Part shown: one piece after another, positions 1-64,000 of the stretch
How the letters are laid out: each line of letters starts with the position of its first letter
How positions within the stretch are numbered: the first letter of the stretch is position 1
Notes under the pieces: generated by a model
Databases searched by the model: none
What the model saw: only the letters and a program-made list of their open reading frames with translations
What the model was told of the DNA's origin: nothing
Made by a program: the position numbers and the translations under genes
From: Minisyncoccota bacterium
GTDB lineage: Bacteria > Patescibacteriota > Minisyncoccia > JAHIHE01 > JAGLIN01
Direction of reading: 5' to 3'
NCBI GenBank assembly: GCA_041661265.1
Contig: JBAZUT010000001.1
Location: forward strand, 129,854-193,853
DNA length: 64,000 bases

Positions 1-129
1 ATCTCCTTGATCACAAAACCATCTTCCCGGACGCGAATCAAAGAATCAAGAAGTTCTTTTATATTGGCTTCTTCGTTATAGGCAGGCACACCTATTGTTA
101 CGGTAATGTCTTTATTATTTTCAGGCATA
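1..129 (-). CDS. glycosyltransferase family 2, N-terminal fragment (gene continues past window start)
   Basis: Reverse complement of 1-129 reads MPENNKDITVTIGVPAYNEEANIKELLDSLIRVREDGFVIKEI, a typical GT2 N-terminus. It is absent from the ORF track because the window edge truncates it. Confidence 0.5.
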
Positions 130-160
130 TAGTTTTTTATCTAAATATATTATCTGCATA

Positions 161-3100
161 TCACAATACGCGATTTTTGTAAAAGGCGAGTTCATCTTTT
201 ATACGCCGGATCTGCAAACTTGATATGATCGCAAAAAATAGCTTGCTGCTCTTCGCCCAGTCAAAATTTTCCGCCCATAACCGGCCCCGGATGCCCATTC
301 TCCTGCGAAGTTTATTGTCCTGTATTATCTTATGGATACAGTCCGCAAAAGATCCTATATCTCCATAGCACGCCAAATATCCCGTTTCGAAATTCTTTAC
401 CGAATCTCTCAGTCCCGGCACGTCGGACGCAACGACCGGAGTTCCGCAGGCTCCGGCTTCGATCGCCACGATCCCCCATCCTTCCATAAACGAAGGATTA
501 ACCAGCACCCATGCCTTCTGCAGCAGTGATATCTTTTCTCTCTCGGAAACTTTCCCCGCGAATCGAACCGTCTTTCCATCCAAACGCAATTTTTTTACCA
601 GTCTTTTTAATTTTCCCTCTTCTTCTCCGCTCCCGGCTATGACCAGCGAAACGTTCGAATCTTTCCTGGATATCACTTCAAATGCCCTGATGAGAATATC
701 GACTGATTTATATGCTTTCAGCCTTCCGAGATACAGAATGACCGGCCTCTCGCTTTTCTTGCCCGGCATAAGGCATTTGAGTTCGATCCCCGGATTTACA
801 ATGTTAATACCGGCTTTTCCAAGTCCCAGCGACTCGATCTCTTTTTTGCTTGATTCGGATATCGTTATGAAAGGAACTTTTTTATAAACGGCCGGCATCA
901 GAACCTTTTCCAAAAAACATGCTAGAGCCGAAAGATGTTTGCTTAAAGACAACCTGAACACTTCCTGGTGAACATGATGCATAAGACAAAACACCGGTTC
1001 TCTGGCATAAAGAGGAGCGAAAAACGGAATCCCGTTCTCGCAATCGATGATCACATCGAATTTTCCCCTGAAACGCAAAATATAATAGACAAAAGCCCAG
1101 AAATAAACAAAGTAGAATCCGCCTCGCCTGATTATCTCAACTCCGCCCACCTTTTCACTTCTCGGCGAGTGGCTGTCGTTCCCGCAAAATATAGTGACCC
1201 TATGGCCATCTTCAACCCAATTTTCAGCGATCTTCTGTATATAGACCTCGGCTCCGCCGGCATACTCATGGCGCGTATCCCTCCAATTATAGATCAGGAT
1301 CTTTTTTTGGTCTCCGCCGGTAGGACCGACGCTCGGATAGCCGCTCTTGAAAACATCGGCCAGATCGTTCAGGTTGTTCCTTATGAACTTAGCCCTGCCC
1401 TCAAGAACGCTCATCGCCTCCATCAGGACCCACCCGAAACAGCTTGACCAGAAGATCACCGCAACAACATCCCGGATAGAATTGTGGTAAAGCGACAGAC
1501 CCAGAACCATTCCCAGCGGGATCATAATCGACATGAAGGAATAAATGTATCTCTTTCTGGCCAGATGATAGGTCACTATAACATTCGTAATTACGAGAAG
1601 CAGAACCGAAATGGCGTAGATATTGAGATATGGCAATATTCCCGAAACTTTCGGTCCGAAGATCCCCGGTACAGTAACCCTTCCCATGACTCCCAGAAAA
1701 AATACCCCCAAGATCGATAATAAGAACGAAGAGATATATACCAGCGAGAAGATCTTTTTGGAATCTTTTTTCTGCCCCATATTCCTGCTGACAAGCGGGA
1801 TCAGGAATACAATGGGAAGCGTTCCCATGAAATAGATCATCTTTCCGACAAAAGACAGCATGACATATTCCCCGGCCATCCGCTCGGGCAGATAATGCTT
1901 AACAAGTATTATATCCATGCTGAAGAACAGCATCATGGAAATTCCGGCAGCAAGAGATGAGAGATAGAACTTTTTCGGAAAATTTAATTTTATCTTTTCC
2001 GGGACAAAATTATTCTTTCTTTTGATGAAATACGAAGACACAATCGCGGCCGCCATGATCGAGAAAGGGATCGCGGCATAGACCCAGCCCGATGCCCCGG
2101 AATAAACAAGGATCATAGCGAAAAGAAGTTTGGAGATCGGTTCAACGGCCATAACAACTGCGGCCGAAGAAAAATAAAGATTTCCCTGCAAGAATCCGCT
2201 GTTGGAAGCCGAAATTATCCCGAATATAAAAACGGGCGCAAAGAGCAATAGAACATAATGGTCTTTGATATTGAAAAATTCTGACAGGAATTGTCCCGCG
2301 ATCACCCACGCAAACGCGGCGATCAGAGACAGAAGCACCCCCCTACTTTTCACGAATTCCAGGAACATGACGCTCGATTCTTTTTTTCCCGAACTGGAAA
2401 GATATCCAGTTTCGGAGTTAACTGTTGACGACAAGGCACTGGTGAATATGGAAACCAGATACCAGAGCGAACTTACCAGAGTCACCAGTGCAAGATTTTC
2501 AAACGATAGCGCCCTCCCCAGAAATATATTAAAGATGAAATTGATCACATTGGAAAACATTATTGCCGCAATAAATATATTTTTGGGCTCAAACAGCATC
2601 TTCCAATATCCGCCAAGCGGCACTTTTCTCCAACTGAATCCCCGCTTTCTTTTTCTTCCGGCAGAAAGATCCGCCGCCGCCGGCTTTTCCGGCAAAAGCG
2701 ATCCATGATCCATCCCGGCATATTCCGGATGCGGAACTTTTTCCCAATTGAATGCAGGCGCTGTTTTCCTTGCGACAGGCAAAATCTCCCGAGGGGCTTC
2801 CGCCGTCTTTTTCAAAAGATGCAGTCCATGATTCGTTTTCTCCCAAAAGTGCGGCTTCATGATCAGCTGGTAGACCGCAATCACGGACGCGACGCTCATC
2901 AGAGCCCAATAGAACGGAACTAAAAAGACATATTTGATGAGCAACCACTGTCCGCGCTTGGCGCACCCGATCATGTAATAATACATGGCAAGGAAATTTC
3001 CGAAAACAAGGGAGGTTGCCGCCATAAAGAATATCACTGACGGATACAGTTTCTCGATCATCGGTCCGACCAGACCGTATAAAGCGAAATAGGAAAAGGT

Positions 3101-5032
3101 CGCCATCCACAAAATAGGATTAATAAAAATGAAAACAGTTTTTCCTCCGACAACAAGCTGGAAGATGAGAGCATGAACTCCGTTCTCGCGGAAAAAATCC
3201 ATAGGATGGCGCATATGCACCAGATAGGTCTGAATATAGCCTTTGATCCACCGCGACCGCTGTCTAAGCCAGTTCTTCAGATCGCTGTTCGCCTCTTCGA
3301 GAGTCACCGAATCTATAATGGTTGTTGTAAAACCATTTTTGAATATCCTCATTCCCAGATCGCAATCTTCCGTCACATTAAAAGGATCCCAGCCTTCAAG
3401 TTCAAGAAGGTCTTTCGTCCGGAAATGGTTGCTGGTTCCGCCAAGCGGGATGGAAGTGTTGATCGACTGCAGCCCCGGCAGGATCATATCGAACCAAAGA
3501 GAATATTCCACTGTGAAAAGCTTGGTCAGCAAATTCTGATTAGGATTGAAGTAATTGAGCTTGGCCTGCAGGCATCCGACCGACCGCGGAACTTTCTTGA
3601 AACCCAGATATGCTTTTTTGAGCTGCAAGGGATCGGGAATGTCTTCCGCATCGTATATTACCGTATATTCTCCTCTGGCAAAAGCCAGACCATAGTTGCA
3701 GGCTTTCGGCTTGGTCTTGGGAAGGGACTCGGGAACCACGATGATCCGCACCTGCGGCGGAAGGCCCATGTGTTCGGCCGTTTCGATGGTCGCCTTGTCG
3801 CTCTCCTCCAAGAGAAGCAAGATATCGAGCTTATCTTTCGGCCAATCGAGCTTTCCGATCGCATCCAGAAATCCCGGCAGCATATGCGCCTCCTTATAAA
3901 GCGGACAAAAAATTGTATAAACCGGAAGGGATTCTTTTTCCAACTCGTCCATCTCCCATTTTTCACTCTTTATTTCCGGAGGATCCTTCAGGCTTCTCAT
4001 GACAAGATAAAGATTGAATACTGTGTCAAGAAAGTAAATTGCGCTCAGCAGAGCAACGACCACCGAAAGGATCCCGATCGGATCGATATACAAGCCGGTC
4101 AAAAAGACAGCTATCGCCAATAAAGCGACGTTCCTCTGCCATGGAACAAAAGTTATAGCGGCTGAATATTTCTGATCCAGAGTTGTGTGAGTGATGAAGC
4201 GTTTTTTGCTGAAAGCCACCCCGGCGCCCATCATGGCAGATCCTTTTTTCGGAAAGATCGCGATCTGAGGTATTTTTTTGAATTTCAACTTTATGGCATT
4301 GGATCCGATCTCATATATGGCTTTTTGGAATTCTATCTTTGACTTTCCCTGCTTCCGGCTCGCAAAATCAATATCAACGCTTCCGATCATATATCCGTAA
4401 AATCTTGCCTTAAGTAAAAATTCAAGATCAAAGGTCCAGGGGGAAGGATCTATCTTGATCTCTTTGACAACCTCCTTTTTGAAAACTTTCATTCCGGCCT
4501 GCACGTCAAAATCAAATCCGTGCAACATTTTGGAGAAAAATAAATTGAAACCCCCGCTTATTATCCGCCGAACGGGGCTTATCGACCTCATGGTGCGATT
4601 TACCACGACGACATCACAGCCCGCTCTTATTTTTTCAACCATGTCGGGCAAAGCCTCGGGGGGATATTGGAGATCGGCGTCGAGGATCGCGATCAGGTCA
4701 AAATTAGCATAGGAAAAACCCTCGAGCAAAGAATGGGCCTTGCCCCTTTTGCCAAGCTTCGAATACAGGATGATCGGATAGCTGGCCGACAGCTGCCTGA
4801 TCATTTCACATGTGCCATCCGAAGAATGGTCATCGATGAATATGATCTCATAGACGATACCCGCCTTTTTCAAGGCACTATGAATGCGGCAGGCCAGTTC
4901 ATGAACATTGCCTTCTTCATTCAGAGTCGGAATTATTATTGATATGGAGTTGGAATTCATCGCTTCGGTATTATTGATAACTTTTTGCTTTCTGCAATAC
5001 ATCAAACACGACCATCTTGCATATTCCGTCAT
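161..5032 (-). CDS. multidomain polysaccharide synthase: GT2 (DPM1-like) + processive GT2 (QRxRW) + Wzx/MOP-like polytopic flippase domain + GT4
   Basis: 1623-aa ORF. The N-terminus has IIIPTLNEEGNV...DDHSSDGT...DADLQYPPE (GT2). A second GT2 has DAEDIPDP and a QRSRW motif. A central block of about 600 aa holds hydrophobic helices typical of polysaccharide-biosynthesis (Wzx) exporters. The C-terminus has a GT4 signature EGWGIVAIEAGACGTPVVASDVPG. Confidence 0.8.
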   Translation of the reverse strand: MTEYARWSCLMYCRKQKVINNTEAMNSNSISIIIPTLNEEGNVHELACRIHSALKKAGIVYEIIFIDDHSSDGTCEMIRQLSASYPIILYSKLGKRGKAHSLLEGFSYANFDLIAILDADLQYPPEALPDMVEKIRAGCDVVVVNRTMRSISPVRRIISGGFNLFFSKMLHGFDFDVQAGMKVFKKEVVKEIKIDPSPWTFDLEFLLKARFYGYMIGSVDIDFASRKQGKSKIEFQKAIYEIGSNAIKLKFKKIPQIAIFPKKGSAMMGAGVAFSKKRFITHTTLDQKYSAAITFVPWQRNVALLAIAVFLTGLYIDPIGILSVVVALLSAIYFLDTVFNLYLVMRSLKDPPEIKSEKWEMDELEKESLPVYTIFCPLYKEAHMLPGFLDAIGKLDWPKDKLDILLLLEESDKATIETAEHMGLPPQVRIIVVPESLPKTKPKACNYGLAFARGEYTVIYDAEDIPDPLQLKKAYLGFKKVPRSVGCLQAKLNYFNPNQNLLTKLFTVEYSLWFDMILPGLQSINTSIPLGGTSNHFRTKDLLELEGWDPFNVTEDCDLGMRIFKNGFTTTIIDSVTLEEANSDLKNWLRQRSRWIKGYIQTYLVHMRHPMDFFRENGVHALIFQLVVGGKTVFIFINPILWMATFSYFALYGLVGPMIEKLYPSVIFFMAATSLVFGNFLAMYYYMIGCAKRGQWLLIKYVFLVPFYWALMSVASVIAVYQLIMKPHFWEKTNHGLHLLKKTAEAPREILPVARKTAPAFNWEKVPHPEYAGMDHGSLLPEKPAAADLSAGRKRKRGFSWRKVPLGGYWKMLFEPKNIFIAAIMFSNVINFIFNIFLGRALSFENLALVTLVSSLWYLVSIFTSALSSTVNSETGYLSSSGKKESSVMFLEFVKSRGVLLSLIAAFAWVIAGQFLSEFFNIKDHYVLLLFAPVFIFGIISASNSGFLQGNLYFSSAAVVMAVEPISKLLFAMILVYSGASGWVYAAIPFSIMAAAIVSSYFIKRKNNFVPEKIKLNFPKKFYLSSLAAGISMMLFFSMDIILVKHYLPERMAGEYVMLSFVGKMIYFMGTLPIVFLIPLVSRNMGQKKDSKKIFSLVYISSFLLSILGVFFLGVMGRVTVPGIFGPKVSGILPYLNIYAISVLLLVITNVIVTYHLARKRYIYSFMSIMIPLGMVLGLSLYHNSIRDVVAVIFWSSCFGWVLMEAMSVLEGRAKFIRNNLNDLADVFKSGYPSVGPTGGDQKKILIYNWRDTRHEYAGGAEVYIQKIAENWVEDGHRVTIFCGNDSHSPRSEKVGGVEIIRRGGFYFVYFWAFVYYILRFRGKFDVIIDCENGIPFFAPLYAREPVFCLMHHVHQEVFRLSLSKHLSALACFLEKVLMPAVYKKVPFITISESSKKEIESLGLGKAGINIVNPGIELKCLMPGKKSERPVILYLGRLKAYKSVDILIRAFEVISRKDSNVSLVIAGSGEEEGKLKRLVKKLRLDGKTVRFAGKVSEREKISLLQKAWVLVNPSFMEGWGIVAIEAGACGTPVVASDVPGLRDSVKNFETGYLACYGDIGSFADCIHKIIQDNKLRRRMGIRGRLWAENFDWAKSSKLFFAIISSLQIRRIKDELAFYKNRVL

Positions 5033-5328
5033 GAGATAAACGTCCTATATCAAAAAAGGCTCGTAGCTACTAACCACCATTTAAGTGGCTAGAAATTACA
5101 AGCCCTCAGTTGGCTGTCATCCCGAATTTTCGGGATTCAGTTGGCTGCTAGGCAGTTTCGATATAACCGGAAATCGCCCGAAGTAGTTTTAAATATAACA
5201 GATTCAGTATATACGTGTCAATTCCAAACTGTTGACAAAAAACAGGGTAAAAATGACCGATGAACGATCACTTCCCCCTGCCTGATTCCAATAAATATGC
5301 CTGCCTCGCAAAGATTGGGATCCTTTAA

Positions 5329-6318
5329 TCAGACCCTGTCATATTGATCCAATATCCTGATGGTGTCATCAAGATGAGGAGTCGAATACTCATGCAGTAT
5401 CGTATTTTCAAGCGCAAATATGGCATGAGGCGTATTCGGTTTTATCCTGATCTTTTCATTCACCTTTAAATTGACTTCACTATCGTCGAATCTTACGACC
5501 GCTTCACCCTGCACTATATGCATCGTTTCGTCTTTCTTGAGATGCTTGTGATGCGATGTTCCTTCGCTTTTCATAAGATAGAGTTCCTTTGTCAGATAGT
5601 TTTCCGTATAGACCAATATCTTTTCATATCCCCAAGGCTTATCTTCTTTGTTCTCATATTCCTTTTTGACGATCTCAAGATCCTTGATAGAATCGACGGA
5701 TTGCCAAAAAACATCTTCTTTATAGAAATTCAAGAGTCCCGAAGAAGATATTTTGGGGAATGCGAGCTTCTCTATATCCCCTTCTTCATGTTGGAACAGA
5801 ATAGGCTTCAGCTCTTTGGATATTATATATATTCCCGCATTGATAAAATTGCTGAGCTTCGGTTTTTCTCTGAATCCTATGATCTTGCTCTCGGAAAGCT
5901 CCACTATCCCATAAGGGGAGATCAGCGGCGTTATGTACATCAGCATCTTATTCTTGTGATTATTCATCATCTCTTTAATATTCACATCGCAGACGATATC
6001 GCCGTTCCTTATGACATAATCATCGGAATCGAAATTTTTGAAGAGATTGTTGATGGCATAAAGGGTCCCGCGAGGCCTGTCTTCCACGAGATAGTCCACC
6101 TTCACTCCGTTCCAACAGCTCTGGAATCTTTCCTTTATTTTTTCATGCAGGTGACCGCAAAGAAGCACAGCCCTGTCGATGCCGGCATGCTTGAATTGCA
6201 GAAGCTGCCTGTCCAGGATCGTATAATTGTCTTTTATTTCGAGAAGCGGCTTGGGAATATGGTCCGTAAGCGGCTTCAGCCTTTTCCCGAAACCTCCGCA
6301 TAATATCGCCCCTATCAT
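5329..6318 (-). CDS. sugar-phosphate nucleotidyltransferase with C-terminal cupin domain (ManC-like mannose-1-phosphate guanylyltransferase / type II PMI-like)
   Basis: N-terminus MIGAILCGGFGKRLKPLT is a G-rich NTP-transferase loop. The C-terminal part (KPWGYEKIL...HKHLKKDETMHIVQGEAVV) resembles a cupin_2 barrel. Its start overlaps the GtrA stop by 4 bp. Confidence 0.75.
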   Translation of the reverse strand: MIGAILCGGFGKRLKPLTDHIPKPLLEIKDNYTILDRQLLQFKHAGIDRAVLLCGHLHEKIKERFQSCWNGVKVDYLVEDRPRGTLYAINNLFKNFDSDDYVIRNGDIVCDVNIKEMMNNHKNKMLMYITPLISPYGIVELSESKIIGFREKPKLSNFINAGIYIISKELKPILFQHEEGDIEKLAFPKISSSGLLNFYKEDVFWQSVDSIKDLEIVKKEYENKEDKPWGYEKILVYTENYLTKELYLMKSEGTSHHKHLKKDETMHIVQGEAVVRFDDSEVNLKVNEKIRIKPNTPHAIFALENTILHEYSTPHLDDTIRILDQYDRV

Positions 6319-6779
6319 ACTGTTTGTTCATTAACCTGTGGATTAGTAAAGACTTGATTCTTGTAGTTATAGTAATTTATGAATGCTGCCAGGACCGTTG
6401 CCGTCAGTTTTGAAACATTAAGCCAAACGATGCTTGAGAATTGGTCCTGATGGACAAACTCCGTAAAAAAATACACAAACGCCAGATTCGCGGCCACTCC
6501 CACAATACTGAGCTTCAGATATTTTCTGTATTTCGCGTCCTTGCTGTTCCACTTGAAAGTCCAGTTCTTGTTCATGTGATAGCTGTTGACATTCGCCACA
6601 AGGAACGATATGACGCTGAATACCGCCGCATATGCACCCTTGTTTATCCCGGTCGAAACGCTCAAAAGGTTCAATATCGCGAAATCTATGCAAGTGCTGG
6701 TCAGCCCGACCACAGAAAATTTGAATAGTCTTTTAAAATTTATGTGTTTTAGCTTCAGCAGATGTTTATTTATCTTCAT
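6315..6779 (-). CDS. GtrA-family membrane protein (polysaccharide-synthesis-associated small flippase-like)
   Basis: 154 aa with about 4 TM helices. The N-terminus (FKFSVVGLTSTCIDFAILNLL) is GtrA-like. Translationally coupled to both neighbours. Confidence 0.65.
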   Translation of the reverse strand: MKINKHLLKLKHINFKRLFKFSVVGLTSTCIDFAILNLLSVSTGINKGAYAAVFSVISFLVANVNSYHMNKNWTFKWNSKDAKYRKYLKLSIVGVAANLAFVYFFTEFVHQDQFSSIVWLNVSKLTATVLAAFINYYNYKNQVFTNPQVNEQTV

Positions 6780-7590
6780 TTTGTTTTTTTTCTGATCCTA
6801 TTAAATGTTCCCACTTTTTATTTAAATAGTATCCATAGATTTTGCCTTGTCTTGAAAGCGCAGGAAAAAGATCTCGCTCCAGGCTTCTGTATCCTTCTTT
6901 CGAAACGATCGAACACACTTTCGGTTCCATCAGATAGATCCCTGCATTTATGAGATAGGATTCCACTTTACCGGAATCCGGCTTTTCGATGAAATCAACA
7001 ATCCGGTTTCCGTTCAGCTTGATCGAACCGAAAGAACGCGGGTCTTTTTTGCTCGTCATACAGATAGTGCAGTCTCCTCCGTTCTTTCTGTGAAATTCAA
7101 AGATCTCATCGATCCTGGCCTCACAGAGAACGTCTCCGTTCACCAGAATAAATGTCTCGCCCATAGCGCCTCTCAGATATTTCAATGACCCTGCCGTACC
7201 CGAATCCGATGATTCGTAGGATATCTTGAGGCCGGGATCTTCCCGGCTTTCTATGTGTTTCTTTATCGCCTCGGAAAATTTTCCCGCAAATATTATCACC
7301 TCTTCAATTCCTTCTCTCTTCAGCCACTTGAGCATGCGGTCTATTATCGGCTGCCCCTCATATTCGGCCATGGCCTTGGATGTGATCGTTGTTTTTCCAT
7401 TTAAGCATATTCCTTTTCCCCCCGCAAGTATCACCGCGATCCTTATCTTTTTTTGCCTCAGATTCTTCAAAAGATAGTATTCAATAGCATGCGATCTGTT
7501 CTTTATCTTTACGCCGTCTATCAGCCTGTCCAGATTTGCGAGCAGCTTCTCGTCCAGCGTTATTGTTATTCTTGACTTATTTCGTGCCAT
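6766..7590 (-). CDS. ribbon-helix-helix (NikR/CopG-like) domain fused to a sugar-phosphate nucleotidyltransferase
   Basis: N-terminus RITITLDEKLLANLDRLIDGVKIKNRSHAIEYYL matches the RHH beta-strand plus helix pattern of NikR/CopG. This is followed by IRIAVILAGGKGICL...QPIIDRMLKWL (NTP_transferase). Confidence 0.65.
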   Translation of the reverse strand: MARNKSRITITLDEKLLANLDRLIDGVKIKNRSHAIEYYLLKNLRQKKIRIAVILAGGKGICLNGKTTITSKAMAEYEGQPIIDRMLKWLKREGIEEVIIFAGKFSEAIKKHIESREDPGLKISYESSDSGTAGSLKYLRGAMGETFILVNGDVLCEARIDEIFEFHRKNGGDCTICMTSKKDPRSFGSIKLNGNRIVDFIEKPDSGKVESYLINAGIYLMEPKVCSIVSKEGYRSLERDLFPALSRQGKIYGYYLNKKWEHLIGSEKKQNEDK

Positions 7591-7756
7591 AGATTAAATT
7601 TATCTTAATGTCATACTTTGTCATACTATTGTAACATAGTTCAATAAGTATGCAAACACGAAACTTATCCACACAGAACGAGATTGATTATTTATTATTT
7701 ACGATCTAAAAAAACAGGAAATACCTGTTTTTTATTGATATTATATATAACGATCT

Positions 7757-9121
7757 CTAACCCTCGATTATCCTTGAAACTTTCTCGATCCCCTCTTTCC
7801 TGAGCTTCTCGCTTTTTGCTTCAAGATTCAGCCTGATGACAGGTTCGGTGTTCGACCCTCTGACATTGAACCACCAATCCGGATATGTGACCGTTATTCC
7901 GTCAAGCTTTCCGATCTCGGCATCAGAGAACTTGCTCTCGATCTCCTTCAGCTTGTCGGGAACGCTTTTCACCTTGAAATTGACCTCTCCGGAATGGAAA
8001 TATATCTTGTAGGGTTTCATGATCTCGGAAAAAGGCGCGTCTTTTCCGGAAAGATATCTCAAAAATTTGGCAACCAGGATCACCGGCATTTCAAACGTGC
8101 CATAGGGCCTCCTGTAGGCATAGTGCCCGGAAGATTCCCCGCCGAATACCGCATTGTTCCTTATCATCATCGCCTTTATGAGCGAGTGTCCCACCGGAGT
8201 GACCACGGACTTTCCGCCCATTTCATCGATCATGTCTTTCGTGATCCTTCCCGGCCTTATATCATAGCAAACCAGGGCTTCCGGATCTTCTTTCAGCTCT
8301 TCCTGCGCCATGATCCCCCTCAAGATCTCCTGTCTCAGCGATTCCCCTTTTTCATCTACAAGGAAATATCTGTCTCCGTCACCGTCGGATGCAATGCCGA
8401 AATCAGCTTTGGTCTCAACCACTTTTTTCTTCAAGAGGACAAGGTTCTCTTCCTTCAGCGGATCGGCTTCATGCGAAGGAAAAGAACCATCAAGCTCGAA
8501 ATTTAGCTTGACGATATCCGCCGGAACTTTTTCAAAAAATGCTTCCATGTCCGGGGCTCCCATGGAATTTGCTGCGTCAATGACGATCTTATATTTTTTC
8601 AGCTTGGAGATATTCACAAGAGAGGTTTGATCTTTGACCAGATCTTCCATGATCCCGGTTTTTTTTGAAACGCTTCCTTTCTTATCGGACGAAACATACC
8701 TGTTTTTTTCAATGATATCCAGCATTTCCATGATCCCGGAATCTTTGCTTACAGGAAGCGCCTTTGCTTTCACCAACTTGAAGCCGTTATATTCCTTGGG
8801 ATTATGAGACGCCGATACCTGGATCCCTCCGTCATATCCGTAATATGCCACCGCAAAATAGAATGTCGGAGTGCTGACCAGCCCGACATCAATGACATTA
8901 AGCCCGCTATCAACAAGCCCGCTTATCAGCTTTTCCTTGAGCGCCGGACTCGACAATCTCATATCGCAACCAACCACTATGTTCTTTGTTTTCGGATTTT
9001 CTCCGAGAATGAAAGTCGCATACCCCTTTCCAATCCTATAGGCCACATCCTCATCAAGCTGCGACGGATAGATCCCTCTTATGTCATACGCCTTAAATAT
9101 TGATCGGTCCACTTGATTCAT
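7757..9121 (-). CDS. phosphomannomutase/phosphoglucomutase (alpha-D-phosphohexomutase)
   Basis: Active-site motif SASHNPKEYNGFKL. 454 aa, a typical PGM/PMM length. Confidence 0.9.
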   Translation of the reverse strand: MNQVDRSIFKAYDIRGIYPSQLDEDVAYRIGKGYATFILGENPKTKNIVVGCDMRLSSPALKEKLISGLVDSGLNVIDVGLVSTPTFYFAVAYYGYDGGIQVSASHNPKEYNGFKLVKAKALPVSKDSGIMEMLDIIEKNRYVSSDKKGSVSKKTGIMEDLVKDQTSLVNISKLKKYKIVIDAANSMGAPDMEAFFEKVPADIVKLNFELDGSFPSHEADPLKEENLVLLKKKVVETKADFGIASDGDGDRYFLVDEKGESLRQEILRGIMAQEELKEDPEALVCYDIRPGRITKDMIDEMGGKSVVTPVGHSLIKAMMIRNNAVFGGESSGHYAYRRPYGTFEMPVILVAKFLRYLSGKDAPFSEIMKPYKIYFHSGEVNFKVKSVPDKLKEIESKFSDAEIGKLDGITVTYPDWWFNVRGSNTEPVIRLNLEAKSEKLRKEGIEKVSRIIEG

Positions 9122-9752
9122 ATGCTTCGCTTATTTTTTTAATTATTTTCTTCACGTCGGAAAAATTCTTCGCCACATAATCGGTTTTTTCCGATTTGAT
9201 CTTTACATGCCCGCCCCTAGGCCTCTCCATTTTGATCGTGACCACATCCGGAAACTTTTCTTTGACCTTGTCGATCTCCACAGCTTTGTCGTCTATGAAA
9301 ACAATCAGATCTTCCGGATTGCCCCTGTAGATGTTCTCCAGATAGACCACCTTGTCCTTATCAGTTATATGGACCTTGTCGAAAAAATTGCCTATATTCG
9401 CGTTGTCGATCTTTCTCTTCTGGAAATCGGTCGAACCGAAAGAAAGAAGAATAAGCTCCTTCCGGAGACGTTCATTGGCGAACTTCTTGAAATCGGGATA
9501 AACAAACTCCTCCGACCTCTCGATCAGGGAATCGATCTCACTCACAACCTCCTCTTTGTCAAAAGGTTTCAGCTGAAAAAAAAGATCAACTACGACCTTC
9601 TGATCGAAATCTTTCATTTTTTCCTTCGATTTCCTGTATATTTCCCTGAATTCATCCGACGTAAATCCCACTCTCTTAAAATGTTCAATTATCTCTTGCA
9701 CGAACATATAGGTATCGAAGATAGTATCATCGAAATCTATTACGATTTTCAT
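9093..9752 (-). CDS. HAD-superfamily hydrolase (putative sugar-phosphate phosphatase)
   Basis: Motif I is KIVIDFDDTIF (DxDxT). Motif II is LLSFGS. Motif IV is FIDDK. Overlaps the PMM gene by 29 bp, so it is probably co-transcribed. Confidence 0.7.
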   Translation of the reverse strand: MKIVIDFDDTIFDTYMFVQEIIEHFKRVGFTSDEFREIYRKSKEKMKDFDQKVVVDLFFQLKPFDKEEVVSEIDSLIERSEEFVYPDFKKFANERLRKELILLSFGSTDFQKRKIDNANIGNFFDKVHITDKDKVVYLENIYRGNPEDLIVFIDDKAVEIDKVKEKFPDVVTIKMERPRGGHVKIKSEKTDYVAKNFSDVKKIIKKISEAYESSGPINI

Positions 9753-9920
9753 TCTTTTGGATTAATTTTATTAATATCGATAAGAAATTGGCCACCAAGC
9801 CATAACACCGGCCGGATATTACACCGTAATTGTAGCATAAACCCGCATATTTTAAAAGCAATCGGCTCTCAAAATAGCTTTATTTCCCGCAAAACATCTC
9901 GCATCAGCAAAAAAATAGGA

Positions 9921-9949
9921 TTGACGAAGGCGGCTTTTTCATGTAGAAT
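9921..9949 (+). promoter_or_regulatory. sigma70-type promoter TTGACG-17bp-TAGAAT
   Basis: ttgacg (9921-9926), an exact 17-nt spacer, then tagaat (9944-9949). It sits upstream of an RBS (ggaggtc) and a small ORF. Confidence 0.55.
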
Positions 9950-9978
9950 TGCATGAAGTGGGACCAGGAGGTCAAAAA

Positions 9979-10179
9979 ATGTTCAAAAAAATAAACATAC
10001 TAACCAACGTAGCTGCAGTTGGAATCATAATTTTATCGATCCTATACGGAAACAACATCAAGGACGGCGCTGCCTTCCCTCTAATGGGGGTAACCGCCAT
10101 AGCTTGGTTCGTCGCAGTATTCTGCAGTCACCGAAAAACGGTAAAAAAAAGAAGGTTAATATCGAGGAATAATATTTAA
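9979..10179 (+). CDS. small membrane protein (2 TM helices), hypothetical
   Basis: MFKKINILTNVAAVGIIILSILYG...AIAWFVAVFCSHRKTVKKRRL. A GGAGG RBS lies 7 nt upstream of this ATG. A longer ORF from 9949 is possible. Confidence 0.45.
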   Translation: MFKKINILTNVAAVGIIILSILYGNNIKDGAAFPLMGVTAIAWFVAVFCSHRKTVKKRRLISRNNI

Positions 10180-10429
10180 TTATTCCTTATTTTTATCGCA
10201 TTCGGTTGACCTTGCCGGACTTTTAAACTAAGCTATAAGAAGAAGCTTTTTGCTCAGTATTTTGCCGTGCAGCCTTCCCCTCCTTAGATAAGAAGGGGTG
10301 AGGGGTGGTTTGTATTTTTGAGTTTTATTCCAACCCCTCCTGACCTCCCCTTATCCAAGAGGAGGAAAAAAGCCATAAAATCAGCGAGATTCAGGCAATA
10401 CTAAATACTAAATACTTAATACCAAAGAT

Positions 10430-11500
10430 ATGGGATTTTCAGTCGGGATAGTCGGGCTTCCGAATGTCGGAAAATCGACCCTATTCAAAACATTGACCAA
10501 AAAAGAAGTGGATATTTCCAATTATCCTTTCTGCACCATCGATCCGAATATCGGGATCGTCAAAGTTCCGGACGCAAGGCTTGAGAAGCTGGCTGTTTTT
10601 TCAAAAAGCAAGAAAATTGTGCCGACTGCGATCGAGTTCGTGGACATAGCAGGATTGGTGAAAGACGCGCACAAAGGAGAAGGCCTCGGAAACAAGTTCC
10701 TCGCCAACATCCGGGAAGTGGACATGATCGCGCACATCGTCCGAGGCTTTGAAGACGGAAACATCATCCATGTCGGAAATAAGGTGGATCCGAAGAACGA
10801 TATCGAAGTGATAAACTTAGAGTTAATACTGGCCGATCTTGAAACGGTCAACAAGATGCTAAGCAAGTCCGAAAGGGACGTGAAATCCGGAGACAAGGTC
10901 GCATTGATCCAAAAAAATATTTTGGCAAGATATAAAGAAGCGCTGGAAAAGGGTGAAATGGCAAACACGGTGCAAATTGAAGAAACAGAAAAAGAAGCGG
11001 CAAAAAGCATCAGCCTTCTCACCAACAAGCCGGTACTTTTTGTTGTGAATGTAAATGAAAATCAGAAGATAGACAAAGACAAGTTTTTGCCGGAAATAGA
11101 GAACAAGATCTTCGTTCCGATCAAATTCGAGCTGGACCTTGCGGAACTTGCTGAACCGGAAGCGATTGAATTCAGAAAAGAAGCGAACATGGACAAGAAC
11201 ATTTCAAGCCTCGACGAACTTATCACCAGATGCTATGAGCTTTTGGGGCTTATCACCTTCCTCACGACAGGAGAGGACGAGACTAGAGCCTGGACGATCA
11301 AAAAAGATTCGACCGCGCCTCAGGCGGGCCGCGCCATCCACACCGATTTTGAACAAAAGTTCATCCGCGCCAGCGTCATTAATTGGCAGAAACTTCTCGA
11401 AGCAGGCTCGGAAGCAAGCGCTGTGGAAAAGGGACTCCTGCGCACCGAAGGGAAAGAATATATCGTGCAGGATGGAGATGTGATTGAATTTAAAATCTAA
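10430..11500 (+). CDS. ychF: ribosome-binding ATPase YchF (Obg-family GTPase, TGS C-terminal domain)
   Basis: N-terminus GIVGLPNVGKSTLFKTLT (G1 motif). Also DIAGLV, NKVD, and a C-terminal TGS domain ...EYIVQDGDVIEFKI. Confidence 0.95.
   Translation: MGFSVGIVGLPNVGKSTLFKTLTKKEVDISNYPFCTIDPNIGIVKVPDARLEKLAVFSKSKKIVPTAIEFVDIAGLVKDAHKGEGLGNKFLANIREVDMIAHIVRGFEDGNIIHVGNKVDPKNDIEVINLELILADLETVNKMLSKSERDVKSGDKVALIQKNILARYKEALEKGEMANTVQIEETEKEAAKSISLLTNKPVLFVVNVNENQKIDKDKFLPEIENKIFVPIKFELDLAELAEPEAIEFRKEANMDKNISSLDELITRCYELLGLITFLTTGEDETRAWTIKKDSTAPQAGRAIHTDFEQKFIRASVINWQKLLEAGSEASAVEKGLLRTEGKEYIVQDGDVIEFKI
11418..11500 (+). repeat. ychF 3'-end segment (copy 1 of an 83-bp direct repeat; att-like)
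   Basis: About 88% identical to 11988-12071. The differences are almost all synonymous third-position changes. Confidence 0.8.
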
Positions 11501-11698
11501 TTGCTACAGTGTTATATTGTTTGAATGTTGTTATTCTTCGAGCGATCCCGAATACTCGGGAGAGTCGAGAAGTTATTATCTTTTGGTTCTCGACGCAGAG
11601 TACCCTTGCTCGAACAACATTAAAATGATTTTTAACTCCATCAAATTTGACTTATTGAAACCAAAACGGTATTATTGAAATAGAAATTAAGCAAAACT

Positions 11699-11917
11699 AT
11701 GGGAAAAATTGATCTAAAAAATGTGGTCTGGAAAGAGGGCAAATACTATGTTGCTCAGTGTTTAAATGTGGATATTTCAAGTTTTGGAAAAACTAAAAAA
11801 GAAGCATTGATGAACTTAGATGAAGCTTTGGGACTATATTTTGAAGATAATAAAAAACCAAAAGTAACTAAGATAGAGAGACCGACGCTAGTAAAAATAT
11901 CCATCTGCCATGTCTAA
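11699..11917 (+). CDS. hicB: HicB-family antitoxin (UPF0150, RNase-H-like fold), short form
   Basis: WKEGKYYVAQCLNVDISSFGKTKKEALMNLDEALGLYFE matches the conserved HicB N-domain pattern. The stop overlaps the next ATG. Confidence 0.65.
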   Translation: MGKIDLKNVVWKEGKYYVAQCLNVDISSFGKTKKEALMNLDEALGLYFEDNKKPKVTKIERPTLVKISICHV

Positions 11918-12071
11918 ACTTTATTCTTCAAATTTGATCATCAAAGTCCTCCAAAAGCGAGGCTTTGTTTTTATCTCTCAGAAAGGAAGCGCCGTGGAAA
12001 AAGGACTCCTCCGCACCGAAGGAAAGGAATATATCGTGCAGGATGGAGATGTCGTAGAATTTAAAATATAG
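11911..12071 (+). pseudogene. hicA toxin remnant: N-terminal 27 codons of HicA fused in-frame to a duplicated ychF 3' end
   Basis: MSKLYSSNLIIKVLQKRGFVFISQKGS is HicA-like. It is followed directly by SAVEKGLLRTEGKEYIVQDGDVVEFKI*, a copy of the YchF C-terminus. At 53 aa it falls below the ORF-track cutoff. Confidence 0.6.
11988..12071 (+). repeat. ychF 3'-end segment, copy 2 (att-like junction)
   Basis: gccgtggaaaaaggactcctccgcaccgaaggaaaggaatatatcgtgcaggatggagatgtcgtagaatttaaaatatag, compared with 11418-11500. Confidence 0.8.
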
Positions 12072-12296
12072 AATTATTATTTTTAGATGTCATTCCCGCG
12101 AAAGCGGGAATCTATGCAACAGACGATTTGAATTTCTAATTTTTAATTTCAAATTTCTAATCAATTTTTAATGACTAAACGTCAAATGTCATTCTAAATA
12201 ATGTCATTCTGAGCCTGTCAAAGCATTGGTTCAAAATCTGTCGCATACCGCGCAACAAAAAAATTATCTTCAAATTATAAAAATAGTGTTAATAAT

Positions 12297-13220
12297 ATGC
12301 CAATACCACAAAATTTTCAGACAATTATGCTCCCCTTCCTTGAAGCTGTTTCTGATGGGGAAAGCCATAATATGAATGAAATCCTAGATGCTTTAGCTGA
12401 TTATTTTAAGCTTACCGAAGAAGAAAAAACTAGAAAATATCCAACTGGAAGCGCCTATATCTTCAACAATAAGGCGCGATTTGCTCGTTTATATTTACTA
12501 AAAGCGGGTTTATTGGAATCAACTCAAAAAAGTTTTATAAAAATTTCTGATGATGGCGCAGGAGTTTTAGCAAAAAAACCGAAGCAGGTTAATTTAAAAT
12601 TGCTTGAAACGTATCCAAAATATATTGAATTTAAGCAAAGTTTAAAAGAGAGGAATCGTGAAAGAAAGGAAACAATTGTCGAAAATACAGAGATGGAATC
12701 ACAGACTCCTCATGAACTGATTGAGTATGGCTATCAGAAAATCAAAAAAGAACTTTCACAGGAAATATTAATTCAAACGAAGCAAAGCTCGCCGCAGTTT
12801 TTTGAAAAATTGGTTGTTGAATTGCTACTCAAGATGGGCTATGGCGGATCATTGAAAGACGCCGGAAAGGCAATTGGGCAAAGTGGTGATGGTGGTATTG
12901 ATGGCATTATTAAAGAAGATAAACTTGGACTAGATATTATATATATTCAGGCTAAACGATGAGAAAATTCCATTGGTGAACCCGTAATTAGAGATTTCGT
13001 CGGAAGTCTTGCAGGAAAACATGCGAATAAAGGCGTATTTATAACTACATCTCATTTTACAAGTGGTGCTACTGATTATGTTAAGAATATTCCTCATAAG
13101 GTTATTTTAATTGACGGTGAGATGCTGACCGACCTTATGATCGAAAATAACATTGGGGTATCAAATGTAAGCGCTTATGAAATTAAAAGAATAGATTCTG
13201 ATTATTTTATTGAAGAATAA
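12297..13220 (+). pseudogene. Mrr-family type IV restriction endonuclease (Mrr_N winged helix + Mrr catalytic domain) interrupted by one in-frame TGA
   Basis: The N-terminal domain ends ...GIDGIIKEDKLGLDIIYIQAKR. A TGA at 12960-12962 is followed in the same frame by ENSIGEPVIRDFVGSLAGKHANKGVFITTSHFTSGA... through a TAA at 13218-13220. A Trp (TGG) is expected at the stop position (QAKRW). Confidence 0.7.
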
Positions 13221-13232
13221 ATCCCTCCCCTA

Positions 13233-13380
13233 TCAGTTCAAGTTTTTGCACCTGAACCATAAATTTCTTTTCGAATGTCATTCCGGACTTGCCTGCTCGC
13301 CTCTGGGAGGATCTGGAATCTACCCATAATCACGTTGCTATCTATTTAGTGGATTCCTGCTTTCGCAGGAATGACAGCAT
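13233..13380. repeat. MITE-like repeat block (left flank of zinc-ribbon gene) with terminal inverted motif atgtcattc / gaatgaca
   Basis: gaaccataaatttcttt also occurs at 13703-13720. atgtcattc at 13275-13283 is inverted at 13369-13377. A hairpin attcctgc-tttc-gcaggaat lies at 13353-13372. Confidence 0.5.
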
Positions 13381-13423
13381 GATAAGTTTAGAATAAATCA
13401 ACATAAGGCACTATAAAACTATT

Positions 13424-13612
13424 ATGAAGCTAAAATCCACAATCAAATGCCCGCAATGCGGGTTTGAAAAAGAAGAAACAATGCCCCAAGACGCCTGCCA
13501 GTATTTTTATATTTGTTCAAAATGCCAAAAACGCATCGAGCCAAAACCAGGCGATTGCTGCGTGTATTGCTCTTATGGTTCCGTCAAATGTCCAATGAAA
13601 CAGGTGAAATAA
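13424..13612 (+). CDS. Cys-rich zinc-ribbon small protein (10 Cys in 62 aa)
   Basis: CPQCG...C..Y.C.KC...GDCCVYCSYGSVKCP contains several CxxC pairs. The RBS is weak. Confidence 0.45.
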   Translation: MKLKSTIKCPQCGFEKEETMPQDACQYFYICSKCQKRIEPKPGDCCVYCSYGSVKCPMKQVK

Positions 13613-13620
13613 GCATAGAT

Positions 13621-13725
13621 TTTCTCTGCCGGTTCAGGTCTTCGCACCTGCCTTCCGGCCCGCTTCGCCGGAGGCTGACAGCGAGGCGAGCAGCCAGGCT
13701 TGAACCATAAATTTCTTTGCAAGTG
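13621..13725. repeat. repeat block related to 13233-13272 (right flank of zinc-ribbon gene)
   Basis: ggttcaggtcttcgcacctg...gcttgaaccataaatttcttt corresponds to cagttcaagtttttgcacctgaaccataaatttcttt with about 60 bp of extra internal sequence. It shares gaggcgagcag with 13290-13300 in inverted orientation. Confidence 0.5.
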
Positions 13726-13756
13726 TAATATTCATTAAATATCGTCATACGCCTTT

Positions 13757-14242
13757 ATGAATAACAGAACGATTAAGCTATTATTTGTTTGCACCGATAA
13801 CATAGGCCGAAGCCTGATGGCCGAATATCTTTTGAGAAACTGGCTGGAAAATAACAACCGGCATGACATCGAGGTTTCCTCTTGCGGGACAAATGCGACA
13901 AGCGACACCAGCTCATTTTGCATGGATCACATTGGCAAATTGGATGAAATGGGAATAGATGCATCGCGGCACAAAAGAACCCAAATATCAAAAGAAATAT
14001 TGGCACGAAGCGACATCATCATTGCCATGGATGAATCCCACCGAGACTGGGTACGGGAGAAATTCAACAAAGAAGTCATGTTGTATAATGAAATATGCAA
14101 GAATGAAAAAACTTCGATCAGGATCAATCCGCCCGGCTCAGCCGGTCCGCTATCCAATCGATTGTTGAAGGTGTTTGAGTATATAGATAAGTCCATTCCT
14201 GACTTAGTTACTTCAATTGATAAGATAAAAATAAACTTATGA
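13757..14242 (+). CDS. low-molecular-weight protein-tyrosine phosphatase / ArsC-type arsenate reductase family
   Basis: LLFVCTDNIGRSLMAE contains the CX5R(S/T) P-loop. At 161 aa it is a typical LMW-PTP length. Confidence 0.8.
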   Translation: MNNRTIKLLFVCTDNIGRSLMAEYLLRNWLENNNRHDIEVSSCGTNATSDTSSFCMDHIGKLDEMGIDASRHKRTQISKEILARSDIIIAMDESHRDWVREKFNKEVMLYNEICKNEKTSIRINPPGSAGPLSNRLLKVFEYIDKSIPDLVTSIDKIKINL

Positions 14243-15033
14243 CGAAATTCGCCATATTAACCGATATTCATCTGGGCCCGGAAGGCCGCTTCAGGGGCAT
14301 TCTTCGCAAAATAAACAAGGATGTGAAAATATTTTTGGACGATTTTGTCGAGGAAATGAATGGGAATGTAAAACCTGAATTCACGGTTGTCCTCGGAGAT
14401 CTGGTCGAGGACGACAATGAGGCCAATGACAGGAATAATGTCGGCTACATCGTAAAGTTGCTGAAAAAGTTGAAGTGTCCTGTCTATTATGCTGCCGGAA
14501 ACCATGATCTTAGGAACATTTCAGAAAAAGATCTGGCGGAATTGTTTCATTATGAAAAGCTATACTATTCATTTGATTCCGGCAATCTTCATTTCATCGT
14601 TCTATTTTCGAGGGCATCGAAAGATGAAACGATCAGGATCTCGGATGAACAAAAGGAATGGCTTCAGAAGGATCTGGATTCGACGGACAGAAAATGCGTT
14701 GTTTTCGTCCATCATGGATTAGCCGACCAGGACCTGACGGGAAACCCATGGTTTGAAAAAAAACCTGAATACTGCCTTATTGAAAACAGAAAAGAGATCA
14801 GGCACATAGTCTCCGAATCAAAAAAAGTTATTGCGGTTTTCAACAGCCACTTGCATTGGGACAAGAAAGACTCTCATGACGGTATCCCCTATTTCACGAT
14901 CCAGTCTTTGGTTGAAAATGAGGGCGACAATGGATTAGCAAGCGAAACGCACGCAGTGGTCAATATTGTTGACGATAAGGTTGACGTTGAGGTGAAGGGT
15001 AATTATGCAAAAAACTTTTCACATCAAAGCTGA
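14239..15033 (+). CDS. calcineurin-like metallophosphoesterase
   Basis: AILTDIHLGPEG, VLGDLVED and AAGNHD match the phosphoesterase motifs D-x-H, GD and GNH(D/E). Overlaps the upstream gene by 4 bp. Confidence 0.8.
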   Translation: MTKFAILTDIHLGPEGRFRGILRKINKDVKIFLDDFVEEMNGNVKPEFTVVLGDLVEDDNEANDRNNVGYIVKLLKKLKCPVYYAAGNHDLRNISEKDLAELFHYEKLYYSFDSGNLHFIVLFSRASKDETIRISDEQKEWLQKDLDSTDRKCVVFVHHGLADQDLTGNPWFEKKPEYCLIENRKEIRHIVSESKKVIAVFNSHLHWDKKDSHDGIPYFTIQSLVENEGDNGLASETHAVVNIVDDKVDVEVKGNYAKNFSHQS

Positions 15034-15090
15034 GGAGCAGCGAACCTGCTCTGGACATGAAAAACGCGTCCAAATCATTAATATCATACA

Positions 15091-15274
15091 TATGCTATAT
15101 CTCATCGGGGGTGCAGCGCGGAGTGGCAAAACAAATCTTTCAAAAAGACTGCTGACTGGAAAAAGTATCCCCTACTTTTGCATTGATTATCTTGTCAGCG
15201 CCATCGATCGAACACTGCACAACAAACCCTCTTTCCGTATTTCGATGTATCAAATGATTTCTCAGAAAAGATAG
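15091..15274 (+). pseudogene. 5' fragment of a P-loop kinase gene (paralogous copy of the 17857 gene, first ~48 codons)
   Basis: MLYLIGGAARSGKTNLSKRLLTGKSIPYFCIDYLVSAIDRTLHNKPSF is followed by an unrelated 12 codons and a stop. About 145 nt are near-identical to 17857-18001, including an 88-nt perfect run. Confidence 0.7.
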
Positions 15275-15385
15275 ATGAGATACTTACCAATATTTGATTC
15301 AAATAGTTTGAGCAGCATAGGATTATTTTCGTTCTATTAGATTACCACAGCTATGAGATGTCATTAATGAAATTATAAATATAAC

Positions 15386-15706
15386 ATGATAATAAAAAAC
15401 CAAAGAACGATTCAGAAAATAATAGGTCCAATGATCATAAATGAATATAAAATAAATTCTTATTTTAGCGCCGCTCTGGTTGAGATTAATGGAGCTCACG
15501 GAAAACTTAAGTGCATCGGGGAAGATAGAATTTATTTTATTCTAGACGGTGAAGGAATGTTCATTATAAACGATGAGGAAAGTAACATCAGTCAAAATGA
15601 TTTGATATTTGTACCAAAGAATACGCCCTATAATATTATTGGCAAACTGAGATATCTTTTGATTTGCTCTCCTAAGTTTAATCCCAAAAATGATGTGTTT
15701 CTATGA
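15386..15706 (+). CDS. cupin-domain protein
   Basis: 106 aa. The ...AHGKLKCIGEDRIYFILDGEGMFIINDEE...LIFVPKNTPYNI pattern fits a cupin_2 beta-barrel. Function unknown. Confidence 0.5.
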   Translation: MIIKNQRTIQKIIGPMIINEYKINSYFSAALVEINGAHGKLKCIGEDRIYFILDGEGMFIINDEESNISQNDLIFVPKNTPYNIIGKLRYLLICSPKFNPKNDVFL

Positions 15707-15786
15707 TGCAAGTCCTGCAAGTGTATTAAAAATGCCCTGCAGTTTACTGCAGGGTTATTTTGTTTTAGATTTTCTTTTTATCCAAT

Positions 15787-16818
15787 TTAAAGTTCCTTTA
15801 CATATTCTCTCGTATTTTCCAAAAGTTCAAATAGTTCAACGAGATACGCTTTGGGATCGGATTCGTTTAATCTATCAACACGATCCAGGCCTTTCAATTT
15901 ATATGAAGTGATCAAGTCCAGTGTTTCATCAATGCACCCGAGCCGGATCAATGTTTTAGTCAGATCCAGCAGCTCTTCCCCTGAAGCTTTTTTATTGCCC
16001 AGCAATTTTCTTATTTGAGCTTTATCACTCTCTTCTTTTTCCATTGCACAGATGATCGGGTATGTCCATATTCCCTTTCTTACGTCTTCGAAAGAAATCC
16101 TCGATAGTGCCTTAGAGTTTTTGCGCATGATTTCTTCCGGCAAAAAACACGTTAGATCGTTTCTCGCCATTACGCCAGTCCCGAATACCCTTCCTATCTC
16201 GCCAAACTGTTCGACCTCGCGATCACTGGAATCCGCTGCTATGGCAGACGTCTTAGCCATAGTTTCAAACATCACCCCGCAAATCTTATAACATCTTTCG
16301 ATATATTTTGCAGCTGTTGTGTCATCCTTCATATCCTCGTTTATTCCTTCGCCTACCCACAGAATTTCCCACATTTGGTTTGCCAGAGTTAATATTTTTA
16401 ATTTGGAACAATCCTTGATCTTTAAATCCGATAACAGCTTGATAGAGATAAATGCCTGCAAACTTCCGGCGATAATCCCGTAATTTAGGCCGAATTCTTC
16501 ATGTGTAGCAATTTTTCCTTCTCTCTCTGGTTGACTATCAATGATATCATCAAGCACATACGTAGAGATGGTTGATAATTCCATAAAACCAAGCAACGGA
16601 AGAATATCGTGCCAGTTTTTACCACCGCAATATTCATAGATCAGCCTGCCTAATGTAGCGCGCAACTTTGGCTTATTTCTCCTTAAACTAACCAGACGAG
16701 ACACTGACTCATGCAATAGCCTGTCTTCTTTTTCTAGTTCTTCAAGCTTTTCAATCAGATATTTATCGATATCCTCTGCGGTATTCTTCATTAAATTAAA
16801 CAGTTGTCTTTTCTTCAT
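15787..16818 (-). CDS. isoprenoid synthase-fold protein (polyprenyl synthetase / class I terpenoid synthase-like)
   Basis: First Asp-rich motif is YVLDDIIDSQPEREGK (DDxxD followed by R/E-GK, as in trans-IPPS). The second Asp-rich motif is replaced by GVMARNDLTCFLPEE. The start is placed at the ATG with an AAGGAGG RBS (16816-16818) rather than the upstream ATG. Confidence 0.55.
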   Translation of the reverse strand: MKKRQLFNLMKNTAEDIDKYLIEKLEELEKEDRLLHESVSRLVSLRRNKPKLRATLGRLIYEYCGGKNWHDILPLLGFMELSTISTYVLDDIIDSQPEREGKIATHEEFGLNYGIIAGSLQAFISIKLLSDLKIKDCSKLKILTLANQMWEILWVGEGINEDMKDDTTAAKYIERCYKICGVMFETMAKTSAIAADSSDREVEQFGEIGRVFGTGVMARNDLTCFLPEEIMRKNSKALSRISFEDVRKGIWTYPIICAMEKEESDKAQIRKLLGNKKASGEELLDLTKTLIRLGCIDETLDLITSYKLKGLDRVDRLNESDPKAYLVELFELLENTREYVKEL

Positions 16819-17035
16819 TTGTTTTCCTCCTTTGTTTGTGTAAGCCACGAATGACCTTTGTATCGTGACTGTTTAACATACCACTTCTATAATATTTGTC
16901 TTAATTTCAATAAAAATTAAATCCTCATGGGCTATTTTTTATAATAATGGCCAAAAATCCTTTGTTTGCTTGACATTTTTGCTCCATGCGCTATACTTTT
17001 ATGTTGTCTAAAATAGTAGACATTTTTAATCAACG

Positions 17036-17782
17036 ATGAGCATGAATATAGAAAATATTTTGCAAACTGTCGGCTTCTCGAGAAAAAAAACTAAGATATA
17101 TTTAGCCATTTTGGAGCTGGGAGAAGCCTCGGTAATAGAGATCGCGAAAAAAGCCGGCATCAAACGGACTACGGTTTATAATATCCTTCCGGAATTGATA
17201 ATCGACGGCCTGGTAAAGAAATCTGTTAAAAACAAAAAGGGATTCTTCTTCATAGAAGACCCCTCTCTAATCAAGACAAGTCTGGAAGAAAAAATGGGCA
17301 CAATCGAAAAATCCCTGCCTGAACTGAGAGCCATGCAAAACACTATCCCCTCCAAACCAAGGATAACTTTTTATGAAGGAGGGGGTGGAGCAAAAGCTCT
17401 ATATCGGGATACTTTGGACAGTCTTACGCCAGGCGATACGCTTTTGAGCTATACTGGACTTACCGATTTTTACAAACTTATTCCCAAAGATTTTTCAGAG
17501 TGGTATATTAAAGAGAGAATCAAAAGAAAAATAAGGATAGAAGTAATCGCACTGAGATCAAAAATAACCGATGAATGGCAAAAAAATGCGGCAAGAGAGC
17601 TTCGCGAGATCAAAATAGTTAATAACTCCGACTTTCGATTCGACGGAGACACTGAGATATACGGTAATAAAATAGCTCTCATATCTTATAAAGAGAACTT
17701 CATGGGAGTTATAATAGAAAGCAAAGAAATAAGCCAAATGTTGAGAATGGCTTTTCGTCTTATGTGGAATTCGCTCGAATAA
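17036..17782 (+). CDS. TrmB-family transcriptional regulator
   Basis: N-terminal wHTH TKIYLAILELGEASVIEIAKKAGIKRTTVYNILPELIIDGLV, with a C-terminal TrmB-like domain. Confidence 0.75.
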   Translation: MSMNIENILQTVGFSRKKTKIYLAILELGEASVIEIAKKAGIKRTTVYNILPELIIDGLVKKSVKNKKGFFFIEDPSLIKTSLEEKMGTIEKSLPELRAMQNTIPSKPRITFYEGGGGAKALYRDTLDSLTPGDTLLSYTGLTDFYKLIPKDFSEWYIKERIKRKIRIEVIALRSKITDEWQKNAARELREIKIVNNSDFRFDGDTEIYGNKIALISYKENFMGVIIESKEISQMLRMAFRLMWNSLE

Positions 17783-17856
17783 TGTTCCCTAACGATTAAC
17801 TACTACGGGGCTTACTCCTATGACTTTTATAAGGTATTGTTAAAATAATAATTCAT

Positions 17857-18405
17857 ATGATATATCTCATCGGAGGAGCTGCGCGGAGTGGCAAAACAAT
17901 TCTCTCAAAAAGACTGCTGACTGGAAAAAGTATCCCCTACTTTTGCATTGATTATCTTGTCAGCGCCATCGATCGAACACTGCACAACAAACCTTCTTTT
18001 GATGCTGCAATGAAGATTCAGCCTCAGCTGGAATCAATGATCAGAAATATCACAGAAATTGAACCGGACTATATCGTTGAGGGAGACAAAATATTGCCGG
18101 AACTTGCAAGCAGGCTTTCAAAAGAATATCCGAACCAAATTATTTCTTGTTTTCTCGGTTATGCGTCCGCCGACCCTTCAATCAAAATGGAAGAGATAAA
18201 ACAAAATCCTGGTCCCATAAATAATTGGACAAAGAACTCATCGAACGAGGAGCTTATGCAATTAATTGCAGAAATGACCGATTATAGCGCCTTTATAAAA
18301 AAAGAATGCAATAAATATGATATTCCGTACTTTGATGTATCGAATAATTTCTCAAAGAACATAGACTTGGCTTTTCAATATTTATCCATTAACAAATCCA
18401 CATGA
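17857..18405 (+). CDS. P-loop NTPase / small-molecule or polynucleotide kinase family protein
   Basis: Walker A IGGAARSGKT. 182 aa. The stop overlaps the Nudix start (ATGA). Confidence 0.65.
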   Translation: MIYLIGGAARSGKTILSKRLLTGKSIPYFCIDYLVSAIDRTLHNKPSFDAAMKIQPQLESMIRNITEIEPDYIVEGDKILPELASRLSKEYPNQIISCFLGYASADPSIKMEEIKQNPGPINNWTKNSSNEELMQLIAEMTDYSAFIKKECNKYDIPYFDVSNNFSKNIDLAFQYLSINKST

Positions 18406-18821
18406 GCGAACAAATATATCCCGAACCGACATGCGGCGCGCTGATCTTTAATCCAAAAGGACAGATATTTTTGATGAGATCCTATAAGTGGAAAGATAAA
18501 TATGTCATTCCCGGAGGCCACATCGAACTGGGAGAAAAAATGCCGGACACAGTGAAAAGAGAGGTCAAGGAGGAAACCGGAATGGATATACGCGACATAG
18601 AATTTATCTGCTTCCAGGAGTTTATTTTCGGTGATGAGTGCTGGAAAAAGAAACACTTTATTTTCTTTGATTTTGCCTGCGAAACAGATTCTGCAGAGGT
18701 CACGCTTAACTCCGAAGGGCAAGAGTTTATCTGGACCGGTTTGCAGGAGGCCCTGAAACTGCCAGTGGAACCATACACAATGCATGTTATCAAAGAATAC
18801 ATGAAACTTCGCGTGAAATGA
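18402..18821 (+). CDS. Nudix hydrolase
   Basis: Nudix box GGHIELGEKMPDTVKREVKEETG (GX5EX7REUXEEXGU). Confidence 0.85.
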   Translation: MSEQIYPEPTCGALIFNPKGQIFLMRSYKWKDKYVIPGGHIELGEKMPDTVKREVKEETGMDIRDIEFICFQEFIFGDECWKKKHFIFFDFACETDSAEVTLNSEGQEFIWTGLQEALKLPVEPYTMHVIKEYMKLRVK

Positions 18822-18886
18822 TCATTTTGCCAAAACAAAAACCTGCATAATCTGTTCGTTCAGAGTTCTGCAGGCAACTGATTCTT

Positions 18887-19084
18887 TTATGTTCTACTCC
18901 TTAGGGGCGGCATGTAGGTCACAACTATCAATGCGACCGCCGGAATGATCTCAGAGATCACTTTATATCGTTTTATGTGATCAAATTGGATCAAACCCGC
19001 AATCACAGGCAAAGCCACTGCCGCCACGATCATAAAGCCGACAAGTCTTAACATATTTTCTTTAGACGTTCCATACAACTTCAT
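18887..19084 (-). CDS. small membrane protein (2 TM), hypothetical
   Basis: A GGAGGA RBS lies 7 nt upstream of the ATG on the minus strand. The product is hydrophobic and 65 aa. Confidence 0.4.
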   Translation of the reverse strand: MKLYGTSKENMLRLVGFMIVAAVALPVIAGLIQFDHIKRYKVISEIIPAVALIVVTYMPPLRSRT

Positions 19085-19351
19085 ATTTCAATCCTCCGGA
19101 TTTCATTCGCTTTGTTCGTTTCACGCAAATAAAATCACGCAAAATGTATTTATATTATATCATAAATATAATCACGTGTCAATAAGGGCTTAATTCAACT
19201 TTTGCTCTTGCCAAAAAGAAAAGCCCGTGCTAACATAAAAACACTTAGATATATGGCGTATATGACATACTTTATACGTCCAAAGGTCCATGTATATCTG
19301 TTTTTATTGTGTTCGGTGAACTTTTAATCAATCAAATTTAATCAAAGAAAA

Positions 19352-20179
19352 ATGACAAATTACGAAGTCTTGTACATTCTGCCCTCAAGCCTCACAAGCA
19401 AGGAAATTGCCGATAATTTCAAGGATATAAGAGAGAATATCGAAAAATTGGGCGCTAAAATGCTTGTAACTCTCGTTGACCACCCATTCCTCGTAAAAGC
19501 GGAAGCTTCAAGAGAGGAAGAAACCGAGGAATTGAAAGGCCTCACTATAGTAAAAAAGAAACTTGCTTATCCCATCAAAAAGAATAAGATCGGTTTCTAT
19601 TGCCTTATTAATTTCAGTATCGAGGGAGCGGACGTTCATAAGATCGACAGATATCTCGCTCTCAACAACACCGTCCTTAGATACATCATCGTCCAAGCTG
19701 ATCCTATGACCGTGGATGAGCTCGCCCTGCTTCATAAACTGTTCGCAAGAAAAAGAGCCGAGCAGGAAAAAGAAGAAAAGGACAGAGAGAAAGAAGAAAG
19801 AGAAGCCAGAGAAGAAAAGAAGGAAGCAAGGATCGAAAAACCGGTGTTTAAAGAAATGAAGAAAGAAGAAGCAAAGGAAGAAGTCAAAGAAGAAGCTGCT
19901 CCGAAAGAAGAAAAGAAGGAAGAAAAAGAAGAAGTTGAGGCCAAAAAAGAGAAGGAAAAGAAAGAAGTGAAGAAAGAAAAAGAAGAAGAGAAAGCTCCCA
20001 AGAAGGAAAAGAAAGAAGTGAAGAAAGAAAAGACAGCTCCTAAGGAGGAAAAGTCCGAAGAGTCCGAAGAAGAACCTAAAGAAGAGAAAAAGAAAGACAG
20101 CGGAAAGAGGAAAAAGAAGATCAAGCTGGAAGACCTTGAAGACAAGCTTGATGAGATCCTCGAAGATACGATGATATAA
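19352..20179 (+). CDS. rpsF: 30S ribosomal protein S6 with ~150-aa Lys/Glu-rich C-terminal extension
   Basis: S6 core YEVLYILPSSL...KLAYPIKKNKIGFYCLINFSIEGADVHKIDRYLALNNTVLRYIIV, followed by KEEKKEEKEE repeats. Classic rpsF-ssb-rpsR order. Confidence 0.85.
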   Translation: MTNYEVLYILPSSLTSKEIADNFKDIRENIEKLGAKMLVTLVDHPFLVKAEASREEETEELKGLTIVKKKLAYPIKKNKIGFYCLINFSIEGADVHKIDRYLALNNTVLRYIIVQADPMTVDELALLHKLFARKRAEQEKEEKDREKEEREAREEKKEARIEKPVFKEMKKEEAKEEVKEEAAPKEEKKEEKEEVEAKKEKEKKEVKKEKEEEKAPKKEKKEVKKEKTAPKEEKSEESEEEPKEEKKKDSGKRKKKIKLEDLEDKLDEILEDTMI

Positions 20180-20354
20180 ACGGCAGATACGGTATTTATA
20201 TCATATATGATCTATAGCAACGCTTTCATCATTTTGTTATAGAATTGTATTATTCACATTACTGCATCGCTGCATTATCCTGTTGCCGAAAGGCGATGCG
20301 ATAATGATCGACAGCAACGGAGCAATACAACAGTTTAACAATTCATTCAAACAC

Positions 20355-20828
20355 ATGAACTTTAATAAAGCTATAATCATTGGAAGAGTGACCAAAGATC
20401 CGGAAGTGAGAACGACTCCCAGCGGCCAGAATGTCGCCTCGATCGGAGTCGCGACCAACAGGGTCTGGAATTCGAACAGCGGAGGAAAACAGGAAAAGAC
20501 TGAATTCCACAACATTGTAGCCTGGGGAAAATTAGCCGACATTTGCGGCCAATATCTCACCAAGGGACAGCTTGTCATGTTCGAAGGACGCCTCGAAACC
20601 AGGACATGGGACGGACAGGATGGTGTGAAAAGATCAAGGACGGAAATAATCGCCGAAAATATGCAGATGGGCCCTAGAGCGGGACAAAAAGGCGGATATT
20701 CCGCTCCGCAGGGCGATGACGCAAAGAGCCCGGCCAAGACAAGCGAAAAAGCGAAGCCCGAAGATGCTCCCAAGCCAAGCCAGAACGAGAGCGAAGAAGA
20801 GATAAAGATCGAAGACATCCCGTTCTAA
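20355..20828 (+). CDS. ssb: single-stranded DNA-binding protein
   Basis: MNFNKAIIIGRVTKDPEVRTTPSGQNVASIGVATNRVW...IVAWGKLA is an OB fold. The acidic C-terminal tail ends in DIPF. Upstream ATGs at 20283 and 20304 are alternative starts. Confidence 0.85.
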   Translation: MNFNKAIIIGRVTKDPEVRTTPSGQNVASIGVATNRVWNSNSGGKQEKTEFHNIVAWGKLADICGQYLTKGQLVMFEGRLETRTWDGQDGVKRSRTEIIAENMQMGPRAGQKGGYSAPQGDDAKSPAKTSEKAKPEDAPKPSQNESEEEIKIEDIPF

Positions 20829-20873
20829 GCTTGAACGAGACAGAAACATTTAAACACACTTTAAGCCAAATAA

Positions 20874-21113
20874 ATGAGAATGAACAACAACCAGAGAGAG
20901 ATAAATGTACCGAAAAAGCATTGCCTTTTCTGCATCGAAAGAGAAAGGAATGTGGACTACAAGGATCCTCAGACGCTCCGAAGATTCATCAATCAGAGAG
21001 CTAAGATCATGCAACCCAAGAAGACCGGAGCTTGCACAAAGCACCAGAGATTGGTTGCAAACGCGATTAAAAGAGCGAGATTCATAGGTCTGCTTCCTTA
21101 TATTTCAAAGTAA
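20874..21113 (+). CDS. rpsR: 30S ribosomal protein S18
   Basis: CLFCIERERNVDYKDPQTLRRFINQRAKIMQPKKTGACTKHQRLVANAIKRARFIGLLPY. Confidence 0.9.
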   Translation: MRMNNNQREINVPKKHCLFCIERERNVDYKDPQTLRRFINQRAKIMQPKKTGACTKHQRLVANAIKRARFIGLLPYISK

Positions 21114-21130
21114 GAAGCGCGATCTATAAA

Positions 21131-21166
21131 ATAAACAAAACAGCCCGATCAGGGGCTGTTTTGTTT
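21131..21166. terminator. bidirectional rho-independent terminator between rpsR (+) and recA (-)
   Basis: aaaacagcccgatcaggggctgttttg has a perfect 7-bp stem flanked by an A-run and a T-run. Confidence 0.7.
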
Positions 21167-21181
21167 ATGTGAAAACTTTTT

Positions 21182-22237
21182 TTACAATGCCGCATTCTTC
21201 ACTTCTTCTTTTACGGCTTTGTATATTCCGGCGACCAGCTCACTCGTCAGCTTTGGATTTTCTTTGAGGTATTTCCTGCTTGCTTCATATCCCTGTCCGA
21301 GTTTTTCGGATCCGTAGTTATACCAGGCGCCGCCCTTGGAAACTATATTGTATTTTACCGCTGTGTTCAGAACGTCTCCGAAATATGCTATCCCCTCGTT
21401 GTGCATCAGATCGAATTCGGCGATCTTGAATGGAGGAGCGATCTTGTTCTTGACCACTTTGGCCTTGACCCTGCTTCCGATCACATTGTCGCCCTGCTTT
21501 ATTTGGGCGGACCTTCTCACTTCTATCCTCACCGAAGAATAGAATTTGAGCGCGTTCCCTCCGGTCGTCGTTTCGGGATTTCCGAATACGACTCCGATCT
21601 TCATCCTGATCTGGTTTATGAAAATAACGGTGGCATTCGATTTGTGGACGATGCTGGTGAGTTTCCTGAGCGCCTGGCTCATGAGGCGGGCCTGAAGACC
21701 CATATGAGAGTCGCCCATCTCACCTTCGATCTCCGCTTTCGGAGTCAGCGCCGCCACCGAGTCGATCACGATCAGATCCACTGCGCCGGACCTGACCAGA
21801 GCTTCAACGATCTCGAGAGCCTGCTCTCCGCTGTCCGGCTGCGAGATGATAAGATCGTTTATCTTGACGCCTATCCTTTTGGCATATTCCGGATCAAGAG
21901 CATGCTCCGCATCCACAAACGCCGCTATGCCTTTCTTTTTCTGGAGCTCCGCGATGACATGCAGTGTCAGCGTTGTCTTTCCGCTGGCTTCCGGACCATA
22001 CACCTCGATTATCCTTCCTTTCGGGATCCCTCCGCCGAGAGCTATATCCAGCGAGATCGATCCTGTCGGAATAAAATCGATATCCATGGTCCTTGCTTCT
22101 CCAAGCTTCATGATGGACCCTTCTCCGAACCTGCCCTTTATTTCATCAAGCGTGTCATTGATGATCTTGTCTTTCTTGTCTTTTTCTTCTGTCGACTTCT
22201 TTTCTTCCGCCAGCTTCTTTTTTTCTTCTTTTGCCAT
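21182..22237 (-). CDS. recA: recombinase RecA (with ~25-aa KE-rich N-terminal extension)
   Basis: Walker [21 protein letters not shown], and L2 region [35 protein letters not shown]. Confidence 0.95.
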
Positions 22238-22280
22238 ATTTTTTTATTGGTTACAATTTAATATTCGAAATTATTTAATA

Positions 22281-23009
22281 TTATCCTTCGATATTATTTT
22301 TCAAATAGTCTTGTGGAACAGCATCGATCTTTTTCTGATACACAACATCAATATCCTCTTTGGTGGATTTTTCAAACCTGTTCTTTGCTTCGACGGTGAT
22401 CTGATTCCTCCCCGGCTGAAGCGATATGATCTCCTTGAACTTTCCGTCCGCGCTGACATAAACACTCTGGCCGTTTATCTCGATGGAGACCTCCTTCTCA
22501 GTCTCTCCTTCAACTGAAATCTCGGGATTTTCGACGATAGCATTCTCCGAAGGGCTTTTCACAAGAAGGTACGGCTTTGAACTGAACGAACTGATCTGAT
22601 GCCACAAATAGTATCCGACCACAACGACGATGATCGCGCTGAAAAAAACAGTGACCACCCTCGGAGTGACAATAGGATAGTTCGAGTCGTATTTTGCTTT
22701 TTTCGGGGTTTCTTTCGGCGCTTTTTCGATCTTATCGTTCACAGTCACTTCTCTCTTGAACATATTTACCATCTTCGAAGCATCAAAACCCACAAATTCA
22801 GCATAAGCCCTGATAAATCCCTTCACATAGACTTCCGGCGGAAGATTGCCATAATCGTCGTTCTCTATGCTTTCGATATATTCGGGTTTGATCTTCAACT
22901 TTGCTCCAAGATCATGCACTGTGATCCCCATCTCTTCTCTTTTGGACTTGAAACACTCCCCTACAGTTACGCTTTCTACGACTTTTTTTGTCTTGAATTT
23001 TCCTAGCAT
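22281..23009 (-). CDS. RodZ-like membrane protein (N-terminal XRE-type HTH, single TM, C-terminal beta domain)
   Basis: ECFKSKREEMGITVHDLGAKLKIKPEYIESIENDDYGNLPPEVYVKGFIRAYAEFVGFD matches the RodZ N-terminus. A TM lies at VFFSAIIVVVVGYYLW. Confidence 0.6.
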   Translation of the reverse strand: MLGKFKTKKVVESVTVGECFKSKREEMGITVHDLGAKLKIKPEYIESIENDDYGNLPPEVYVKGFIRAYAEFVGFDASKMVNMFKREVTVNDKIEKAPKETPKKAKYDSNYPIVTPRVVTVFFSAIIVVVVGYYLWHQISSFSSKPYLLVKSPSENAIVENPEISVEGETEKEVSIEINGQSVYVSADGKFKEIISLQPGRNQITVEAKNRFEKSTKEDIDVVYQKKIDAVPQDYLKNNIEG

Positions 23010-23012
23010 AAA

Positions 23013-25427
23013 TTAATATGATTCTTGTGAATTCTCTTCTTCAACTAAATTTCCATTCCCATCCGTTGAAGCATCCTCTTGCGAAATTGTATTATCGGCA
23101 TAGACCTCTCTGGGTTTTGCTCCCTCTCCCGGCCCGATTATGCCTTTGTCTTCCATGAGATCGAGCAGCCGCGCGGCTCTTGCATAACCCACGCTCATCC
23201 TCCGCTGAAGAAGCGATGCCGAAGCCTTTCCCGCGCTCCTTACGACTTCAACCGCTTCGTCAAAACGGTCGTCTTCGCTTTCCGAATCTTCGCTTTCCGA
23301 ATCGAATCCCAGCTTGCTTTTCTTGCTCGCGGTCACCTCTTCGTTATATTCGACCTCTCCTTCTTTCTGGCTCTTCAGGTATTCCGAAACCTTATTGACC
23401 TCTTCTTCAGAAACGAAAACTCCCTGGATCCTTCTGGGCTTATTCGATTCATTGGACAGATACAGCATGTCTCCGCTTCCGAGGAGCTTCTCGGCGCCGC
23501 CCATGTCGAGAATAGTCCTTGAATCGATCTGGCTTGCGACCTGGAACGCGATCCTGGTCGTTATGTTCGCCTTGATAAGTCCGGTTATGACCTCAACAGA
23601 AGGCCTCTGCGTCGAAAGAACAAGGTGTATGCCGACAGCTCTCGCCATCTGGGCAAGACGGACGACCGTGGCTTCCATTTCCCGTCCGTGCGTCGCCATA
23701 AGATCGGCGAGCTCGTCAATGACGATCACGATATATGGAAGGACATCCAGCTGAGTATATTTCGTAATAACCGCATTATTATAGGATTCGATGTTCCTGC
23801 ATCCGATGTGGCTGAGAAGTTCATATCTGTTGTCCATTTCTCCGATCGACCACTTGAGGGCATTTATGGCCTTATCCGGATCCGTTATGACCGGAGTCAG
23901 AAGATGCGGGATCTCATTATATGAAGTGAGTTCGACCCTCTTGGGATCGACCATGATAAACTTGATGGTCTCGGGAGAATTCTGGAACAACAGTCCGGTG
24001 ATCAGAGTGTTGACGCAGACCGTCTTTCCGCTCCCCGTCGCTCCGGCGATCATAAGATGCGGCATCTTGGCCAAATTTGCGATGATAGGAGTTCCTGAAA
24101 CATCGCGACCGAGAATAATGCTCAGATTTGATTTTCTGTTATGGAACTCTTTCGAATTCAGAATACTTTTTAGCCTCACCATTGCCACAGCCTGATTCGG
24201 GATCTCGATGCCGACCAGGGATTTTCCGGGGATCGGAGCCTCGATTCGGAGCGATCTTGCCGCAAGAGCCAGCGCAAGGTCATTTTGCAAACCGGTTATC
24301 CTGCTGAGTTTTATTCCCACCGCAGGCTTCAGTGTGTATTGAGTGACGGTCGGACCGACGTTCACATCCGCCATGTCCACCGCGATACCGAAATTCGCCA
24401 GAGTCCTTTTTATGATATTCGAATTCGCCTTTATGTCCCCGCTCGTAGGCTCGCTGTCCACTCCATCAAGAATATTCACGGATGGAAGTTTCCAGCTTCC
24501 GATCTTTTTCGGTCTTCTTGGTTTCTCCTCGATCTCTTCTATCGTTTCGTCATTGCCAGCCGAATCTCCTTCCTCGTCTTTAACTGAATTTTCCGCTTCC
24601 TGAGGAACATCTTCCGCTTCACCGGGAACTTCAACAGGCTTCACGGAGAATCCTGAATCTTCCTGAATCTCTTCCACTATCGGCTCTTCTTTCTTTTTCG
24701 ATCTGAATCTTTCAGCGATCGAAGCCAGAATACCGGATTTTTTCTCTTCATGTCCGGATACGTTGATCTTTATGTCTTTCACTTCCTCCACCTCGGATAC
24801 TTCTTCTTTCTCCTTCACCTGAACTTTTTCTTTCGGTTTTTTCGCCAGAAATTTTTTCAATATATCGGAAAGCGAAGCATTGAACGCTATGAGGATCGAG
24901 ACCAGAAAGAACATTGCGATCACGACTATAGCCCCGGAAGACCCTGCAAGACTGACAAAAAGCCATGCGAAAATTGCGCCTATATACCCTCCTCCCGTTC
25001 CGTCTCCCGCCTTCGCAACACTGAACATTTCTCCCGGATCATAGAACACATGAAAGAAAGAAACGATGGAAACCAGCATCATCGCGACTCCGAAGATCGA
25101 AGCTTCGCTCGCGCGTTCATTCTCGTCTTCCTCTGACCGTATTATTTTCCAGCCCCAAGCTATAAGCGCAAAAGGAAACAGTACATAGCCATATCCGAAC
25201 AGCAATTTCGTTATCCTATTGATCCCTTCTCCCAGACTTCCGGACAGATCGAAAAAACTGAGAATTATTATCACTGAAAATGAAAATATAAAAATTCCGA
25301 GTATATCTCTTTTTATTTTATCGCTTATGCTGATCCTGGGAAGTTCCAGCTTCGGTTCCAGAAAACTGTTATTTTTCCTTTTTCTTCTTGACATATATGG
25401 GGTATTTTTTATGATGTTTACCTTCAT
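23013..25427 (-). CDS. ftsK: DNA translocase FtsK/SpoIIIE
   Basis: N-terminal TM helices. Motor domain with Walker A GATGSGKTVCVN and Walker B VIVIDELADLM. C-terminal gamma wHTH LLQRRMSVGYARAARLLDLMEDKGIIG. Confidence 0.9.
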   Translation of the reverse strand: MKVNIIKNTPYMSRRKRKNNSFLEPKLELPRISISDKIKRDILGIFIFSFSVIIILSFFDLSGSLGEGINRITKLLFGYGYVLFPFALIAWGWKIIRSEEDENERASEASIFGVAMMLVSIVSFFHVFYDPGEMFSVAKAGDGTGGGYIGAIFAWLFVSLAGSSGAIVVIAMFFLVSILIAFNASLSDILKKFLAKKPKEKVQVKEKEEVSEVEEVKDIKINVSGHEEKKSGILASIAERFRSKKKEEPIVEEIQEDSGFSVKPVEVPGEAEDVPQEAENSVKDEEGDSAGNDETIEEIEEKPRRPKKIGSWKLPSVNILDGVDSEPTSGDIKANSNIIKRTLANFGIAVDMADVNVGPTVTQYTLKPAVGIKLSRITGLQNDLALALAARSLRIEAPIPGKSLVGIEIPNQAVAMVRLKSILNSKEFHNRKSNLSIILGRDVSGTPIIANLAKMPHLMIAGATGSGKTVCVNTLITGLLFQNSPETIKFIMVDPKRVELTSYNEIPHLLTPVITDPDKAINALKWSIGEMDNRYELLSHIGCRNIESYNNAVITKYTQLDVLPYIVIVIDELADLMATHGREMEATVVRLAQMARAVGIHLVLSTQRPSVEVITGLIKANITTRIAFQVASQIDSRTILDMGGAEKLLGSGDMLYLSNESNKPRRIQGVFVSEEEVNKVSEYLKSQKEGEVEYNEEVTASKKSKLGFDSESEDSESEDDRFDEAVEVVRSAGKASASLLQRRMSVGYARAARLLDLMEDKGIIGPGEGAKPREVYADNTISQEDASTDGNGNLVEEENSQESY

Positions 25428-25547
25428 ATTATAGCTTAAAAATAATACTAAAGCAAAAACAGCGCACTTGACATTTTCCGGATTTCTGATAGGATATAGT
25501 GTTAATTATGGCTCCCGATTTGGAGTTATGATTAAGGAGGAACAAGT

Positions 25548-26039
25548 ATGTCTATGAGTCAATTCGATTTGTATTTCTATGTGTCCGGAATCGTTGGGAT
25601 AGTATCGATGATGGCCTTGCTTCTGAATATCGGGAAAAATAGGATCAAACCGCATACGACATTGGTCGGACTTCTTATATGCACCACTCTATCAGGAGTC
25701 GCTATCATAACGACAATGGGAGTATTTTCCTACGGCTCGAACTTTGATCCGATGATGATAGTGGTCTCAGTTTCGATCATATCCATGCTGGCCATAGCCA
25801 ATATTCAGCAGATAGCCGAAATAGCCGGCAGAAACAGTCTTGGCGTTCCGGCACCTCTCAAAGACGGGATATTTATTGCAGAAAGCAACAGCGAGAGATT
25901 CAACGGAATAAGCCGCGTCTGGCTCAGAAAACCGCCAAACGACAAGGGAACGGAAAGAGTATATGAGATACCAAAAAACACGCTAGTCCTGTCCGGACAA
26001 ACCGTCGAAGTGAAAAACGGAGAAATATTAATAATCTGA
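25548..26039 (+). CDS. hypothetical membrane protein (3 TM + soluble C-terminal domain)
   Basis: Strong RBS taaggaggaacaagtATG. Followed by a terminator. Confidence 0.6.
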   Translation: MSMSQFDLYFYVSGIVGIVSMMALLLNIGKNRIKPHTTLVGLLICTTLSGVAIITTMGVFSYGSNFDPMMIVVSVSIISMLAIANIQQIAEIAGRNSLGVPAPLKDGIFIAESNSERFNGISRVWLRKPPNDKGTERVYEIPKNTLVLSGQTVEVKNGEILII

Positions 26040-26041
26040 TC

Positions 26042-26068
26042 CTCTGCTGGAAAAAGCAGAGTTTTTTT
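26042..26068 (+). terminator. rho-independent terminator
   Basis: ctctgctggaaaaagcagag followed by ttttttt. Confidence 0.7.
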
Positions 26069-26142
26069 AAAGTTCGGATAAAGCAAGAAGGAGCTTAGCT
26101 CCTTAAATATTTTCCAATCACGTCGGTTCTGAATATAAATAT

Positions 26143-26178
26143 AAAAACAATCCCCGCTTTTATTGCGGGGTTGTTTTT
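26143..26178. terminator. bidirectional terminator downstream of the 3031-aa gene
   Basis: aaaaacaatccccgcttttattgcggggttgttttt. Confidence 0.6.
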
Positions 26179-26199
26179 ATCTGAACTGAACCTATGGAT

Positions 26200-29100
26200 C
26201 TATTGTTTCTTCGCGTAATCCTTTGAAACCCATCCTTCAATTCCCTTTGCGGTTTTGATCTTGAACCAATTTCCACTTTCGCCCAGAATGTCATACGTCT
26301 CGCCTTCTTTGGTAAATGCTAGGGTTTTTCCAAGGGTGGAATTTACAGACCTCACCCTTAACCACTTCGTGGTTATGATCAAGGTTCCTGTTGCAGAAGG
26401 CGCCGGTTCAACAGTTGCAGATGCGCCGGCAACAGAAGTGTATGAACCCAGGATCCAGCCTGTCTTTCCGGAAGGAGTGGTGATCTTATACCAGCCGTTA
26501 TTCTCTTCAAGAACGGAATAGTTTTCGTTCTTTTTTACAAAGCCCAATACTTTTCCGGTGGTACTATTCACAGAGCGGATGCGGAGAGTGGTGGCGGTGA
26601 TTGTAGCAACCCTTGTCGATTCTTCGACCGGAGTTCCTTCCGCATAAGTGCCAAGCTCGGCAACGCTTACTACTTTCACATCGGACCATTTGTAGCCGGC
26701 GGCATTGAATTCGGCCGCGGACTTCACATGCTTTCTAGTGTTGTTGTGGATGACATAAACTTTGTTATCCCCTTCAGCCCTGAGAAGCGTTACGGATCCG
26801 ACAGTCTTCACTACAGTTGCAGAAACAACCTTCACGTCAGACCATTTATATCCTCCTGCATTGAACTCTTCAAGCGTCTGGATCCAGACCTGGTTCCCGT
26901 TCTTCACAACATATACCTTCGGGGAATCGGAATATTTGAACAATGTCCCTTCAGGCTCAGTGGTCGGAGTCGAGACTGCGGGAGTTTCGGTTGTCGGAGT
27001 CTCGGTGATTGGAGTTGCAGCTTCACCTAAAGTTATCGAATCAGAAATTACAGATGACTGAACACCGGCCGAGTCTTTAAATTTGGCATATACGGTTTTC
27101 GTTCCGTTTCCGGAAGTCAATGTCCATCCCTTTGATGTCGCAAATGTTTCCCAGCTTACTCCATCGAAATTGGAAGTGTTGGAAATCGCCATATGCGTCG
27201 CGTTCGTGGCCGTGAGTGTCAATGTGACAGCCGCACCAGCCGTGCTTGCCGCACCTCCTGCAACTGAGATCGAAGCGCCAGTCACCGCCGTTATAGCCGG
27301 AGCTGACACTCCACCACCACCGGCAGGAGCAGCAGCTGCTGAAGTCGTAGCTGTAACTTCGCTTGAAGGCAAGGATTCACCTGAGGAATTCAGGGCTGTT
27401 ATCTTGTAATAATACGGGGTCGATGCGGAAAGTCCGGTATCAGTGTAGGAAGTGGTGGACCCGGATGAAACCGTGGGCTCGCTTCCAATCCTTGCGAATG
27501 TTCCGCCGGAAGAAGCGCTACGATAGATGTCATAGCTCGTCGCGCCGCTTGTCACGGTCCAGGAGAGATTGATCGAGCTTGAGCTTGCTGCAGTCGCTGA
27601 CAGTCCCGACGGAGTTGAAGGCGCTCCGGTTGTGGATGAAGTGGGCGCATAAAGCGAGAAGTGGCTTGTAGGAGCGGAGATAAGGACCGTGGACACATTG
27701 GACAACGTGTCGGAAGGAGTCAGGCCTGCAGTACTGGAATCCATTACTGTTCCGCTGGCATCTTTGTATGTGATGGTGCTTGGCAAAGTTACCCAGTTTG
27801 AATTGGTCTCATCCCAATAGGACATTTTGAGCATGTCCGCTTCCGCTTTGGTATTGATAGAGGCATCACTGCCTGACGGAGTCGCGGCCATTTCCGCTTT
27901 GCTGTAGGTCATTTCCACAGTTACGGAATCATTCAAATTTGTGATGGGATTGCCATCGGAGTCGGATGCCTTTATTTCTTTGGCCGCATTGATATAGGTT
28001 CCAGTGGCGGAATCATACTTCTTTACCGGTTTAGATGAACTTGTCTGGCGGACATTGTTCGTTTCTTTCGACTGTATATTTCCGGCGGATGTCGAGCTGC
28101 CGAGCGCGTTCGCGGGAACCGTAATCTTCACGCCCGCAGTGGTGTCTTCAAGAGTTCCTCCGCTGGCCGGTGTTATCGGTTTGGATTTAGGCGCTGAAAG
28201 AGTCACCTGAGTCGTCAAAGTGATGTCCTTTCCTGTTACGGATGCAGTCGTAATCGCGATCGGGTTTGAGGTATAAGCTGCTTCCGCATAGCCCTCTGCT
28301 ACGCCATACACTTTCCAGCTTCCGGCAGTAACATATAAAGTATAGTTACCGCTAGTATCGGCTTGCGTTCCGGCAAATCCGCCTCCTTGTTTTTCAGCTC
28401 GGACAAAAGCGTTAGCAGCCCCGGTTGCACCGATCTTAATTTGTCCCTGAATGGTTAAGGAAGTTGCGGCAAGCGTGTAAGTTCCGCTGGCCAGGTTTCC
28501 GTCGGTCACACCGGTATTTACCGTAATATTGGCCAGATCACTGACATAACCCGGTTTCATGGCCTGCACAAAATAGTCCGAAGAGGAGTTTACGACTTGC
28601 AAGGAGAAGGCTCCGCTGGCATTGGTCGAGGTCCCGAAGTGCACGCCCGTTGTCGGATCGCCGATCTCAACCCAGGCATTCTGGAGATTGTTGGTGCCAT
28701 CTGTCACGGTGCCGGACACTGTTCGCAGCGTAGGCAAGGTCACCGTGAGACCTTCATCACTATTTACAGTCAACAATTCAGATGAACTATTATAAGTCGT
28801 ATTACCATCCGTCGCGGCAATGGTCAAGGCGGATTTGGGCATGCCGGGAACATCAACTCTAACCGTATACGATCCGTCGGGAAGAGACATCGTAGCCGTC
28901 GTTTTATTCGTGATCCTCATCTTATTCCCGACTCCGGTGTTATTGAAAACCTCAATGAACGCTTCCGAAACGCTTGAGGAGAATGTGAATGTGATTGTTC
29001 TCGTGGCGCCAACCGTTATATCTTTATTGCTGATATTTCCCGCAACATTGAACGAAGCGAGCGGCAGCAATTCGCCGATATTCGGAGCAAATGCCTTGAT

Positions 29101-32100
29101 CACATATCCGTTTCCTTCCGGCGCCTTAAAGCTGTATGTTCCGTCCACTCCGCTTATTGTTTCATTAAAGGTTCCGTTTCCCATCAGTTTCACAAACACG
29201 TTAGACAGCTCTTCTCCGTTGTTATAACTTGAGCTTCCATTCGCGTCTTTGTACACCCGGCCTTGGATCGTATAGAAATTTCCGGTTCCGGTCAGGGAAG
29301 GCGAGAAATTAATATTTGAAGCGCTTGAAGTGGTGATGGTCACCGTTTGTTCTGCCAGCTGTCCGTATTGCGGCAGGAATGATCCCGCTCTCCAGGTGCC
29401 GGCGGAAACATACAATGTATAATTTCCGGAATTATCGGTCATGGCATTGGCATTTCCCGGACCATCGGTGCGATAAGCATACACTGAGGCACCCTGCACG
29501 ACGTTGGTTCCGTCGATTACCTTGCCGGAAATCGTATAATCCGGTTTAGCGAGCTTCAGAACGAAAGTCGTTAACGCCGTAGCGGGAGCGATTCCAACAG
29601 ACGCTCCATCGATGTAGAGATAATTGGTTGCATGTCCGCCTTTGGTCGTATCGCTGTTTACAACTACCGACACTTCTTTCGAAGAAGGCATGCCCGGCAC
29701 AAACGCGCCAACCACATAACTGCCATCAACTACGTTCAAAGTGAAATTACCGCTCGAATCGGCCTGAGCATGGGTTCCGAATCCGCCGGTTGGCGAATAG
29801 CCGTATACTTCGGCATTCGCGATGACTTTGTCGGATCCGTCTTTCACCACGCCTTTGATCGTCTTATCGGAAGAGGTTAAGGTAAACGCTATCGTTCCAT
29901 CATTCGCCGTTCCATTATTTTCCGTAACCGTCGCTCCGCTCACATTCACATTCACGGGCTGAGGAGGAAGATAATTCGGCGTTGGAGGCGGACCGGACAT
30001 CGGGCCTTTGGGCATTTGAGGGCCGGTTCCCACGAACCACTGTCCGTCGGAAAGATACAAAGTGGCGGATCCGGATCCTCCTCCGTTCAACGTTATTTGT
30101 TTGACCCTGAATCCGGTAGACGAACCGGCAAAAACATCCAATGGCGTATTGGCCGGACCCGTGATATTCACTGTAACCGCCGTTCCGCTTGAAGCGCTCG
30201 TGAGAGTAAAGTCATAGGTCGTAGGAGTTGATGTAACGCGCACCATTTCCGGCATAGATTTGCCAAGATAATCCGCTCCGTCCAAAGTAATGGTTTGATC
30301 GGTGAATAGCATGTAATCTCCGCTGGGCAAATTGGGGAAACTATAAGCTGCCGAACCGCCGCTGAAAGTAGCAGACGCGGCTTCCATGGGACCTGTCATT
30401 GGCGACATCAGGAAAACATTCATCGTGCCGGCGTTGGCGCTGCCCGCGGTGATCGTGCCCTGCAAAGTGTTGCTTCCGCCGGACTGAATAAAGAATGGCT
30501 GCGACGTTAATGATTCAATAACGGTTGAACCGTCGGCTGACTTAGTCTTGATGTCGACGGTGTAGCCCGAAGTGTCAAATCCTTTCGGCACGGTCGAGTT
30601 CTTTATGCTGGCTACATCGATTCTTAAGAAATCAAAGCCCGTGACATTTGTAGCCGCCGAAAGATAGATGGTTACCGTTCTGGCCGAAGTGTTAACCACT
30701 ACGCCGTCACCTGCAAGTCCTCCCTGGGCCGTTCCGGTGTCGTCGGCATTGAGAGTTCCCGAACAGGAAGCGCCTGTCGGAGCTCCGGCAGTTGCGCATT
30801 TGAATGTCGGTGCGCCTGTGCCGGGACCGTTCAGATCCGTTCTCATCGGACTGTTAACATCTTGCTTGGCATTCGTTACGTCAAAACCGCTCGGGAAAGT
30901 GAGAACGATCGATCCGCCCGCCGGAATTTGGCTGGAGATCGGAAGATCGACTCCGAAAATCGTGGTCTGCCCGGCCATCATGTTGAATGGCTTCACCATG
31001 ATCGGCGGCGCAAACCCGAATGTGCTTGAAGAGAAATTGGTCGGCACGAATCCTCCGCCATTATCAAACGCGCTTCCTCCCATGGCCATTGGCCCTAGAG
31101 CGCCTTTGGTGGTCATGCTGTTTTGGATCGTAGCGCGGGCGGAATTTCCGGTTCCTCCCATGGCCGTACCAGACAAATCTTTAGCGCCAGTGCCGAGGGC
31201 TACATATAATTCCTGCCCCGCTGCAACGCTAAGATTCAATCCTTCGATCATTACGGTGTTGGTAACAGAATCATACTTGAAGGTGGCGCTGGTCAGAGGC
31301 ACTGCGGTTCCCGCAATTGCCGGATCGAATACAGCCGTCCCGTATTTCACCGTGGCGTAATTAGACGGATTTATAACACTGGCCGCCCAATTAAGCGAAT
31401 CCGTGGCTTTTGCAGAATTCATGGGCTCGGAGAATGAAATTGCAGCGGCATAATCATCAGCGTTCATAAAAGTGACTGTCGGCACAGAGGAATCCGCCGC
31501 ACCGGTGGTGAAATTTCGCGCCACCGCAGTGGCTATGGCAAATCCGTTAATTCCGGTTACGCCCGTAGTAACATTTATCGTGTAAGTCGTATTCGGATTT
31601 AGCACTGATTTCGGTATGAAATAAGCTTGCCGGTCCAGCCCTCTGTAATCCATCGTGCCATTGATCGCCGTCGAGCCGATAGAAACATAAACCGTGGAAG
31701 TGGTGATGGTCGAAACATCCATATCCTTGCTGAAGCTCATGCTTATCGCCCCAATATTGACCGGCACGGCAGTGGCGCCATTGTCAGGATATGTTCCCAA
31801 TACCGTAGGTGCGATAATATCAGACGTGGTGCCGGTTTTGAAATCCGACATGAACATTGGGAAGGATGCCTGATCGGGAGGAGCGATGGTCATGCCATTC
31901 GCAGCCTTTGCCCCGCCCAGGACCTTCAAACGATAAGATGTGCTGGCGGCAAAAGTTCCGGAGTTATAGCCCGCCGCCAAAGTGACCGTGGAAACCATCT
32001 TGGCGTTATCAAGAGAGACGGTGCTAATCGCGCTTGAAGAAACATCCGTTTCCGTGGTGCCGCTTACAGTATATAATTTCACATTGTTCTTTAAGAGATA

Positions 32101-35100
32101 TCCTCCCCCGTCATCCGCCATCGGATCAGAGAAATTGATGACGATTTTCATGTTAAGCGGCACGTCAAACGAACCGGGAGCGGGCATTACTCCGTTCACA
32201 TGCGGAGGCACAAACGCGCCTGATCCGAAAGTTCCACCGCCTTGCAGAACTCCTCCGGAAAATGTCGCAGTCGAACCTGTCGTAAAGAAAAATACATAGC
32301 TTCCATCGGACTGATTGCCCTGGATCGCGTTGCCTGCCGTATCTGTCACATTGGGAGTGATCTTTACCGCAATATTCTTATTGTCGCCAAAAGTGTTTCC
32401 GCCCGTAAATGACCAGACGGCCAGATTTGAATCCGGAGGCAACGGCGCGGATGGCGGAGTAGTATAATATGCCCAAGCGCCTTTGGTGCTCGTGATATTG
32501 GTCAACTCACCGGTGGACATATTGACTTCATTGACCGTCATATTTCCGGCGGCCGTAATGGAAGTCTGACTCATTTCTTTGTTAAATGCTGCAAAAATCT
32601 TGAAATTAGTATCTCCGCCAGGAATTCCAGTTGATCCATCCATTGGTCCGTTCCATTTTATGCGCGGATTGGTGAGATCGCCTCCAAAGCCTCCTCCCCC
32701 GCCCTGTCCGAGCTGAAAGTTAATGCCGGAAGCGCCCGCGGGAATTCCATTCATCATACGATCAGCAAAACCTTCTTTAAAAGCAACCAGATCATAGGTG
32801 CCGGCAAATAATTTACCAGCGCCAATGGTGAAATTGCCGTCAGCGCCTGTTGCCGCCGAGAGGAATCCGGTGCCTTCGGCAAAAATATAAGCGCCTGCAA
32901 GATTGTTCGGCGTAGGAGTGGCTGAATCTTTTATGTTTCCCATGATATTGGTGCTGTTTCCTGCAGTAACAGAGGTCAATTGGAACGGATTACCGCTCAT
33001 ATCTTTCATCTGCTGGGTATTTGTTTCGTCAGTAGCTTCGAGGTAATACCTCACTATAGTATTTGCCGCTCCAACTGTTGCGGATGGAATCACATGTCTA
33101 TAAAATCCTCCTCCCAAGTGTGAGCCATTATGATTGGAATCGCTCACGTATGTCGGAGTACATCCGGATCCGGCGCAGTAATAAAGCTTGCTGGATAGAG
33201 CCGGCGTTGAAGAAGCGTTGGCAAAATTATCCATTACGCGGACAATGACATCAAGATTGGTGCTGGCCGCCGCCTGGAAAATAGGGCGGTGCATGATGTT
33301 TGGCGGCATCGTATCGGAAGCGGCTGTGACGGTCGTAAAACCGCTGGTGCCGGTTGTTTCCAATGCAGTTAAACTCCCCACGTTCGCAGAAGTTATAGTA
33401 GACATTAGTTCCGCATAGGTCTTTACGCGCCAATAATAAGCAGTATTCGGATTAAGAGGAGCTGGTTGTGTCAAGATCAGGTATTGTCCCGCCCCATAGT
33501 TTACGTTGCAGCTTGAAGCATTGCAATGACTCGCGGTTTTGGGAAAAGTGTAATCCCAAACCGTGGTACCAGTAAAATCAGAAGCGGTATTTACAGTCAG
33601 TCTATAACTATTAAATGTGGCATTGTTTGAAGGGCCGAAATTGAAGTTTGGCGGAATAGGAATATTAGTGGCATTGTTCGACGGAACAAACAAGCTCAGA
33701 CCGCTTCCAGAACTTGAATATACACCGAAGCCATTCGGCATTGTCACGACTTCGCCGCCTGTCGTGACTCTGACATCGCGACTTCCATCTGTGGCATCAG
33801 CCGTGATTGTGACTGGGAAACTTAAATTAGTAGCACCAGTGGAGCTGACCGTACCAGCTGTCGCATTTGTGTCGTTAGTACTAGTACCGCTAAGCAAGAA
33901 TTGCACTGTGCTTGAAGCTGTAAAATGAGTATTTGAACCGGTTATCGTAACAGTAAAAGGAGAAGAGCCTTTTGCTCCGCCTCCTGGAGTCACCATGTTA
34001 ATCCCGGGAATTCCTCCGCCGCCGGAAGGCGCGACGTTGATCTGGAACATTTTCTCTCCATCTACCGCGCTATCCGTAACCTTGATTCTTATTGTGTAGC
34101 TTCCCGGCGCATTGGCAACGGTACCCGTTATTTTGCCGCCATCAGCTCCGCTTGCCACGAGCGTCAAACTAAGACTTGCCAAAACGTCGATGGCGTATTG
34201 ATCAGCCGCAGCCCATGTGTATGTGCCTGTGGCACCGCCAGTCGCCTCCAAAGCTACCAAAGGAGTAGTGGTATTATAAACCGTTCCAACTGTAGTTGAA
34301 GGAATATTGGTAGTGGTAATCGTAGGCGCATTGGTTAAATTGACGGCTAAAGTGCCTACCACATTTCCACCCATATCGACAATGGCATTATTTGCCGCGG
34401 CGATCGTACTTATACCATTTCCGCCATCCGCAAAATCGCCAGAATCCAAATTTCCATTTAAAGTAACGGTCGCAAATTCCATTCCGGGATTATGAGTAAC
34501 GCTTGAAATCGTGTGTCCGCCTGTTGTTCCATTGTCGATAAAAGTAAACGAAGCCGCAACCAAACTTCCACCGCCTGATTTTTGCACCGACTTACTGAAC
34601 CTTACATTCACAGCAGCAGAGCCTGAAGCTCCGGTGGCTTTTACGATCGTCGCAGGAGCGGTGTCCGCCTTCAAATCATTGGTAGTGAAAGTGGAAGCGC
34701 CATTATTTCCGTCAGAAGTAACCACGCCAGTAGTCGCCGGAATAGCGGCAATAATACGATCATCATCGGCAATAGTGCCTGATGTTTTAATTACCACATA
34801 GAAAAATGTTTCGGTCCCATTAGCTAACGCCACCGGAGTAGCCGGCGTTAAAGTGATGCTGCTGGAAGACCAGGCCGGAGATCCTCCCAAAGTTACAACC
34901 GCATCTCCCGCACCAAACATGCCGGTATTTCCGCCTCCGGCATCATCGTATAAAGCAACGCCTGAAGTATTATTAGTGGCAATCGCCGCCAAGTCAGAAG
35001 TGCCAAACCCCGTACCGCTGAAATTCACAGTAACTGAAGTTAAAGTTTGACCGGCTTGCGACGCGGTTACGCCGACTCTTAACATAGCAGTCGCTACTGA

Positions 35101-35295
35101 ACTTGCCGGTATCGGAGAACCGGGCATCTGGGTTGGCATTCCCTGGGTTGAAAAAGTAAAAGTCGAAGCCGCCCTCGCCGCCGGCACGAGAACCAAGAAC
35201 TGCAAACCCAATGACCACACCAATGTGGCCACGAGGAGAAAAGACGCAAAAAATTTCTTCGCGCCCTTTTTTATTTCTTTCCTTGTTTTTTTCAT
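26200..35295 (-). CDS. giant secreted surface protein (3031 aa): signal peptide, many Ig-like / carboxypeptidase-regulatory-like beta-sandwich repeats, FN3 domain, duplicated GYKWSDVKVVS module, two C-terminal SH3b domains
   Basis: Signal peptide FFASFLLVATLVWSLGLQFLVLVPAARAAS. Recurrent SGNYTLYVSAGTW / DSSGNFTLNVVDGSY (CarboxypepD_reg-like). FN3 at LSATAASSSSINLSWTVTSGATSYDIYRSA...YYYKITALNSSGES. Two SH3b domains at GWILGSYTSV and GWVSKDY. AAGGAGA RBS. Confidence 0.85.
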   Translation of the reverse strand: MKKTRKEIKKGAKKFFASFLLVATLVWSLGLQFLVLVPAARAASTFTFSTQGMPTQMPGSPIPASSVATAMLRVGVTASQAGQTLTSVTVNFSGTGFGTSDLAAIATNNTSGVALYDDAGGGNTGMFGAGDAVVTLGGSPAWSSSSITLTPATPVALANGTETFFYVVIKTSGTIADDDRIIAAIPATTGVVTSDGNNGASTFTTNDLKADTAPATIVKATGASGSAAVNVRFSKSVQKSGGGSLVAASFTFIDNGTTGGHTISSVTHNPGMEFATVTLNGNLDSGDFADGGNGISTIAAANNAIVDMGGNVVGTLAVNLTNAPTITTTNIPSTTVGTVYNTTTPLVALEATGGATGTYTWAAADQYAIDVLASLSLTLVASGADGGKITGTVANAPGSYTIRIKVTDSAVDGEKMFQINVAPSGGGGIPGINMVTPGGGAKGSSPFTVTITGSNTHFTASSTVQFLLSGTSTNDTNATAGTVSSTGATNLSFPVTITADATDGSRDVRVTTGGEVVTMPNGFGVYSSSGSGLSLFVPSNNATNIPIPPNFNFGPSNNATFNSYRLTVNTASDFTGTTVWDYTFPKTASHCNASSCNVNYGAGQYLILTQPAPLNPNTAYYWRVKTYAELMSTITSANVGSLTALETTGTSGFTTVTAASDTMPPNIMHRPIFQAAASTNLDVIVRVMDNFANASSTPALSSKLYYCAGSGCTPTYVSDSNHNGSHLGGGFYRHVIPSATVGAANTIVRYYLEATDETNTQQMKDMSGNPFQLTSVTAGNSTNIMGNIKDSATPTPNNLAGAYIFAEGTGFLSAATGADGNFTIGAGKLFAGTYDLVAFKEGFADRMMNGIPAGASGINFQLGQGGGGGFGGDLTNPRIKWNGPMDGSTGIPGGDTNFKIFAAFNKEMSQTSITAAGNMTVNEVNMSTGELTNITSTKGAWAYYTTPPSAPLPPDSNLAVWSFTGGNTFGDNKNIAVKITPNVTDTAGNAIQGNQSDGSYVFFFTTGSTATFSGGVLQGGGTFGSGAFVPPHVNGVMPAPGSFDVPLNMKIVINFSDPMADDGGGYLLKNNVKLYTVSGTTETDVSSSAISTVSLDNAKMVSTVTLAAGYNSGTFAASTSYRLKVLGGAKAANGMTIAPPDQASFPMFMSDFKTGTTSDIIAPTVLGTYPDNGATAVPVNIGAISMSFSKDMDVSTITTSTVYVSIGSTAINGTMDYRGLDRQAYFIPKSVLNPNTTYTINVTTGVTGINGFAIATAVARNFTTGAADSSVPTVTFMNADDYAAAISFSEPMNSAKATDSLNWAASVINPSNYATVKYGTAVFDPAIAGTAVPLTSATFKYDSVTNTVMIEGLNLSVAAGQELYVALGTGAKDLSGTAMGGTGNSARATIQNSMTTKGALGPMAMGGSAFDNGGGFVPTNFSSSTFGFAPPIMVKPFNMMAGQTTIFGVDLPISSQIPAGGSIVLTFPSGFDVTNAKQDVNSPMRTDLNGPGTGAPTFKCATAGAPTGASCSGTLNADDTGTAQGGLAGDGVVVNTSARTVTIYLSAATNVTGFDFLRIDVASIKNSTVPKGFDTSGYTVDIKTKSADGSTVIESLTSQPFFIQSGGSNTLQGTITAGSANAGTMNVFLMSPMTGPMEAASATFSGGSAAYSFPNLPSGDYMLFTDQTITLDGADYLGKSMPEMVRVTSTPTTYDFTLTSASSGTAVTVNITGPANTPLDVFAGSSTGFRVKQITLNGGGSGSATLYLSDGQWFVGTGPQMPKGPMSGPPPTPNYLPPQPVNVNVSGATVTENNGTANDGTIAFTLTSSDKTIKGVVKDGSDKVIANAEVYGYSPTGGFGTHAQADSSGNFTLNVVDGSYVVGAFVPGMPSSKEVSVVVNSDTTKGGHATNYLYIDGASVGIAPATALTTFVLKLAKPDYTISGKVIDGTNVVQGASVYAYRTDGPGNANAMTDNSGNYTLYVSAGTWRAGSFLPQYGQLAEQTVTITTSSASNINFSPSLTGTGNFYTIQGRVYKDANGSSSYNNGEELSNVFVKLMGNGTFNETISGVDGTYSFKAPEGNGYVIKAFAPNIGELLPLASFNVAGNISNKDITVGATRTITFTFSSSVSEAFIEVFNNTGVGNKMRITNKTTATMSLPDGSYTVRVDVPGMPKSALTIAATDGNTTYNSSSELLTVNSDEGLTVTLPTLRTVSGTVTDGTNNLQNAWVEIGDPTTGVHFGTSTNASGAFSLQVVNSSSDYFVQAMKPGYVSDLANITVNTGVTDGNLASGTYTLAATSLTIQGQIKIGATGAANAFVRAEKQGGGFAGTQADTSGNYTLYVTAGSWKVYGVAEGYAEAAYTSNPIAITTASVTGKDITLTTQVTLSAPKSKPITPASGGTLEDTTAGVKITVPANALGSSTSAGNIQSKETNNVRQTSSSKPVKKYDSATGTYINAAKEIKASDSDGNPITNLNDSVTVEMTYSKAEMAATPSGSDASINTKAEADMLKMSYWDETNSNWVTLPSTITYKDASGTVMDSSTAGLTPSDTLSNVSTVLISAPTSHFSLYAPTSSTTGAPSTPSGLSATAASSSSINLSWTVTSGATSYDIYRSASSGGTFARIGSEPTVSSGSTTSYTDTGLSASTPYYYKITALNSSGESLPSSEVTATTSAAAAPAGGGGVSAPAITAVTGASISVAGGAASTAGAAVTLTLTATNATHMAISNTSNFDGVSWETFATSKGWTLTSGNGTKTVYAKFKDSAGVQSSVISDSITLGEAATPITETPTTETPAVSTPTTEPEGTLFKYSDSPKVYVVKNGNQVWIQTLEEFNAGGYKWSDVKVVSATVVKTVGSVTLLRAEGDNKVYVIHNNTRKHVKSAAEFNAAGYKWSDVKVVSVAELGTYAEGTPVEESTRVATITATTLRIRSVNSTTGKVLGFVKKNENYSVLEENNGWYKITTPSGKTGWILGSYTSVAGASATVEPAPSATGTLIITTKWLRVRSVNSTLGKTLAFTKEGETYDILGESGNWFKIKTAKGIEGWVSKDYAKKQ

Positions 35296-35788
35296 TTTTG
35301 TATTCTCCTTACAAATTAAAAAACAGCCCCTGAAAACCTCGAAGGACTGTTCGCTTGCTGATTAAATTATATGAAAAAGTTGTTGAATTCCGGTCTTTTG
35401 AAAACAAAAAATACGAGAGAACAAAAAACCTCGCATTAACATCCGATGCATTATTTATTTTTTTTATATTTTTTCTTTTAGACCCCCCTTGAAACATTTT
35501 TTGTTTTGCTTAAATAAAAAAGTATTACGGGAATTTGCCTCATAAATAACTTTCTGCTTTTCAAGCTATTCTTATTATATAAACATTTGCCATACGTGTC
35601 AAATGGATCGTAAACTGGAAATTGGATATTAGATATTGGAAATTATAATACCTCTTGCAGGAACAGACTTGCCTGCCGGAAGAAATAATCCTAAAGCTCG
35701 GCCTTAGGAAAATGCAATGTTAAATATCAGATATAAAATCTTTACATTTTCCCCTATCTATATTATATTACTTTTCAGAGGTGGAGAT

Positions 35789-35938
35789 ATGGAAACTAAC
35801 GATACGCCCTTCGACAAACCGGAAAAAATAACCGATGTATCTCAGATAAAAAATCCGCAAACATATTTTGAAACGGTATACAGCGTCTTTATGTGTCCGG
35901 GCAAAAGTTGCGCCAAAATAAAAAAATCTCAACTCTAA
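35789..35938 (+). CDS. small conserved peptide (49 aa), paralogue A
   Basis: RBS gaggtggaga then ATG. METNDTPFDKPEKITDVSQIKNPQTYFETVYSVFMCPGKSCAKIKKSQL. Terminator 35970-35999. Confidence 0.5.
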   Translation: METNDTPFDKPEKITDVSQIKNPQTYFETVYSVFMCPGKSCAKIKKSQL

Positions 35939-35969
35939 AGATGGCAAATCCAGGTTCAAACAATATATA

Positions 35970-35999
35970 AAAGCTCAAACAACGAGCTTTATTTTTTTG
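35970..35999 (+). terminator. rho-independent terminator
   Basis: aaagctcaaacaacgagcttt followed by atttttttg. Confidence 0.65.
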
Positions 36000-36165
36000 C
36001 TGGTTCAATATCTCTGACTTGAATCAATTATTCCTATGCTTTATAAGTCAGAAACTCATGGTTCAAGTTATAAACTCGTTCCCGTCGGAGAAATAAATTG
36101 CTAAGACTTAAACGCCTTTGGAATTGATGCCCTGTATCATAATATCTCTTTCCAAGGGTGGAGAT

Positions 36166-36318
36166 ATGGAAGCTGGTAATAAGCCCCAAGATACACGAAT
36201 AAAAATAGAGGTTCTATCCGAAATAAAAAATCCAAGAACGTATTTTGAAACCGTCAGAAAACTGATGATGTGTCCGGGATCAAGCTTCGCTTCCATAAAA
36301 AAATCTAAAATTTGCTAA
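36166..36318 (+). CDS. small conserved peptide (50 aa), paralogue B
   Basis: RBS aagggtggaga then ATG. MEAGNKPQDTRIKIEVLSEIKNPRTYFETVRKLMMCPGSSFASIKKSKIC shares the core IKNP.TYFETV...MCPG.S.A.IKKS with paralogue A. Confidence 0.5.
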   Translation: MEAGNKPQDTRIKIEVLSEIKNPRTYFETVRKLMMCPGSSFASIKKSKIC

Positions 36319-36372
36319 CAAGCTCAAAATGGGCTTATTTTTTTATATTATTATATCCTTTTATACCGATTT

Positions 36373-36407
36373 AAAAACCCGGCCATTTCCATGGCCGGAT
36401 CTTTTTA
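36373..36407. terminator. bidirectional terminator (serves peptide B on + and rpoC on -)
   Basis: aaaaacccggccatttccatggccggatcttttt has a perfect 8-bp stem ccggccat/atggccgg. Confidence 0.7.
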
Positions 36408-36419
36408 TCCTGAAAGATA

Positions 36420-39400
36420 TTATTCGCCTTGCGCGATCCTTCCTTTATATCCTGTCCCGGATGGGATCAGTCTTCCAATGATCACGTTTTCCTTGAGTCC
36501 CCTCAGCTTGTCTTCTTTTCCGGTTATCGCAGCGTTTATGAGAACGCGCGCTGTTTCCTGGAACGATGCCGAAGACAGGAAGCTCTCGGTGGTCAGCGAC
36601 GCTTTCGTGATCCCGAGCAGGATCTGATCATGAGTCGCTTTCTTTTTGATCTTATCGGTAATAGCTTTGTTCTTCTTGTTATCCGCTAAAACTCTGTCAT
36701 TCGCATCAAGAAGCTGGGCTTTCTCTACAACGTCTCCGATCAGAAGGTTCGTATCTCCCGGATCCTTGATGCGGACCCTTGATAGCATCTGGCGTATGAT
36801 TATCTCGATGTGCTTATCATCGATCCCCTCTCCCTGCGCCGTATATACCTGCTGAACTTCCTTGATGATATATTTTTTCACAGCTTCGATGCCCTTGAGA
36901 AGGAACAGCTCCTGAAGATCCACATGTCCCTCAACCAACTGCTGTCCAATGGTCACAAGATCTCCCTTGTTGACCAGAAGCGCAGTGTCTTTAGTGACTG
37001 TGTAGCTCCTTATATCATCGACTTTCTCCTTTGCCGACAGCGCTTCGACTCCCGGATTGAATTTTATCTTTATGGTTTTCTTTTCAAGACCTTCTTCGAT
37101 CTCATCAACTTTGCCATCAACTTCCGCGATGACTGCCTTGCCTTTCGGAAGCCTTGCTTCGAATATTTCCTCAACCCTCGGAAGTCCCTGAGTGATATCT
37201 TTTCCGGCAACACCTCCGCTGTGGAATGTCCTCATGGTAAGCTGGGTTCCGGGTTCTCCGATCGCCTGCGCGGTAACGATGCCGACGGCCTGTCCGATCT
37301 CCACCATCTTATTCCTTCCAAGATCGAATCCATAGCACATCTGACAAAGCCCTCTTCTTGTCTTGCAATCCACAACGCTTCGGACAAACACGCTCTTCAC
37401 TCCAAGCTTCTCGATCAGCTTTGCATCATCCTTGCTGATCTGCCCGCCCGCTTTGACTATGGCTTTCCCTGATTTGGGATTCTTTATATCCGCAAACGCC
37501 GTCCTTCCTGCGATCCTCATGGAAAGCCTCCTTCCAATATCTTCATGTTCTTCGGCAATGATCTCCATTGACGTCGGGTCTCCGCAATCATGTTCATGGA
37601 CGATAACATCCTGCGCAACATCGACAAGCCTTCTCGTAAGATATCCTGCGGTCGAGGTCCTGAGAGCCGTGTCGGCCATTCCTTTTCTTGTGCCGTGGGT
37701 GGAAATGAAATATTCCAGCACGTTGAATCCTTCCTTGTAACTGCTCTTTATCGGAAGTTCGATCGTCTCTCCGGACGGGTTCACAACGAGCCCCTTCATG
37801 CCGGTCATCTGGGTTATAACAGCCCAGTTGCTTCGTGCGCCGGAATTGATCATGTACGCGACAGGACTGGCTTCTCCGATAGTTCCGGGCGTCATTTTCG
37901 ATATCGTATTCTTTACGGCGGTCCAGACTTCGATCGCTTTTATCCTTCTTTCATTATTCGTGAGAAGTCCTTCTTCATATTGATTCCTGATCTCTTCGAT
38001 CTTGCCGTCAGCTTCCTTGAAAATGGCTTTCTTTTCTCCCGGAATCTTCAGGTCATCCATTCCCCAGCTGATTCCCGACCTTGTCGCATAATAGAATCCA
38101 AGTTCTTTTATCTTATCGACGAGCAACACGGTTTTTTCCGCGCCTAACAGTTCGAGAGAATCGGCAACAACCGCCTTCAGGGATGAGGAATCCATGACCT
38201 TATTGATGAACCTCAGTTCATCCGGCAAAGAGTTGTTGAATATTATCCTTCCGACGGAAGTTTCAATATATTTTCCGCTCTTTTCTTCCGCAGTCAGATA
38301 TTTCGAAGGATAGTCCTTTATCACCGAAGTCTTCAGTTTTACCTTTGAAACCAGATCGATCATACCAAGCTCATAAGACATTATGGCTTCGTCAAAATTA
38401 TTGAAAGCCTTGCCCTCTCCCTTTTTGCCGTCGATCATCTTGGTTATATAGTAGCATCCGAGAACTATGTCCTGGCTCGGCGTCACGATCGGATCTCCGG
38501 TCGCAGGCTTTAGAAGATTCCTTGCCGAAAGCATGATCTCCCTGGACTCTTTCTGCGCTTCTTCGGTGAGAGGAAGATGGACAGCCATCTGGTCTCCATC
38601 GAAGTCGGCATTGAACGCCTTGCAGACCATCGGATGGATCTGGATCGCTTTTCCCTCGATCAGCACCGGATAGAATGCCTGGATACCGAGCCTGTGCAAA
38701 GTCGGAGCGCGGTTCAAAAGTACCGCTTTATTCTGGATCACTTCTTCGAGGATATCCCACACTTCGTTTATACCCTGTTCTATCAATTTATTTGCGCTCC
38801 TCACATTATATGCAAAACCTCTTTCAATAAGTTCTTTCATTACGAACGGCTTGAAAAGTTCAAGGGCCATTTTCTTCGGAAGTCCGCACTGGTCCAGCCT
38901 CAAAGTCGGACCGATGACGATAACGGAACGCGCAGAATAGTCAACGCGTTTTCCAAGAAGGTTCTGTCTGAATCTTCCCTGTTTTCCTTTCAACATGTCC
39001 GCAAGAGACCTCAGCTGCCTCTTTTTGCCGGTTGCGGCCATAGTTGCCTGGCCTTTTCTCGCGCTGTTATCTATAAGAGCGTCAACAGCTTCCTGAAGCA
39101 TCCTTTTTTCGTTCCTGGAAATGACTTCGGGAGCCCCGAGCTCGATCAATTTCTTCAGACGATTATTTCTGTTTATCACTCTTCTATATAGGTCATTGAG
39201 ATCGGATGTCGCAAATCTTCCTCCGTCAAGCTGAACCATCGGGCGAAGGTCGGGAGGTATCACGGGAAGGACATCAAGACACATCCATTGCGGCTTGATC
39301 CCCGCTTTTATGAATCCCTGCACGACTCTCAATCTCTTCATGGTCTTTTTCCTCTGAGCTGAGGCATTTGGGATCTCATCGAGGTCTTTCTCAAGTTTTC

Positions 39401-40106
39401 TGGAAAGTTTGGGAAGATCAACCTCTTCCAATACTTTTCTGATCGCGCCGGTTCCGATATCGGCTCTGAAAACCGAAGCATATTTCAAAGACAGAGTTCT
39501 GTATTCCATTTCAGAGATCACCTTCAATTTCTTGATGCTCTTCAGATCTTCTTTCGCTTTGTCCCTCGCTTCTTTGAGTTCGTTCAATTCCGGAACGGTC
39601 AATTTTGATTTTCCCGCCTTTGCCCTGGATTTATATTCCGCTTCTATCTGATCAGATACCACCTTTCTTTCCTCTTCGTTCACATTGGTAATGAGGTAGC
39701 TTGCAAAATAGACGACTTTCTCGAGATTCTGGACAGACATATCAAGCGTAAGACCGATGCTCGAAGGAACACCCCTGAGAAACCAGATATGCGCCACCGG
39801 AACGGCAAGCTTGATGTGCCCCATTCTTTCCCTTCTTACGATCGACTTGGTCACTTCGACCCCGCATTTATCGCAGACGATCCCCTTGTATCTTATCCTT
39901 TTGTATTTTCCGCAATAGCATTCCCAGTCTTTCGTCGGACCAAAAATTTTCTCGCAGAACAGCCCGTCCTTTTCAGGCCTCTGAGTCCTGTAATTGATCG
40001 TCTCGGGTTTCGTCACTTCCCCGGTTGACCACTCCAGGATCTCCTCCGGACTTGCGAGTTTAAGCCTTACGGCATTAAAATCTTCAACCTTAGTGTTTAT
40101 TGACAT
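36420..40106 (-). CDS. rpoC: DNA-directed RNA polymerase subunit beta'
   Basis: 1228 aa. Zn-binding CGVEVT near the N-terminus. Catalytic NADFDGD. Confidence 0.97.
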   Translation of the reverse strand: MSINTKVEDFNAVRLKLASPEEILEWSTGEVTKPETINYRTQRPEKDGLFCEKIFGPTKDWECYCGKYKRIRYKGIVCDKCGVEVTKSIVRRERMGHIKLAVPVAHIWFLRGVPSSIGLTLDMSVQNLEKVVYFASYLITNVNEEERKVVSDQIEAEYKSRAKAGKSKLTVPELNELKEARDKAKEDLKSIKKLKVISEMEYRTLSLKYASVFRADIGTGAIRKVLEEVDLPKLSRKLEKDLDEIPNASAQRKKTMKRLRVVQGFIKAGIKPQWMCLDVLPVIPPDLRPMVQLDGGRFATSDLNDLYRRVINRNNRLKKLIELGAPEVISRNEKRMLQEAVDALIDNSARKGQATMAATGKKRQLRSLADMLKGKQGRFRQNLLGKRVDYSARSVIVIGPTLRLDQCGLPKKMALELFKPFVMKELIERGFAYNVRSANKLIEQGINEVWDILEEVIQNKAVLLNRAPTLHRLGIQAFYPVLIEGKAIQIHPMVCKAFNADFDGDQMAVHLPLTEEAQKESREIMLSARNLLKPATGDPIVTPSQDIVLGCYYITKMIDGKKGEGKAFNNFDEAIMSYELGMIDLVSKVKLKTSVIKDYPSKYLTAEEKSGKYIETSVGRIIFNNSLPDELRFINKVMDSSSLKAVVADSLELLGAEKTVLLVDKIKELGFYYATRSGISWGMDDLKIPGEKKAIFKEADGKIEEIRNQYEEGLLTNNERRIKAIEVWTAVKNTISKMTPGTIGEASPVAYMINSGARSNWAVITQMTGMKGLVVNPSGETIELPIKSSYKEGFNVLEYFISTHGTRKGMADTALRTSTAGYLTRRLVDVAQDVIVHEHDCGDPTSMEIIAEEHEDIGRRLSMRIAGRTAFADIKNPKSGKAIVKAGGQISKDDAKLIEKLGVKSVFVRSVVDCKTRRGLCQMCYGFDLGRNKMVEIGQAVGIVTAQAIGEPGTQLTMRTFHSGGVAGKDITQGLPRVEEIFEARLPKGKAVIAEVDGKVDEIEEGLEKKTIKIKFNPGVEALSAKEKVDDIRSYTVTKDTALLVNKGDLVTIGQQLVEGHVDLQELFLLKGIEAVKKYIIKEVQQVYTAQGEGIDDKHIEIIIRQMLSRVRIKDPGDTNLLIGDVVEKAQLLDANDRVLADNKKNKAITDKIKKKATHDQILLGITKASLTTESFLSSASFQETARVLINAAITGKEDKLRGLKENVIIGRLIPSGTGYKGRIAQGE

Positions 40107-40155
40107 GATTTATGAAATTATAAATAAATTTATTGAAAATTTTTGTGTCCGAAAA

Positions 40156-43100
40156 CTACTTTGCTTCCTTGGGTTCGGCTTCCGCGATCCCCTCTTCCGG
40201 AATTTCAACTTTCTTCGCACCCATCAGCTCGACGTCGAGAGCAAGCGCCTTGAGCTCGTTCACAAGAACATGGAACGAAGCCGGAACATGCGGACTTTTG
40301 ATCTTCTCTCCCTTGATTATCGATTCATAGGCCTTGGACCTGCCGAGAACATCGTCCGACTTTATGGTCAGGACTTCCTGCAAAGTGTGAGCCGCTCCAT
40401 ATCCTTCCAGCGCCCAGACTTCCATTTCTCCGAATCTCTGTCCGCCAAATTGCGCTTTTCCTCCGAGAGGCTGCTGTGTTATCAAAGAGTACGGACCGAT
40501 AGACCTCATATGGATCTTGTCCTCGACCAAGTGGTTCAGTTTCATTATATATACGATCCCGACCGTCACTTTGTTGTCGAATTTTCTCCCGGTCTTGCCG
40601 TCATAAAGATCAACTTTTCCGTCGGTCGGAAGTCCCGCTTTTTCAAGCTCGCGTTTTATTTCCCCTTCGGTTATTCCGTCCAGCGCCGGGCACGCAACCT
40701 TATAACCGAGCTTCTGAGCGGCCCAGCCAAGATGCGTTTCAAGGATCTGGCCGATGTTCATACGGCTGGCGACTCCCAACGGATTCAGGATGACATCAAC
40801 CGGGGTTCCGTCCTCGAGGTATGGCATATCTTCAACCGGAAGGATCTTCGAGATGACACCTTTGTTCCCGTGACGCCCCGCAAGCTTGTCTCCGACCTGT
40901 ACTTTCCTGAGCTGCGCCACGCTGACCTGGATCGTTTTTATGATCCCCGAGGAAAGCTTGTCTCCCTGCTCTCTTGAAAATATCTTGATATCGACGACTT
41001 TTCCCTGTTCGCCGTGCTGCAGATACAATGAAGTGTCTTTCACGTCTCTCGCTTTTTCTCCGAAGATGGATCGGAGTAATCTTTCTTCCGCAGTCAGATC
41101 GCTTTCGCCTTTAGGCGTTATCTTTCCGACCAAAATATCTCCAGACCTGACTTCCGCTCCGACTCGGATGATCCCGTCTTCATCAAGATCTTTCAATTTT
41201 TCTTCTCCGACGTTCGGGATGTCCCTGGTGATGACCTCCGGACCCAGCTTGGTATCCCTGACATCGATTGAGAAATCTTCGATATGGATCGAACTGAATC
41301 GGTCATCTTCCACAACTTTTTCGGATATTATGATGGCGTCCTCAAAATTCGCGCCTTCCCACGGAACGAAGGAAACAAGAAGATTCTGGCCCAATGCAAG
41401 TTCTCCGTTCTGCGTTGCGGCTCCATCGGCGAGGATATCTCCCTTTTTCACCATCTCCCCTTTTCCGACCCTTGGGTGCTGGGTCATAGAGGTTGCGGAA
41501 TTGGACCTTACAAAATTATATAGATTATATTCATCGAATCCTGATTTATGCTTTATCTTTATATGAGAACCGTCCACCTCGACGACTTCTCCCGGCTCCT
41601 TGGCAAGGATCACATGCCCCGAATCGACTGCTGCTTTCATCTCAAGCCCGGTTCCGACAACCGGAGAATCCGGCAAAATGCATGACACGGCTTGTCGTTG
41701 CATGTTCGAACCCATGAGCGCCCTGTGCGCATCATCGTGTTCAAGGAACGGTATGAGAGATGTTGCGACGCTGATCGCCTGATTGGGAGACACATCGGCA
41801 TAATCGACTTCCTTCGCATTGATAATTCCCGGCCTGCCCTTGATCCTGGCTTGTACTTCCGTTTCAGTGAACTTTCCGCTCTCGTCAGTGGGAACGCTGG
41901 CATGCGCGATCGAAGCTTCTTCTTCAACCGCCGCATCGAGATATACAACCTCGTCTGTAACTCTTCCGTTGACAACTTTCCTGTACGGTGTTTCCAAAAA
42001 ACCAAAATCATTCACCTTGCTGTAAATCGAAAGATGTCCGACTAATCCGATGTTCGGACCTTCAGGGGTCTGAATCGGGCAGATCCTTCCATAATGGCTT
42101 CTGTGCACATCACGCACCTCGAACCCGGCTCTTTCCCTTGTGAGTCCTCCCGGACCCATGGCAGAAAGCCGTCTTTTGTGTTCAAGCTCGGCAAGAGGAT
42201 TGACCTGATCCATGAACTGGCACAATTGGCTGGACATGAAAAACTCCCTGATCACAGCAATGAGAGGCCTGGTGTTTATGAATTGAGCAGGGGTCGCCGT
42301 ATTTGAATCTATGGTGCTCATCCTGTCCTTTATATTCCTTTCAACCCTCATCAGCCCCAAGCGGAACCTTTCCTGGATAAGCTCTCCGACCGATCTCGTT
42401 CTTCTGTTTCCGAGATGATCGATATCGTCTGCCGAAGCATTTATGGAATTATTCAATTTGATGATCTCCTTGACCGCCAGAATAAGATCGTTCGGCTGGA
42501 AAACCCTATGCTCCACTTTATCAGCAAGGTCGATCTTCAATCTCTGGTTGATCTTGTGGCGTCCGACTTTTCCCAAATCATACCTGTCGAATTTGAAGAA
42601 CATGCCTTCGATCAACTGCTTGGCATTGTCAGATGTCGCAAGGTCTCCCGGCCTTATTCTTTTGTAAACCTCAATAAATCCTTCGGCCTGTGATTTGGCG
42701 ACGTCCTTCTTGATGGTTTCGGTTATAAACTTGATCTCTCCCGTATCAACATCCGAGAACAGCTTCAAGAGCTGTTCGTCAGTACCGTTCCCAAACGCTC
42801 TCATGAGGGATGTTATTGCAACTTTCCTTTTCTTGTCGATCCTTACAAAGATCGCTCCACTGGATTCCGTATCGATCTCAAGCCATGCGCCGCGCGTCGG
42901 GATCAATTTCGCCCCGAAGAATTTTTTCTCTTCCTTCTCGCTCGAGTAATGGAAAAACACGCCGGGCGATTTGATCAGCTGGCTCACCACGACTCGCTCC
43001 ACTCCGTTTATCACAAAAGTGCCCCGATCCGTCATGATCGGAAATTCTCCAAAATATATTTCCTGTTCCTTGGATGCTTTGGTTTTCTTGTTTATCAGGT

Positions 43101-43386
43101 TCACTTTGCATCGGAGCGGAGCTTCATATGAAATGTTTTTCTTCTTTGATGTTTCTTCGTCGTATTTTACTTTGTCGAGATAGTAATCGACAAATTCCAA
43201 TTCCAGTTCTTTATTAAAGCTGACCACCGGAGAAACTTCTTCCAGAAGTTCCCTGAGTCCTTTTTCGATAAACCACTTATATGATTGTATCTGCGACTCG
43301 ATCAGAAATGGCGGCTCCACCACTTCTCTTCTTTTTCTAAAAAATCTTCGCGTTGATCTTAATGGTAGCAGGTCTTTTTTGGGCAT
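40156..43386 (-). CDS. rpoB: DNA-directed RNA polymerase subunit beta
   Basis: 1076 aa. Conserved [19 protein letters not shown]. Confidence 0.97.
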
Positions 43387-43702
43387 GTTCTTTTAGATTA
43401 TGCTTGAAATAAATATATAATAAATTATTTTACAAAGTGAATTTTGATCTATTTTTGATCTACTATCGATATCCTGTTATTATCTATGCAAAAATATTTT
43501 TTAAGATACAAAAACAAGCCAAAACAGCGCGCGCTGTCGGCACAACTCCATAACTCCTTCTAAATTGTTTTATAAATCATAAAGTTTAAGTTTTTAACTT
43601 CAAACTTAGATATATGTATATTATATACGAATAAATAATCCTGTCAAGCCGGTCTGCCAGCCAAAAAACACCCCTCCCTGGCCTGATTCCCCCATGCTCC
43701 AT

Positions 43703-43900
43703 TTATGTCCCCGCACTCATTTCTAAAAAATTGCCTTGCAGGGATAATTTGATATCCACAATACCTCCACAATGAGGACATCTCGTTAAGAAAGACACCT
43801 CTCCTGACATATCCTTTTTTTCGACATTTTTTAACAATACTCCGTTACATTTCGCGCAATGCACCAATTGATCGTGCTTTCTGTATTCGGTCGTTTTCAT
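43703..43900 (-). CDS. small zinc-ribbon protein, hypothetical
   Basis: CAKCNG...CPHCGG gives two CxxC pairs. 65 aa. It lies in the 880-bp AT-rich region upstream of rpoB. Weak support. Confidence 0.3.
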   Translation of the reverse strand: MKTTEYRKHDQLVHCAKCNGVLLKNVEKKDMSGEVSFLTRCPHCGGIVDIKLSLQGNFLEMSAGT

Positions 43901-44266
43901 CTGTATTTGGTTATTATCTTAGTATGTGAAGTTTCTGATGTATTTATTGTATCATCGGGGATTGTATTATTCAATACACGGTCAATATCATATCCTATAA
44001 TACACAGATGTTTCTTTTTGTGATCGCTTAAATGTATTTTACACGATCTTTATGTTTATTACTGGCCAATAATGAGTCCTATAATCTACACAATGCATAT
44101 AGATATTTACATCTGTTAAATCGTATGATAAAATATATAAAAGTTATCCACAGGCGATTCTAGCTATTGTTTCAACAATTCTTAACATGCTATTACTCGT
44201 ATTATTTCAATTTTATCTGAATCACTTTAATCGAACTCCCTTGACCAGCAATAATCAATAATATCC

Positions 44267-46585
44267 ATGATTTTCGGCAATTTCAAAAAATCAATTGAAA
44301 CAATAATCAAAAAACGCCCCTCGTCCAAGATCGTCGGGGCTATAAATGACAATATCCTTGAAAGCGAGAGAAGGTACAGGGAACTCGCGGATTCCCTGCC
44401 ACAGATCATATTCGAAACCGATCCCGGTTTCAATCTGACCTTTCTTAACAATAATGCCATTTCGGTTTTTGGCTATAACAGCAATGATTATGCGAACGGA
44501 ATGAGCTTTGACAAGTTGTTTGTGGAAGAAAATGCCATCAAGATCAAAGATTGCACCATAGACTTCATCAGAAAAAAAAAGTTCCATTCTTGCGAAAAGA
44601 TCGCAAAGAAAAAAGATGGCGGCACATTCCCCGCCCTTATACATATCTCTTCTATTTTAAATGAAAGAAAAGAATTTGACGGGCTCAGGGGAATAATAAT
44701 CGATATTTCCGACAGAAAAGAAATGGAAGAATTGCTGAAAGAAAGCGAGGAAAAGTACCGGAACATCATCGAAGATTCAAATGATCCCATTTGGGTCGGA
44801 GACCTCAGAGGAAATATAACATTTTTCAACAAAGAAGCTGAAAAATTATTCGGCTATCAATTGGGTGAGCTCGAAAACAGAAGCTACGAGCCGTTAATCC
44901 CGAGGGAGGATCTGCCACGCTTAAAAAAAATAATAGTATCCGCTTTTTCCGGAAATCCAGAACAGTTTGAGGTTAAAATAAAACAGAAGAGCGGCCAATT
45001 GATCGACGTCTGGATTAAGCTTAACGCTCTCTATAAGAATGGAAAGATCGAGGGCCTGATAGCTATCGGCAGGAACATCACGGAAAAAAAGAAGTCTGAA
45101 AATCTTCTGATCGAAAGCGAAGAGCGATACCGCACAATGGTTGAAAACTCGAATGACATGATCTATATTCTTGATACGCAAGGCAAGATCACCTACATAA
45201 ACCCTGCGGCCGAAATATGCAGTGGCATGAAAAAAGAAGAAATAATAGGACAAAGCTACACATTAATGCTATCCCCCGCGGATATTCCCAGAATAAAGGA
45301 TATTTTCACCAGGACATTGCGGGGAGAAAAAAACAATTATGAAGCAAAGGTCAATAAGGCTGACGGAAGTTCGCTGATCTTATCAGTGAATACGGCACCA
45401 ATATACAAGGACGAAAAAATTATCGGCACTGTAAGTTTTGCAAAAGACATTACTGAGGAAAAAATTTCTAAAAACCTGCTATTGGAAAGCGAGGAAAGAT
45501 ATCGTACGCTAGTCGAAAATTCAAATGATGTCATTTGGTCGTTGGACACGAACGGCAAGTTTGTTTATATAAACAAAGCAGCTGAATCAATAAGTGGGTA
45601 TAGGCCCGAGGAGGTGGTAGGTGCAAGCTTTGAACTTCTGCTTTTTACAGAAGATATTGACCGGATCAGAGCTATTTTTCAAAGCGTTATGTCCGGAAAT
45701 GTCAATAAATACGAAATCAGGGTAAAAAAGAAAAATGGAGACATCTTTATATTATCCGTAAATACCGCGCCGATATTCAAAAAAGACCAGATAATCGGAA
45801 CGGTAAGCTGCGGAAGGGATATTACCGAACAAAAAGCGCAAGAAAAAGAACTGCAGAAGGAATACTCTTTCAGAAAATCCATTGAACACTCGCTTCTTGT
45901 AGGAATTGCGATTGTCGATCTTGAGAGAGTTATGACATATGTCAACCCCGCTTTTTGCACGATGACCGGATACAACGAGGAAGAGCTGCTCGGCAAGAAA
46001 CCGCCATTTGTTTTTTGGCATCCGGACGATGCGCAAGCGATCTCGGAGGGATTAAAAAAGAAGGTTAGAGGAGAGGTCCCAATGCGCAGTTTCGAATTGA
46101 AATTCCGTAAAAAAAACGGAGAAACGCTTTTCGTACTGGGACTGCACTCCCCCATTAAGAACAGCAAGGGAGAACCGACCGCCTGGATGGCTGTATTTTT
46201 CGACATAACAGAAAGAAAAGAGCGGGAAAAGGAACTGACCAAAATGAAAAAGGCGGTTGAATACTCGAATGAGGTCATCTTCATGACGGATAAAGACGGG
46301 GTAATTACTTTTATAAATCCGGAATTCACGAAAATCTATGGATATGATAAAAACGAAATCATTGGAAAAGCAAGTTATAAGCTTCTAAGGGGTCATGAAA
46401 TAAGCGATAAAGAACACGAAGACCTGAAACAAAAGATCTTTGCGAGACAGGTTATAAAAAGCAAGATACTGAACAAGACGAAAGATGGCAGATTGATCAG
46501 AATAGAAGATTACACCAACCCGATCGTTGATGATAAAAATAATCTGATCGGATTCCTTGCGATCCAGCATGAAGCTGAAGGATAA
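44267..46585 (+). CDS. six-PAS-domain sensor protein without recognisable output domain
   Basis: Six repeats of the pattern ESEERYR.LVENSND.I...D..GK..YIN.AAE...GY..EE..G. No HATPase, GGDEF, EAL or HTH motif was seen. Confidence 0.8.
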   Translation: MIFGNFKKSIETIIKKRPSSKIVGAINDNILESERRYRELADSLPQIIFETDPGFNLTFLNNNAISVFGYNSNDYANGMSFDKLFVEENAIKIKDCTIDFIRKKKFHSCEKIAKKKDGGTFPALIHISSILNERKEFDGLRGIIIDISDRKEMEELLKESEEKYRNIIEDSNDPIWVGDLRGNITFFNKEAEKLFGYQLGELENRSYEPLIPREDLPRLKKIIVSAFSGNPEQFEVKIKQKSGQLIDVWIKLNALYKNGKIEGLIAIGRNITEKKKSENLLIESEERYRTMVENSNDMIYILDTQGKITYINPAAEICSGMKKEEIIGQSYTLMLSPADIPRIKDIFTRTLRGEKNNYEAKVNKADGSSLILSVNTAPIYKDEKIIGTVSFAKDITEEKISKNLLLESEERYRTLVENSNDVIWSLDTNGKFVYINKAAESISGYRPEEVVGASFELLLFTEDIDRIRAIFQSVMSGNVNKYEIRVKKKNGDIFILSVNTAPIFKKDQIIGTVSCGRDITEQKAQEKELQKEYSFRKSIEHSLLVGIAIVDLERVMTYVNPAFCTMTGYNEEELLGKKPPFVFWHPDDAQAISEGLKKKVRGEVPMRSFELKFRKKNGETLFVLGLHSPIKNSKGEPTAWMAVFFDITERKEREKELTKMKKAVEYSNEVIFMTDKDGVITFINPEFTKIYGYDKNEIIGKASYKLLRGHEISDKEHEDLKQKIFARQVIKSKILNKTKDGRLIRIEDYTNPIVDDKNNLIGFLAIQHEAEG

Positions 46586-46603
46586 CAACTAATTTTCATA
46601 ATA

Positions 46604-47005
46604 ATGCCTTTTGTAAAAAACATCACAACCCAAGACAATGGCAGAAACAACAATCCAAGATGCATCGACAATCTGGGTAAATATCTGAAAAAGATAAGAA
46701 TAGACAATGGATACAGCATACGCTACGTCGCAAAGAAGAACAACATCTCTCCCAGTTATCTTTCGAAGATCGAGAATGGCAGCTTTTTCAATACGATCGG
46801 GATCAGTACGCTCGTTAGCCTCTCCGAATTCTATGGCATATCGATCTCATCGATGCTTGAAGAAGCGGGTTTCACGAAAAAACAATCGGATTTCCTTCCG
46901 GACTTTACTCAATATCTTCGAACCAGATATAAAATGTCCCCGCAGGCGATTCGGGATCTGGAACTGGCAAAAGAAATAATAGATAAAAAATATATGCATA
47001 ATTAG
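46604..47005 (+). CDS. XRE-family helix-turn-helix transcriptional regulator
   Basis: LGKYLKKIRIDNGYSIRYVAKKNNISPSYLSKIENG is HTH_3-like. Confidence 0.7.
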   Translation: MPFVKNITTQDNGRNNNPRCIDNLGKYLKKIRIDNGYSIRYVAKKNNISPSYLSKIENGSFFNTIGISTLVSLSEFYGISISSMLEEAGFTKKQSDFLPDFTQYLRTRYKMSPQAIRDLELAKEIIDKKYMHN

Positions 47006-47025
47006 TATCGATCTTCTCAAATATG

Positions 47026-47058
47026 GATACCCTAAACAAAAAACCTTCCCGAACAGAA
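47026..47058 (+). terminator. rho-independent terminator
   Basis: aaccttcccgaacagaaaggtt followed by ttttt. Confidence 0.6.
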
Positions 47059-47395
47059 AGGTTTTTTTGTTACATCTCGCATTTCCACTTTACAGACCTT
47101 TGACTTTAGAGACTTTCGACTATCAACCCTACATCCCTATGTTCTTCACCCACCCGAAGGTGTTCTCGAAGTTGGTGATGATGATCTGGACGACAGATTT
47201 ATTTTTCTCGCAAAGAGTGTTTTTCGTTTTGTCATAGTGTTCTTAATATTATTATTGGACGGTCCGAAAGCGGGATCTTATCAAAGAAATACCGCGAAGA
47301 GCTATCTTTCCGGTATTCTTATATTTAACATGAAGATCTTTGATTTCAAGCATATCGGCTCATTAAAGTGGAGTGAAATCTGCCACGAACCTGCT

Positions 47396-48090
47396 CTAAA
47401 AAAACCCATTACAGCCTATGAAAAGAGTGTCATTCTCACTGTTGTCCCGGATAGCCTGATTATCAGTTATGACGCAGTCTTCTTCGTTCTTGCTGTCGCT
47501 CAGGACGCTTCCTTCTCTTCCGATACTTGCGGCATTCTTCAATCTTGATCCGGCATCCCCGAGATTAATGACCGAAGATAGAAAGATCACACCCAGACTG
47601 AAACCGAACAGCATGCAAAGCAAAGTGTACGATATTCTTTTTTTTAAATTATCGGTATGGGTCATAAGCATATGCTTATTTGTTATGGATACATTGTACC
47701 ACAACCTAATAATATTCTCAACAAATTTGGCAACTGAGATCAGAACCACTCCGCCTTGTTCCTGAGACAGTAATTCAATGTTTTTGCAGTCATCTCCCCT
47801 ATCTGCCATGAAGTGAATCCGCATTTTCCTTTTGAATTTTCATTCTCGAGCCCGAATGAGGCGCTCTTCTTTTTCTTATAATACGGCGAATCGCAATCAA
47901 AGACAACCTCGGATATGTTTTTGATCGATATATGATTTTTCACGAACAAGGCTTCGATATTCTCAAGAATTTTTTCCGCAAGATCCCTGCTGTCGATCCA
48001 GCTCAACTCATCGACTGCATTTCCCTTTTTGGCCAGCAAAAAAAGGCTCGCTTTTACGCCAATAACTTCGATTTTTAATTTATATTTCAT
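47396..48090 (-). pseudogene. TsaB/YeaZ-like (inactive Kae1/TsaD paralogue) gene split by a frameshift
   Basis: ORF 47740-48090 (LKIEVIGVKASLFLL...CGFTSWQIGEMTAKTL) resembles the TsaB N-domain. The overlapping ORF 47396-47824 (HFMADRGDDCKNIELLSQEQGGVV) resembles the TsaB DAR.GEVYW region. The two frames overlap by about 85 nt. This could instead be a sequencing error. Confidence 0.35.
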
Positions 48091-48128
48091 TGATTTTAAT
48101 TATTATTTCAGCTCTTCCGGATTACTTT

Positions 48129-50555
48129 CTATTTCGGCGTTTCAACCAAAAGCTCTGCACCATTTCCACTCTGTTCCCCTATGCCATTACTCTGAATATT
48201 CTCAAGAACTCCGCCTGGAACCTCTTCTTTCATTGGCAGGAGCTGTTTTTCTTCGGCGATCGGTTTTCCTTGTTTCAAGTTCGATAAAATTTTCTTGATG
48301 TCTTCATTGTCCGGATTCAGTTCGGATATCTTCTTGAATTGTTCGATCGCCAGATCCTTTTTGCCCTGTTCGTCGAATATCAATCCGAGTAAATATCGAG
48401 CATTGGAATATTTATCATTCAGAGCAACAGCTCTTTCAAGTTCAAATTGAGCCCTTGCTATCTCTTTTTTATCATAATAGATCGCTCCAAGCTGGTATGC
48501 CAGACCGCTGTCATAAGGTGCAATATTTTTTGTTTCTTCAAGTTTTTGAATCGCTTTATCAACCTCATTCTCGCGCATAAAGATCATGGCGATCTGGAAA
48601 TGCGCCGGCGCATAATTGCCATTAAGGGCAATGGATCTTTCAAGAGCTGACATCGCCTGGTCGAGTTTATCGCTCCAAACGCTATTAATGACCAATTTTT
48701 CCCCCTCCTTATTTTCTTTTTGAGAATCCAGAAGTTTAATTTTGTCGGCAGAAGTTAATAACGTCCTGGCTAAAGCAAACTCGAGCTCGAAATTCTTAGG
48801 GTCTCTTTTCAAAGCTTGTTTATAATTATTTTCCGCGAACAAGTCAGACCCATCAACAATAGGAATTATCTGCTCATAAACGTTGGCAAGATTCGCCCAG
48901 TTCAAAGAATCAGCAGGATTGATCACGGTCGCTTTCTGTGCAACTTGCACTGCAAGGGCTATATCATTTTGGATCCTCGCATTTAATATATCCGGCGCTG
49001 TCTTATCTTCCTTTGATGCTTCATTTTTTGCACCTAAAATTAGAGACTGGCTCGCGGTTCTAAGATATAGATCGGAGTCCGGATCAAGTTTGATCGCAAG
49101 GTCGAGATTTTTGAGCGCATCATCGATGCTGCTTGCTTCCAGTCCTTTTTGATAATAGACAGCTGCAGCATATTTCTGGCTCGAAACAAGAAGAATAGCC
49201 AAATTTCCGGTTATGCAAACAACTATTATGATAAAAATTATAAATGAAAAACTCTTTGATGTTCTTTCAAGAGAAATATAGCTATGTGTCCGGCTAAGCG
49301 TCGAAATCAACCCCAACCCGATAAATATGGCTAGCATCTGCACGAAAAATGAATTAAAGACAAACCATCCGGCTGCAAGAAATAAGATCCCGAGGGAAAT
49401 GGGAAACAGCTTGCCTTTTGTTCCGTTTCTTATAAGGAACACGGCCAGATATATTACCAAAAAAGCCAGCAGCGCAGCTCCAAGAATGCCAAAAGTTGAG
49501 ATAGCTGTGGAAAGAAAGCTGTATCCCTCAATAAACCTGACCGACCAGAAATCAGTGTTGTTGAGCTCTATTGGCCTGCTTGATGAAAAGGCATAGCCGA
49601 AAGTCGAAGGTCCGGAGCCTATCATTATGTTTTTTGCCGAAAAATTATATTTTACAACATCAAGAGTTGAGGAGAGATTCGGCTTGACCTGAACCGGAAG
49701 ATCGGCAAAAGGCGGAAGCGACACGCTAATCACGAAAAGAAGGAATGAGATGATCATCACGAGAAGGGGTATTTCCATTCTTCCGATTTTTTGACTGCTT
49801 GCCGTATGGGGTTCATGCGGATCTATTGATTCGGAAAATTTTCGGGCGACAACAAAAAGCATCGCGACTGAAATTGCTGCCCATAAAAATCTCTGATTTA
49901 AAATGATAAGATTCGAAAGGATCAAAAGACCTGTCATTGCCAAAACAATTTTTGGCACCATCGTTAATTTAAATTCGGACAATATGGCAATGATCAGAAC
50001 AAGCGCAAACGATATGAAAAAGCCAAAATCGAAAGTCATGCCCATTATGTTGAATCCGGCATTTTTTGCAAATTCAAACGGCAGATAAAAATATCCCCTC
50101 ATCTGAAGAAGGCTCAGGATCAAAACTGGAACAATGCCTGCAATGAATGCTATCCCTATGAAAACAAAATCTTTTTTCCTGAACAATGTCGATGAAATTA
50201 TAAAAGCGATAAAATAGACCAAAAAGCTCATCAGACTGTCCGATTGGTACAGGTTTCCGAAAAAACTTACGGTTTTCGCATCGGAAAAAGCGGCGCTTAT
50301 GCCGACCGAAACAAAAACAGCAAGAACTAAAATCGCAAAAATTGACCTTGGAAAGATGATCGTTTTCGTGGAAATTGCATTTAAAAGATAGAACGTAAAA
50401 GAAAAGATCACGAGAAAAAGCGCCATATATTGTTTGTTGATCTCAACCGGCAGAATAGTCAGTGGAAGAAAGAACAGGGGCGTAAGAAAAATTACAAACA
50501 GGAAAATAGTCCTGCTTATATTTGCTAATTTTCCATCTTGGAATTTTGAAACCAT
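48129..50555 (-). CDS. polytopic membrane protein (O-antigen ligase / Wzy-like, >12 TM) with C-terminal TPR repeats
   Basis: The 808-aa N-terminal two thirds are hydrophobic helices. The C-terminus has several TPR-like units, for example AIQKLEETKNIAPYDSGLAYQLGAIYYDKKEIARAQFELERAVALNDKYSNARYLLGLIF. Confidence 0.6.
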   Translation of the reverse strand: MVSKFQDGKLANISRTIFLFVIFLTPLFFLPLTILPVEINKQYMALFLVIFSFTFYLLNAISTKTIIFPRSIFAILVLAVFVSVGISAAFSDAKTVSFFGNLYQSDSLMSFLVYFIAFIISSTLFRKKDFVFIGIAFIAGIVPVLILSLLQMRGYFYLPFEFAKNAGFNIMGMTFDFGFFISFALVLIIAILSEFKLTMVPKIVLAMTGLLILSNLIILNQRFLWAAISVAMLFVVARKFSESIDPHEPHTASSQKIGRMEIPLLVMIISFLLFVISVSLPPFADLPVQVKPNLSSTLDVVKYNFSAKNIMIGSGPSTFGYAFSSSRPIELNNTDFWSVRFIEGYSFLSTAISTFGILGAALLAFLVIYLAVFLIRNGTKGKLFPISLGILFLAAGWFVFNSFFVQMLAIFIGLGLISTLSRTHSYISLERTSKSFSFIIFIIIVVCITGNLAILLVSSQKYAAAVYYQKGLEASSIDDALKNLDLAIKLDPDSDLYLRTASQSLILGAKNEASKEDKTAPDILNARIQNDIALAVQVAQKATVINPADSLNWANLANVYEQIIPIVDGSDLFAENNYKQALKRDPKNFELEFALARTLLTSADKIKLLDSQKENKEGEKLVINSVWSDKLDQAMSALERSIALNGNYAPAHFQIAMIFMRENEVDKAIQKLEETKNIAPYDSGLAYQLGAIYYDKKEIARAQFELERAVALNDKYSNARYLLGLIFDEQGKKDLAIEQFKKISELNPDNEDIKKILSNLKQGKPIAEEKQLLPMKEEVPGGVLENIQSNGIGEQSGNGAELLVETPK

Positions 50556-50599
50556 TTCTTTCTGTTTATGTTGATTATGAATAATTAGTTATCGAATAA

Positions 50600-50757
50600 T
50601 AATTATTATTCAAGTGAGCGGTCGTTCGGTTGTTGTTTTTAGAACAAGCGATAACGCATTATTATGGTTCGAGCAAGGGTACTCCCGCGTCGAGAATCTT
50701 TGCGGTATTTGTTTTGAAGCTTCTCGACTCATGAGTACATTCGCTCGAAGAATAAAC
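50600..50757. repeat. imperfect repeat, left flank of GIY-YIG gene
   Basis: gttcgagcaagggtactcccgcgtcgagaatctttgcgg ... ttcgctcgaagaataaacttact matches 51049-51128 (gttcgagtgagcgataatccgcaagtcgagaactcttgc ... gatcgcttgaagaataaacgttact). Confidence 0.5.
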
Positions 50758-51027
50758 TTACTCCCACTTTCCCCAGCGTCCTTCGATAAGTTTTAGCTTC
50801 TTCTTTCGGCTCCAATCTTTTACTTGTATTTCTTTTTTTCTTGCCATCTCGAGATTTTCATATTCTTCCAGATAAACTATTTTCTTTGGCTTATGTTTTG
50901 ACGTAAATTTAGATCCTGATCCTGAAATGTGCTGAGTCCATCTTTGATCTGGCTTCCACGTCATTCCAGTATAATACAAACCATCTTCACATTCTATAAT
51001 ATATACGTACCATTTCCATTTTTGCAT
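50758..51027 (-). CDS. GIY-YIG nuclease-domain protein (YhbQ/Slx1-like small stand-alone)
   Basis: WYVYIIECEDGLYYTGMTWKPDQRWTQH contains the GIY...YTG motif. 89 aa. Confidence 0.7.
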   Translation of the reverse strand: MQKWKWYVYIIECEDGLYYTGMTWKPDQRWTQHISGSGSKFTSKHKPKKIVYLEEYENLEMARKKEIQVKDWSRKKKLKLIEGRWGKWE

Positions 51028-51034
51028 AACATTT

Positions 51035-51140
51035 ACAAAACTTTTTATTGTTCGAGTGAGCGATAATCCGCAAGTCGAGAACTCTTGCTATCGTCGAGAC
51101 GGAAACCGGCAGATCGCTTGAAGAATAAACGTTACTTATA
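51035..51140. repeat. imperfect repeat, right flank of GIY-YIG gene
   Basis: See 50600-50757. Confidence 0.5.
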
Positions 51141-51166
51141 ATTTTAACTTTTATTGGAAAAACTGT

Positions 51167-54100
51167 CTAATTATTTTCAAAATATGAAGACGCGTCCGAA
51201 TTGGTATTGTCAACGTCGATTATTTGATCGTTTGGATCCGCAATATTTGATTGGCTCTCAGTCTCATTTTTATTCAGCAATTCCTGCAACTGCGACTTAT
51301 CGACACAGACATCATCGACACATAACTTTTTCGTGGTAATCTTTCCGAATGTCCATTCCCCTGCCGTTGCAATAGTGCCGCTCAAAGACGTCAATGCATC
51401 TTTCACGGCACTTGCCACCAAATCTTTGAAACTCTGGTTCTGCCCGAGCGAGACGATAATTGCTTCGCCGCTAGAATCGATAATATTTCCACTTGGATTA
51501 ACTGCGAGCTTTAATTCTTCGATTTGTTTTTTCTGTTCCTTAATGGCATTTATCATAATAAAGGTCAAAGCATGAGAATTAAAATTAAACAATTCTGTTT
51601 CTTGTGCATCGTCCGAATGCAGTTTAGTCATATAACTACTGACCGTATATGGCGCAACATCTTTTATTTCCTGCGCCAAAACTCCGATATTTTCTTTTCC
51701 ATCTGCCGTAAAACCCGCTAATCCATTGTATTTATACCAAATAGGATTTATTTTTTCAATCACAGAAAGACCATCGCTAAAAGGCGTTATGTCTTTTTTT
51801 ATCCGCTCATCCGAAGCAATTGTCCATGTGTTCGTCGAAGGTTTGGCTGCCGAATCGGTAGAAAGCTGAAATTGATATGTCGGCGTCAAGCCGATACCAA
51901 CATATCCTGCATCAGTAATTCTCATTCTTTCTGATCGTGTCGTCCCCCCAGCCGCAGTTGTGGCAAACAGCATATAAGTTCCTTGTGCGGAATCAGTCCA
52001 GTTCTCCGCCGCTTTCATCATAATTACCGCTTTACTCCAGGCAGAAAATCCGGTAGCGCCATAACCTTTTGCCCCAAATACGCCTAAAAGATCATCAAGC
52101 TGACTCGCTGTCGGAGAAGCTTGTGTGCCGCGTGCCGAAGCACCATAAAATGACCCGGCAAAAGTTGCACCATAAGTAGTAGTATTTACAATCGCATTAT
52201 CTCCATCTTTTTGTATATCAAGACTATAAGCTGGCGTCGTAGTTCCGATGCCGACATTGCCTGCATTATCAATTCGCATTCTTTCGTTAGTTGCAGCAAG
52301 CCCGCCAGTAAAAAACTTAACAACGCCAGCAGTATTCCTCGATCCTAAGACAAGTCCTCCCGAATCTAAACTATCAATATAACTAGTATTCGCTGTCAAA
52401 ATGCCATTAGTTGTAAAAGAAGTATTTAAATGAAAAATATCTAACGCTTTATTACTATCATCTTCCGTCAAACGAAAAGTTTCATAAGCAGCAGTTCCTG
52501 CTGTCGCGTTTCTAACAGTCAAATAAGTGCCGGAGTTTTGATCCTTTTGCATATATAGAAGTGATGCTGGGTTTATGACCCCAATCCCCACATTCCCCCC
52601 TGCAAAGATTGCGGCATAATTATTTGTTCCACCGGTCGGAGTATCAACATACAATCCATAATTATTGGCGCTGGCGCCATTCCATGTTCCAGTGGAGGAA
52701 ATATAGGCGCCATATTTATTGATGGAGGCAGTGGAGGAAGTGGCTGTGTTGGCAAGATAAGCGCCATAATAGGCGGCGGTTTGAGCGCCAGAAGCGGAAA
52801 TGGATAATTTTTTATTCGTTGGGGCAGTATCGCCGATGCCGACATTGCCTGAATTATCAATTCGCATTTTTTCCGCATTGCCGCCAGTTGAAATTTTTAT
52901 AATACCGCTTGCATTATTAGCCATCAAATTCAAACCGGCTGCAGTTGAATATAAATAAGCATCGCTGGCCGCGATCGCTCCGAATGCTGTGGTTGATGCG
53001 GAATAAATGCCGATTTGATTTTGCAAACCCGTATCGTTTGATACTCTTATATTTGCAGAAGCCGCCGCGCCAGCCGTAGTATTTTCAACAAGAATTTTTG
53101 TAGAGGCGTTTTGATTTTTAATAATATGCAATATTTCAGTTGGCGCTGTTATTCCAATTCCAACCTTATCGCTAAAATACGCCGCAGCATTAACGCTGCT
53201 TCCGCCTGTTGGCGCGTCAACATATAAACCATACGCATTTGTACTTGTAGACGCGCTGGTTGCTATCTTTAATCCGTAAAGATTTGTCAGTGTTCCGCTA
53301 TTACCCTTTCCCGGAGGAGTAACAAGAATAGTAGCGGCGTCCGCAATATTTTCCGTACTGCTTCCGGCAGTCGGCGCAAGATTTAAGCCATACACGCTGC
53401 TGCCCGAACCTGGAGTAAGAACAGAAACTAAGCGCATGCCTACAGCATTTCCTGCAGAAGAGAAATTTGTAGATACGTTAAACAATGTAGTACTATAAAC
53501 TGACCCAAACGAAATTTGCCCCGATGCCACGTTTAATGCCGCATCCGGAGTCGCCGTTCCGATTCCAACATTTCCTCCGGCAAAAACTGCAGCGTAATTA
53601 TTTGTTCCGCCGGTCGGGGTATCAACATACAATCCATAATTATTGGCGCTGGCGCCATTCCATGTACCGGTGGAGGAAATATAGGCGCCATATTTGTTGA
53701 TGGAAGCGGTGGAAGAAGTGGCTGTGTTATTAAGATTGATTCCATAACTGGCTACTGTTGTCGCACCAGTCGGCTCAACATCTAACCAACCATCAGGCGT
53801 AATATCATTTATACCAACATATCCTGATCCGCGAATAGTCAGTAAATTTACTCCACCGACACGAAAATTAAAATGACGCGATGCGCCTTCTGCTGCGCCA
53901 AAACCAAAATTCATCACAGGATCAGTTCCATTTATAGATAGCGTAGAAACATTAACTATACCGGCACTAGAACTATTTGTAATGTCTATCAAACTAACCT
54001 GTGGATTAACTGATGATAACTGCAAAAGAGATGTCGGCGTCGCCGTCCCGATTCCGACGTTGCCATTCTCCACAATCAATCCATAATTATTCGTGGCTCC

Positions 54101-55768
54101 GGATGCCGAGAAATATCCACCGACGTTGGTTGTGCCAGCTCCGGTATTGACGGCGTATAATCCGTAATCGATTCCGACGGTAGCCCCTGACTGAGAAATA
54201 TTAAGAGCCTTATTTAAATCGGTAGTAGAAGATGAAGCGACCGAGAAAGCATTGCCAGTGCCTGTATAGGTTTGGGTAAAAGTTCCAGTTCCGGAAGCAA
54301 GAGAAAAATTAGAATTATTTTGCACAGTCACCGCACCATTGGAAGTCAGGCCGGAAGTGGCAGTAATGAGTCCGGAAATAGTTGGGACAGCAGTCCAAGC
54401 CGTGCCAGTAACAGTTAAGTTGCCGCCAAGAGTGGTAAGTCCGGTGCCGACGGTAAAAGTATTCGTACCCGTAACGGAAGTGGCGCCGTTCAAAGATACA
54501 GCGCCGGTACCGGTGCCGAAAGTACCGGTACCAGATATAGAAAAATTTCCTGTCGCTTGAGTATAACCGGCAATCGCTGCAATTTGACCGGAAGAATTAA
54601 CTTGAAATTGAGAAGTGGTCCCAACTGTAAATTGAGAATCCGGCACAGCATCGCCGATACCAACATTGCCATTAGCTAAAATCGTAAATGGATATTCAAA
54701 TGATCCTATAGCACCCGTTCCGACGTTTTTATGCATCACCTGCCAGCTACCGCTATTGTCTGCAGTTGTGGTCATAGAGTTTGTCCAGGAATCATTCAAA
54801 TCATTTCGTCTATACCATGTTAAATCACTGGCTTTAAAATAAGCATTTGCGGAAACATCAACATAGCCGTTTCCTCCCAGATTTAAAGACAGCATATCTA
54901 AAGATCCCTGAGACGTTCCAATGATAGCGTTCGTTTGCGCTGCTGTTCCGTAAACATGCAATTTTTCGCTTGGCGAAGCCGTGCCAATCCCCGCCCGACC
55001 ATTCAAAGCATCAATAGTTAAAGTATCCGAATCAACATTCAATGCATTGGCAACATTGGCAAGCGTCCAAGTTGAAGCGGAAGCAGCCGATAAATTTAGC
55101 GCGCCACTAGATGCAATGCTGGGAATTCCAGTCATTGCGCCGGCAGTAGAAATATCCCAACTTGAAGAATCAATCGCCACCGTGGCAGAATTATTTCCAA
55201 CAGTAGTGAGTCCGGTTGAAGAAAAGGTCGTGAACGCACCGCCGGCCGGAGTTCCGGACCCGATTGCGTCCGGCGCCGCCCATGTTTTTCCACCAAGCTG
55301 TTTCGCTTCAAAAGCCGCCGGCACCGCGCCAAGCGCTTTGCGAGGAGTCAACGTCTCCCATGAAGGCGTCGCTGCCGAACCCCCGACTTGCACTTCCAGA
55401 TATAAAGTCTGGTTGAAATTAACACTCGCTAAACTGGAAACGCCGCCTGCCAAAACACTGAATAACCCATTTGATACTGAAACTCTCTGATCAGTTCCCG
55501 TTCCATCACAAGTTGTTCCGGAATCCGGACTATAGCAAAGCGTTTCAATCCAAATCGGATCAGTGCCTCCGGCGCAATTCGATGCCGTGCAAAGTCGGAA
55601 TCTGATGTTGTATGATCCATTCGGAACACTGACGCCGCTTGTATTCGTCAGCTTTCCCTGATAATTGATTTTCTCGTTAAATGCTGCACGGACAACGTCA
55701 AAACAACCGAAAATCAAAACGGCTGCTAGCAAAACTAGAATAAATTTTCTATCGATACAGCTCTCCAT
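51167..55768 (-). CDS. 1533-aa secreted beta-rich repeat protein with C-terminal intramolecular-chaperone auto-processing domain (peptidase S74; phage tail-fibre / endosialidase-type)
   Basis: Signal peptide ILVLLAAVLIFGCFDVVRA. Internal near-identical 40-aa repeats (ASINKYGAYISSTGTWNGASANNYGLYVDTPTGGTNNYAA, twice). The C-terminal segment NTWTIASDERIKKDITPF...IGVLAQEIKDVAPYTV...ALTFIMINAIKEQ matches the S74 chaperone domain, including the SDxR(I/L)K auto-cleavage motif. Confidence 0.8.
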   Translation of the reverse strand: MESCIDRKFILVLLAAVLIFGCFDVVRAAFNEKINYQGKLTNTSGVSVPNGSYNIRFRLCTASNCAGGTDPIWIETLCYSPDSGTTCDGTGTDQRVSVSNGLFSVLAGGVSSLASVNFNQTLYLEVQVGGSAATPSWETLTPRKALGAVPAAFEAKQLGGKTWAAPDAIGSGTPAGGAFTTFSSTGLTTVGNNSATVAIDSSSWDISTAGAMTGIPSIASSGALNLSAASASTWTLANVANALNVDSDTLTIDALNGRAGIGTASPSEKLHVYGTAAQTNAIIGTSQGSLDMLSLNLGGNGYVDVSANAYFKASDLTWYRRNDLNDSWTNSMTTTADNSGSWQVMHKNVGTGAIGSFEYPFTILANGNVGIGDAVPDSQFTVGTTSQFQVNSSGQIAAIAGYTQATGNFSISGTGTFGTGTGAVSLNGATSVTGTNTFTVGTGLTTLGGNLTVTGTAWTAVPTISGLITATSGLTSNGAVTVQNNSNFSLASGTGTFTQTYTGTGNAFSVASSSTTDLNKALNISQSGATVGIDYGLYAVNTGAGTTNVGGYFSASGATNNYGLIVENGNVGIGTATPTSLLQLSSVNPQVSLIDITNSSSAGIVNVSTLSINGTDPVMNFGFGAAEGASRHFNFRVGGVNLLTIRGSGYVGINDITPDGWLDVEPTGATTVASYGINLNNTATSSTASINKYGAYISSTGTWNGASANNYGLYVDTPTGGTNNYAAVFAGGNVGIGTATPDAALNVASGQISFGSVYSTTLFNVSTNFSSAGNAVGMRLVSVLTPGSGSSVYGLNLAPTAGSSTENIADAATILVTPPGKGNSGTLTNLYGLKIATSASTSTNAYGLYVDAPTGGSSVNAAAYFSDKVGIGITAPTEILHIIKNQNASTKILVENTTAGAAASANIRVSNDTGLQNQIGIYSASTTAFGAIAASDAYLYSTAAGLNLMANNASGIIKISTGGNAEKMRIDNSGNVGIGDTAPTNKKLSISASGAQTAAYYGAYLANTATSSTASINKYGAYISSTGTWNGASANNYGLYVDTPTGGTNNYAAIFAGGNVGIGVINPASLLYMQKDQNSGTYLTVRNATAGTAAYETFRLTEDDSNKALDIFHLNTSFTTNGILTANTSYIDSLDSGGLVLGSRNTAGVVKFFTGGLAATNERMRIDNAGNVGIGTTTPAYSLDIQKDGDNAIVNTTTYGATFAGSFYGASARGTQASPTASQLDDLLGVFGAKGYGATGFSAWSKAVIMMKAAENWTDSAQGTYMLFATTAAGGTTRSERMRITDAGYVGIGLTPTYQFQLSTDSAAKPSTNTWTIASDERIKKDITPFSDGLSVIEKINPIWYKYNGLAGFTADGKENIGVLAQEIKDVAPYTVSSYMTKLHSDDAQETELFNFNSHALTFIMINAIKEQKKQIEELKLAVNPSGNIIDSSGEAIIVSLGQNQSFKDLVASAVKDALTSLSGTIATAGEWTFGKITTKKLCVDDVCVDKSQLQELLNKNETESQSNIADPNDQIIDVDNTNSDASSYFENN

Positions 55769-55983
55769 TTTTTTCTTTTAAGAGCTCTACCAATTCTGGA
55801 CTATATTCTCTTATTTGCCTTAATTATACAACAAAAACAACAGTTTGTGAAACTGTTTTAGCATTCTGACCAAGTTTATTGATAAAGCTGGAAAATTCTT
55901 ATTGAAGCCAAAACTAGCCTTGTTGCCTTGAACAACTTGAAAGAATTATAACAATGCCGTCATTGCATGACCATTTTTTAATC

Positions 55984-57336
55984 TCATACTACCCCACCGT
56001 CCATTTTATTTTTTTGTTTCTTTCGATCGCGCGGCAGTCGCTTTATGATCTTGTATAATATAATTATCAATATAAAAATGATAAGCGGGAAAATGTAGTT
56101 TGTTGGAGAAAAGCGGCTTTCCGGAGGTTTTGTTGTGATCGTTGGCGACAGGCTGCCATTTAGCGCCTTTATTATCCTATTCTCTTTGTCCAATAGAACT
56201 ATGGTTATGTCAAACGAACCTTCTTCTGAAAGCTTGATCGATGCAGAATACCCCCCTCCTTGTTCGTCTTTTTTCATCAAATATGAATATTCCTCATTCT
56301 CTCGAGTCAGGATTATCATGATCGAGCCAATCTCTTTTGGGATATTTGTCGAGTCAACAACAACAACGATCTCTTTCCCCTGATCGATCTCTATCCTTCC
56401 TCCTTCAAGCTTTATCGTTGAGCCGTCTTGAATAAAATTAAAATCATCGATCGTTATTTTTTCGATGTCCGGAAGTGTTTCTGGAGGCAAAAGAGGTTCT
56501 CCCGGAGGGAACTCAGGCCGTATTTCAGGCGGTATTTCAGGAGGACCTTCTGGTTTTTCGGGAAGAAGCTCCGGCTTTTCCGCAGCGGGTTTGTCGGGAA
56601 TCGCAGATGCAACCGCCCCTGAAGATATATCGTTGAATTCATCAAAAGAAAAAACAGTATAATAATATCTTGTTCCATTGATGAGATCCTCATCGACAAA
56701 AGATCTTTCTTTTCCTGAATATATTTCAAGACCCTCGCTTGTGTTTTTTGGATAAAATATTTCGCTTCTCTGGATAACGAGCTTGTCAAAATCCTGTCCG
56801 AAAGGATTATTCCAGGAAAGCGCTATTTTGGAATCCCCCGCAATTGCTTTAAGACCGCTTACATTTTCGGGAGATATTTTTTCAGAAAGCGTCTTGAAGC
56901 TATATCCGTCCTTTATTCCCTGGTTTCCGGCACTATCGGTTGATCTGATCTGGAAGTAATAAACGGTATTTCCCCCAAGATCTCGGATCTCGATCCTGTG
57001 CGATGAAACCAGGCTCTCCGCGTGATCCTCAAGAACGCCGATTTCATATGACAATGTTTTTCCATAATACAAATATGCCGAAGAGTTCTCGTTTGTTCTC
57101 CATCTTATATCCGCCCCGGTGAACGATATATCATCAATTTCAACTGCAAATATTTGAGGAGGATCTGAATCAATAATGGGGGCACCGCCTCCGGGATTTG
57201 CAACCTCTCCGGAAGGAACACTTGCCGAAATATTAACCCGATCCTCTTGGGCATCTGATATTTTTACTGCGAATGAACCGGGCAATAAGACTATTATAAA
57301 TATTTTTACCAGTAATTTGATCGATTTATTCCGCAT
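55984..57336 (-). CDS. membrane-anchored surface protein: signal peptide, FN3-like domains, Pro/Glu-rich linker, C-terminal TM anchor
   Basis: FN3-like PPQIFAVEIDDISFTGADIRWRTNENSSAYLYYG...TVYYFQIRSTDSAGNQG. Linker PEKPEGPPEIPPEIRPEFPPGEPLLPPETLP. C-terminal FPLIIFILIIILYKIIKRLPRDRKKQ. Confidence 0.7.
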   Translation of the reverse strand: MRNKSIKLLVKIFIIVLLPGSFAVKISDAQEDRVNISASVPSGEVANPGGGAPIIDSDPPQIFAVEIDDISFTGADIRWRTNENSSAYLYYGKTLSYEIGVLEDHAESLVSSHRIEIRDLGGNTVYYFQIRSTDSAGNQGIKDGYSFKTLSEKISPENVSGLKAIAGDSKIALSWNNPFGQDFDKLVIQRSEIFYPKNTSEGLEIYSGKERSFVDEDLINGTRYYYTVFSFDEFNDISSGAVASAIPDKPAAEKPELLPEKPEGPPEIPPEIRPEFPPGEPLLPPETLPDIEKITIDDFNFIQDGSTIKLEGGRIEIDQGKEIVVVVDSTNIPKEIGSIMIILTRENEEYSYLMKKDEQGGGYSASIKLSEEGSFDITIVLLDKENRIIKALNGSLSPTITTKPPESRFSPTNYIFPLIIFILIIILYKIIKRLPRDRKKQKNKMDGGVV

Positions 57337-57483
57337 TGAGATTTATTAATGTTTTGTTTGGAAATACTGCTCGGCGCCTTCATTAAAAAAGAAATCCCGA
57401 ATTAAGCTTCCTGGAAACAAATTATGGTATTTTTATTGAGATTTGCGTTCATCAATTTGCCGGGGGCAAATATTTTAACGTCA

Positions 57484-58500
57484 TCATTGCGCAAGCTGAA
57501 CGTGTTTCTTGATGATCCATCTATTGTATTTTTTGATCAAAGTTGCTGAAGAGATCAGGATAATTATTATAAAAAGCGCCGAAAACAAGATCGCCTTCCA
57601 TGGAAAAACCCAAAAAACAAGCTCTTTTGAAAGAAACTTTCCGTTTCCGTTTCCATAGACTACATCCAATCGAGCCGTATATTTTCCAAAAGCAAAATTT
57701 CCAAAGTCATATTTAACTTCTTCAATGAATTTATTTACGGGATCTGACGAATATTTCAGATCATCCCCCCATTGTGACTCAATTTTTCTTATGTTCTGAG
57801 GAAGTATCCTGTTGTTCTTTGAATTGGCATCAAGAAGCACTGTCCTTTTTCCGAAAATGTTTTTTATTTCTATGTTCCCTTTCGGCCTGATGTGCACATT
57901 TCCTTGATTGTTCATCCTATAGACAAATTTAACAGGAAGACTGCTTAGCAACATGCTGCCATACTCCAAGTTGAAATTGTCAATCGAGGCGCTTTCTTTC
58001 ACATCGCCCGATACTTGAAGGAGAATGAGAGAGTTTATTTGCGATTGAATGCCGACGCCTGATTCTTTGTTTTCGTCAGCCTCCGTTACTCCCGTACTGA
58101 AATAGATCGAAGCATAATGACCTCCGGGATCCGCATCCGAAGGAATGTTAATCGTAAATATGAATTTTTTCGCGCTCTTGGGGCGAACTGCGATCTTGTC
58201 TTCGTTATATCTAATCCATCCCGCAAGATCGATATTCTTATCAGCTTCCACCGGAATAAATTTTTGATATCCCTCTTCTCCGGTCATTTCAAAATTCATC
58301 ACCCCGACAGAATATGTCCTTTCTTTGTCTGTTTCATTGTCAATGATAATCGATCTCTCTATGGCGACCCCGGGATCCACTGCAACGTCAATAACCGGAG
58401 GGGAAATCGAAACTGCGCTCGCTTCATGCTCCGCATTCAAAAGAATCGCGAAAAACAACGAGCTGCCTAAAATTATTTTCTTTATTTTGTTGAATATCAT
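57484..58500 (-). CDS. DUF916/DUF3324-like cell-surface protein (PapD-like fold family associated with WxL surface clusters), C-terminal TM anchor
   Basis: Signal peptide. SISPPVIDVAVDPGVAIERSIIIDNETDKERTYSVGV...PGGHYASIYFS. C-terminal TM WKAILFSALFIIIILISSATLIKKYNRW. Confidence 0.55.
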   Translation of the reverse strand: MIFNKIKKIILGSSLFFAILLNAEHEASAVSISPPVIDVAVDPGVAIERSIIIDNETDKERTYSVGVMNFEMTGEEGYQKFIPVEADKNIDLAGWIRYNEDKIAVRPKSAKKFIFTINIPSDADPGGHYASIYFSTGVTEADENKESGVGIQSQINSLILLQVSGDVKESASIDNFNLEYGSMLLSSLPVKFVYRMNNQGNVHIRPKGNIEIKNIFGKRTVLLDANSKNNRILPQNIRKIESQWGDDLKYSSDPVNKFIEEVKYDFGNFAFGKYTARLDVVYGNGNGKFLSKELVFWVFPWKAILFSALFIIIILISSATLIKKYNRWIIKKHVQLAQ

Positions 58501-59028
58501 AATATGCTTGAAACCACATAAGTTATGATCTGATCATAGCTTCCCGCCTGGGTCGCCGTAGAAATCGCAGTTTCGTGAGTGATCAAGGTCGTGCCATCGG
58601 TATCTCCCGTTCCCAGCATGTCGACATCCTGAGTTCCGTTGGAAGAGAAGATGACATCCATATTGGGTTCTCCAACGGGAATGGGAGTGTCGTCGTCGTC
58701 GAACGGCGATTGCTCAGTCCAGGTCGTAGCCGTTCCAGCTGCTCCGGCATTGGTTGGAGAAGCGACAGTAATTCCGTGGCCCTCGGTTCCGGCAGAAACC
58801 GTCCCATTTTCCGCGATATCGTCTATGTCGATGGAAGCAGAAGCTTGATTAAGCTGATCATCCGCCCAAAGTCCCACCTGAAATCCCGCAGATGTGCTTG
58901 CGCCGATCTTCAGTCTATACGAGCAGGAAGAAACAGAAGACGTGCTCAAGGTTCCCAGGGCGCAGGCATTGGTGTCGGCAGTTTCAGCTGAGTTTCGGAT
59001 GGCAAAGGTCAATGTTCCGGGAACTTCA
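58492..59028. repeat. 537-bp perfect direct repeat, copy 1 (3' ends of two paralogous genes plus downstream 5 bp)
   Basis: 100% identical to 59640-60176. The ORF-track nested ORFs at 58575/59723 and 58583/59731 are identical. Confidence 0.9.
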
Positions 59029-59615
59029 GCGCTAACAGTAACTTGATCATCATCGACTGTCGTTGTGATTGGAACATACAAGGTGCCCGTTCCGCCAAAA
59101 GTCCCGCTTGTTACTATACTATAAGTTCCCCCAGCTGTCGGAGTGATCGGCTGCTTATCAGCTGCTGCGGCTACATTCGTTCCAATTTTTATTGTTATCA
59201 CCGATCCGGAAGCAATAGAAACCGGGGTCGCGGCAGGCTGAGTAAAAGTTATTGCCGAAGCTGTAACTCCAACCCCGAGAGTGGAAGCCGCCGGACTGGC
59301 AGCAAGAGCGACGTCCGCAACGTCATCTATGAAATCAATGTCGGAAAAGTCCAGATCATTTCCGCTGCCATTTATATCGAAATCGCTTTGGTAGGTTATG
59401 ATCATTGTCTGATCGGCAGAACTGAATGCGTCATTTATGGTAAAGGTAAGAATTTGGCTGTGATTCTCGCTTGGACCGATCCTTGAAAGCTGGATCTGCG
59501 CCGAAGAGATCACCGCTCCTTTTGCCGTCTGAATCGGAGATGAAATAATGTTCATCGCAAAAATCAGCACGAAAATCATGGCCGAAGCAATGATTTTTTT
59601 TGTTTTATGATGCAT
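58497..59615 (-). CDS. secreted Thr/Ala/Gly-rich protein with conserved 177-aa C-terminal domain (paralogue 1)
   Basis: Signal peptide IIASAMIFVLIFAMNIISSPIQTAKG. The C-terminal 177 aa are identical to those of 59645-60394. Confidence 0.7.
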   Translation of the reverse strand: MHHKTKKIIASAMIFVLIFAMNIISSPIQTAKGAVISSAQIQLSRIGPSENHSQILTFTINDAFSSADQTMIITYQSDFDINGSGNDLDFSDIDFIDDVADVALAASPAASTLGVGVTASAITFTQPAATPVSIASGSVITIKIGTNVAAAADKQPITPTAGGTYSIVTSGTFGGTGTLYVPITTTVDDDQVTVSAEVPGTLTFAIRNSAETADTNACALGTLSTSSVSSCSYRLKIGASTSAGFQVGLWADDQLNQASASIDIDDIAENGTVSAGTEGHGITVASPTNAGAAGTATTWTEQSPFDDDDTPIPVGEPNMDVIFSSNGTQDVDMLGTGDTDGTTLITHETAISTATQAGSYDQIITYVVSSIL

Positions 59616-59639
59616 GTTGATTGATCAATGATTTATTAT

Positions 59640-60176
59640 ATCTTTTATAATATGCTTGAAACCACATAAGTTATGATCTGATCATAGCTTCCCGCCTGGG
59701 TCGCCGTAGAAATCGCAGTTTCGTGAGTGATCAAGGTCGTGCCATCGGTATCTCCCGTTCCCAGCATGTCGACATCCTGAGTTCCGTTGGAAGAGAAGAT
59801 GACATCCATATTGGGTTCTCCAACGGGAATGGGAGTGTCGTCGTCGTCGAACGGCGATTGCTCAGTCCAGGTCGTAGCCGTTCCAGCTGCTCCGGCATTG
59901 GTTGGAGAAGCGACAGTAATTCCGTGGCCCTCGGTTCCGGCAGAAACCGTCCCATTTTCCGCGATATCGTCTATGTCGATGGAAGCAGAAGCTTGATTAA
60001 GCTGATCATCCGCCCAAAGTCCCACCTGAAATCCCGCAGATGTGCTTGCGCCGATCTTCAGTCTATACGAGCAGGAAGAAACAGAAGACGTGCTCAAGGT
60101 TCCCAGGGCGCAGGCATTGGTGTCGGCAGTTTCAGCTGAGTTTCGGATGGCAAAGGTCAAAACCGCATCCTCTTCC
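59640..60176. repeat. 537-bp perfect direct repeat, copy 2
   Basis: See 58492-59028. Confidence 0.9.
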
Positions 60177-60394
60177 ATCTGCCTATATCCGGCTTTTATT
60201 GTATAATTGGCGCTATCTGATGATCCTGTTCCAACTTCACCCGCCGTATCCTTCAAGTTATAATTGGCACTTTGTCCGGAATCCACTCCGCCGATGTTGA
60301 CCGAATCCTTCTCTATTTTATAATTAGCGCTTTCCATGCTTAGTGCCTGGAAAGGTAAAATCAGGCTAAAAATTATTAAAATATATTTATTCAC
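59645..60394 (-). CDS. secreted protein with three N-terminal SANY.(I/L)K repeats and the shared 177-aa C-terminal domain (paralogue 2)
   Basis: Signal peptide ILIIFSLILPFQALS. Repeats ESANYKIEKDSV, QSANYNLKDTAG and DSANYTIKAGY. C-terminus TFAIRNSAETADTNACALGTLS...YDQIITYVVSSIL. Confidence 0.7.
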   Translation of the reverse strand: MNKYILIIFSLILPFQALSMESANYKIEKDSVNIGGVDSGQSANYNLKDTAGEVGTGSSDSANYTIKAGYRQMEEDAVLTFAIRNSAETADTNACALGTLSTSSVSSCSYRLKIGASTSAGFQVGLWADDQLNQASASIDIDDIAENGTVSAGTEGHGITVASPTNAGAAGTATTWTEQSPFDDDDTPIPVGEPNMDVIFSSNGTQDVDMLGTGDTDGTTLITHETAISTATQAGSYDQIITYVVSSIL

Positions 60395-60658
60395 TTTGAT
60401 CCAAATTAACTGATTTATCGATAATATCGCGTTAACTTAATTTGCGAAAATCTGACTATATTTATTCAATCTTTTGTTATATTTTAATACCGTTTAACTT
60501 TTTTGCAAAACACTTTTGTAGAACAAGTCGCGAAAAATGCAAATTTGTCAAAATATATTATCAGAATTTTATCGATCAAAATGAGACAATTAAACAAAAT
60601 AGGCCAAAACCGTGCCTATATATCCGCTTTCATATCGAATCCCCGACGCAAACTCACT

Positions 60659-61030
60659 TTATGTCAGAACTCGAAGCAAAAGCATTTCCTGGAAATATAC
60701 GAAAGCCGCAAGCATAATCCCAAAAAAGATCGTGAAAACGGTCACCTCGCTGAATGATAAATAATGAGGCTTGTAGACAATAAATCCAGGCTTCTGTGGA
60801 GCGGGTTCTTTCTTTTTATTTTCAATCCTCACCGGAACCACAAACTCGCTTTTTCCGTTCGTTCTGTCGATATATTCCCTGACCCAGTCTACTGTCGTGA
60901 CCCAATTCCTTCCGAGCTTAACGCCCTTCATTTTTTTCGTTCTGCAAAGCAAGCTGATATATTCCTGAGAATATTCGGTCATCTTTGCCGCCTTGGAAAG
61001 AGATATATATTTTATTTCTTTATCCTCCAT
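60659..61030 (-). CDS. membrane-tethered excisionase/MerR-type HTH protein
   Basis: YISLSKAAKMTEYSQEYISLLCRTKKMKGVKLGRNWVTTVDWVREYI is HTH_17-like. C-terminal TM VTVFTIFFGIMLAAFVYF. Confidence 0.5.
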   Translation of the reverse strand: MEDKEIKYISLSKAAKMTEYSQEYISLLCRTKKMKGVKLGRNWVTTVDWVREYIDRTNGKSEFVVPVRIENKKKEPAPQKPGFIVYKPHYLSFSEVTVFTIFFGIMLAAFVYFQEMLLLRVLT

Positions 61031-61428
61031 AAAGATTTGGTATAAAAATAACTATAGTGGTATTTTAGCATATTTTATATATTATGACAATTGCCGATAA
61101 TTATCCGCTATGATCAGCCATATCCGGCATGCAAATCTCCTCTTATATTGATTTTAATCTGATTTTATATAGCCTCATCTCAAAAAAGTGCTGTTTGCAT
61201 TACCTGGAAATATTGACAAAAGCCTTATTTTATAATATAATCCTCCGTCAGGCTGAAATACCTTCAACCTGCATTCAATGTAGATAAAGAGAAAAACAGT
61301 TCATTAAAAACACAAAAGGTGATCGAAATGGGCAAAAGAACAGAAATATTAAAAAGTGCAGATGCTACCGAATCGGAAATAAAAAAGAAAAAACATTGGT
61401 TAAAATTCTGGTAACGGAGGAATCGTAA

Positions 61429-61827
61429 ATGTATAAAATGATGCTTTCACAGCTTACGGAAAAGAGACTGATGGAAATTTTCCTGCTCTACGACAGGATA
61501 ATCGGAGGAAGAATAAGAGACTACGCGCTCATGCAGTCCTCCCCGCCCTTTGCAACGCATTTGGCATACATTAACAAACAATTCAGCTCAGGCAACGCGG
61601 CGGAATTCTGCTACGGCTCTAATCTCAATGGCGGAGAACAGAATACCAAACTTATAGTGTGGTATGAAAGCGGTCTCTATCAGGATAAAAAACTCACTGA
61701 TAAGCTGATCCGCTTCTCCTTTGATACGCATTCGATCGATACAGAAGAGTCGAGAAATATGCGGTCAGATTTTGAAGAAGCGGCCGATAAGCTTCTCGTG
61801 AAATGGGGCGTAAACATTGATCTATAG
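61429..61827 (+). CDS. hypothetical protein, paralogue 1 of tandem pair
   Basis: RBS acggaggaatcgtaaATG. Shares L.EKRL.EI.LLY..I.GG..R.YAL..SS.P.A..L.YI...S.G......GS.LNGGE.N.KL..W....LY with 61854-62255. Confidence 0.55.
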   Translation: MYKMMLSQLTEKRLMEIFLLYDRIIGGRIRDYALMQSSPPFATHLAYINKQFSSGNAAEFCYGSNLNGGEQNTKLIVWYESGLYQDKKLTDKLIRFSFDTHSIDTEESRNMRSDFEEAADKLLVKWGVNIDL

Positions 61828-61853
61828 CGCAAAATATACGCCAGGAGGAAAAA

Positions 61854-62255
61854 ATGTACGGTATGAGACTTTCAGAGTTGAACGAAGAAAGACTAAGGGA
61901 CATCCTGCTTCTTTATGAAAAGATCGTCGGAGGGAATGTAAGACAATATGCCCTTCAAAGATCATCAGAGCCAATGGCATTGAGATTGGAATATATCCGC
62001 AACAATCTTTCCTGCGGATTACGCTTCGGTTCCAGTCTTAACGGAGGAGAAGATAATGCCAAACTTTTCTTCTGGCGGGAAAAACCGCTCTATGACGAGA
62101 CAACGAGAAAAAGGATCGACGAAGTCGTAAGAATCTCATTCGACCCGAATGTCGTGTCAGGCCCTGAAGCGGAAAAAATGAAAATAGACTTCGAAAAAGC
62201 GGTTGATGAACTGCTTTTGAAATGGAAAGTGAATATAGAGCTGAAAACGCGATAA
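61854..62255 (+). CDS. hypothetical protein, paralogue 2 of tandem pair
   Basis: RBS caggaggaaaaaATG. About 35-40% identity to the upstream gene over the full length. Confidence 0.55.
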   Translation: MYGMRLSELNEERLRDILLLYEKIVGGNVRQYALQRSSEPMALRLEYIRNNLSCGLRFGSSLNGGEDNAKLFFWREKPLYDETTRKRIDEVVRISFDPNVVSGPEAEKMKIDFEKAVDELLLKWKVNIELKTR

Positions 62256-62274
62256 AAAGCGTGAATGGAGGAAA

Positions 62275-62637
62275 ATGTCCAAAACTACAACACTTTTGTT
62301 GGCGCTTGCAATAATCGTATCGCTGAGCGGATGTACGGAATATTATTCGAAATCTTCGTATTTCAATGGCACAGTTGCCGTTGAATACCGGCAGACAAAA
62401 ACAGGGAATAGCGACGATTACCTGACGTTCAGGTTCTATGATCCGGGGACTTATGAGATCTCATTCTCTATTCCTTCCGGTAAGGCTAAGGCCAGAACGG
62501 GTCTGCTACCCGAAGATTTCAAGCAGGAAATTGAAACTGCGCCAAGAGAGATCACCATAAAACAGCATGTCTTGCCGGACCATATTCGGATAACGATAAA
62601 AAAGGATGGCCAGACAGAATCTCATGATTTCTCATAG
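62275..62637 (+). CDS. lipoprotein, hypothetical
   Basis: Signal peptide with lipobox LLLALAIIVSLSGC. RBS aatggaggaaaATG. Confidence 0.6.
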   Translation: MSKTTTLLLALAIIVSLSGCTEYYSKSSYFNGTVAVEYRQTKTGNSDDYLTFRFYDPGTYEISFSIPSGKAKARTGLLPEDFKQEIETAPREITIKQHVLPDHIRITIKKDGQTESHDFS

Positions 62638-62648
62638 CAATAAACAAT

Positions 62649-62680
62649 AGCGGTACAAAACATGTACCGCTCTTTTATTT
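62649..62680 (+). terminator. rho-independent terminator
   Basis: agcggtacaaaacatgtaccgct followed by cttttattt. Confidence 0.7.
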
Positions 62681-62829
62681 GATCTGAGTTTTTAATTGAA
62701 GAATTCGGCAAGCTTAGTGTTGACAAAAGATGTTTTTAGCATATAATATGCGGTCAGGCTTAACAGTTAACCGGCCTGCTTCCTGTATCAACCATAGGAA
62801 AAAGTTCATTGACAAGAGGTGACCAGAAA

Positions 62830-63186
62830 ATGATAAGAATAGTAATCTACGGAATGTATAAATTCAAGATGGGTGCGCAAGATTTTGCCGATCTCATAAT
62901 GGCAATAAGGGACGGAACAGTCAATCGGATCATATATACTCCCGAATTAAAGCTCAGAAGCTGGGACGTCAAATTCGCATTGCCGAAAGACGGGGAAACT
63001 CCGGCTCCTGGTGAAAGCATAGAGAGAGATATAACAGTTGATATCAGCGGCATTGCAGCACACGCTGCCGAGTTTGAAAAAGCAAAAGAAGATTCCATTA
63101 ATATGGTGATGGAAACTCTGAAGAAAGAGCTTTTAAAAACTGCCCCTGAAAAAACAATAAAGAGAAAATGGTGGCAATTCCGGTAG
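62830..63186 (+). CDS. hypothetical protein
   Basis: ORF with an AGAGG RBS 9 nt upstream of the ATG at 62830. No recognisable motifs. Confidence 0.4.
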   Translation: MIRIVIYGMYKFKMGAQDFADLIMAIRDGTVNRIIYTPELKLRSWDVKFALPKDGETPAPGESIERDITVDISGIAAHAAEFEKAKEDSINMVMETLKKELLKTAPEKTIKRKWWQFR

Positions 63187-63200
63187 GGAGGCGAGCGAAT

Positions 63201-64000
63201 ATGCATGAAACGAAAAGGTCGAATCCGGACGAAATCTTTCCCGAGATCATAACAACGAGAACCGCTCACTGTGTACATTTAATATTGGAATCCGGGGAAA
63301 CGAAACGGTTGAATTTCATCGAATGTCCTCACGGGAGCAAGGAAGACCTGGATTTCATATTTGAAGCGATGGGAAACTGTATCGGCAAGCATACGCTTTT
63401 TGTGGAACAAGGATCGCCAAAGCAGAAGGACTATTATACTGAAAGGCTCAAGAAAATAGCAGATGACCATGCGGACATCAGGAGAGACTTCCGGGAAGAA
63501 CCTTCAATATGGGAAAAGCTAATGGCCGCAAAAGACCCCTTTGCACAAGCCAGTGATTATATCATCACAAGAACGGAAGGAAGGGTCGTCAACATGGACC
63601 TTGAGGCCAACCTGTCCCAAGAAGCGATCAATTTCCTGTTCAAAGAAAGCTCCCCGGAATTCGCTTTGGAAATAATATACGACATTGTAAGACTGGCTTG
63701 TTTTGACCACCAGGAAACTATCCCGAAAATAATGAAAATTATCCTGCCACAAATTCCGGCCGAGGATGTTGATCGTGCTTGCTGGATAATATACTGGACC
63801 TATCACAGGATCGACAGACTTATGGACAGAAGCAAACTAATAAGGAAAAGGCTGAATTTTCTCAGAGAAAGATATATGAGGTCAACCTTGGAAAAATATG
63901 CATCTGACAGAGACTATGTCTTGTGCCATCCCAACCATGCCCGAGAAATAAAAAGATCAAGGGATCAAATAGCCATTCCCGAAGAGCCGAAACCTCTCTT
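63201..64000 (+). CDS. hypothetical protein, 3'-truncated by window end (>266 aa)
   Basis: Open frame from the ATG at 63201 through the end of the window with no stop (MHETKRSNPDEIFPEIITTRTAHC...). A GGGAGG RBS lies upstream. It is absent from the ORF track because no stop falls within the window. Opposite-strand ORFs 63279-63470 and 63519-63806 are judged spurious. Confidence 0.5.
   Translation, partial: MHETKRSNPDEIFPEIITTRTAHCVHLILESGETKRLNFIECPHGSKEDLDFIFEAMGNCIGKHTLFVEQGSPKQKDYYTERLKKIADDHADIRRDFREEPSIWEKLMAAKDPFAQASDYIITRTEGRVVNMDLEANLSQEAINFLFKESSPEFALEIIYDIVRLACFDHQETIPKIMKIILPQIPAEDVDRACWIIYWTYHRIDRLMDRSKLIRKRLNFLRERYMRSTLEKYASDRDYVLCHPNHAREIKRSRDQIAIPEEPKPL

Follow-up and report, generated by a model that had tools for sequence, protein, structure and literature searches.

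Genes and expression signals at the locus

The window (i.e., the whole 64-kb stretch of DNA analysed here) carries two small genes in tandem on the + strand, peptide A (35789..35938; 49 aa, stop included in the coordinates; METNDTPFDKPEKITDVSQIKNPQTYFETVYSVFMCPGKSCAKIKKSQL) and peptide B (36166..36318; 50 aa, stop included in the coordinates; MEAGNKPQDTRIKIEVLSEIKNPRTYFETVRKLMMCPGSSFASIKKSKIC). Peptide A is known at NCBI as the hypothetical protein MFA6096168.1 (locus tag WC788_00905), and B has no gene call in any public source and is missing from all public protein sets. To their left, a giant surface-protein gene (26200..35295, − strand) encodes 3031 aa with a signal-like N-terminal segment and Big_5, fn3, CarboxypepD_reg and SH3_3 domains; to their right, rpoC (36420..40106, − strand) is convergent with them. 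Coordinates, translations and flanks thus agree with the earlier note, which had described tandem paralogous genes of ~50 aa from an unrecognised family between these two neighbours. The promoter and leader of the giant gene (35296..35602, − strand) include a perfect sigma-70-like TTGACA-17-TATAAT at 35602..35574, and the leader itself is conserved, measures ~270 nt and ends in a hairpin and U-run directly before the Shine-Dalgarno sequence.

The two peptides share 27 of 49 residues (BLASTP, 55% identity, E = 3e-18), and the duplication extends upstream of the reading frames. Indeed, a unit running from the −10 box to near the end of the ORF is found at 35762..35932 (+, ORF A) and again at 36139..36309 (+, ORF B), the copies (families D1 and D2) being 71–76% identical, 377 nt apart start-to-start and both containing the identical 15-mer GGTGGAGATATGGAA. 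The proposal that the upstream sequence and the Shine-Dalgarno/start context are duplicated as well is therefore borne out. A variable N-terminus and a conserved core, as described earlier, were also recovered, but the gap between ETV and MCPG is 4 residues, not 8, and the MCPG Cys, invariant throughout the family, is not their only cysteine since A has C41 and B has C50, neither of which is conserved. A degenerate DNA pattern of the invariant residues matched the window exactly twice, at A and at B (0.00 matches expected from shuffles), and a six-frame profile search found no third copy in these 64 kb. Longer in-frame versions of the ORFs (73 aa and 66 aa, with hydrophobic N-termini) were rejected: they start upstream of the conserved promoter and overlap it, and they are not conserved, being absent from the related loci L001, L005 and L007.

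As judged from the sequence, each of the two genes has its own set of expression signals, namely a promoter element, a Shine-Dalgarno sequence of the GAGGTG type and an intrinsic terminator. For A, the promoter scan listed the promoter-like pair TTTACA-17-TATATT (35741..35769, +), and a TTTACA −35 with a TAtAtT-type −10, ending 16–21 nt before the start codon, recurs at the orthologous position in L001, L005, L006, L007 and L014. A GAGGTG read from the sequence (35778..35783, +) stands 5 nt before the ATG, and GAGGTG or GGAGGT is found 5–6 nt before the start in L001, L005 and L006. Downstream, a terminator-like hairpin with a T-run (AAAGCTC..GAGCTTT; 35970..35998, hairpin 35970-35990, +), which is also terminator-like on the − strand, is the sole stable element in the RNA fold, and an AAGCTC...GAGCTT stem is located 3′ of the orthologues in L001, L006 and L007 as well.

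For B, a putative weaker promoter, TTTGGA-17-TAATAT (36117..36145, +), was read from the sequence. Its −10 box TAATAT (36140-36145) lies at the conserved distance from the start codon, and its −35 box TTTGGA, which matches TTGACA at three of six positions, is below the listing of the promoter scan, so that of the two genes only A has a good −35/−10 pair. The own ribosome-binding site and terminator previously ascribed to each gene can thus be retained, with a Shine-Dalgarno sequence before both and a hairpin with T-run after both, although that of B is only Shine-Dalgarno-like (AGGGTG; 36155..36160, +; 5 nt before the ATG, within the duplicated GGTGGAGATATGGAA block). The terminator-like hairpin of B (AAGCTC..GGGCTT plus T-run; 36320..36344, hairpin 36320-36336, +) is conserved in L001. 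Overall, the hairpin scan gave 5 terminator-like hairpins in the region for 0.9 expected. A GC-rich hairpin between B and the rpoC 3′ end (CCGGCCATTTCCATGGCCGG; 36379..36398), also conserved in L001, is likely the terminator of the convergent rpoC transcript. Expression is more certain for A than for B, which has no good −35 box and was never annotated.

Coding evidence and extent of the family

Short units with promoter and terminator are typical of small RNAs too, and a duplicated small RNA or repeat element in which the ORFs are incidental would fit the several perfect runs of nucleotide identity between A and B, as well as the fact that gene finders never called B. This reading is largely refuted by the codon analysis, and we consider its probability almost negligible. 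Indeed, over the core codons 17–44 of 7 sequences, dN/dS is 0.13–0.5 with dS mostly above 1, which means that the amino acids were kept despite saturation of the synonymous sites, and the variable columns are in excess at third positions (24, versus 16 and 16). As an example, the core of B and that of P0002, the family member of L001/L002, are identical in amino acids, all four nucleotide differences being synonymous, and A and B differ by 8 synonymous single-base changes within conserved codons. The Shine-Dalgarno sequence is conserved 5–6 nt before a conserved start, Rfam gave nothing near threshold for the window region and the related loci, and RNA folding was no better than that of shuffles (z = 0.13 and −1.83) apart from the terminator. 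The earlier note had made the peptide reading depend on conservation of the frames in related genomes, where the frame, and not just the nucleotide sequence, is conserved. By these codon patterns, A and B are real protein-coding genes under selection.

The family is tiny, with 8 distinct sequences against billions of proteins searched, and each of them comes from this one locus. When 1.84e9 cluster representatives were scanned exhaustively with HMMER, 4 members were returned besides A, and an indexed search of 5.8e9 clusters added P0002, with P0127 falling in the cluster of A. No match was found in metagenome contigs for two degenerate DNA patterns or in viral contigs for a relaxed one; since the stricter pattern recovers every known member locally, these contig collections are simply without the clade. 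A match from the scan of genome contigs was rejected as a chance C-terminal ‘EIKNPQTYF*’ of an unrelated 172-aa Bacteroidales lipoprotein. Pfam and NCBIfam gave no matches to either peptide at E<=10, bacteriocin and precursor families included. A sequence profile of 7 members found nothing meaningful in the PDB (best matches: designed TIM barrels, E 0.17-0.2), and the ‘TVYSFCMCPGG’ of PDB 3nlc is a chance match (E 1.8). A literature search for small or giant proteins in Patescibacteria gave nothing relevant. Judging from these searches, the family is undescribed and confined to one narrow clade of Paceibacteria. The organism itself is a CPR bacterium, its source being given at NCBI as ‘Candidatus Paceibacterota’.

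Island structure and recombination

In all loci, the peptide gene is located between the 5′ end of the giant gene, from which it diverges, and the 3′ end of rpoC, with which it converges. Because sister lineages have ftsK directly after rpoC, with no family member there, the comparison of gene orders indicates that an island made up of the giant gene and the peptide gene was inserted between rpoC and ftsK. This block of ~11 kb contains the peptide gene, the giant surface-protein gene and a 163-aa membrane ORF. Co-occurrence with the giant gene, which the earlier note had raised for checking, is found in the syntenic loci, and the two are absent together in the sister lineages; this co-distribution comes from a few related genomes and could be mere synteny. 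Note that rpoC carries one in-frame stop in each of L009 and L013, at different positions, and that the apparent ‘split rpoC’ of L010 is a contig-edge artefact. In the same L010, a 62-aa convergent gene after rpoC was discarded as a family member and is an ABC-F gene fragment.

Two copies were found only in this genome, a single gene being present in every other haplotype with visible flanks. The A-type allele stands alone in L014, and B-type genes are also single in other haplotypes. When compared to the same-species haplotype L001, a segment at 35510..36213, which includes the promoter region of A, A itself, the spacer, the promoter of B and codons 1–16 of B, is unalignable. On the right, this segment ends within gene B at a recombination breakpoint (codon 16/17): identity to L001 is 94–97% to the right of it, versus 52% for B codons 1–16 and 49–55% for the upstream region. 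Further left, it is 86% in the giant-gene leader and 75% in the giant CDS. As read from these alignments, the locus recombines, one crossover falling within the gene, where the conserved core begins, and the ‘variable N-terminus, conserved core’ pattern arises from this breakpoint.

Diversifying selection on the N-terminus was rejected, as its synonymous sites are equally saturated (B compared to L001: pS 0.84, pN 0.47) and the adjoining non-coding DNA is unalignable as well. The N-terminal variability is mainly that of a recombination mosaic, together with relaxed constraint on a predicted disordered tail. We infer that the tandem pair represents two diverged alleles joined in one genome and not a functional two-peptide system.

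An island inserted between rpoC and ftsK, with at least 3 haplotypes (two of which co-occur in one assembly) and a breakpoint inside the gene, would also suit a small protein of conflict or defence type, such as an orphan antitoxin-like protein or an anti-phage modulator, whose island would be mobile and exchanged rapidly and whose link to the giant gene would be only physical. A strain-variable hotspot and an invariant Cys might also be expected of a conflict factor or of a secreted one. The conflict or defence reading appears unlikely to us when the rest of the locus is considered: no family match was obtained in PADLOC for any of 7 members, the PHROGs matches of these members were limited to single-member ones (E>=0.12), no toxin ORF is adjacent, each gene is monocistronic with its own terminator, and no integrase or transposase was found at the locus in the window.

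Predicted fold, putative role and known systems

The absence of a signal peptide, as claimed earlier, holds for the family: neither signal peptide nor transmembrane segment nor hydrophobic stretch was found in 7 sequences, which have GRAVY values from −0.7 to 0.0 (negative in 6 of 7) and a core charge of +3 to +6. These values and the missing hydrophobic stretch led us to reject a type I toxin or membrane small protein. Two AlphaFold runs, one for A and one for B, gave the same topology (beta11-14 / alpha23-35 / beta42-45) with pLDDT of 67.2 and 74.5, respectively, and low confidence for residues 1–10; the alignment was shallow because only eight closely spaced sequences exist, and the model is moderately confident. 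Foldseek found no match in the PDB for either model, whether to bacteriocins, saposins, tautomerases or any other fold, and no similarity to known binding or regulatory folds was seen. The invariant residues, among them Cys-Pro-Gly and Ser, would suit the helix caps and hydrophobic face of a folded mini-domain in this model. Tautomerases of the 4-OT type have a catalytic N-terminal Pro1 and a beta-alpha-beta fold that forms oligomers; this assignment was rejected since residue 2 in the family is E, S or V, never P, and Foldseek matched no tautomerase.

Considering these observations together, we propose that A and B act in the cytoplasm as free-standing small proteins, which are probably oligomeric binders with a link to the giant-gene island, a reading that we hold with about even confidence. 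Residues ~11–45 would fold into an amphipathic beta-alpha-beta unit with the invariant [ND]-P and C-P-G as caps. This unit would be too small for stability alone and so would probably act as a homo- or hetero-oligomer in the cytoplasm, with the first ~10 residues as a disordered, weakly constrained tail. The basic core and C-terminus would bind a partner, either protein or nucleic acid. The most likely sphere of action would be the giant surface-protein island, its expression or its handling, and this is the weakest step of the proposal. A and B may be small regulatory proteins, as suggested in the earlier note, and its other suggestions (toxin, signalling peptide or modified precursor) found no support, no modification, export or immunity genes being present in the 64-kb window. 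This survey of the window relied on Pfam annotation of ORFs of at least 150 aa, which showed housekeeping, glycosylation and surface genes only.

The size of the peptides, the sharp division into a variable and a conserved half and the invariant Cys-Pro-Gly and Ser positions might also recall the precursor of a ribosomally synthesised, modified peptide (RiPP), in which the core would be either the conserved C-terminus, its invariant Cys being modified (e.g., thioether or heterocycle), or the variable N-terminus with a C-terminal follower. This remains very improbable. No radical-SAM, YcaO, LanB/C/M, cyclodehydratase, peptidase-exporter or similar gene was found in the 64-kb window, on the syntenic short contigs the peptide gene adjoins its two neighbours with no other gene in between, no precursor family of NCBIfam or Pfam matched, and the invariant residues are accounted for by the putative mini-domain. 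Because the variable half varies at synonymous sites too, its variability points to recombination and not to core diversification.

A more specific version of the proposed island-linked role, which we regard as an improbable one, is that the small protein is a dedicated partner of the giant surface protein (a regulator or a cytoplasmic handling/assembly factor), encoded divergently from it and, in episymbiotic CPR bacteria, travelling and recombining with it as a two-gene ‘surface-variation cassette’. The N-terminal tail would then be the allele-specific determinant, and the conserved core would double as a homology patch for swaps of giant alleles between strains. CPR bacteria (Patescibacteria) have tiny genomes and depend on contact with a host cell, for which their giant surface proteins are prime candidates; to our knowledge, next to nothing is known of their control or variation. 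The locus shows a bona fide small-protein family partly missed by gene callers, the swapping of alleles of a giant surface-protein island among strains that co-occur (one of the crossovers lying within the small gene), and a conserved leader ahead of the giant gene. Should the small protein prove to be functionally tied to the giant one, surface variation in an uncultivated lineage would become accessible to experiment; otherwise, the family would be one more lineage-specific hypothetical small protein of the kind common in CPR genomes.

Among known systems, leaderless two-peptide enterocins come with export and immunity genes. Like A and B, enterocins L50A/L50B and 7A/7B are cationic peptides of ~45-50 residues without a leader, encoded by adjacent paralogous genes (PMC6131525), and together with the strain-variable hotspot and the adjoining surface-protein gene this layout would fit a leaderless, possibly two-peptide, bacteriocin-like pair, exported against competitors or the host cell in an antimicrobial or signalling role. 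Most leaderless bacteriocins adopt a compact, amphipathic, all-helical saposin-like fold, with a single-helix, membrane-active structure as the alternative, and the enterocins are amphipathic or hydrophobic, helical and membrane-acting (PMC6131525), whereas A and B are hydrophilic and predicted to be beta-alpha-beta. In addition, A and B have no sequence similarity to the enterocins, no match to a bacteriocin family of Pfam or NCBIfam and no ABC exporter or immunity gene within 64 kb, and the pair occurs in this genome only. The small size, positive charge and lack of a leader, signal or hydrophobic N-terminal segment, which A and B share with leaderless bacteriocins, are non-specific features, and a bacteriocin-like function is doubtful.

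RiPP precursors usually have a conserved leader and a variable core, bottromycin being of the follower type. These precursors, including follower-type ones, resemble A and B in being short ORFs that combine one variable and one conserved half with an invariant Cys, but the usual polarity is reversed in A and B, as it is in the variable leader and conserved core that the earlier note had considered, and no tailoring or export genes are nearby.

Like A and B, ribbon-helix-helix (RHH) proteins (Arc/CopG/MetJ) have ~45-50 aa and an N-terminal strand followed by a helix and then by a G-x-S turn; their genes often diverge from the gene under their control, as A and B do from the giant gene. In contrast, the C-terminal segment of A and B is too short for helix B and is a predicted strand. 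An RHH assignment was thus rejected: hhalign gave the family profile a probability of 0.2% against an alignment of Arc/Mnt/CopG/ParD/RelB/NikR/CcdA, and no RHH family of Pfam matched.

Sda, MciZ, FbpB and SR1P of B. subtilis are free-standing small regulatory proteins of ~40-60 aa that bind a larger partner. A and B resemble them in size, in having their own promoter, Shine-Dalgarno sequence and terminator, in their cytoplasmic, hydrophilic and basic character, and in their narrow distribution among lineages. They differ from them in lacking homology, in a predicted fold without a match, and in a locus that forms a recombination mosaic and is linked to a surface-protein island. What is new here is the family, which has no relatives by sequence or predicted fold; genes for free-standing, lineage-restricted small proteins are themselves already well known.

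The two genes and their narrow family

On re-reading the window, the coordinates and translations of both ORFs agreed with those of the earlier note (A, 35789..35938, +, 49 aa; B, 36166..36318, +, 50 aa), and their paralogy was confirmed, with 27 of 49 residues common to both and a BLASTP E-value of 3e-18 for the pair. The duplicated DNA unit covers 35762-35932 and 36139-36309 (377 nt start-to-start, 71–76% identity), and the identical block GGTGGAGATATGGAA within both copies corresponds to the duplicated Shine-Dalgarno/start context described previously. The gap between ETV and MCPG is 4 residues, not the 8 reported; as for the single conserved Cys, the MCPG Cys (C36) is indeed invariant in the family, but each peptide carries a second, non-conserved one. 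A degenerate pattern built from the invariant residues had A and B as its only matches in the 64-kb window (0.00 expected), and a six-frame profile search of the window found no third copy.

The reading frame, and not merely the nucleotide sequence, is conserved in related genomes, the opposite of the nucleotide-only conservation that, by the earlier note, would have spoken against peptides. Indeed, 8 conserved core codons differ between A and B by synonymous third-position changes, and the 4 core differences between B and P0002, its same-species orthologue on loci L001/L002, are all synonymous (4/4). Over core codons 17-44 of seven sequences, dN/dS was 0.13–0.5 with dS mostly > 1 (Nei-Gojobori), and variable columns numbered 16/16/24 at codon positions 1/2/3. 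A duplicated non-coding RNA in place of protein genes is extremely improbable given the synonymous changes in conserved codons, the lack of matches to Rfam families and an mRNA folding no better than in shuffled controls, terminators aside (z = 0.13 and -1.83).

Each ORF is followed by its own terminator-like hairpin and T-run, as had been claimed (35970-35990 after A and 36320-36336 after B; 5 such sites were detected in the scanned region versus 0.9 expected), and the promoter of B has a -10 box and a weak -35. The signals are kept at the orthologous position in the related loci L001, L005, L006, L007 and L014, namely a promoter-like pair TTTACA-17-TAtAtT with its -10 end 16–21 nt before the start codon, a Shine-Dalgarno GAGGTG/GGAGGT 5–6 nt 5′ of the start, and a hairpin AAGCTC...GAGCTT with T-run (except in L005, whose sequence stops short of the terminator). 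These conserved signals place the L006 gene start at a GTG at 1677 and rule out longer 73-aa and 66-aa ORF versions in the window as artefacts of AT-rich promoter DNA. On present sequence evidence, we consider that A and B are protein-coding genes, under selection and independently signalled.

The family, which the earlier note did not recognise, is still undescribed and has no relatives detectable by sequence or predicted fold. Its distinct sequences number eight: 4 besides A came from an exhaustive HMMER scan of 1.84 billion cluster representatives, word-indexed searches of 5.8 billion clusters added P0002, P0127 is a member of A’s own cluster, and B is absent from all public gene calls. The public entry for A reads ‘hypothetical protein WC788_00905, Candidatus Paceibacterota bacterium’. 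Degenerate DNA patterns, which matched every known member in a local control, gave 0 matches in metagenome and viral contig collections, and the sole match in the genome contig collection was a chance C-terminal likeness in a Bacteroidales lipoprotein. The invariant residues (A numbering) are S18, I20, K21, P23, Y26, V30, C36, P37 and G38. As judged from these searches, the family is extremely narrow and limited to one clade. Note that small hypothetical proteins confined to one lineage are frequent in CPR genomes.

In line with the earlier reading, no signal peptide was found, nor any transmembrane segment; the peptides are hydrophilic (GRAVY -0.7 to 0.0), with an acidic or neutral N-terminal part and a basic core (+3 to +6). 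AlphaFold2, using the 7-sequence alignment, predicted one topology for both (pLDDT 67.2 for A and 74.5 for B), with residues 1-10 disordered, a strand at 11-14, an amphipathic helix at 23-35 and a second strand at 42-45. In these models, [ND]22-P23 would form the helix N-cap and C36-P37-G38 the C-cap and turn, and Y26 and V30 would lie on the hydrophobic face of the helix. No structural neighbours were found in PDB for either model or in BFVD for the A model. Since an isolated ~35-residue beta-alpha-beta unit is unlikely to be stable alone, the predicted fold suggests that the peptides probably oligomerise. A resemblance to ribbon-helix-helix proteins (strand, helix, G-x-S turn) failed a profile-profile test (probability 0.2%), and a 4-OT-like beta-alpha-beta reading was rejected for want of Pro1 and of a fold match.

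The giant-gene island and its control region

The peptide gene is tied, physically and phyletically, to the giant surface-protein island. The co-occurrence that the earlier note proposed to check was found as the same arrangement in all loci whose flanks extend far enough (the window, L001/L002, L005, L006, L007 and L014), with the 5′ end of the giant gene (26200..35295, -) divergent on one side and the 3′ end of rpoC (36420..40106, -) convergent on the other. Family member and giant gene are both absent from the loci of the nearest sister lineages, retrieved with the RpoC C-terminus as anchor: rpoC is followed directly by ftsK in L011 and L012 (RpoC identity 71–73%), by an ABC-F gene with an ftsK-like gene behind it in L010 (75%), by a transposase-like gene in L013 (57%), and by nothing in the 328 nt available 3′ of it in L009 (83%). 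Because sister lineages are without it and ftsK lies just past the giant gene in the window, an island of ~11 kb, made up of the peptide gene(s), the giant gene and a 163-aa membrane ORF, was probably inserted between rpoC and ftsK in this clade; it looks both inserted and exchangeable. A conflict or defence-type small protein carried on a mobile island is an unlikely identity for the peptides.

The island spans ~25548-36318 in the window, and the direct rpoC-ftsK junction is at 5417-5559 in L011 and 821-1339 in L012. Between same-species haplotypes, the giant CDS is 75% identical versus 97% for rpoC at the nucleotide level. At the island’s other edge, convergent with the giant gene 3′ end, a 163-aa ORF (25548-26039, +) has ~3 hydrophobic segments and no Pfam match. 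The other window genes encode glycosyltransferases, sugar-nucleotide enzymes, YchF, Mrr, phosphatases, recA, a RodZ-like gene, rpoB, a PAS protein, a TPR protein and other large surface-type proteins. The earlier note proposed to look for modification or export genes in related genomes; in the 64-kb window itself, neither enzymes for RiPP tailoring nor exporters of peptides are encoded, and immunity genes are likewise missing. A RiPP precursor is very unlikely.

The giant gene has a perfect sigma-70-like promoter, TTGACA-17-TATAAT (35602..35574, - strand), and a 5′ leader of ~270 nt conserved in four loci (window 35296-35602, -; L001 2040-2310; L005 850-1135; L006 1262-1545). The leader ends in a conserved hairpin and U-run immediately before the Shine-Dalgarno, and a second hairpin, GCGAG..CTCGT, becomes CCAAG..CTTGG in L005/L006, a compensatory change by eye. 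The leader has no Rfam match and is a candidate attenuator or riboswitch-like leader; a 62-aa minus-strand ORF inside it (35309..35497) is without Shine-Dalgarno and its end is not conserved. Between the divergent promoters, 35610-35715 has no aligned counterpart in L001, L005, L006 or L014; it contains direct repeats TGGAAATT..GATATTAGATATT..GGAAATTA and two hairpins, GCAGG..CCTGC and TCCTAAAGC..GCCTTAGGA (T-run, - strand), and could be an operator, an insulator or a small inserted element.

Elsewhere, rpoC is a single uninterrupted 1228-aa ORF in the window, and is split by gene callers in L009 and L013 because of one in-frame stop in a highly conserved region, TAG for Ser in EYFI-S-THG (L009, 4468-4470) and TAA for Glu in GETI-E-LP (L013, 9920-9922), which could reflect assembly error, pseudogenisation or recoding. 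Many ~400-420-aa ‘RpoC’ entries beginning MADTAL may be contig-edge calls (checked for L010 only). A Peptidase_S74 domain (intramolecular chaperone of endosialidase, tail-spike type) occurs in a 1533-aa protein at 51167-55768 (-), after which come surface proteins of the fn3 and WxL-interacting-protein-like kinds; this suggests that large proteins of surface or phage-like type form a second cluster here. A 275-aa ORF at 19352-20179 (+), unusually long for bS6, matches ribosomal protein S6 at residues 68-114 only. The 1623-aa multi-domain glycosyltransferase at 161-5032 (-), with two GT2 regions and GT4/GT1 domains, adjoins sugar-nucleotide genes and a GtrA-like gene, and this region may be glycosylation machinery for surface structures.

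Recombination within the small gene

Two copies occur in this genome only. L001/L002 are conspecific with the window genome (100% RpoC identity across the 94 aa that can be compared), and L002 and the window’s own contig stem from one ENA assembly. They have a single gene, which shares 96% identity with B in its core and terminator; in its first 16 codons the figure is 52%, and in its upstream DNA 49–55%, no better than random. Since synonymous and non-synonymous sites are both saturated in these codons (pS 0.84, pN 0.47), the N-terminal variability points to recombination and not to point-mutational diversification. Compared with the window, L001/L002 are 94–97% identical on the right of the breakpoint, from the B core to rpoC; on its left, identity is 86% in the giant-gene leader and 75% in the giant CDS. 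This change in identity places the crossover point, from an exchange of alleles or islands, within the small gene, where its conserved core begins. A third haplotype, L014, carries an A-type gene 88% identical from promoter through terminator, with 4 synonymous and 6 non-synonymous changes, the latter all at positions where the family varies. In the flanks, identity is down to ~73% or the DNA cannot be aligned, and the 250 nt downstream show no B copy.

The locus, as its sequence alignments indicate, is mosaic, and A-type and B-type genes are most simply read as diverged alleles of one locus. A recombination event in the window genome would have left both alleles in tandem, A nearer the giant gene and B nearer rpoC; the identical SD/start block and the relatively low A versus B divergence in the N-terminal part suggest some later gene conversion between them. 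The tandem pair is best explained by two alleles brought side by side at a recombination hotspot, not by a two-component system. The one-copy chimeric haplotype and the two-copy haplotype exist within one metagenome assembly (L002 and L004, both ENA ERZ27249449), and strain heterogeneity apparently breaks the assembly at the peptide locus, since the variant locus was assembled only as a 761-bp fragment.

Proposed role and known systems

We propose that the product would be a cytoplasmic, oligomeric small binding protein, presumably neither exported nor modified. Its target would lie within the linked island, in the expression or handling of the giant protein, which is the weakest step; the co-distribution argues for such an internal target, as does the divergent layout, in which both genes share a control region of ~500 nt. 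A role of the small gene as cognate partner of the giant surface-protein cassette, or as the cassette’s recombination anchor, has a low probability; if true, it would be the more interesting possibility. It is similarly doubtful that the products are leaderless bacteriocin-like peptides. Their closest known layout is the two-peptide type (tandem, cationic and leaderless), but the defining genomic features of that type, linked export/immunity genes (none in the 64-kb window) and a conserved pair, are missing here, and the predicted models lack the amphipathic all-alpha saposin-like fold that marks most leaderless bacteriocins (PMC6131525). In working principle, the nearest analogues of A and B are Sda, MciZ and FbpB, small regulatory proteins that stand alone and act by binding a larger partner; this is by analogy and not by membership.

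Follow-up and report, generated by a model that had tools for sequence, protein, structure and literature searches.

The five consecutive open reading frames at 51167-60394 of the window (the whole 64,000-nucleotide stretch of DNA analysed) are probably four genes of a compact operon for a Pam-type pilus, from a Paceibacterota bacterium, and a gene for a co-encoded MAT-like adhesive fibre that follows them. All five lie on the minus strand and all products carry secretion signals, as an earlier note on this DNA had read from the letters; the signal peptides were called from hydropathy and inspection. That note had also proposed a fibre-based adhesion apparatus in an organism with CPR-like traits. 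The source is indeed a Candidatus Paceibacterota MAG (CPR), and a dedicated, conserved surface module is present, but the partner proteins are not fibre accessories: the four non-fibre proteins are probably a complete donor-strand-exchange pilus set of the Pam type (tip, pilin, chaperone and anchor). Little is known of how CPR bacteria, which live attached to other microbes, find their hosts and hold on to them. The features of the locus are listed in Table 1.

Table 1. Features of the pilus and fibre locus and its neighbours, in window positions.
Feature	Position	Strand	Remarks
Polytopic membrane protein with C-terminal TPR domain	48129-50555	-	808 aa; TPR matches only
Tail-fibre-like giant protein	51167-55768	-	1533 aa
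Peptidase_S74 core, fibre aa 1319-1376	51641-51814	-	Pfam
Conserved fibre N-terminal domain, about aa 29-175	55244-55684	-	Homologue comparison
PamR-like anchor/terminator	55984-57336	-	450 aa
Donor-strand-like motif VNISASVP, PamR-like aa 34-41	57214-57237	-	Mature N-terminus; pilin-linker motif class
Membrane-anchored chaperone (PamC/D-like, WxLIP/DUF916-like)	57484-58500	-	338 aa
Major pilin	58497-59615	-	372 aa
Shared C-terminal domain, copy 1 (pilin)	58499-59012	-	171 aa; Pam pilin C model match
Putative donor (linker) strand VTVSAEVP, pilin aa 192-199	59019-59042	-	Directly before shared C-domain
PamT-like tip subunit	59645-60394	-	249 aa, GTG start
Shared C-terminal domain, copy 2 (PamT-like)	59647-60160	-	171 aa
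Small protein, HTH_17-like N-terminus and TM segment	60659-61030	-	123 aa

The probable pilus gene set

The PamT-like tip consists of a signal peptide, approximately 55 aa with three S-x-NY-x repeats, and the shared acceptor C-domain. It matched NCBIfam NF058579 (CPR_pilus_PamT) over profile positions 12-169 of 241 with an E-value of 7.6e-16 and 58 bits, against an equivalog cut-off of 240, and NF058581 with an E-value of 3.9e-6. By its sequence it is a distant homologue of PamT and not an equivalog. The signal peptide hinges on the GTG start, and the NCBI annotation is shorter (230 aa); the GTG start is backed by homologues, in which a signal peptide is found upstream of the MESANY start.

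[quoted passage not shown] Its AF2 model, a monomer of moderate confidence with generic fold matches, has two all-beta (beta-sandwich) domains with a strand at 191-197 between them. The full-length protein gave no NCBIfam match, and the C-domain scanned alone matched NF058581 (CPR_Pam_pilin_C) over positions 2-145 of 148 with an E-value of 7.8e-7 and 29.3 bits (cut-off 55). The pilin of a related locus, L023, passes that cut-off with 58.3 bits and adjoins a chaperone homologue. The pilin family of the window aligns with the L023 pilin collinearly from end to end (hhalign probability 98.2%, E-value 2.8e-14), and by this link the homology of the window pilin to Pam pilins is supported. The C-domains of tip and pilin, which the earlier note had described as identical in two paralogues, are the same over 514 nt at 100% identity with abrupt borders. 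Inside single relative genomes the identity of the two domains ranged from 72% to 96%, a spread that suggests episodic gene conversion. The shared C-domain had no match to the Pfam WxL domain, and no WxL-bearing clients were found at the locus.

Within the five genes, the donor motif [VI]x[VI][STVID]Ax[VI][PQKE] was confined to the pilin and the PamR-like protein. Among relatives it was found in 37 of 93 pilin-like segments preceding the C-domain, compared to 1 of 96 chaperones, none of 32 fibre N-termini and, in a motif scan, none of 43 PamT-like proteins; the expression was devised after the sequences had been seen, and its background is 0.25% per 50-aa window. The PamR-like protein contains a signal peptide, an N-terminal donor-like strand, two FnIII-like domains, a Pro-rich linker, a beta domain and a C-terminal TM helix (hydrophobic stretch within aa 408-436). 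Pfam fn3 was matched with an E-value of 2.6e-6 and 28 bits (cut-off 25), and the second FN3-like stretch matched Pur_ac_phosph_N with an E-value of 2.9e-6 and 28.2 bits (cut-off 30); among PDB sequences nothing beyond weak FN3 matches was found. The earlier description as an FN3 and Pro-rich, TM-anchored protein thus holds, the linker being readable in the translation. Its N-terminal VNISASVP, judged from the residues, mimics the pilin linker VTVSAEVP, and the motif recurs in short PamR-like proteins of loci L005 (INVTASVP), L014 (VNVSALVP) and L041 (IDVDATVP).

In the chaperone a signal peptide precedes two Ig-like beta-sandwich domains, and a TM helix follows at the C-terminus, seen as a hydrophobic stretch within aa 293-325 and as helix 301-337 of the AF2 model (pLDDT 85.8). 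The best Foldseek match of the model in the PDB was the WxLIP 9i1y/9i25 (E-value 2.9e-12), with about 274 alignment columns of a 267-residue chain, followed by CfaA, CsuC, EcpB, Caf1M, FimC and DraB with E-values of 1e-9 to 1e-7. In the model, the chaperone has the PapD/FimC-like two-domain fold with C-terminal TM helix described for PamC/PamD. When the family profile was compared to PDB sequences, EfmWxLIP1 was the single significant match (E-value 7e-4). Pfam PF06030 (WxLIP_PGBD, equal to DUF916) was matched with an E-value of 6.3e-5 and 23.4 bits, below the cut-off of 27.3, and is present in the precomputed annotation of several homologues; DUF3324 gave no match on the 338 aa. The DUF916-like character read earlier is supported by the sequence match to EfmWxLIP1 and the fold match to WxLIP, with PF06030 itself under its cut-off. 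Relatives of the chaperone were found in at least 417 GTDB species genomes, nearly all labelled Patescibacteria/CPR, with some MAGs labelled otherwise. Because NCBIfam has no model for the chaperone or for PamR, these two proteins were assigned from architecture, fold and gene order.

The fibre and the conserved gene order

The fibre is built of a signal peptide, a conserved N-domain, (E)RMRIxxxGNVGIG repeats and a C-terminal S74 chaperone. The S74 domain, which the earlier note had placed at the C-terminus, was matched by Pfam Peptidase_S74 (PF13884) with an E-value of 1.4e-11 and 44.9 bits (cut-off 22) over profile positions 1-57 of 58; the missing match by which the note would have been refuted did not occur. 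The residues S1319-D-E-R-I-K1324 fit the SDxxxK catalytic motif and align with SDRRIK of 6f45 (SSDRRIKKDI) and with SDERHK (SDERHKTDI), the N-terminus of the cleaved phi29 gp12 fragment 3gud. From this alignment, cleavage is predicted before Ser1319, yielding a 215-aa C-terminal fragment and a mature fibre of approximately 1290 aa. Sequence matches in the PDB were the phage S16 long tail fibre 6f45, phi29 gp12 3gud and the Bdellovibrio MAT fibre Bd1334 (8oml/8on4). The shaft repeats matched Bd1334 8oml with an E-value of 6.6e-6, and the S74 region was 38% identical to that of a Bdellovibrio fibre over 115 aa. Moreover, tblastn found cyanophage and pelagiphage tail fibres at 24-30% identity.

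The N-domain of the fibre is conserved and the tips are mosaic: 90 of the 120 best homologues have the N-domain in common, whatever their C-terminal tip. This domain had no match in Pfam or among PDB sequences, and matches to the Bdellovibrio MAT N-domain were weak and collinear (10 bits). Neither a donor motif nor an acceptor domain was found in the fibre. A promoter-like site specific to the fibre gene lies at 55851-55823 (11/12 match).

The genes are co-localised in related genomes, the check that had been proposed for the module. Across Patescibacteria the same-strand order tip, pilin, chaperone, anchor and fibre recurs. Of 83 loci anchored on the chaperone, 81 had C-domain open reading frames, 72 pilin N-domains, 45 the PamT-N motif, 40 PamR-like genes, located directly after the chaperone, and 33 the fibre N-domain. 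Where the flanks were adequate, the fibre gene was present in 24 of 46 loci and absent in 22, and it was downstream on the same strand in 22 of the 24. It accompanied PamT-like genes in 21 of 26 loci compared to 3 of 20 loci lacking them (Fisher p 1.6e-5, uncorrected for phylogeny). In the reverse test, six of eight fibre homologues (5/7 of those with S74) were within 10 kb of Pam-like genes; the other two had no Pam-like genes nearby, and one of these was beside type IV pilin-like genes.

The cluster is chromosomal, with rpoB and rpoC at 8-15 kb, and a GIY-YIG gene and a weak HTH_17-like gene flank it. The latter encodes the 123-aa upstream protein, whose sole Pfam match was HTH_17 (E-value 0.096). 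Relatives of this protein are beside Pam-like or fibre genes in loci L001/L005, L014, L034, L054, L089 and L090; in those loci whose gene order was read (e.g. L001/L005, L014 and L034) they lie upstream of the PamT-like gene, and in L002/L003 the relative is the N-terminus of a 2189-aa C-domain protein. Relatives of the 808-aa TPR protein adjoin Pam-like or fibre genes in 10 other loci; its membrane part had no family or PDB match.

Proposed assembly and alternative readings

A Pam-type pilus with a co-encoded fibre would be assembled as follows. All five products would be exported by Sec, and the membrane-anchored chaperone would hold fresh subunits by completing their presumably incomplete Ig-like C-domain. 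The PamT-like protein would start the filament at its distal tip, because it has an acceptor C-domain and no donor strand. Pilins would then be added serially, the linker VTVSAEVP of each inserting into the C-domain groove of the preceding subunit (donor-strand exchange). The PamR-like protein may close the filament at its proximal end and fix it in the membrane, since this protein has the donor-type strand VNISASVP, no acceptor domain and a C-terminal TM helix. Tip and pilin would have to accept the same strand, so their C-domains would be kept alike, which in this genome has gone as far as identity. The fibre would trimerise with the aid of its C-terminal S74 domain and then cut itself before Ser1319, and the distal end of what remains may recognise the surface of a host or prey.

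Fibre and pilus could also be one integrated organelle, with the S74 fibre mounted through its N-domain on the Pam-like pilus, or on the PamT- or PamR-like part, and with the pilus presenting a phage-like receptor-binding fibre to the host cell. In the conserved gene order the fibre gene comes last, and it is strongly associated with the PamT-like and PamR-like genes; the fibre N-domain is conserved while the tips are mosaic, and no partner is known for the equivalent N-domain of the MAT fibres of Bdellovibrio (PMC10769870). However, the fibre lacks both donor motif and acceptor domain, its gene, which has a separate promoter-like site, is missing from nearly half of the Pam-like loci with adequate flanks, and two homologues stand apart from Pam-like genes. 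Such a physical link is rather unlikely on this evidence. A broader proposal, equally doubtful and offered tentatively, is that the S74 fibre is the host-recognition head of the Pam-like pilus, docked by its N-domain, and that Pam and WxL/WxLIP are two branches of one ancient usher-less assembly family with membrane-anchored chaperones in bacteria that lack an outer membrane. If true, this would suggest a type of partner for the orphan Bdellovibrio MAT N-domain.

It is improbable that the locus encodes a WxL-type surface complex, in which the WxLIP-like protein would hold a small and a large client at the cell surface and no filament would form. The E. faecium WxLIP is the closest solved relative of the chaperone by fold and sequence, PF06030 was matched, and the genes are arranged as in a canonical WxL cluster, with one WxLIP and small and large proteins that have a common C-terminal domain (PMC10599100). 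In contrast, it is the Pam pilin C model, not the Pfam WxL domain, that the shared C-domain matches, the pilin is homologous over its full length to a Pam pilin that passes the NCBIfam cut-off, and both pilin and anchor have the donor-strand motif; moreover, homologous pilins form filaments in M. amalyticus (bioRxiv 10.64898/2026.03.03.709456). The locus might also be a prophage remnant or a cassette derived from a phage, its S74 protein being a real phage tail fibre and the neighbours phage proteins. This fits the phage matches of the S74 domain and shaft repeats and the flanking GIY-YIG and HTH_17-like genes but is highly improbable, given that no capsid, terminase, portal, tail or integrase genes were found around the cluster, that the context is chromosomal, that all five proteins have secretion signals, that the chaperone family had no relative among 2.9 million IMG/VR viral contigs and that the operon is conserved across many lineages of Patescibacteria.

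Comparison with known systems

The kind of system is already known, and the operon of the window is probably a divergent copy of the CPR Pam system. A 2026 preprint describes the pam operon of Candidatus Mycosynbacter amalyticus, with PamA/B/E as pilins (N-domain, linker and truncated-Ig C-domain), the single-domain PamT, the TM-anchored, PapD-like PamC/D, and PamR, an FnIII and TM protein with an N-terminal strand; it also reports a tail fibre-like protein co-localised with the operon (bioRxiv 10.64898/2026.03.03.709456). The earlier view that this gene combination had no description is therefore superseded. In both systems, which are CPR-restricted, the pilin is exported by Sec and consists of an N-domain, a linker strand and a Pam-type C-domain, and the tip has the acceptor C-domain but lacks the linker strand. 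Both also have a chaperone of two Ig domains that ends in a TM helix (its likeness to PamC/D being taken from the description), an FnIII protein with N-terminal strand and C-terminal TM helix, and an adjacent tail-fibre-like gene. The locus of the window differs in having one pilin and one chaperone, compared to three pilins and two chaperones in M. amalyticus, in its divergent sequences, which are under the NCBIfam cut-offs, in its identical tip and pilin C-domains, and in the lack of an adjacent ATP synthase operon in this window. The host is a member of the Paceibacterota, whereas Pam systems were described in Saccharimonadia or Microgenomatia, and filaments are formed in M. amalyticus and are predicted here. 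To our knowledge, filaments have been observed in no member of the Paceibacterota.

Beyond the preprint, these findings add the Paceibacterota host, the Enterococcus WxL-interacting protein as the closest solved relative of the chaperone, and a conserved fibre N-domain with mosaic tips. They would extend the Pam-type pilus past Saccharimonadia and Microgenomatia to a reduced version with one pilin and one chaperone, and they supply testable residues in the two putative donor strands (VTVSAEVP in the pilin, VNISASVP in the PamR-like protein) and at the predicted cleavage site, Ser1319. That a tip-swapping, phage-like fibre is repeatedly found paired with a pilus operon suggests a way in which the host range of these episymbionts may be encoded and evolve. 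Three literatures that do not cite one another are thereby connected, those on CPR Pam pili, Firmicutes WxL/WxLIP clusters and Bdellovibrio MAT fibres.

With the WxL/Csc clusters of Firmicutes the locus has in common cells without an outer membrane and the same logic of one WxLIP-type protein with small and large clients that share a C-terminal domain. The WxLIP (DUF916-DUF3324-TM) also has two Ig-like domains and a C-terminal TM helix, at 337-365 aa compared to 338 aa here. In contrast, the client C-domain here has no detectable WxL domain, LPXTG protein and DUF3324 match are absent, and WxL proteins are described as peptidoglycan-bound surface proteins and not as filaments. Chaperone-usher pili (Pap/Fim, CFA/I, Csu) are alike in the predicted chaperone fold and in the presumed donor-strand complementation and exchange, with a tip that accepts a strand and donates none. 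They differ in their usher and outer membrane, both of which are lacking here. In this locus the chaperone is anchored in the membrane, the donor strand is an internal linker of two-domain pilins in place of an N-terminal extension, and no sequence homology to chaperone-usher pili is detectable.

The fibre shares the S74 domain and its aligned catalytic motif with phage tail fibres and endosialidases (K1F endoNF, T5 pb1, phi29 gp12, S16 gp37), and its shaft is distantly similar to those of cyanophages and pelagiphages. Unlike phage fibres, it has a Sec signal peptide, its gene lies in a chromosomal operon that has no virion genes, and its N-terminal domain bears no relation to the baseplate attachment domains of phages. 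An S74 fibre that is chromosomal and Sec-secreted is not new: NCBI already names the product 'tail fiber domain-containing protein', and the Bdellovibrio MAT fibres, which are alike in architecture and for which S74 self-cleavage is proven, precede it (PMC10769870). MAT (mosaic adhesive trimer) fibres consist of a signal peptide, a conserved N-domain of approximately 130 aa, a trimeric beta-helical shaft and an S74 or alternative tip (PMC10769870; PDB 8OML, 8ON4, 8ONC). Compared to the S74 subgroup of Bdellovibrio bacteriovorus, the N-domain homology is just suggestive, and the CPR gene is within a pilus operon, which is unreported for Bdellovibrio, in a bacterium with a monoderm envelope. Both fibres nevertheless have a signal peptide followed by a conserved beta-rich N-domain, long RMRIxxxGxVGIG repeats with a direct sequence match to Bd1334, and a C-terminal S74 domain with SDxxxK that some family members replace by other tips, and both are encoded by a chromosomal gene of a bacterium that lives on other bacteria.

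Gene layout and domain content

The five consecutive minus-strand open reading frames were recovered with exactly the coordinates of the earlier note (table below), and the gaps between them are, from upstream to downstream, 29, -4, 147 and 215 nt. In the Pfam search, Peptidase_S74 was found on the 1533-aa protein with an E-value of 1.4e-11 (44.9 bits vs a cut-off of 22; aa 1319-1376, nearly the whole profile), and fn3 was found above the cut-off on the 450-aa protein together with a second FN3-like stretch, both as previously read. For the DUF916-like assignment of the 338-aa protein, the model, now named WxLIP_PGBD, gave an E-value of 6.3e-5 and a score just below the cut-off, and DUF3324 gave no match in the Pfam search of this protein. 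The two small proteins do end in an identical domain, which comprises the last 171 residues of each (C-domain). By hydropathy, the 450-aa and the 338-aa protein each have a C-terminal transmembrane (TM) segment. Secretion leaders had been proposed for all five proteins; as read by hydropathy and inspection, they are N-terminal hydrophobic stretches, and that of the 249-aa protein depends on the GTG start at 60394. A leader was present at the PamT-like N-terminus in all homologues examined. The public NCBI annotation of the PamT-like protein (230 aa, start MESANY) leaves out the signal peptide.

Features of the cluster and its surroundings
Feature	Position	Strand	Remarks
large glycosyltransferase	161-5032	-	1623-aa fusion of GT2, GT2 and GT4 domains
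giant surface protein	26200-35295	-	3031 aa; Big_5, CarboxypepD_reg, fn3 and SH3_3 domains
membrane-TPR protein	48129-50555	-	808 aa; long polytopic membrane part, C-terminal TPR domain
small GIY-YIG protein	50758-51027	-	89 aa; E 4.9e-17; between fibre and membrane-TPR genes
fibre gene	51167-55768	-	1533 aa
sigma-70-like site	55823-55851	-	11/12 positions: TTCACA, 17-nt spacer, TATAAT; consensus match alone
PamR-like gene	55984-57336	-	450 aa; two FN3-like domains, Pro-rich linker, further beta domain, TM helix
chaperone gene	57484-58500	-	338 aa
pilin gene	58497-59615	-	372 aa
PamT-like gene	59645-60394	-	249 aa; GTG start
small protein directly upstream of PamT-like gene	60659-61030	-	123 aa; weak HTH_17-like N-terminus, C-terminal hydrophobic segment

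The four Pam-like genes and the proposed donor-strand model

The 249-aa protein matched the NCBIfam model NF058579 (CPR-type pilus protein PamT) with an E-value of 7.6e-16, and the isolated C-domain matched NF058581 (Pam pilus system pilin subunit) with an E-value of 7.8e-7 over positions 2-145 of the 148-position profile, both scores being far below the curated cut-offs. The full-length pilin gave no NCBIfam match, and the chaperone and the PamR-like protein matched no NCBIfam model even at E <= 10. Neither the pilin sequence alone nor the pilin family profile found anything relevant among PDB sequences, in a copy of the PDB without PamA and PamB. Both NCBIfam models stem from a 2026 preprint in which the filaments of Ca. 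Mycosynbacter amalyticus were solved by cryo-EM and the pam operon was defined (bioRxiv 10.64898/2026.03.03.709456). According to that work, each of the pilins PamA, PamB and PamE has an N-terminal sandwich of nine strands, followed by a linker strand that the neighbouring subunit receives and by a C-domain with a truncated Ig-like fold; the tip is PamT, which carries nothing but the acceptor domain; the chaperones PamC and PamD resemble PapD/FimC and end in a TM helix; and PamR, which combines an N-terminal strand with two FnIII domains and a TM helix at the C-terminus, is the proposed pilus terminator and anchor.

The motif [VI]x[VI][STVID]Ax[VI][PQKE] was found immediately N-terminal of the C-domain in the pilin of the window (aa 192-199, VTVSAEVP) and just ahead of the C-domain in 37 of 93 pilin-like relatives. 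In the PamR-like protein, a motif of the same class lies at the N-terminus of the mature chain (VNISASVP, aa 34-41), and short PamR-like relatives have it there too (INVTASVP, VNVSALVP, IDVDATVP). None of 43 PamT-like proteins, none of 32 fibre N-termini and one of 96 chaperones contained it, compared to a background rate of 0.25% per 50-aa window; these counts are descriptive, the regular expression having been written post hoc with the sequences already seen. At the level of sequence, this distribution is what the donor-strand model predicts, in which the pilin would be donor and acceptor, the tip acceptor only and the anchor donor only. The stretch GVSVPNG, a candidate donor strand at the fibre N-terminus, was dropped, since none of the fibre N-termini carries the motif.

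The C-domains of tip and pilin are encoded by two 514-nt stretches without a single difference (58499-59012 and 59647-60160), both with abrupt borders. Among relatives, C-domain pairs within one genome were 72-96% identical, and orthologues were 70-86% identical. These values indicate that the tip and pilin genes probably undergo occasional (episodic) gene conversion; an assembly artefact, in which a collapse produced the perfect 514-nt copy, keeps a small residual likelihood. The identical C-domains fit the donor-strand model because tip and pilin would have to accept one and the same donor strand.

In the AF2 model of the chaperone (pLDDT 85.8, 20-sequence alignment), a leader helix precedes two beta-sandwich domains, and the C-terminal part is a long helix (301-337). 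In a Foldseek search of the PDB, the best match was the WxL-interacting protein (WxLIP) of E. faecium (9i1y, 9i25; E 3e-12), followed by RbmA and then by the chaperone-usher chaperones CfaA, CsuC, EcpB, Caf1M, FimC and DraB. The chaperone family profile gave one significant kind of sequence match in the whole PDB, EfmWxLIP1 (E 7e-4).

The S74 fibre

The fibre protein is already annotated in NCBI as a tail fiber domain-containing protein. Its S74 region contains an SDxxxK motif (S1319-D-E-R-I-K1324) and aligns both with the chaperone of the long tail fibre of phage S16 (SSDRRIKKDI in 6f45) and with the fragment of phi29 gp12 that results from cleavage and has SDERHKTDI at its N-terminus (3gud). 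A cut at the predicted site, ahead of Ser1319, would split off 215 residues; the remaining fibre would be ~1290 aa long. The shaft is filled by seven repeats with G[NY]VGIG ends, several of them after (E)RMRI, which match the Bdellovibrio mosaic adhesive trimer (MAT) fibre Bd1334 (8oml, 8on4) and are 24-30% identical to real cyanophage and pelagiphage tail fibres. A prophage origin of the cluster is unlikely and was rejected, because the window is chromosomal (rpoB and rpoC at 36420-43386), no virion genes were found near the cluster, and the chaperone family had no relative on IMG/VR viral contigs.

In MAT fibres, a signal peptide is followed by a conserved, beta-rich N-domain of ~130 aa, for which no partner is known, by a trimeric shaft and by a tip that is either S74 with proven self-cleavage or another domain (PMC10769870). 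In the fibre of the window, the N-domain (aa ~29-175) is common to 90 of the best 120 homologues, with up to 74% identity, and the tips differ, S74 being present in about one third and beta-propeller, LamG or further domains in the others. This N-domain had no sequence relative in the PDB and was missing from both other giant proteins of the window (3031 and 1623 aa). A Bdellovibrio fibre carries PF26696 in its precomputed annotation. The N-domains of CPR and Bdellovibrio fibres show no more than suggestive homology. The fibre of the window lacks the donor motif as well as the acceptor domain. Upstream of its gene, the 215-nt gap contains the sigma-70-like site, and from this strong promoter-like site the fibre may be transcribed apart from the four pilus genes.

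Gene-order conservation and comparison with known systems

A pattern scan that took a single genome from each GTDB species found chaperone relatives in 417 genomes, nearly all Patescibacteria. When 83 chaperone-anchored loci were searched with iterated HMMs for the proteins of the window, C-domain ORFs were found in 81, pilin N-domains in 72, the PamT-N motif in 45, PamR-like proteins in 40 and the fibre N-domain in 33. The recurrent same-strand order was PamT-like, pilin, chaperone, PamR-like (about 450 aa or about 1100-1300 aa) and giant fibre, the last being the conserved final gene of the operon. The fibre gene was present in 24 of 46 loci with enough flank (22 of the 24 downstream on the same strand), and in 21 of 26 loci with PamT-like genes compared to 3 of 20 without them (Fisher p 1.6e-5, uncorrected for shared ancestry). 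A phmmer search that used the S74 region as a single query sequence detected no S74 in the 83 loci. This is a problem of sensitivity and truncation and not absence, since Pfam finds S74 in the complete fibre of one related locus (L075) and most fibre genes overrun the 10-kb flank. Pam-like genes lay within 10 kb of 6 of 8 fibre homologues (5 of 7 with S74); thus, the genes are co-localised in related genomes.

Other arrangements were also observed. Loci L048, L049, L051, L058, L061, L065 and L076 have a second type of operon, in which one pilin gene precedes the genes of two chaperone paralogues (about 308 and 333 aa); PamT-like, PamR-like and fibre genes were all absent within 10 kb. In locus L091 (5361-7567, 9001-13170), two type IV pilin-like (N_methyl) genes, in place of Pam-like genes, directly precede the gene of an S74 fibre homologue that has the same N-domain, a hint that fibres of this kind may be partnered with more than one filament system. 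Pam genes adjoining the ATP synthase operon were reported in the Pam preprint (bioRxiv 10.64898/2026.03.03.709456), and in a Woykebacteria genome (L004, 11676-17587) Pam-like genes abut that operon; no ATP synthase genes adjoin the cluster in the window.

Some neighbours recur. Relatives of the 808-aa TPR protein, the membrane part of which had no Pfam, NCBIfam or PDB match, adjoin Pam-like or fibre genes at 10 further loci, and at seven of these the relative is placed between the PamR-like and fibre genes; as speculation, this protein could serve in assembly or modification. In locus L086, a relative adjoins an S74 fibre without Pam genes nearby. Relatives of the 123-aa protein adjoin Pam-like or fibre genes in L001/L005, L014, L034, L054, L089 and L090, and in L002/L003 a relative forms the N-terminus of a 2189-aa protein with a Pam-type C-domain at its end. 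In L025, L077 and L090, small GIY-YIG genes similar to that of the window are likewise close to fibre genes, which could be chance because such genes are common in CPR genomes.

On these findings, the cluster is most probably a minimal and divergent pilus operon of the Pam type, followed by a MAT-like S74 fibre. The observation of the earlier note is confirmed, and its reading of the five genes as a fibre-based adhesion apparatus is partly supported. Pam-type pili and MAT-like S74 fibres are both already described. New here are the extension of the Pam-type system to Paceibacterota, the WxLIP link, the donor motif common to pilin and anchor, the homogenised acceptor domains, the fibre with a conserved N-domain and mosaic tips, and the recurrent neighbours of Pam-like and fibre genes. 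The cluster parallels the parts list of the Ca. M. amalyticus Pam system gene for gene, and its fibre protein resembles the MAT fibres of Bdellovibrio in build.

Follow-up and report, generated by a model that had tools for sequence, protein, structure and literature searches.

Gene conversion as the probable origin of identical tip and shaft gene ends in a Pam-like pilus operon of a Paceibacteria-type CPR bacterium

Two neighbouring genes in the 64-kb window (the whole stretch of DNA analysed here) encode a putative tip subunit and a putative shaft pilin, and they end in the same 514 bases. With good confidence we explain this identity by gene conversion in the operon of a Pam-like pilus, the host being a CPR bacterium of the Paceibacteria type. 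The tip-pilin gene pair itself would be old and the identity of its C-terminal domains (CTDs) new, the gene ends being identical because the pilin CTD was recently copied over the tip CTD. Judged by sequence comparison, gene conversion is recurrent across related genomes: the two paralogues of one genome resemble each other more closely than orthologues from different genomes do, and the likeness comes in discrete tracts with their own end-points.

The repeat and the two genes that share it

A position-by-position comparison at an offset of 1148 showed that positions 58499-59012 and 59647-60160 form a single unbroken identical run of 514 bp, and the same pair was recovered independently by a repeat search. 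Both copies lie on the minus strand in adjacent open reading frames. Copy 1 (59647-60160) is the CTD-coding part of the tip gene (59645-60394, 249 aa), and copy 2 (58499-59012), the putative donor of the conversion, is the CTD-coding part of the shaft pilin gene (58497-59615, 372 aa). The first-pass annotation had described a 537-bp duplication with 58492-59028 as one of its copies. A long perfect direct repeat is indeed present, but the length and the ends had to be corrected, as the copies mismatch at 58492-58494, 58496 and 58498 and from 59013 on. In both genes the 514 bp cover the last 171 sense codons and the first base of the stop codon, which is TGA in the pilin gene and TAA in the tip gene, and they make up the entire homologous stretch of the two. 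An exact match of this length cannot be due to chance, and no third copy was found within the 64-kb window.

The earlier description of the two genes as encoding secreted surface proteins with different N-terminal parts was borne out, and the 5' parts are unrelated, one gene coding there for a Thr/Ala-rich β-domain and the other for three SANY repeats. The tip protein consists of a signal peptide, the SANY repeats and the CTD, and the pilin of a signal peptide, a β-sandwich N-terminal domain (NTD), a linker and the CTD. The pilin is identical to NCBI entry MFA6096180.1, which is annotated as ‘Candidatus Paceibacterota bacterium’. AF2 models of the tip protein and the pilin reached an overall pLDDT of 67-68, which is moderate only. 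The pilin model is all-β, with pLDDT values of 74-93 in the NTD, and in the tip protein the CTD has a pLDDT of about 80 and the SANY-repeat N-terminus one below 50.

Immediately upstream of the repeat boundary, between the NTD and the CTD of the pilin, lies the candidate donor strand DDDQVTVSA (59028-59054, minus strand); the linker of PamA and PamB is placed in the same way (bioRxiv 10.64898/2026.03.03.709456). Among 15 close pilins the residues D188-S195 are invariant and A196 nearly so, and residues 191-196 are predicted by AF2 as an isolated strand of low pLDDT. The tip protein has no DDDQVTVSA strand, and its N-terminus carries a partial donor-like motif, KDSVNIGGV.

The operon and its likeness to the Pam system

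The Pam pilus of Ca. Mycosynbacter amalyticus was first described in 2026. It comprises the pilins PamA, PamB and PamE, the tip PamT, the chaperones PamC and PamD and the anchor PamR, and a tail-fibre-like gene is a conserved neighbour of the pam operon; the order of assembly is so far inferred from predictions, and gene conversion goes unmentioned (bioRxiv 10.64898/2026.03.03.709456).

The CTD alone matches the NCBIfam model NF058581, CPR_Pam_pilin_C (“Pam pilus system pilin subunit”), over profile positions 2-145 of 148, with an E-value of 7.8e-7 and a score of 29 bits that is far below the curated cut-off of 55. The tip protein matches NF058579, CPR_pilus_PamT (E 7.6e-16), again far below the cut-off, here an equivalog cut-off of 240 against 58 bits, and the alignment runs through residues 5-174, thus spanning both the SANY region and the CTD. 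On these matches the CTD is predicted to be the donor-strand-acceptor domain of Pam-type pilins. A Pfam search with the 171-aa CTD gave no match at E <= 10, WxL included, the full-length tip and pilin proteins likewise matched no Pfam family, and sequence searches against PDB gave no match. Foldseek comparison of both AF2 models with PDB returned generic tandem Ig/β-sandwich folds only, with TM-scores of about 0.2, among them a weak match to CfaB (E 0.046).

The stop codon of the pilin gene overlaps the start codon of the next gene as ATGA. This gene (57484-58500, minus strand) encodes a PamC/D-like, putative chaperone of 338 aa with a signal peptide, Ig-like domains and a C-terminal transmembrane (TM) helix that is followed by KKYNRW; its Pfam matches to WxLIP_PGBD (E 6.3e-5) and fn3_5 (E 6.7e-4) are both below the cut-offs. 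It is followed by the gene for a putative PamR-like anchor of 450 aa (55984-57336, minus strand), which has a signal peptide, a donor-like strand at the N-terminus, FnIII domains and a C-terminal TM helix, and which matches Pfam fn3 in two stretches above the cut-off (E 2.6e-6) as well as Pur_ac_phosph_N (E 2.9e-6). At its start the mature PamR-like protein carries the motif DRVNISASV (57217-57243, minus strand), resembling DQVTVSAEV of the pilin linker, and a linker-like motif is found at the same place in seven homologues. When the whole window was translated in six frames, the pattern [DEQ]x[VMI][NT][VI]xAxV occurred only in the pilin linker and at this N-terminus. Directly downstream on the same strand lies the gene for a large tail-fibre-like surface protein of 1533 aa (51167-55768), which matches Pfam Peptidase_S74 with an E-value of 1.4e-11. 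Elsewhere in the window recA is located at 21182-22237, and a search of the window for tRNA genes gave none.

The operon order is thus tip, pilin, chaperone-like protein with TM helix, FnIII/TM protein and a large downstream gene, which is tail-fibre-like in the window, and this order is conserved in related loci wherever the contig extends far enough. The chaperone-like gene keeps its position in all related loci, and the PamR-like gene is a conserved neighbour. Of 13 related loci retrieved through protein look-ups, 11 have a tip orthologue ahead of the pilin or chaperone gene, and the remaining two (L006 and L011) start too near the pilin gene to show it. On three contigs as assembled, L013, L027 and L014, the tip and chaperone genes are immediate neighbours in this order, and no shaft pilin gene separates them.

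The likeness to Pam comprises a putative tip subunit with a CTD as its only Pam-type domain, a putative pilin with β-sandwich NTD, linker and CTD, a putative Ig-like chaperone ending in a TM helix, an FnIII protein that, like PamR, ends in such a helix and has an additional strand at the N-terminus, the tail-fibre-like neighbour, signal peptides on all components and a host within the CPR. There are also differences. Besides the low HMM scores, the lineage is annotated as Paceibacterota and not as Saccharimonadia or Microgenomatia, there is a single pilin and a single chaperone in the minimal operon compared to three and two, the CTDs of tip and shaft are identical, and no ATP synthase genes were seen among the window ORFs scanned. 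The NCBIfam Pam models did not match the chaperone-like or FnIII proteins, nor did they match in L029 and L033, two distant operons from Saccharibacteria and Nomurabacteria, and these curated models appear to be narrow.

Tracts in related genomes and competing explanations

The tip-pilin gene pair, with a CTD in both genes, is kept in eight related genomes. Within these genomes the nucleotide identity between the tip and pilin CTDs is 100% in the window, 95.1% in L001 and 78.4, 77.1, 76.0, 75.4, 72.7 and 70.8% in the other six, with four of the eight at about 71-77%. It is clear from the 71-78% identity in six of the eight genomes that the gene pair predates the identity seen in the window. 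The longest exact within-genome runs are 513, 456, 104 and 66 nt in the other four of the eight genomes, of which the 513-nt run (the CTD codons) belongs to the window and the 456-nt run to L001, as compared to a longest exact run of 35 nt among 128 between-genome CTD pairs. In L001 there is an abrupt end to the identity about 50 nt short of the stop codon, and this break marks the putative end-point of a conversion. The 104-nt tract of L002 is reproduced in L003, an independent sample assembly with 1 mismatch in 1961 nt. The suggestion of ongoing gene conversion made in the first-pass annotation is supported by the roughly 71-78% nucleotide identity of the relatives' CTDs together with these independent exact tracts of 456, 104 and 66 nt.

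The N-terminal parts are conserved across genomes, with 55-71% amino acid identity for the tip N-terminus and 67-80% for the pilin NTD. In a CTD tree the window sequence nests among the pilin CTDs of its relatives (85-88% amino acid identity), and the tip CTDs of its nearest relatives are far removed from it (68-71%). Both the window pair and the L001 pair fall inside pilin-CTD clades, with the nearest relatives' tip CTDs placed elsewhere, which argues for a pilin-to-tip direction in these two fully converted genomes. Named homologues are mostly from Patescibacteria, Saccharibacteria, Nomurabacteria or Parcubacteria MAGs, and two weak or distant matches carry non-CPR MAG labels. A metagenome scan with the pilin gave one close but short contig (L014) in addition to distant matches, and MAG C14-28 was the sole close relative found in a genome scan with alignment A3.

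The window stems from a MAG contig of 283,647 bp, and an exact 514-bp repeat whose copies lie 634 bp apart poses difficulties for short-read assemblers, so that an assembler or polisher might have made a chimeric or homogenised duplicate from a true genome with one CTD copy or two diverged ones. We regard such an artefact as very unlikely. Assemblers break or collapse at identical repeats and do not turn about 75% identity into full identity, both reading frames are intact, and the junctions lie exactly at the limits of homology. In addition L001, a different species assembled independently, has its 456-nt tract with a different end-point, and the 104-nt tract is shared by L002 and L003 from two samples. 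Since tracts are found in independent assemblies, we take the phenomenon to be biological. Neither the two window proteins nor P0001 had an exact match in the contig collection. Perfect identity next to unrelated 5' parts would also be expected if the 249-aa gene had recently been born by copying of the pilin 3' end onto an unrelated SANY-repeat ORF, and very recent duplication had indeed been proposed. This origin is highly improbable, as the tip gene with SANY repeats and its own CTD is present at the same position in all related genomes, where its CTD is 71-78% identical to that of the neighbouring pilin gene at the nucleotide level. The NCBIfam PamT model was built from distant Saccharimonadia and still aligns across SANY region and CTD, which together with the presence in relatives indicates that the SANY-CTD fusion is ancient.

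An equally slim chance is given to programmed variation, in which interchangeable N-terminal cassettes would be joined to a constant C-terminal module as in pilE/pilS or shufflons. The constant 3' end, the different 5' ends and a surface structure possibly under host or phage pressure would suit such a system, and swapping of N-terminal cassettes had been suggested for the two genes. The proposal does not hold up against the finding of two copies only in 64 kb, both of them full genes with signal peptides, the lack of silent cassettes and inverted repeats in the 64-kb window, and N-terminal parts that are conserved orthologues across species with distinct structural roles; moreover, the recombination observed homogenises and does not diversify. 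Slimmer still is the chance that the CTD is a WxL-type or other wall anchor of two independent wall-bound surface proteins that form no pilus. Its basis is the weak, sub-threshold WxLIP_PGBD match of the downstream 338-aa protein, WxLIP being a component of Firmicutes WxL loci, and an anchoring, possibly WxL-type, function had also been considered before. The CTD matches CPR_Pam_pilin_C instead of any Pfam family, the gene content of the operon fits the description of Pam, and the linker-like motif on the anchor protein suits donor-strand assembly. Collectively, these data favour gene conversion between two long-established subunit genes.

Proposed mechanism, known parallels and meaning

We propose that homologous recombination of the RecA type copied the pilin CTD over the tip CTD across all the homology that the two genes share. 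As the conversion covers the full homologous stretch, the limits of the tract are the first CTD codon and the stop codon. A tract touching both edges of the homology needs either edges that were identical beforehand or several rounds of conversion. The same process would have acted independently in related genomes, with other tract lengths. The grooves of both CTDs are expected to bind the same linker strand DDDQVTVSA of the pilin, and since both have to do so, conversion would be tolerated and perhaps even favoured. The tip protein would remain a cap, as the linker lies just outside the converted tract. At the other end of the fibre the PamR-like anchor, with a mature N-terminus mimicking the linker, would terminate the filament and tether it to the membrane. 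The invariant linker and its mimic on the anchor suggest indirectly that the filament may be assembled by donor-strand exchange.

It is possible, though we consider it unlikely, that two further things hold together: that the recurrent pilin-to-tip conversion is selected concerted evolution rather than neutral upkeep, and that the 249-aa tip protein is in addition a self-sufficient subunit. Both the loci without a pilin gene and the KDSVNIGGV motif raise the possibility that the tip protein docks on the PamR-like anchor as a one-subunit adhesin or polymerises via an N-terminal extension. If the selection were true, conversion would keep the acceptor groove of the cap matched to the donor strand of the shaft while the fibre evolves under host or phage pressure.

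As in the chaperone-usher (Pap/Fim) pili of Gram-negatives, the Pam structures and the anchor motif point to a logic of donor-strand exchange, where the cap has a groove without a donor strand, the shaft subunit has both, and the terminator has the strand only. Unlike these pili, the present system has no usher and no outer membrane, its chaperone is membrane-anchored, its donor strand is an inter-domain linker and not an N-terminal extension, and there is no significant match in sequence or fold. Our search of the literature turned up no case in which subunit genes of a chaperone-usher-type pilus operon convert one another. Conversion as such resembles the RecA-dependent concerted evolution of tufA/tufB (kinetics in PMC5485169), in which nearby paralogous segments are homogenised non-reciprocally; tracts of variable length end inside the homology, and the present genome contains recA. 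It differs in that one domain only of two otherwise non-homologous genes is affected, and in that the partners are predicted to be structurally interacting subunits of one fibre. Gene conversion also acts on pilin genes in Neisseria pilE/pilS, but there many silent cassettes diversify the expressed locus, whereas here two expressed genes are made alike. The chaperone-like protein recalls the Firmicutes WxL loci (DUF916/WxLIP) by its weak WxLIP_PGBD match and by its layout of signal peptide, Ig-like domains and C-terminal TM helix, but that match is below the Pfam gathering score and the CTD shows no WxL match.

These results leave the general understanding of such pili unchanged. In practical terms, when identical repeats of 0.5 kb lie 0.6 kb apart in such operons, both the assembly of MAGs and the calling of orthologues are at risk. 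The operon is a divergent, minimal, Pam-like one, and its Paceibacteria-type genome lies outside the classes from which Pam pilins have mainly been reported. The proposed step of termination and tethering gains support from the linker-like motif on the FnIII anchor. Finally, the conversion would be evidence from nature that tip and shaft subunits can exchange the acceptor domain as a self-contained module, and such an interchange is what the model in which the tip groove binds the shaft linker predicts.

The repeated domain and its operon

Position-by-position comparison at an offset of 1148 bp revealed a single unbroken identical run of 514 bp (58499-59012 and 59647-60160), and a repeat search concurred. 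The first-pass annotation had claimed 537 bp of identity; the exact repeat does exist, but it is shorter, and the claimed intervals contain mismatches at 58492-58494, 58496, 58498 and from 59013 onward. Both copies lie on the minus strand, where they supply the final 171 codons of their ORFs and the first base of the stop codon; one ORF encodes the 372-aa shaft pilin (58497-59615), the other the 249-aa tip protein (59645-60394). Since the identity starts at the first alignable codon of the two proteins (…VPGT/LTFAIRNS and …EEDAV/LTFAIRNS, with the slash marking the start) and runs just into the stop codon, which is TGA for one gene but TAA for the other, it covers exactly the entire homologous stretch, the common C-terminal domain (CTD). 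The TGA shares bases with the ATG that starts the following gene (ATGA). A third copy was not found in the window.

The two genes belong to a group of five, all on the minus strand and running from 60394 down to 51167. The tip protein consists of a signal peptide, three “SANY” repeats and the CTD, and it matches the NCBIfam profiles CPR_pilus_PamT (E 7.6e-16, 58 bits against a cut-off of 240) and CPR_Pam_pilin_C. The pilin carries a signal peptide, an all-beta N-terminal domain (NTD; pLDDT 74-93 in the AF2 model), a DDDQVTVSA segment and the CTD. Next come a 338-aa chaperone-like protein (57484-58500) and a 450-aa PamR-like protein (55984-57336), each with a signal peptide and a C-terminal transmembrane helix; the former gives weak Ig-like matches (WxLIP_PGBD, fn3_5), the latter contains FnIII domains. 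The fifth is a 1533-aa protein (51167-55768) with a Peptidase_S74 tail-fiber domain. The CTD alone aligns with positions 2-145 of 148 in CPR_Pam_pilin_C (E 7.8e-7, 29 bits against a cut-off of 55) and has no match in Pfam, WxL included. The earlier proposal of an anchoring, possibly WxL-type domain is thus not supported, and only the chaperone-like neighbor weakly resembles a WxL-interacting protein.

This inventory corresponds component for component to the Pam pilus described in Ca. Mycosynbacter amalyticus (bioRxiv 10.64898/2026.03.03.709456). There, pilins comprise an NTD, a donor linker and a truncated Ig-like acceptor CTD, the tip subunit PamT has the CTD only, the chaperones end in a transmembrane helix, PamR has FnIII domains, a transmembrane helix and an extra N-terminal strand, and a tail-fiber-like gene is a conserved neighbor. 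The source MAG of our operon is annotated as Candidatus Paceibacterota (NCBI MFA6096180.1, MFA6096181.1, on a contig of 283,647 bp). Membership in the Pam system is probable but falls short of proof: the profile scores are below threshold, the AF2 models reach only moderate confidence (pLDDT 67-68), and the PDB matches returned by Foldseek were all of a generic Ig/beta-sandwich kind.

The SANY repeats (SANYKIEKDSVNIGG, SANYNLKDTAGEVG, SANYTIKAGYRQ; 60161-60340, minus strand) are kept across homologues and fall within the coverage of the PamT profile, are poorly predicted by AF2 (pLDDT below 50), and include a partial donor-like motif, KDSVNIGGV, in the first repeat. The 1533-aa gene holds an internal 211-nt direct repeat of 83% identity (52581-52791 and 53559-53769), and its protein has two near-identical segments of about 50 aa (…SSTASINKYGAYISSTGTWNGASANNYGLYVDTPTGGTNNYAA…). 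Just upstream of the operon, on the opposite strand, are two tandem paralogous ORFs of 132 and 133 aa (61429-61827 and 61854-62255), neither of which matches an NCBIfam family. Elsewhere in the window, a 152-nt direct repeat of 94% identity (15083-15234 and 17848-17999) starts a 182-aa ORF (17857-18405) with one copy and lies in an 89-aa ORF (15005-15274) with the other, and looks like a truncated duplicate of the gene's 5' end. An 88-nt repeat of 89% identity (11412-11499 and 11983-12070) duplicates the 3' end of a ychF-like GTPase gene (10430-11500) about 570 bp downstream. Two more very large ORFs, of 3031 aa (26200-35295) and 1623 aa (161-5032), lie on the minus strand; giant proteins, probably located at the surface, are plentiful in the window, as is typical of CPR genomes.

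Exchange between tip and pilin genes in related genomes

A protein search gave about 15 close pilins and about 12 close tip proteins, whose contigs were retrieved. All eight related genomes with both genes show the gene order tip, pilin, chaperone-like gene, followed by the FnIII/transmembrane gene wherever the contig reaches that far. Tip N-termini share 55-71% and pilin NTDs 67-80% amino acid identity among orthologues, so that the gene pair must be old. Within genomes, the nucleotide identity of tip and pilin CTDs (longest exact run in brackets) is 100% in the window (513 nt), 95.1% in contig L001 (456 nt), 78.4% in L007 (66 nt), 77.1% in L008 (26 nt), 76.0% in L002 (104 nt), 75.4% in L009 (21 nt), 72.7% in L004 (20 nt) and 70.8% in L005 (31 nt). 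Between genomes, 128 comparisons gave a median run of 17 nt and a maximum of 35 nt, and that maximum is exceeded within four of the eight genomes. In L001 the identity breaks sharply some 50 nt short of the stop codon, and the tip gene beyond it keeps a tail resembling that of the L002 tip (…AGNY…); the break marks a conversion end-point. The L002 tract recurs in the assembly of a second sample (L003), which differs by a single mismatch over 1961 nt.

These sequence comparisons argue that the CTD identity is the result of gene conversion, as the first-pass annotation had suggested among other readings, and that this conversion is recurrent and independent; the window shows its most complete and most recent case. 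An assembly artefact is an unlikely source of the identity, as an assembler cannot turn copies of about 75% identity into identical ones, and tracts with different end-points occur in other, independently assembled species. The very recent duplication also envisaged, taken as the birth of a gene, conflicts with the finding of an orthologous tip gene in every relative. A cassette or antigenic-variation system swapping N-termini onto a constant domain fares no better: only two complete genes are present in the window, their N-termini are conserved, and the outcome of recombination is homogenizing.

Besides tracts, boundaries and recurrence, the comparisons show the direction of conversion. A tree of the CTDs places the window pair within the pilin CTDs of its relatives (P0005, P0011, P0002; 85-88% amino acid identity) and the L001 pair likewise, while the nearest relatives' tip CTDs (P0027, P0026, P0024; 68-71%) fall elsewhere, so that transfer went from pilin to tip. 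The core enzyme of homologous recombination is present, as recA lies in the window (21182-22237, minus strand; Pfam RecA, E 5.5e-134) adjoining ftsK (23013-25427). In the two extensively converted genomes (window and L001) the CTD has a GC3 of 53-56%, which exceeds that of the adjoining parts of the genes by 10-15 points; unconverted relatives show less of this excess or none. In these few genomes the difference may reflect GC-biased gene conversion.

Three related contigs (L013 5001-6848, L027 1-1628, and the whole of L014) have the tip gene directly followed by the chaperone-like gene without a shaft pilin. Two of them, 77% identical in nucleotides, come from MAG C14-28 (GCA_029210775.1), and the L013 CTD groups with pilin-type CTDs. 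The missing pilin may reflect a deletion between the CTD direct repeats, an operon that truly lacks a pilin and whose tip docks on the anchor, or collapse of a repeat during assembly. In one relative, L005 (2615-4432; GCA_048632755.1), the tip protein has 605 aa, with a DUF2341/Laminin_G_3 (LamG-like) module fused before the SANY repeats and CTD, which may serve as an adhesin domain at the tip; a 23S_rRNA_IVP gene separates the tip gene from the pilin gene.

The linker strand and its mimic on the anchor

Among 15 close pilin homologues, D188-S195 are invariant and A196 nearly so. The mature N-terminus of the PamR-like protein, …EDRVNISASVP, resembles this linker, …DDDQVTVSAEVP, and the mimicry is kept in seven PamR-like homologues, with N-termini such as EDTVNVNALVP, DDQINVTASVP, DEQVTVSAYVS and QMN(I/V)DAYVD. 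In a six-frame translation of the whole window, [DEQ]x[VMI][NT][VI]xAxV occurs only at the PamR-like site (57217-57243, DRVNISASV) and the pilin linker (59028-59054, DQVTVSAEV), both on the minus strand; as the motif was chosen post hoc, its uniqueness lends support without amounting to a formal test. The motif fits a donor-strand scheme, proposed for Pam (bioRxiv 10.64898/2026.03.03.709456), in which the tip would be acceptor only, the pilin both donor and acceptor, and the anchor donor only, with a membrane helix.

Under such a scheme one and the same invariant linker strand would have to fit the grooves of both tip and shaft pilin, so that CTD replacement should be functionally harmless and may keep tip and shaft matched. 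Because the homology ends just downstream of the linker, conversion could not supply a donor strand to the tip, which would stay a cap. A long identical tract, once present, would ease further exchange, which could explain why the tract reaches both edges of the homology.

Gene conversion and the Pam pilus are both already known. What is new is that the acceptor domains of tip and shaft genes have repeatedly been homogenized, of which the Pam preprint (bioRxiv 10.64898/2026.03.03.709456) makes no mention, that a Paceibacteria-type genome carries a Pam-like operon of divergent, minimal form, and that the anchor protein bears a linker mimic.
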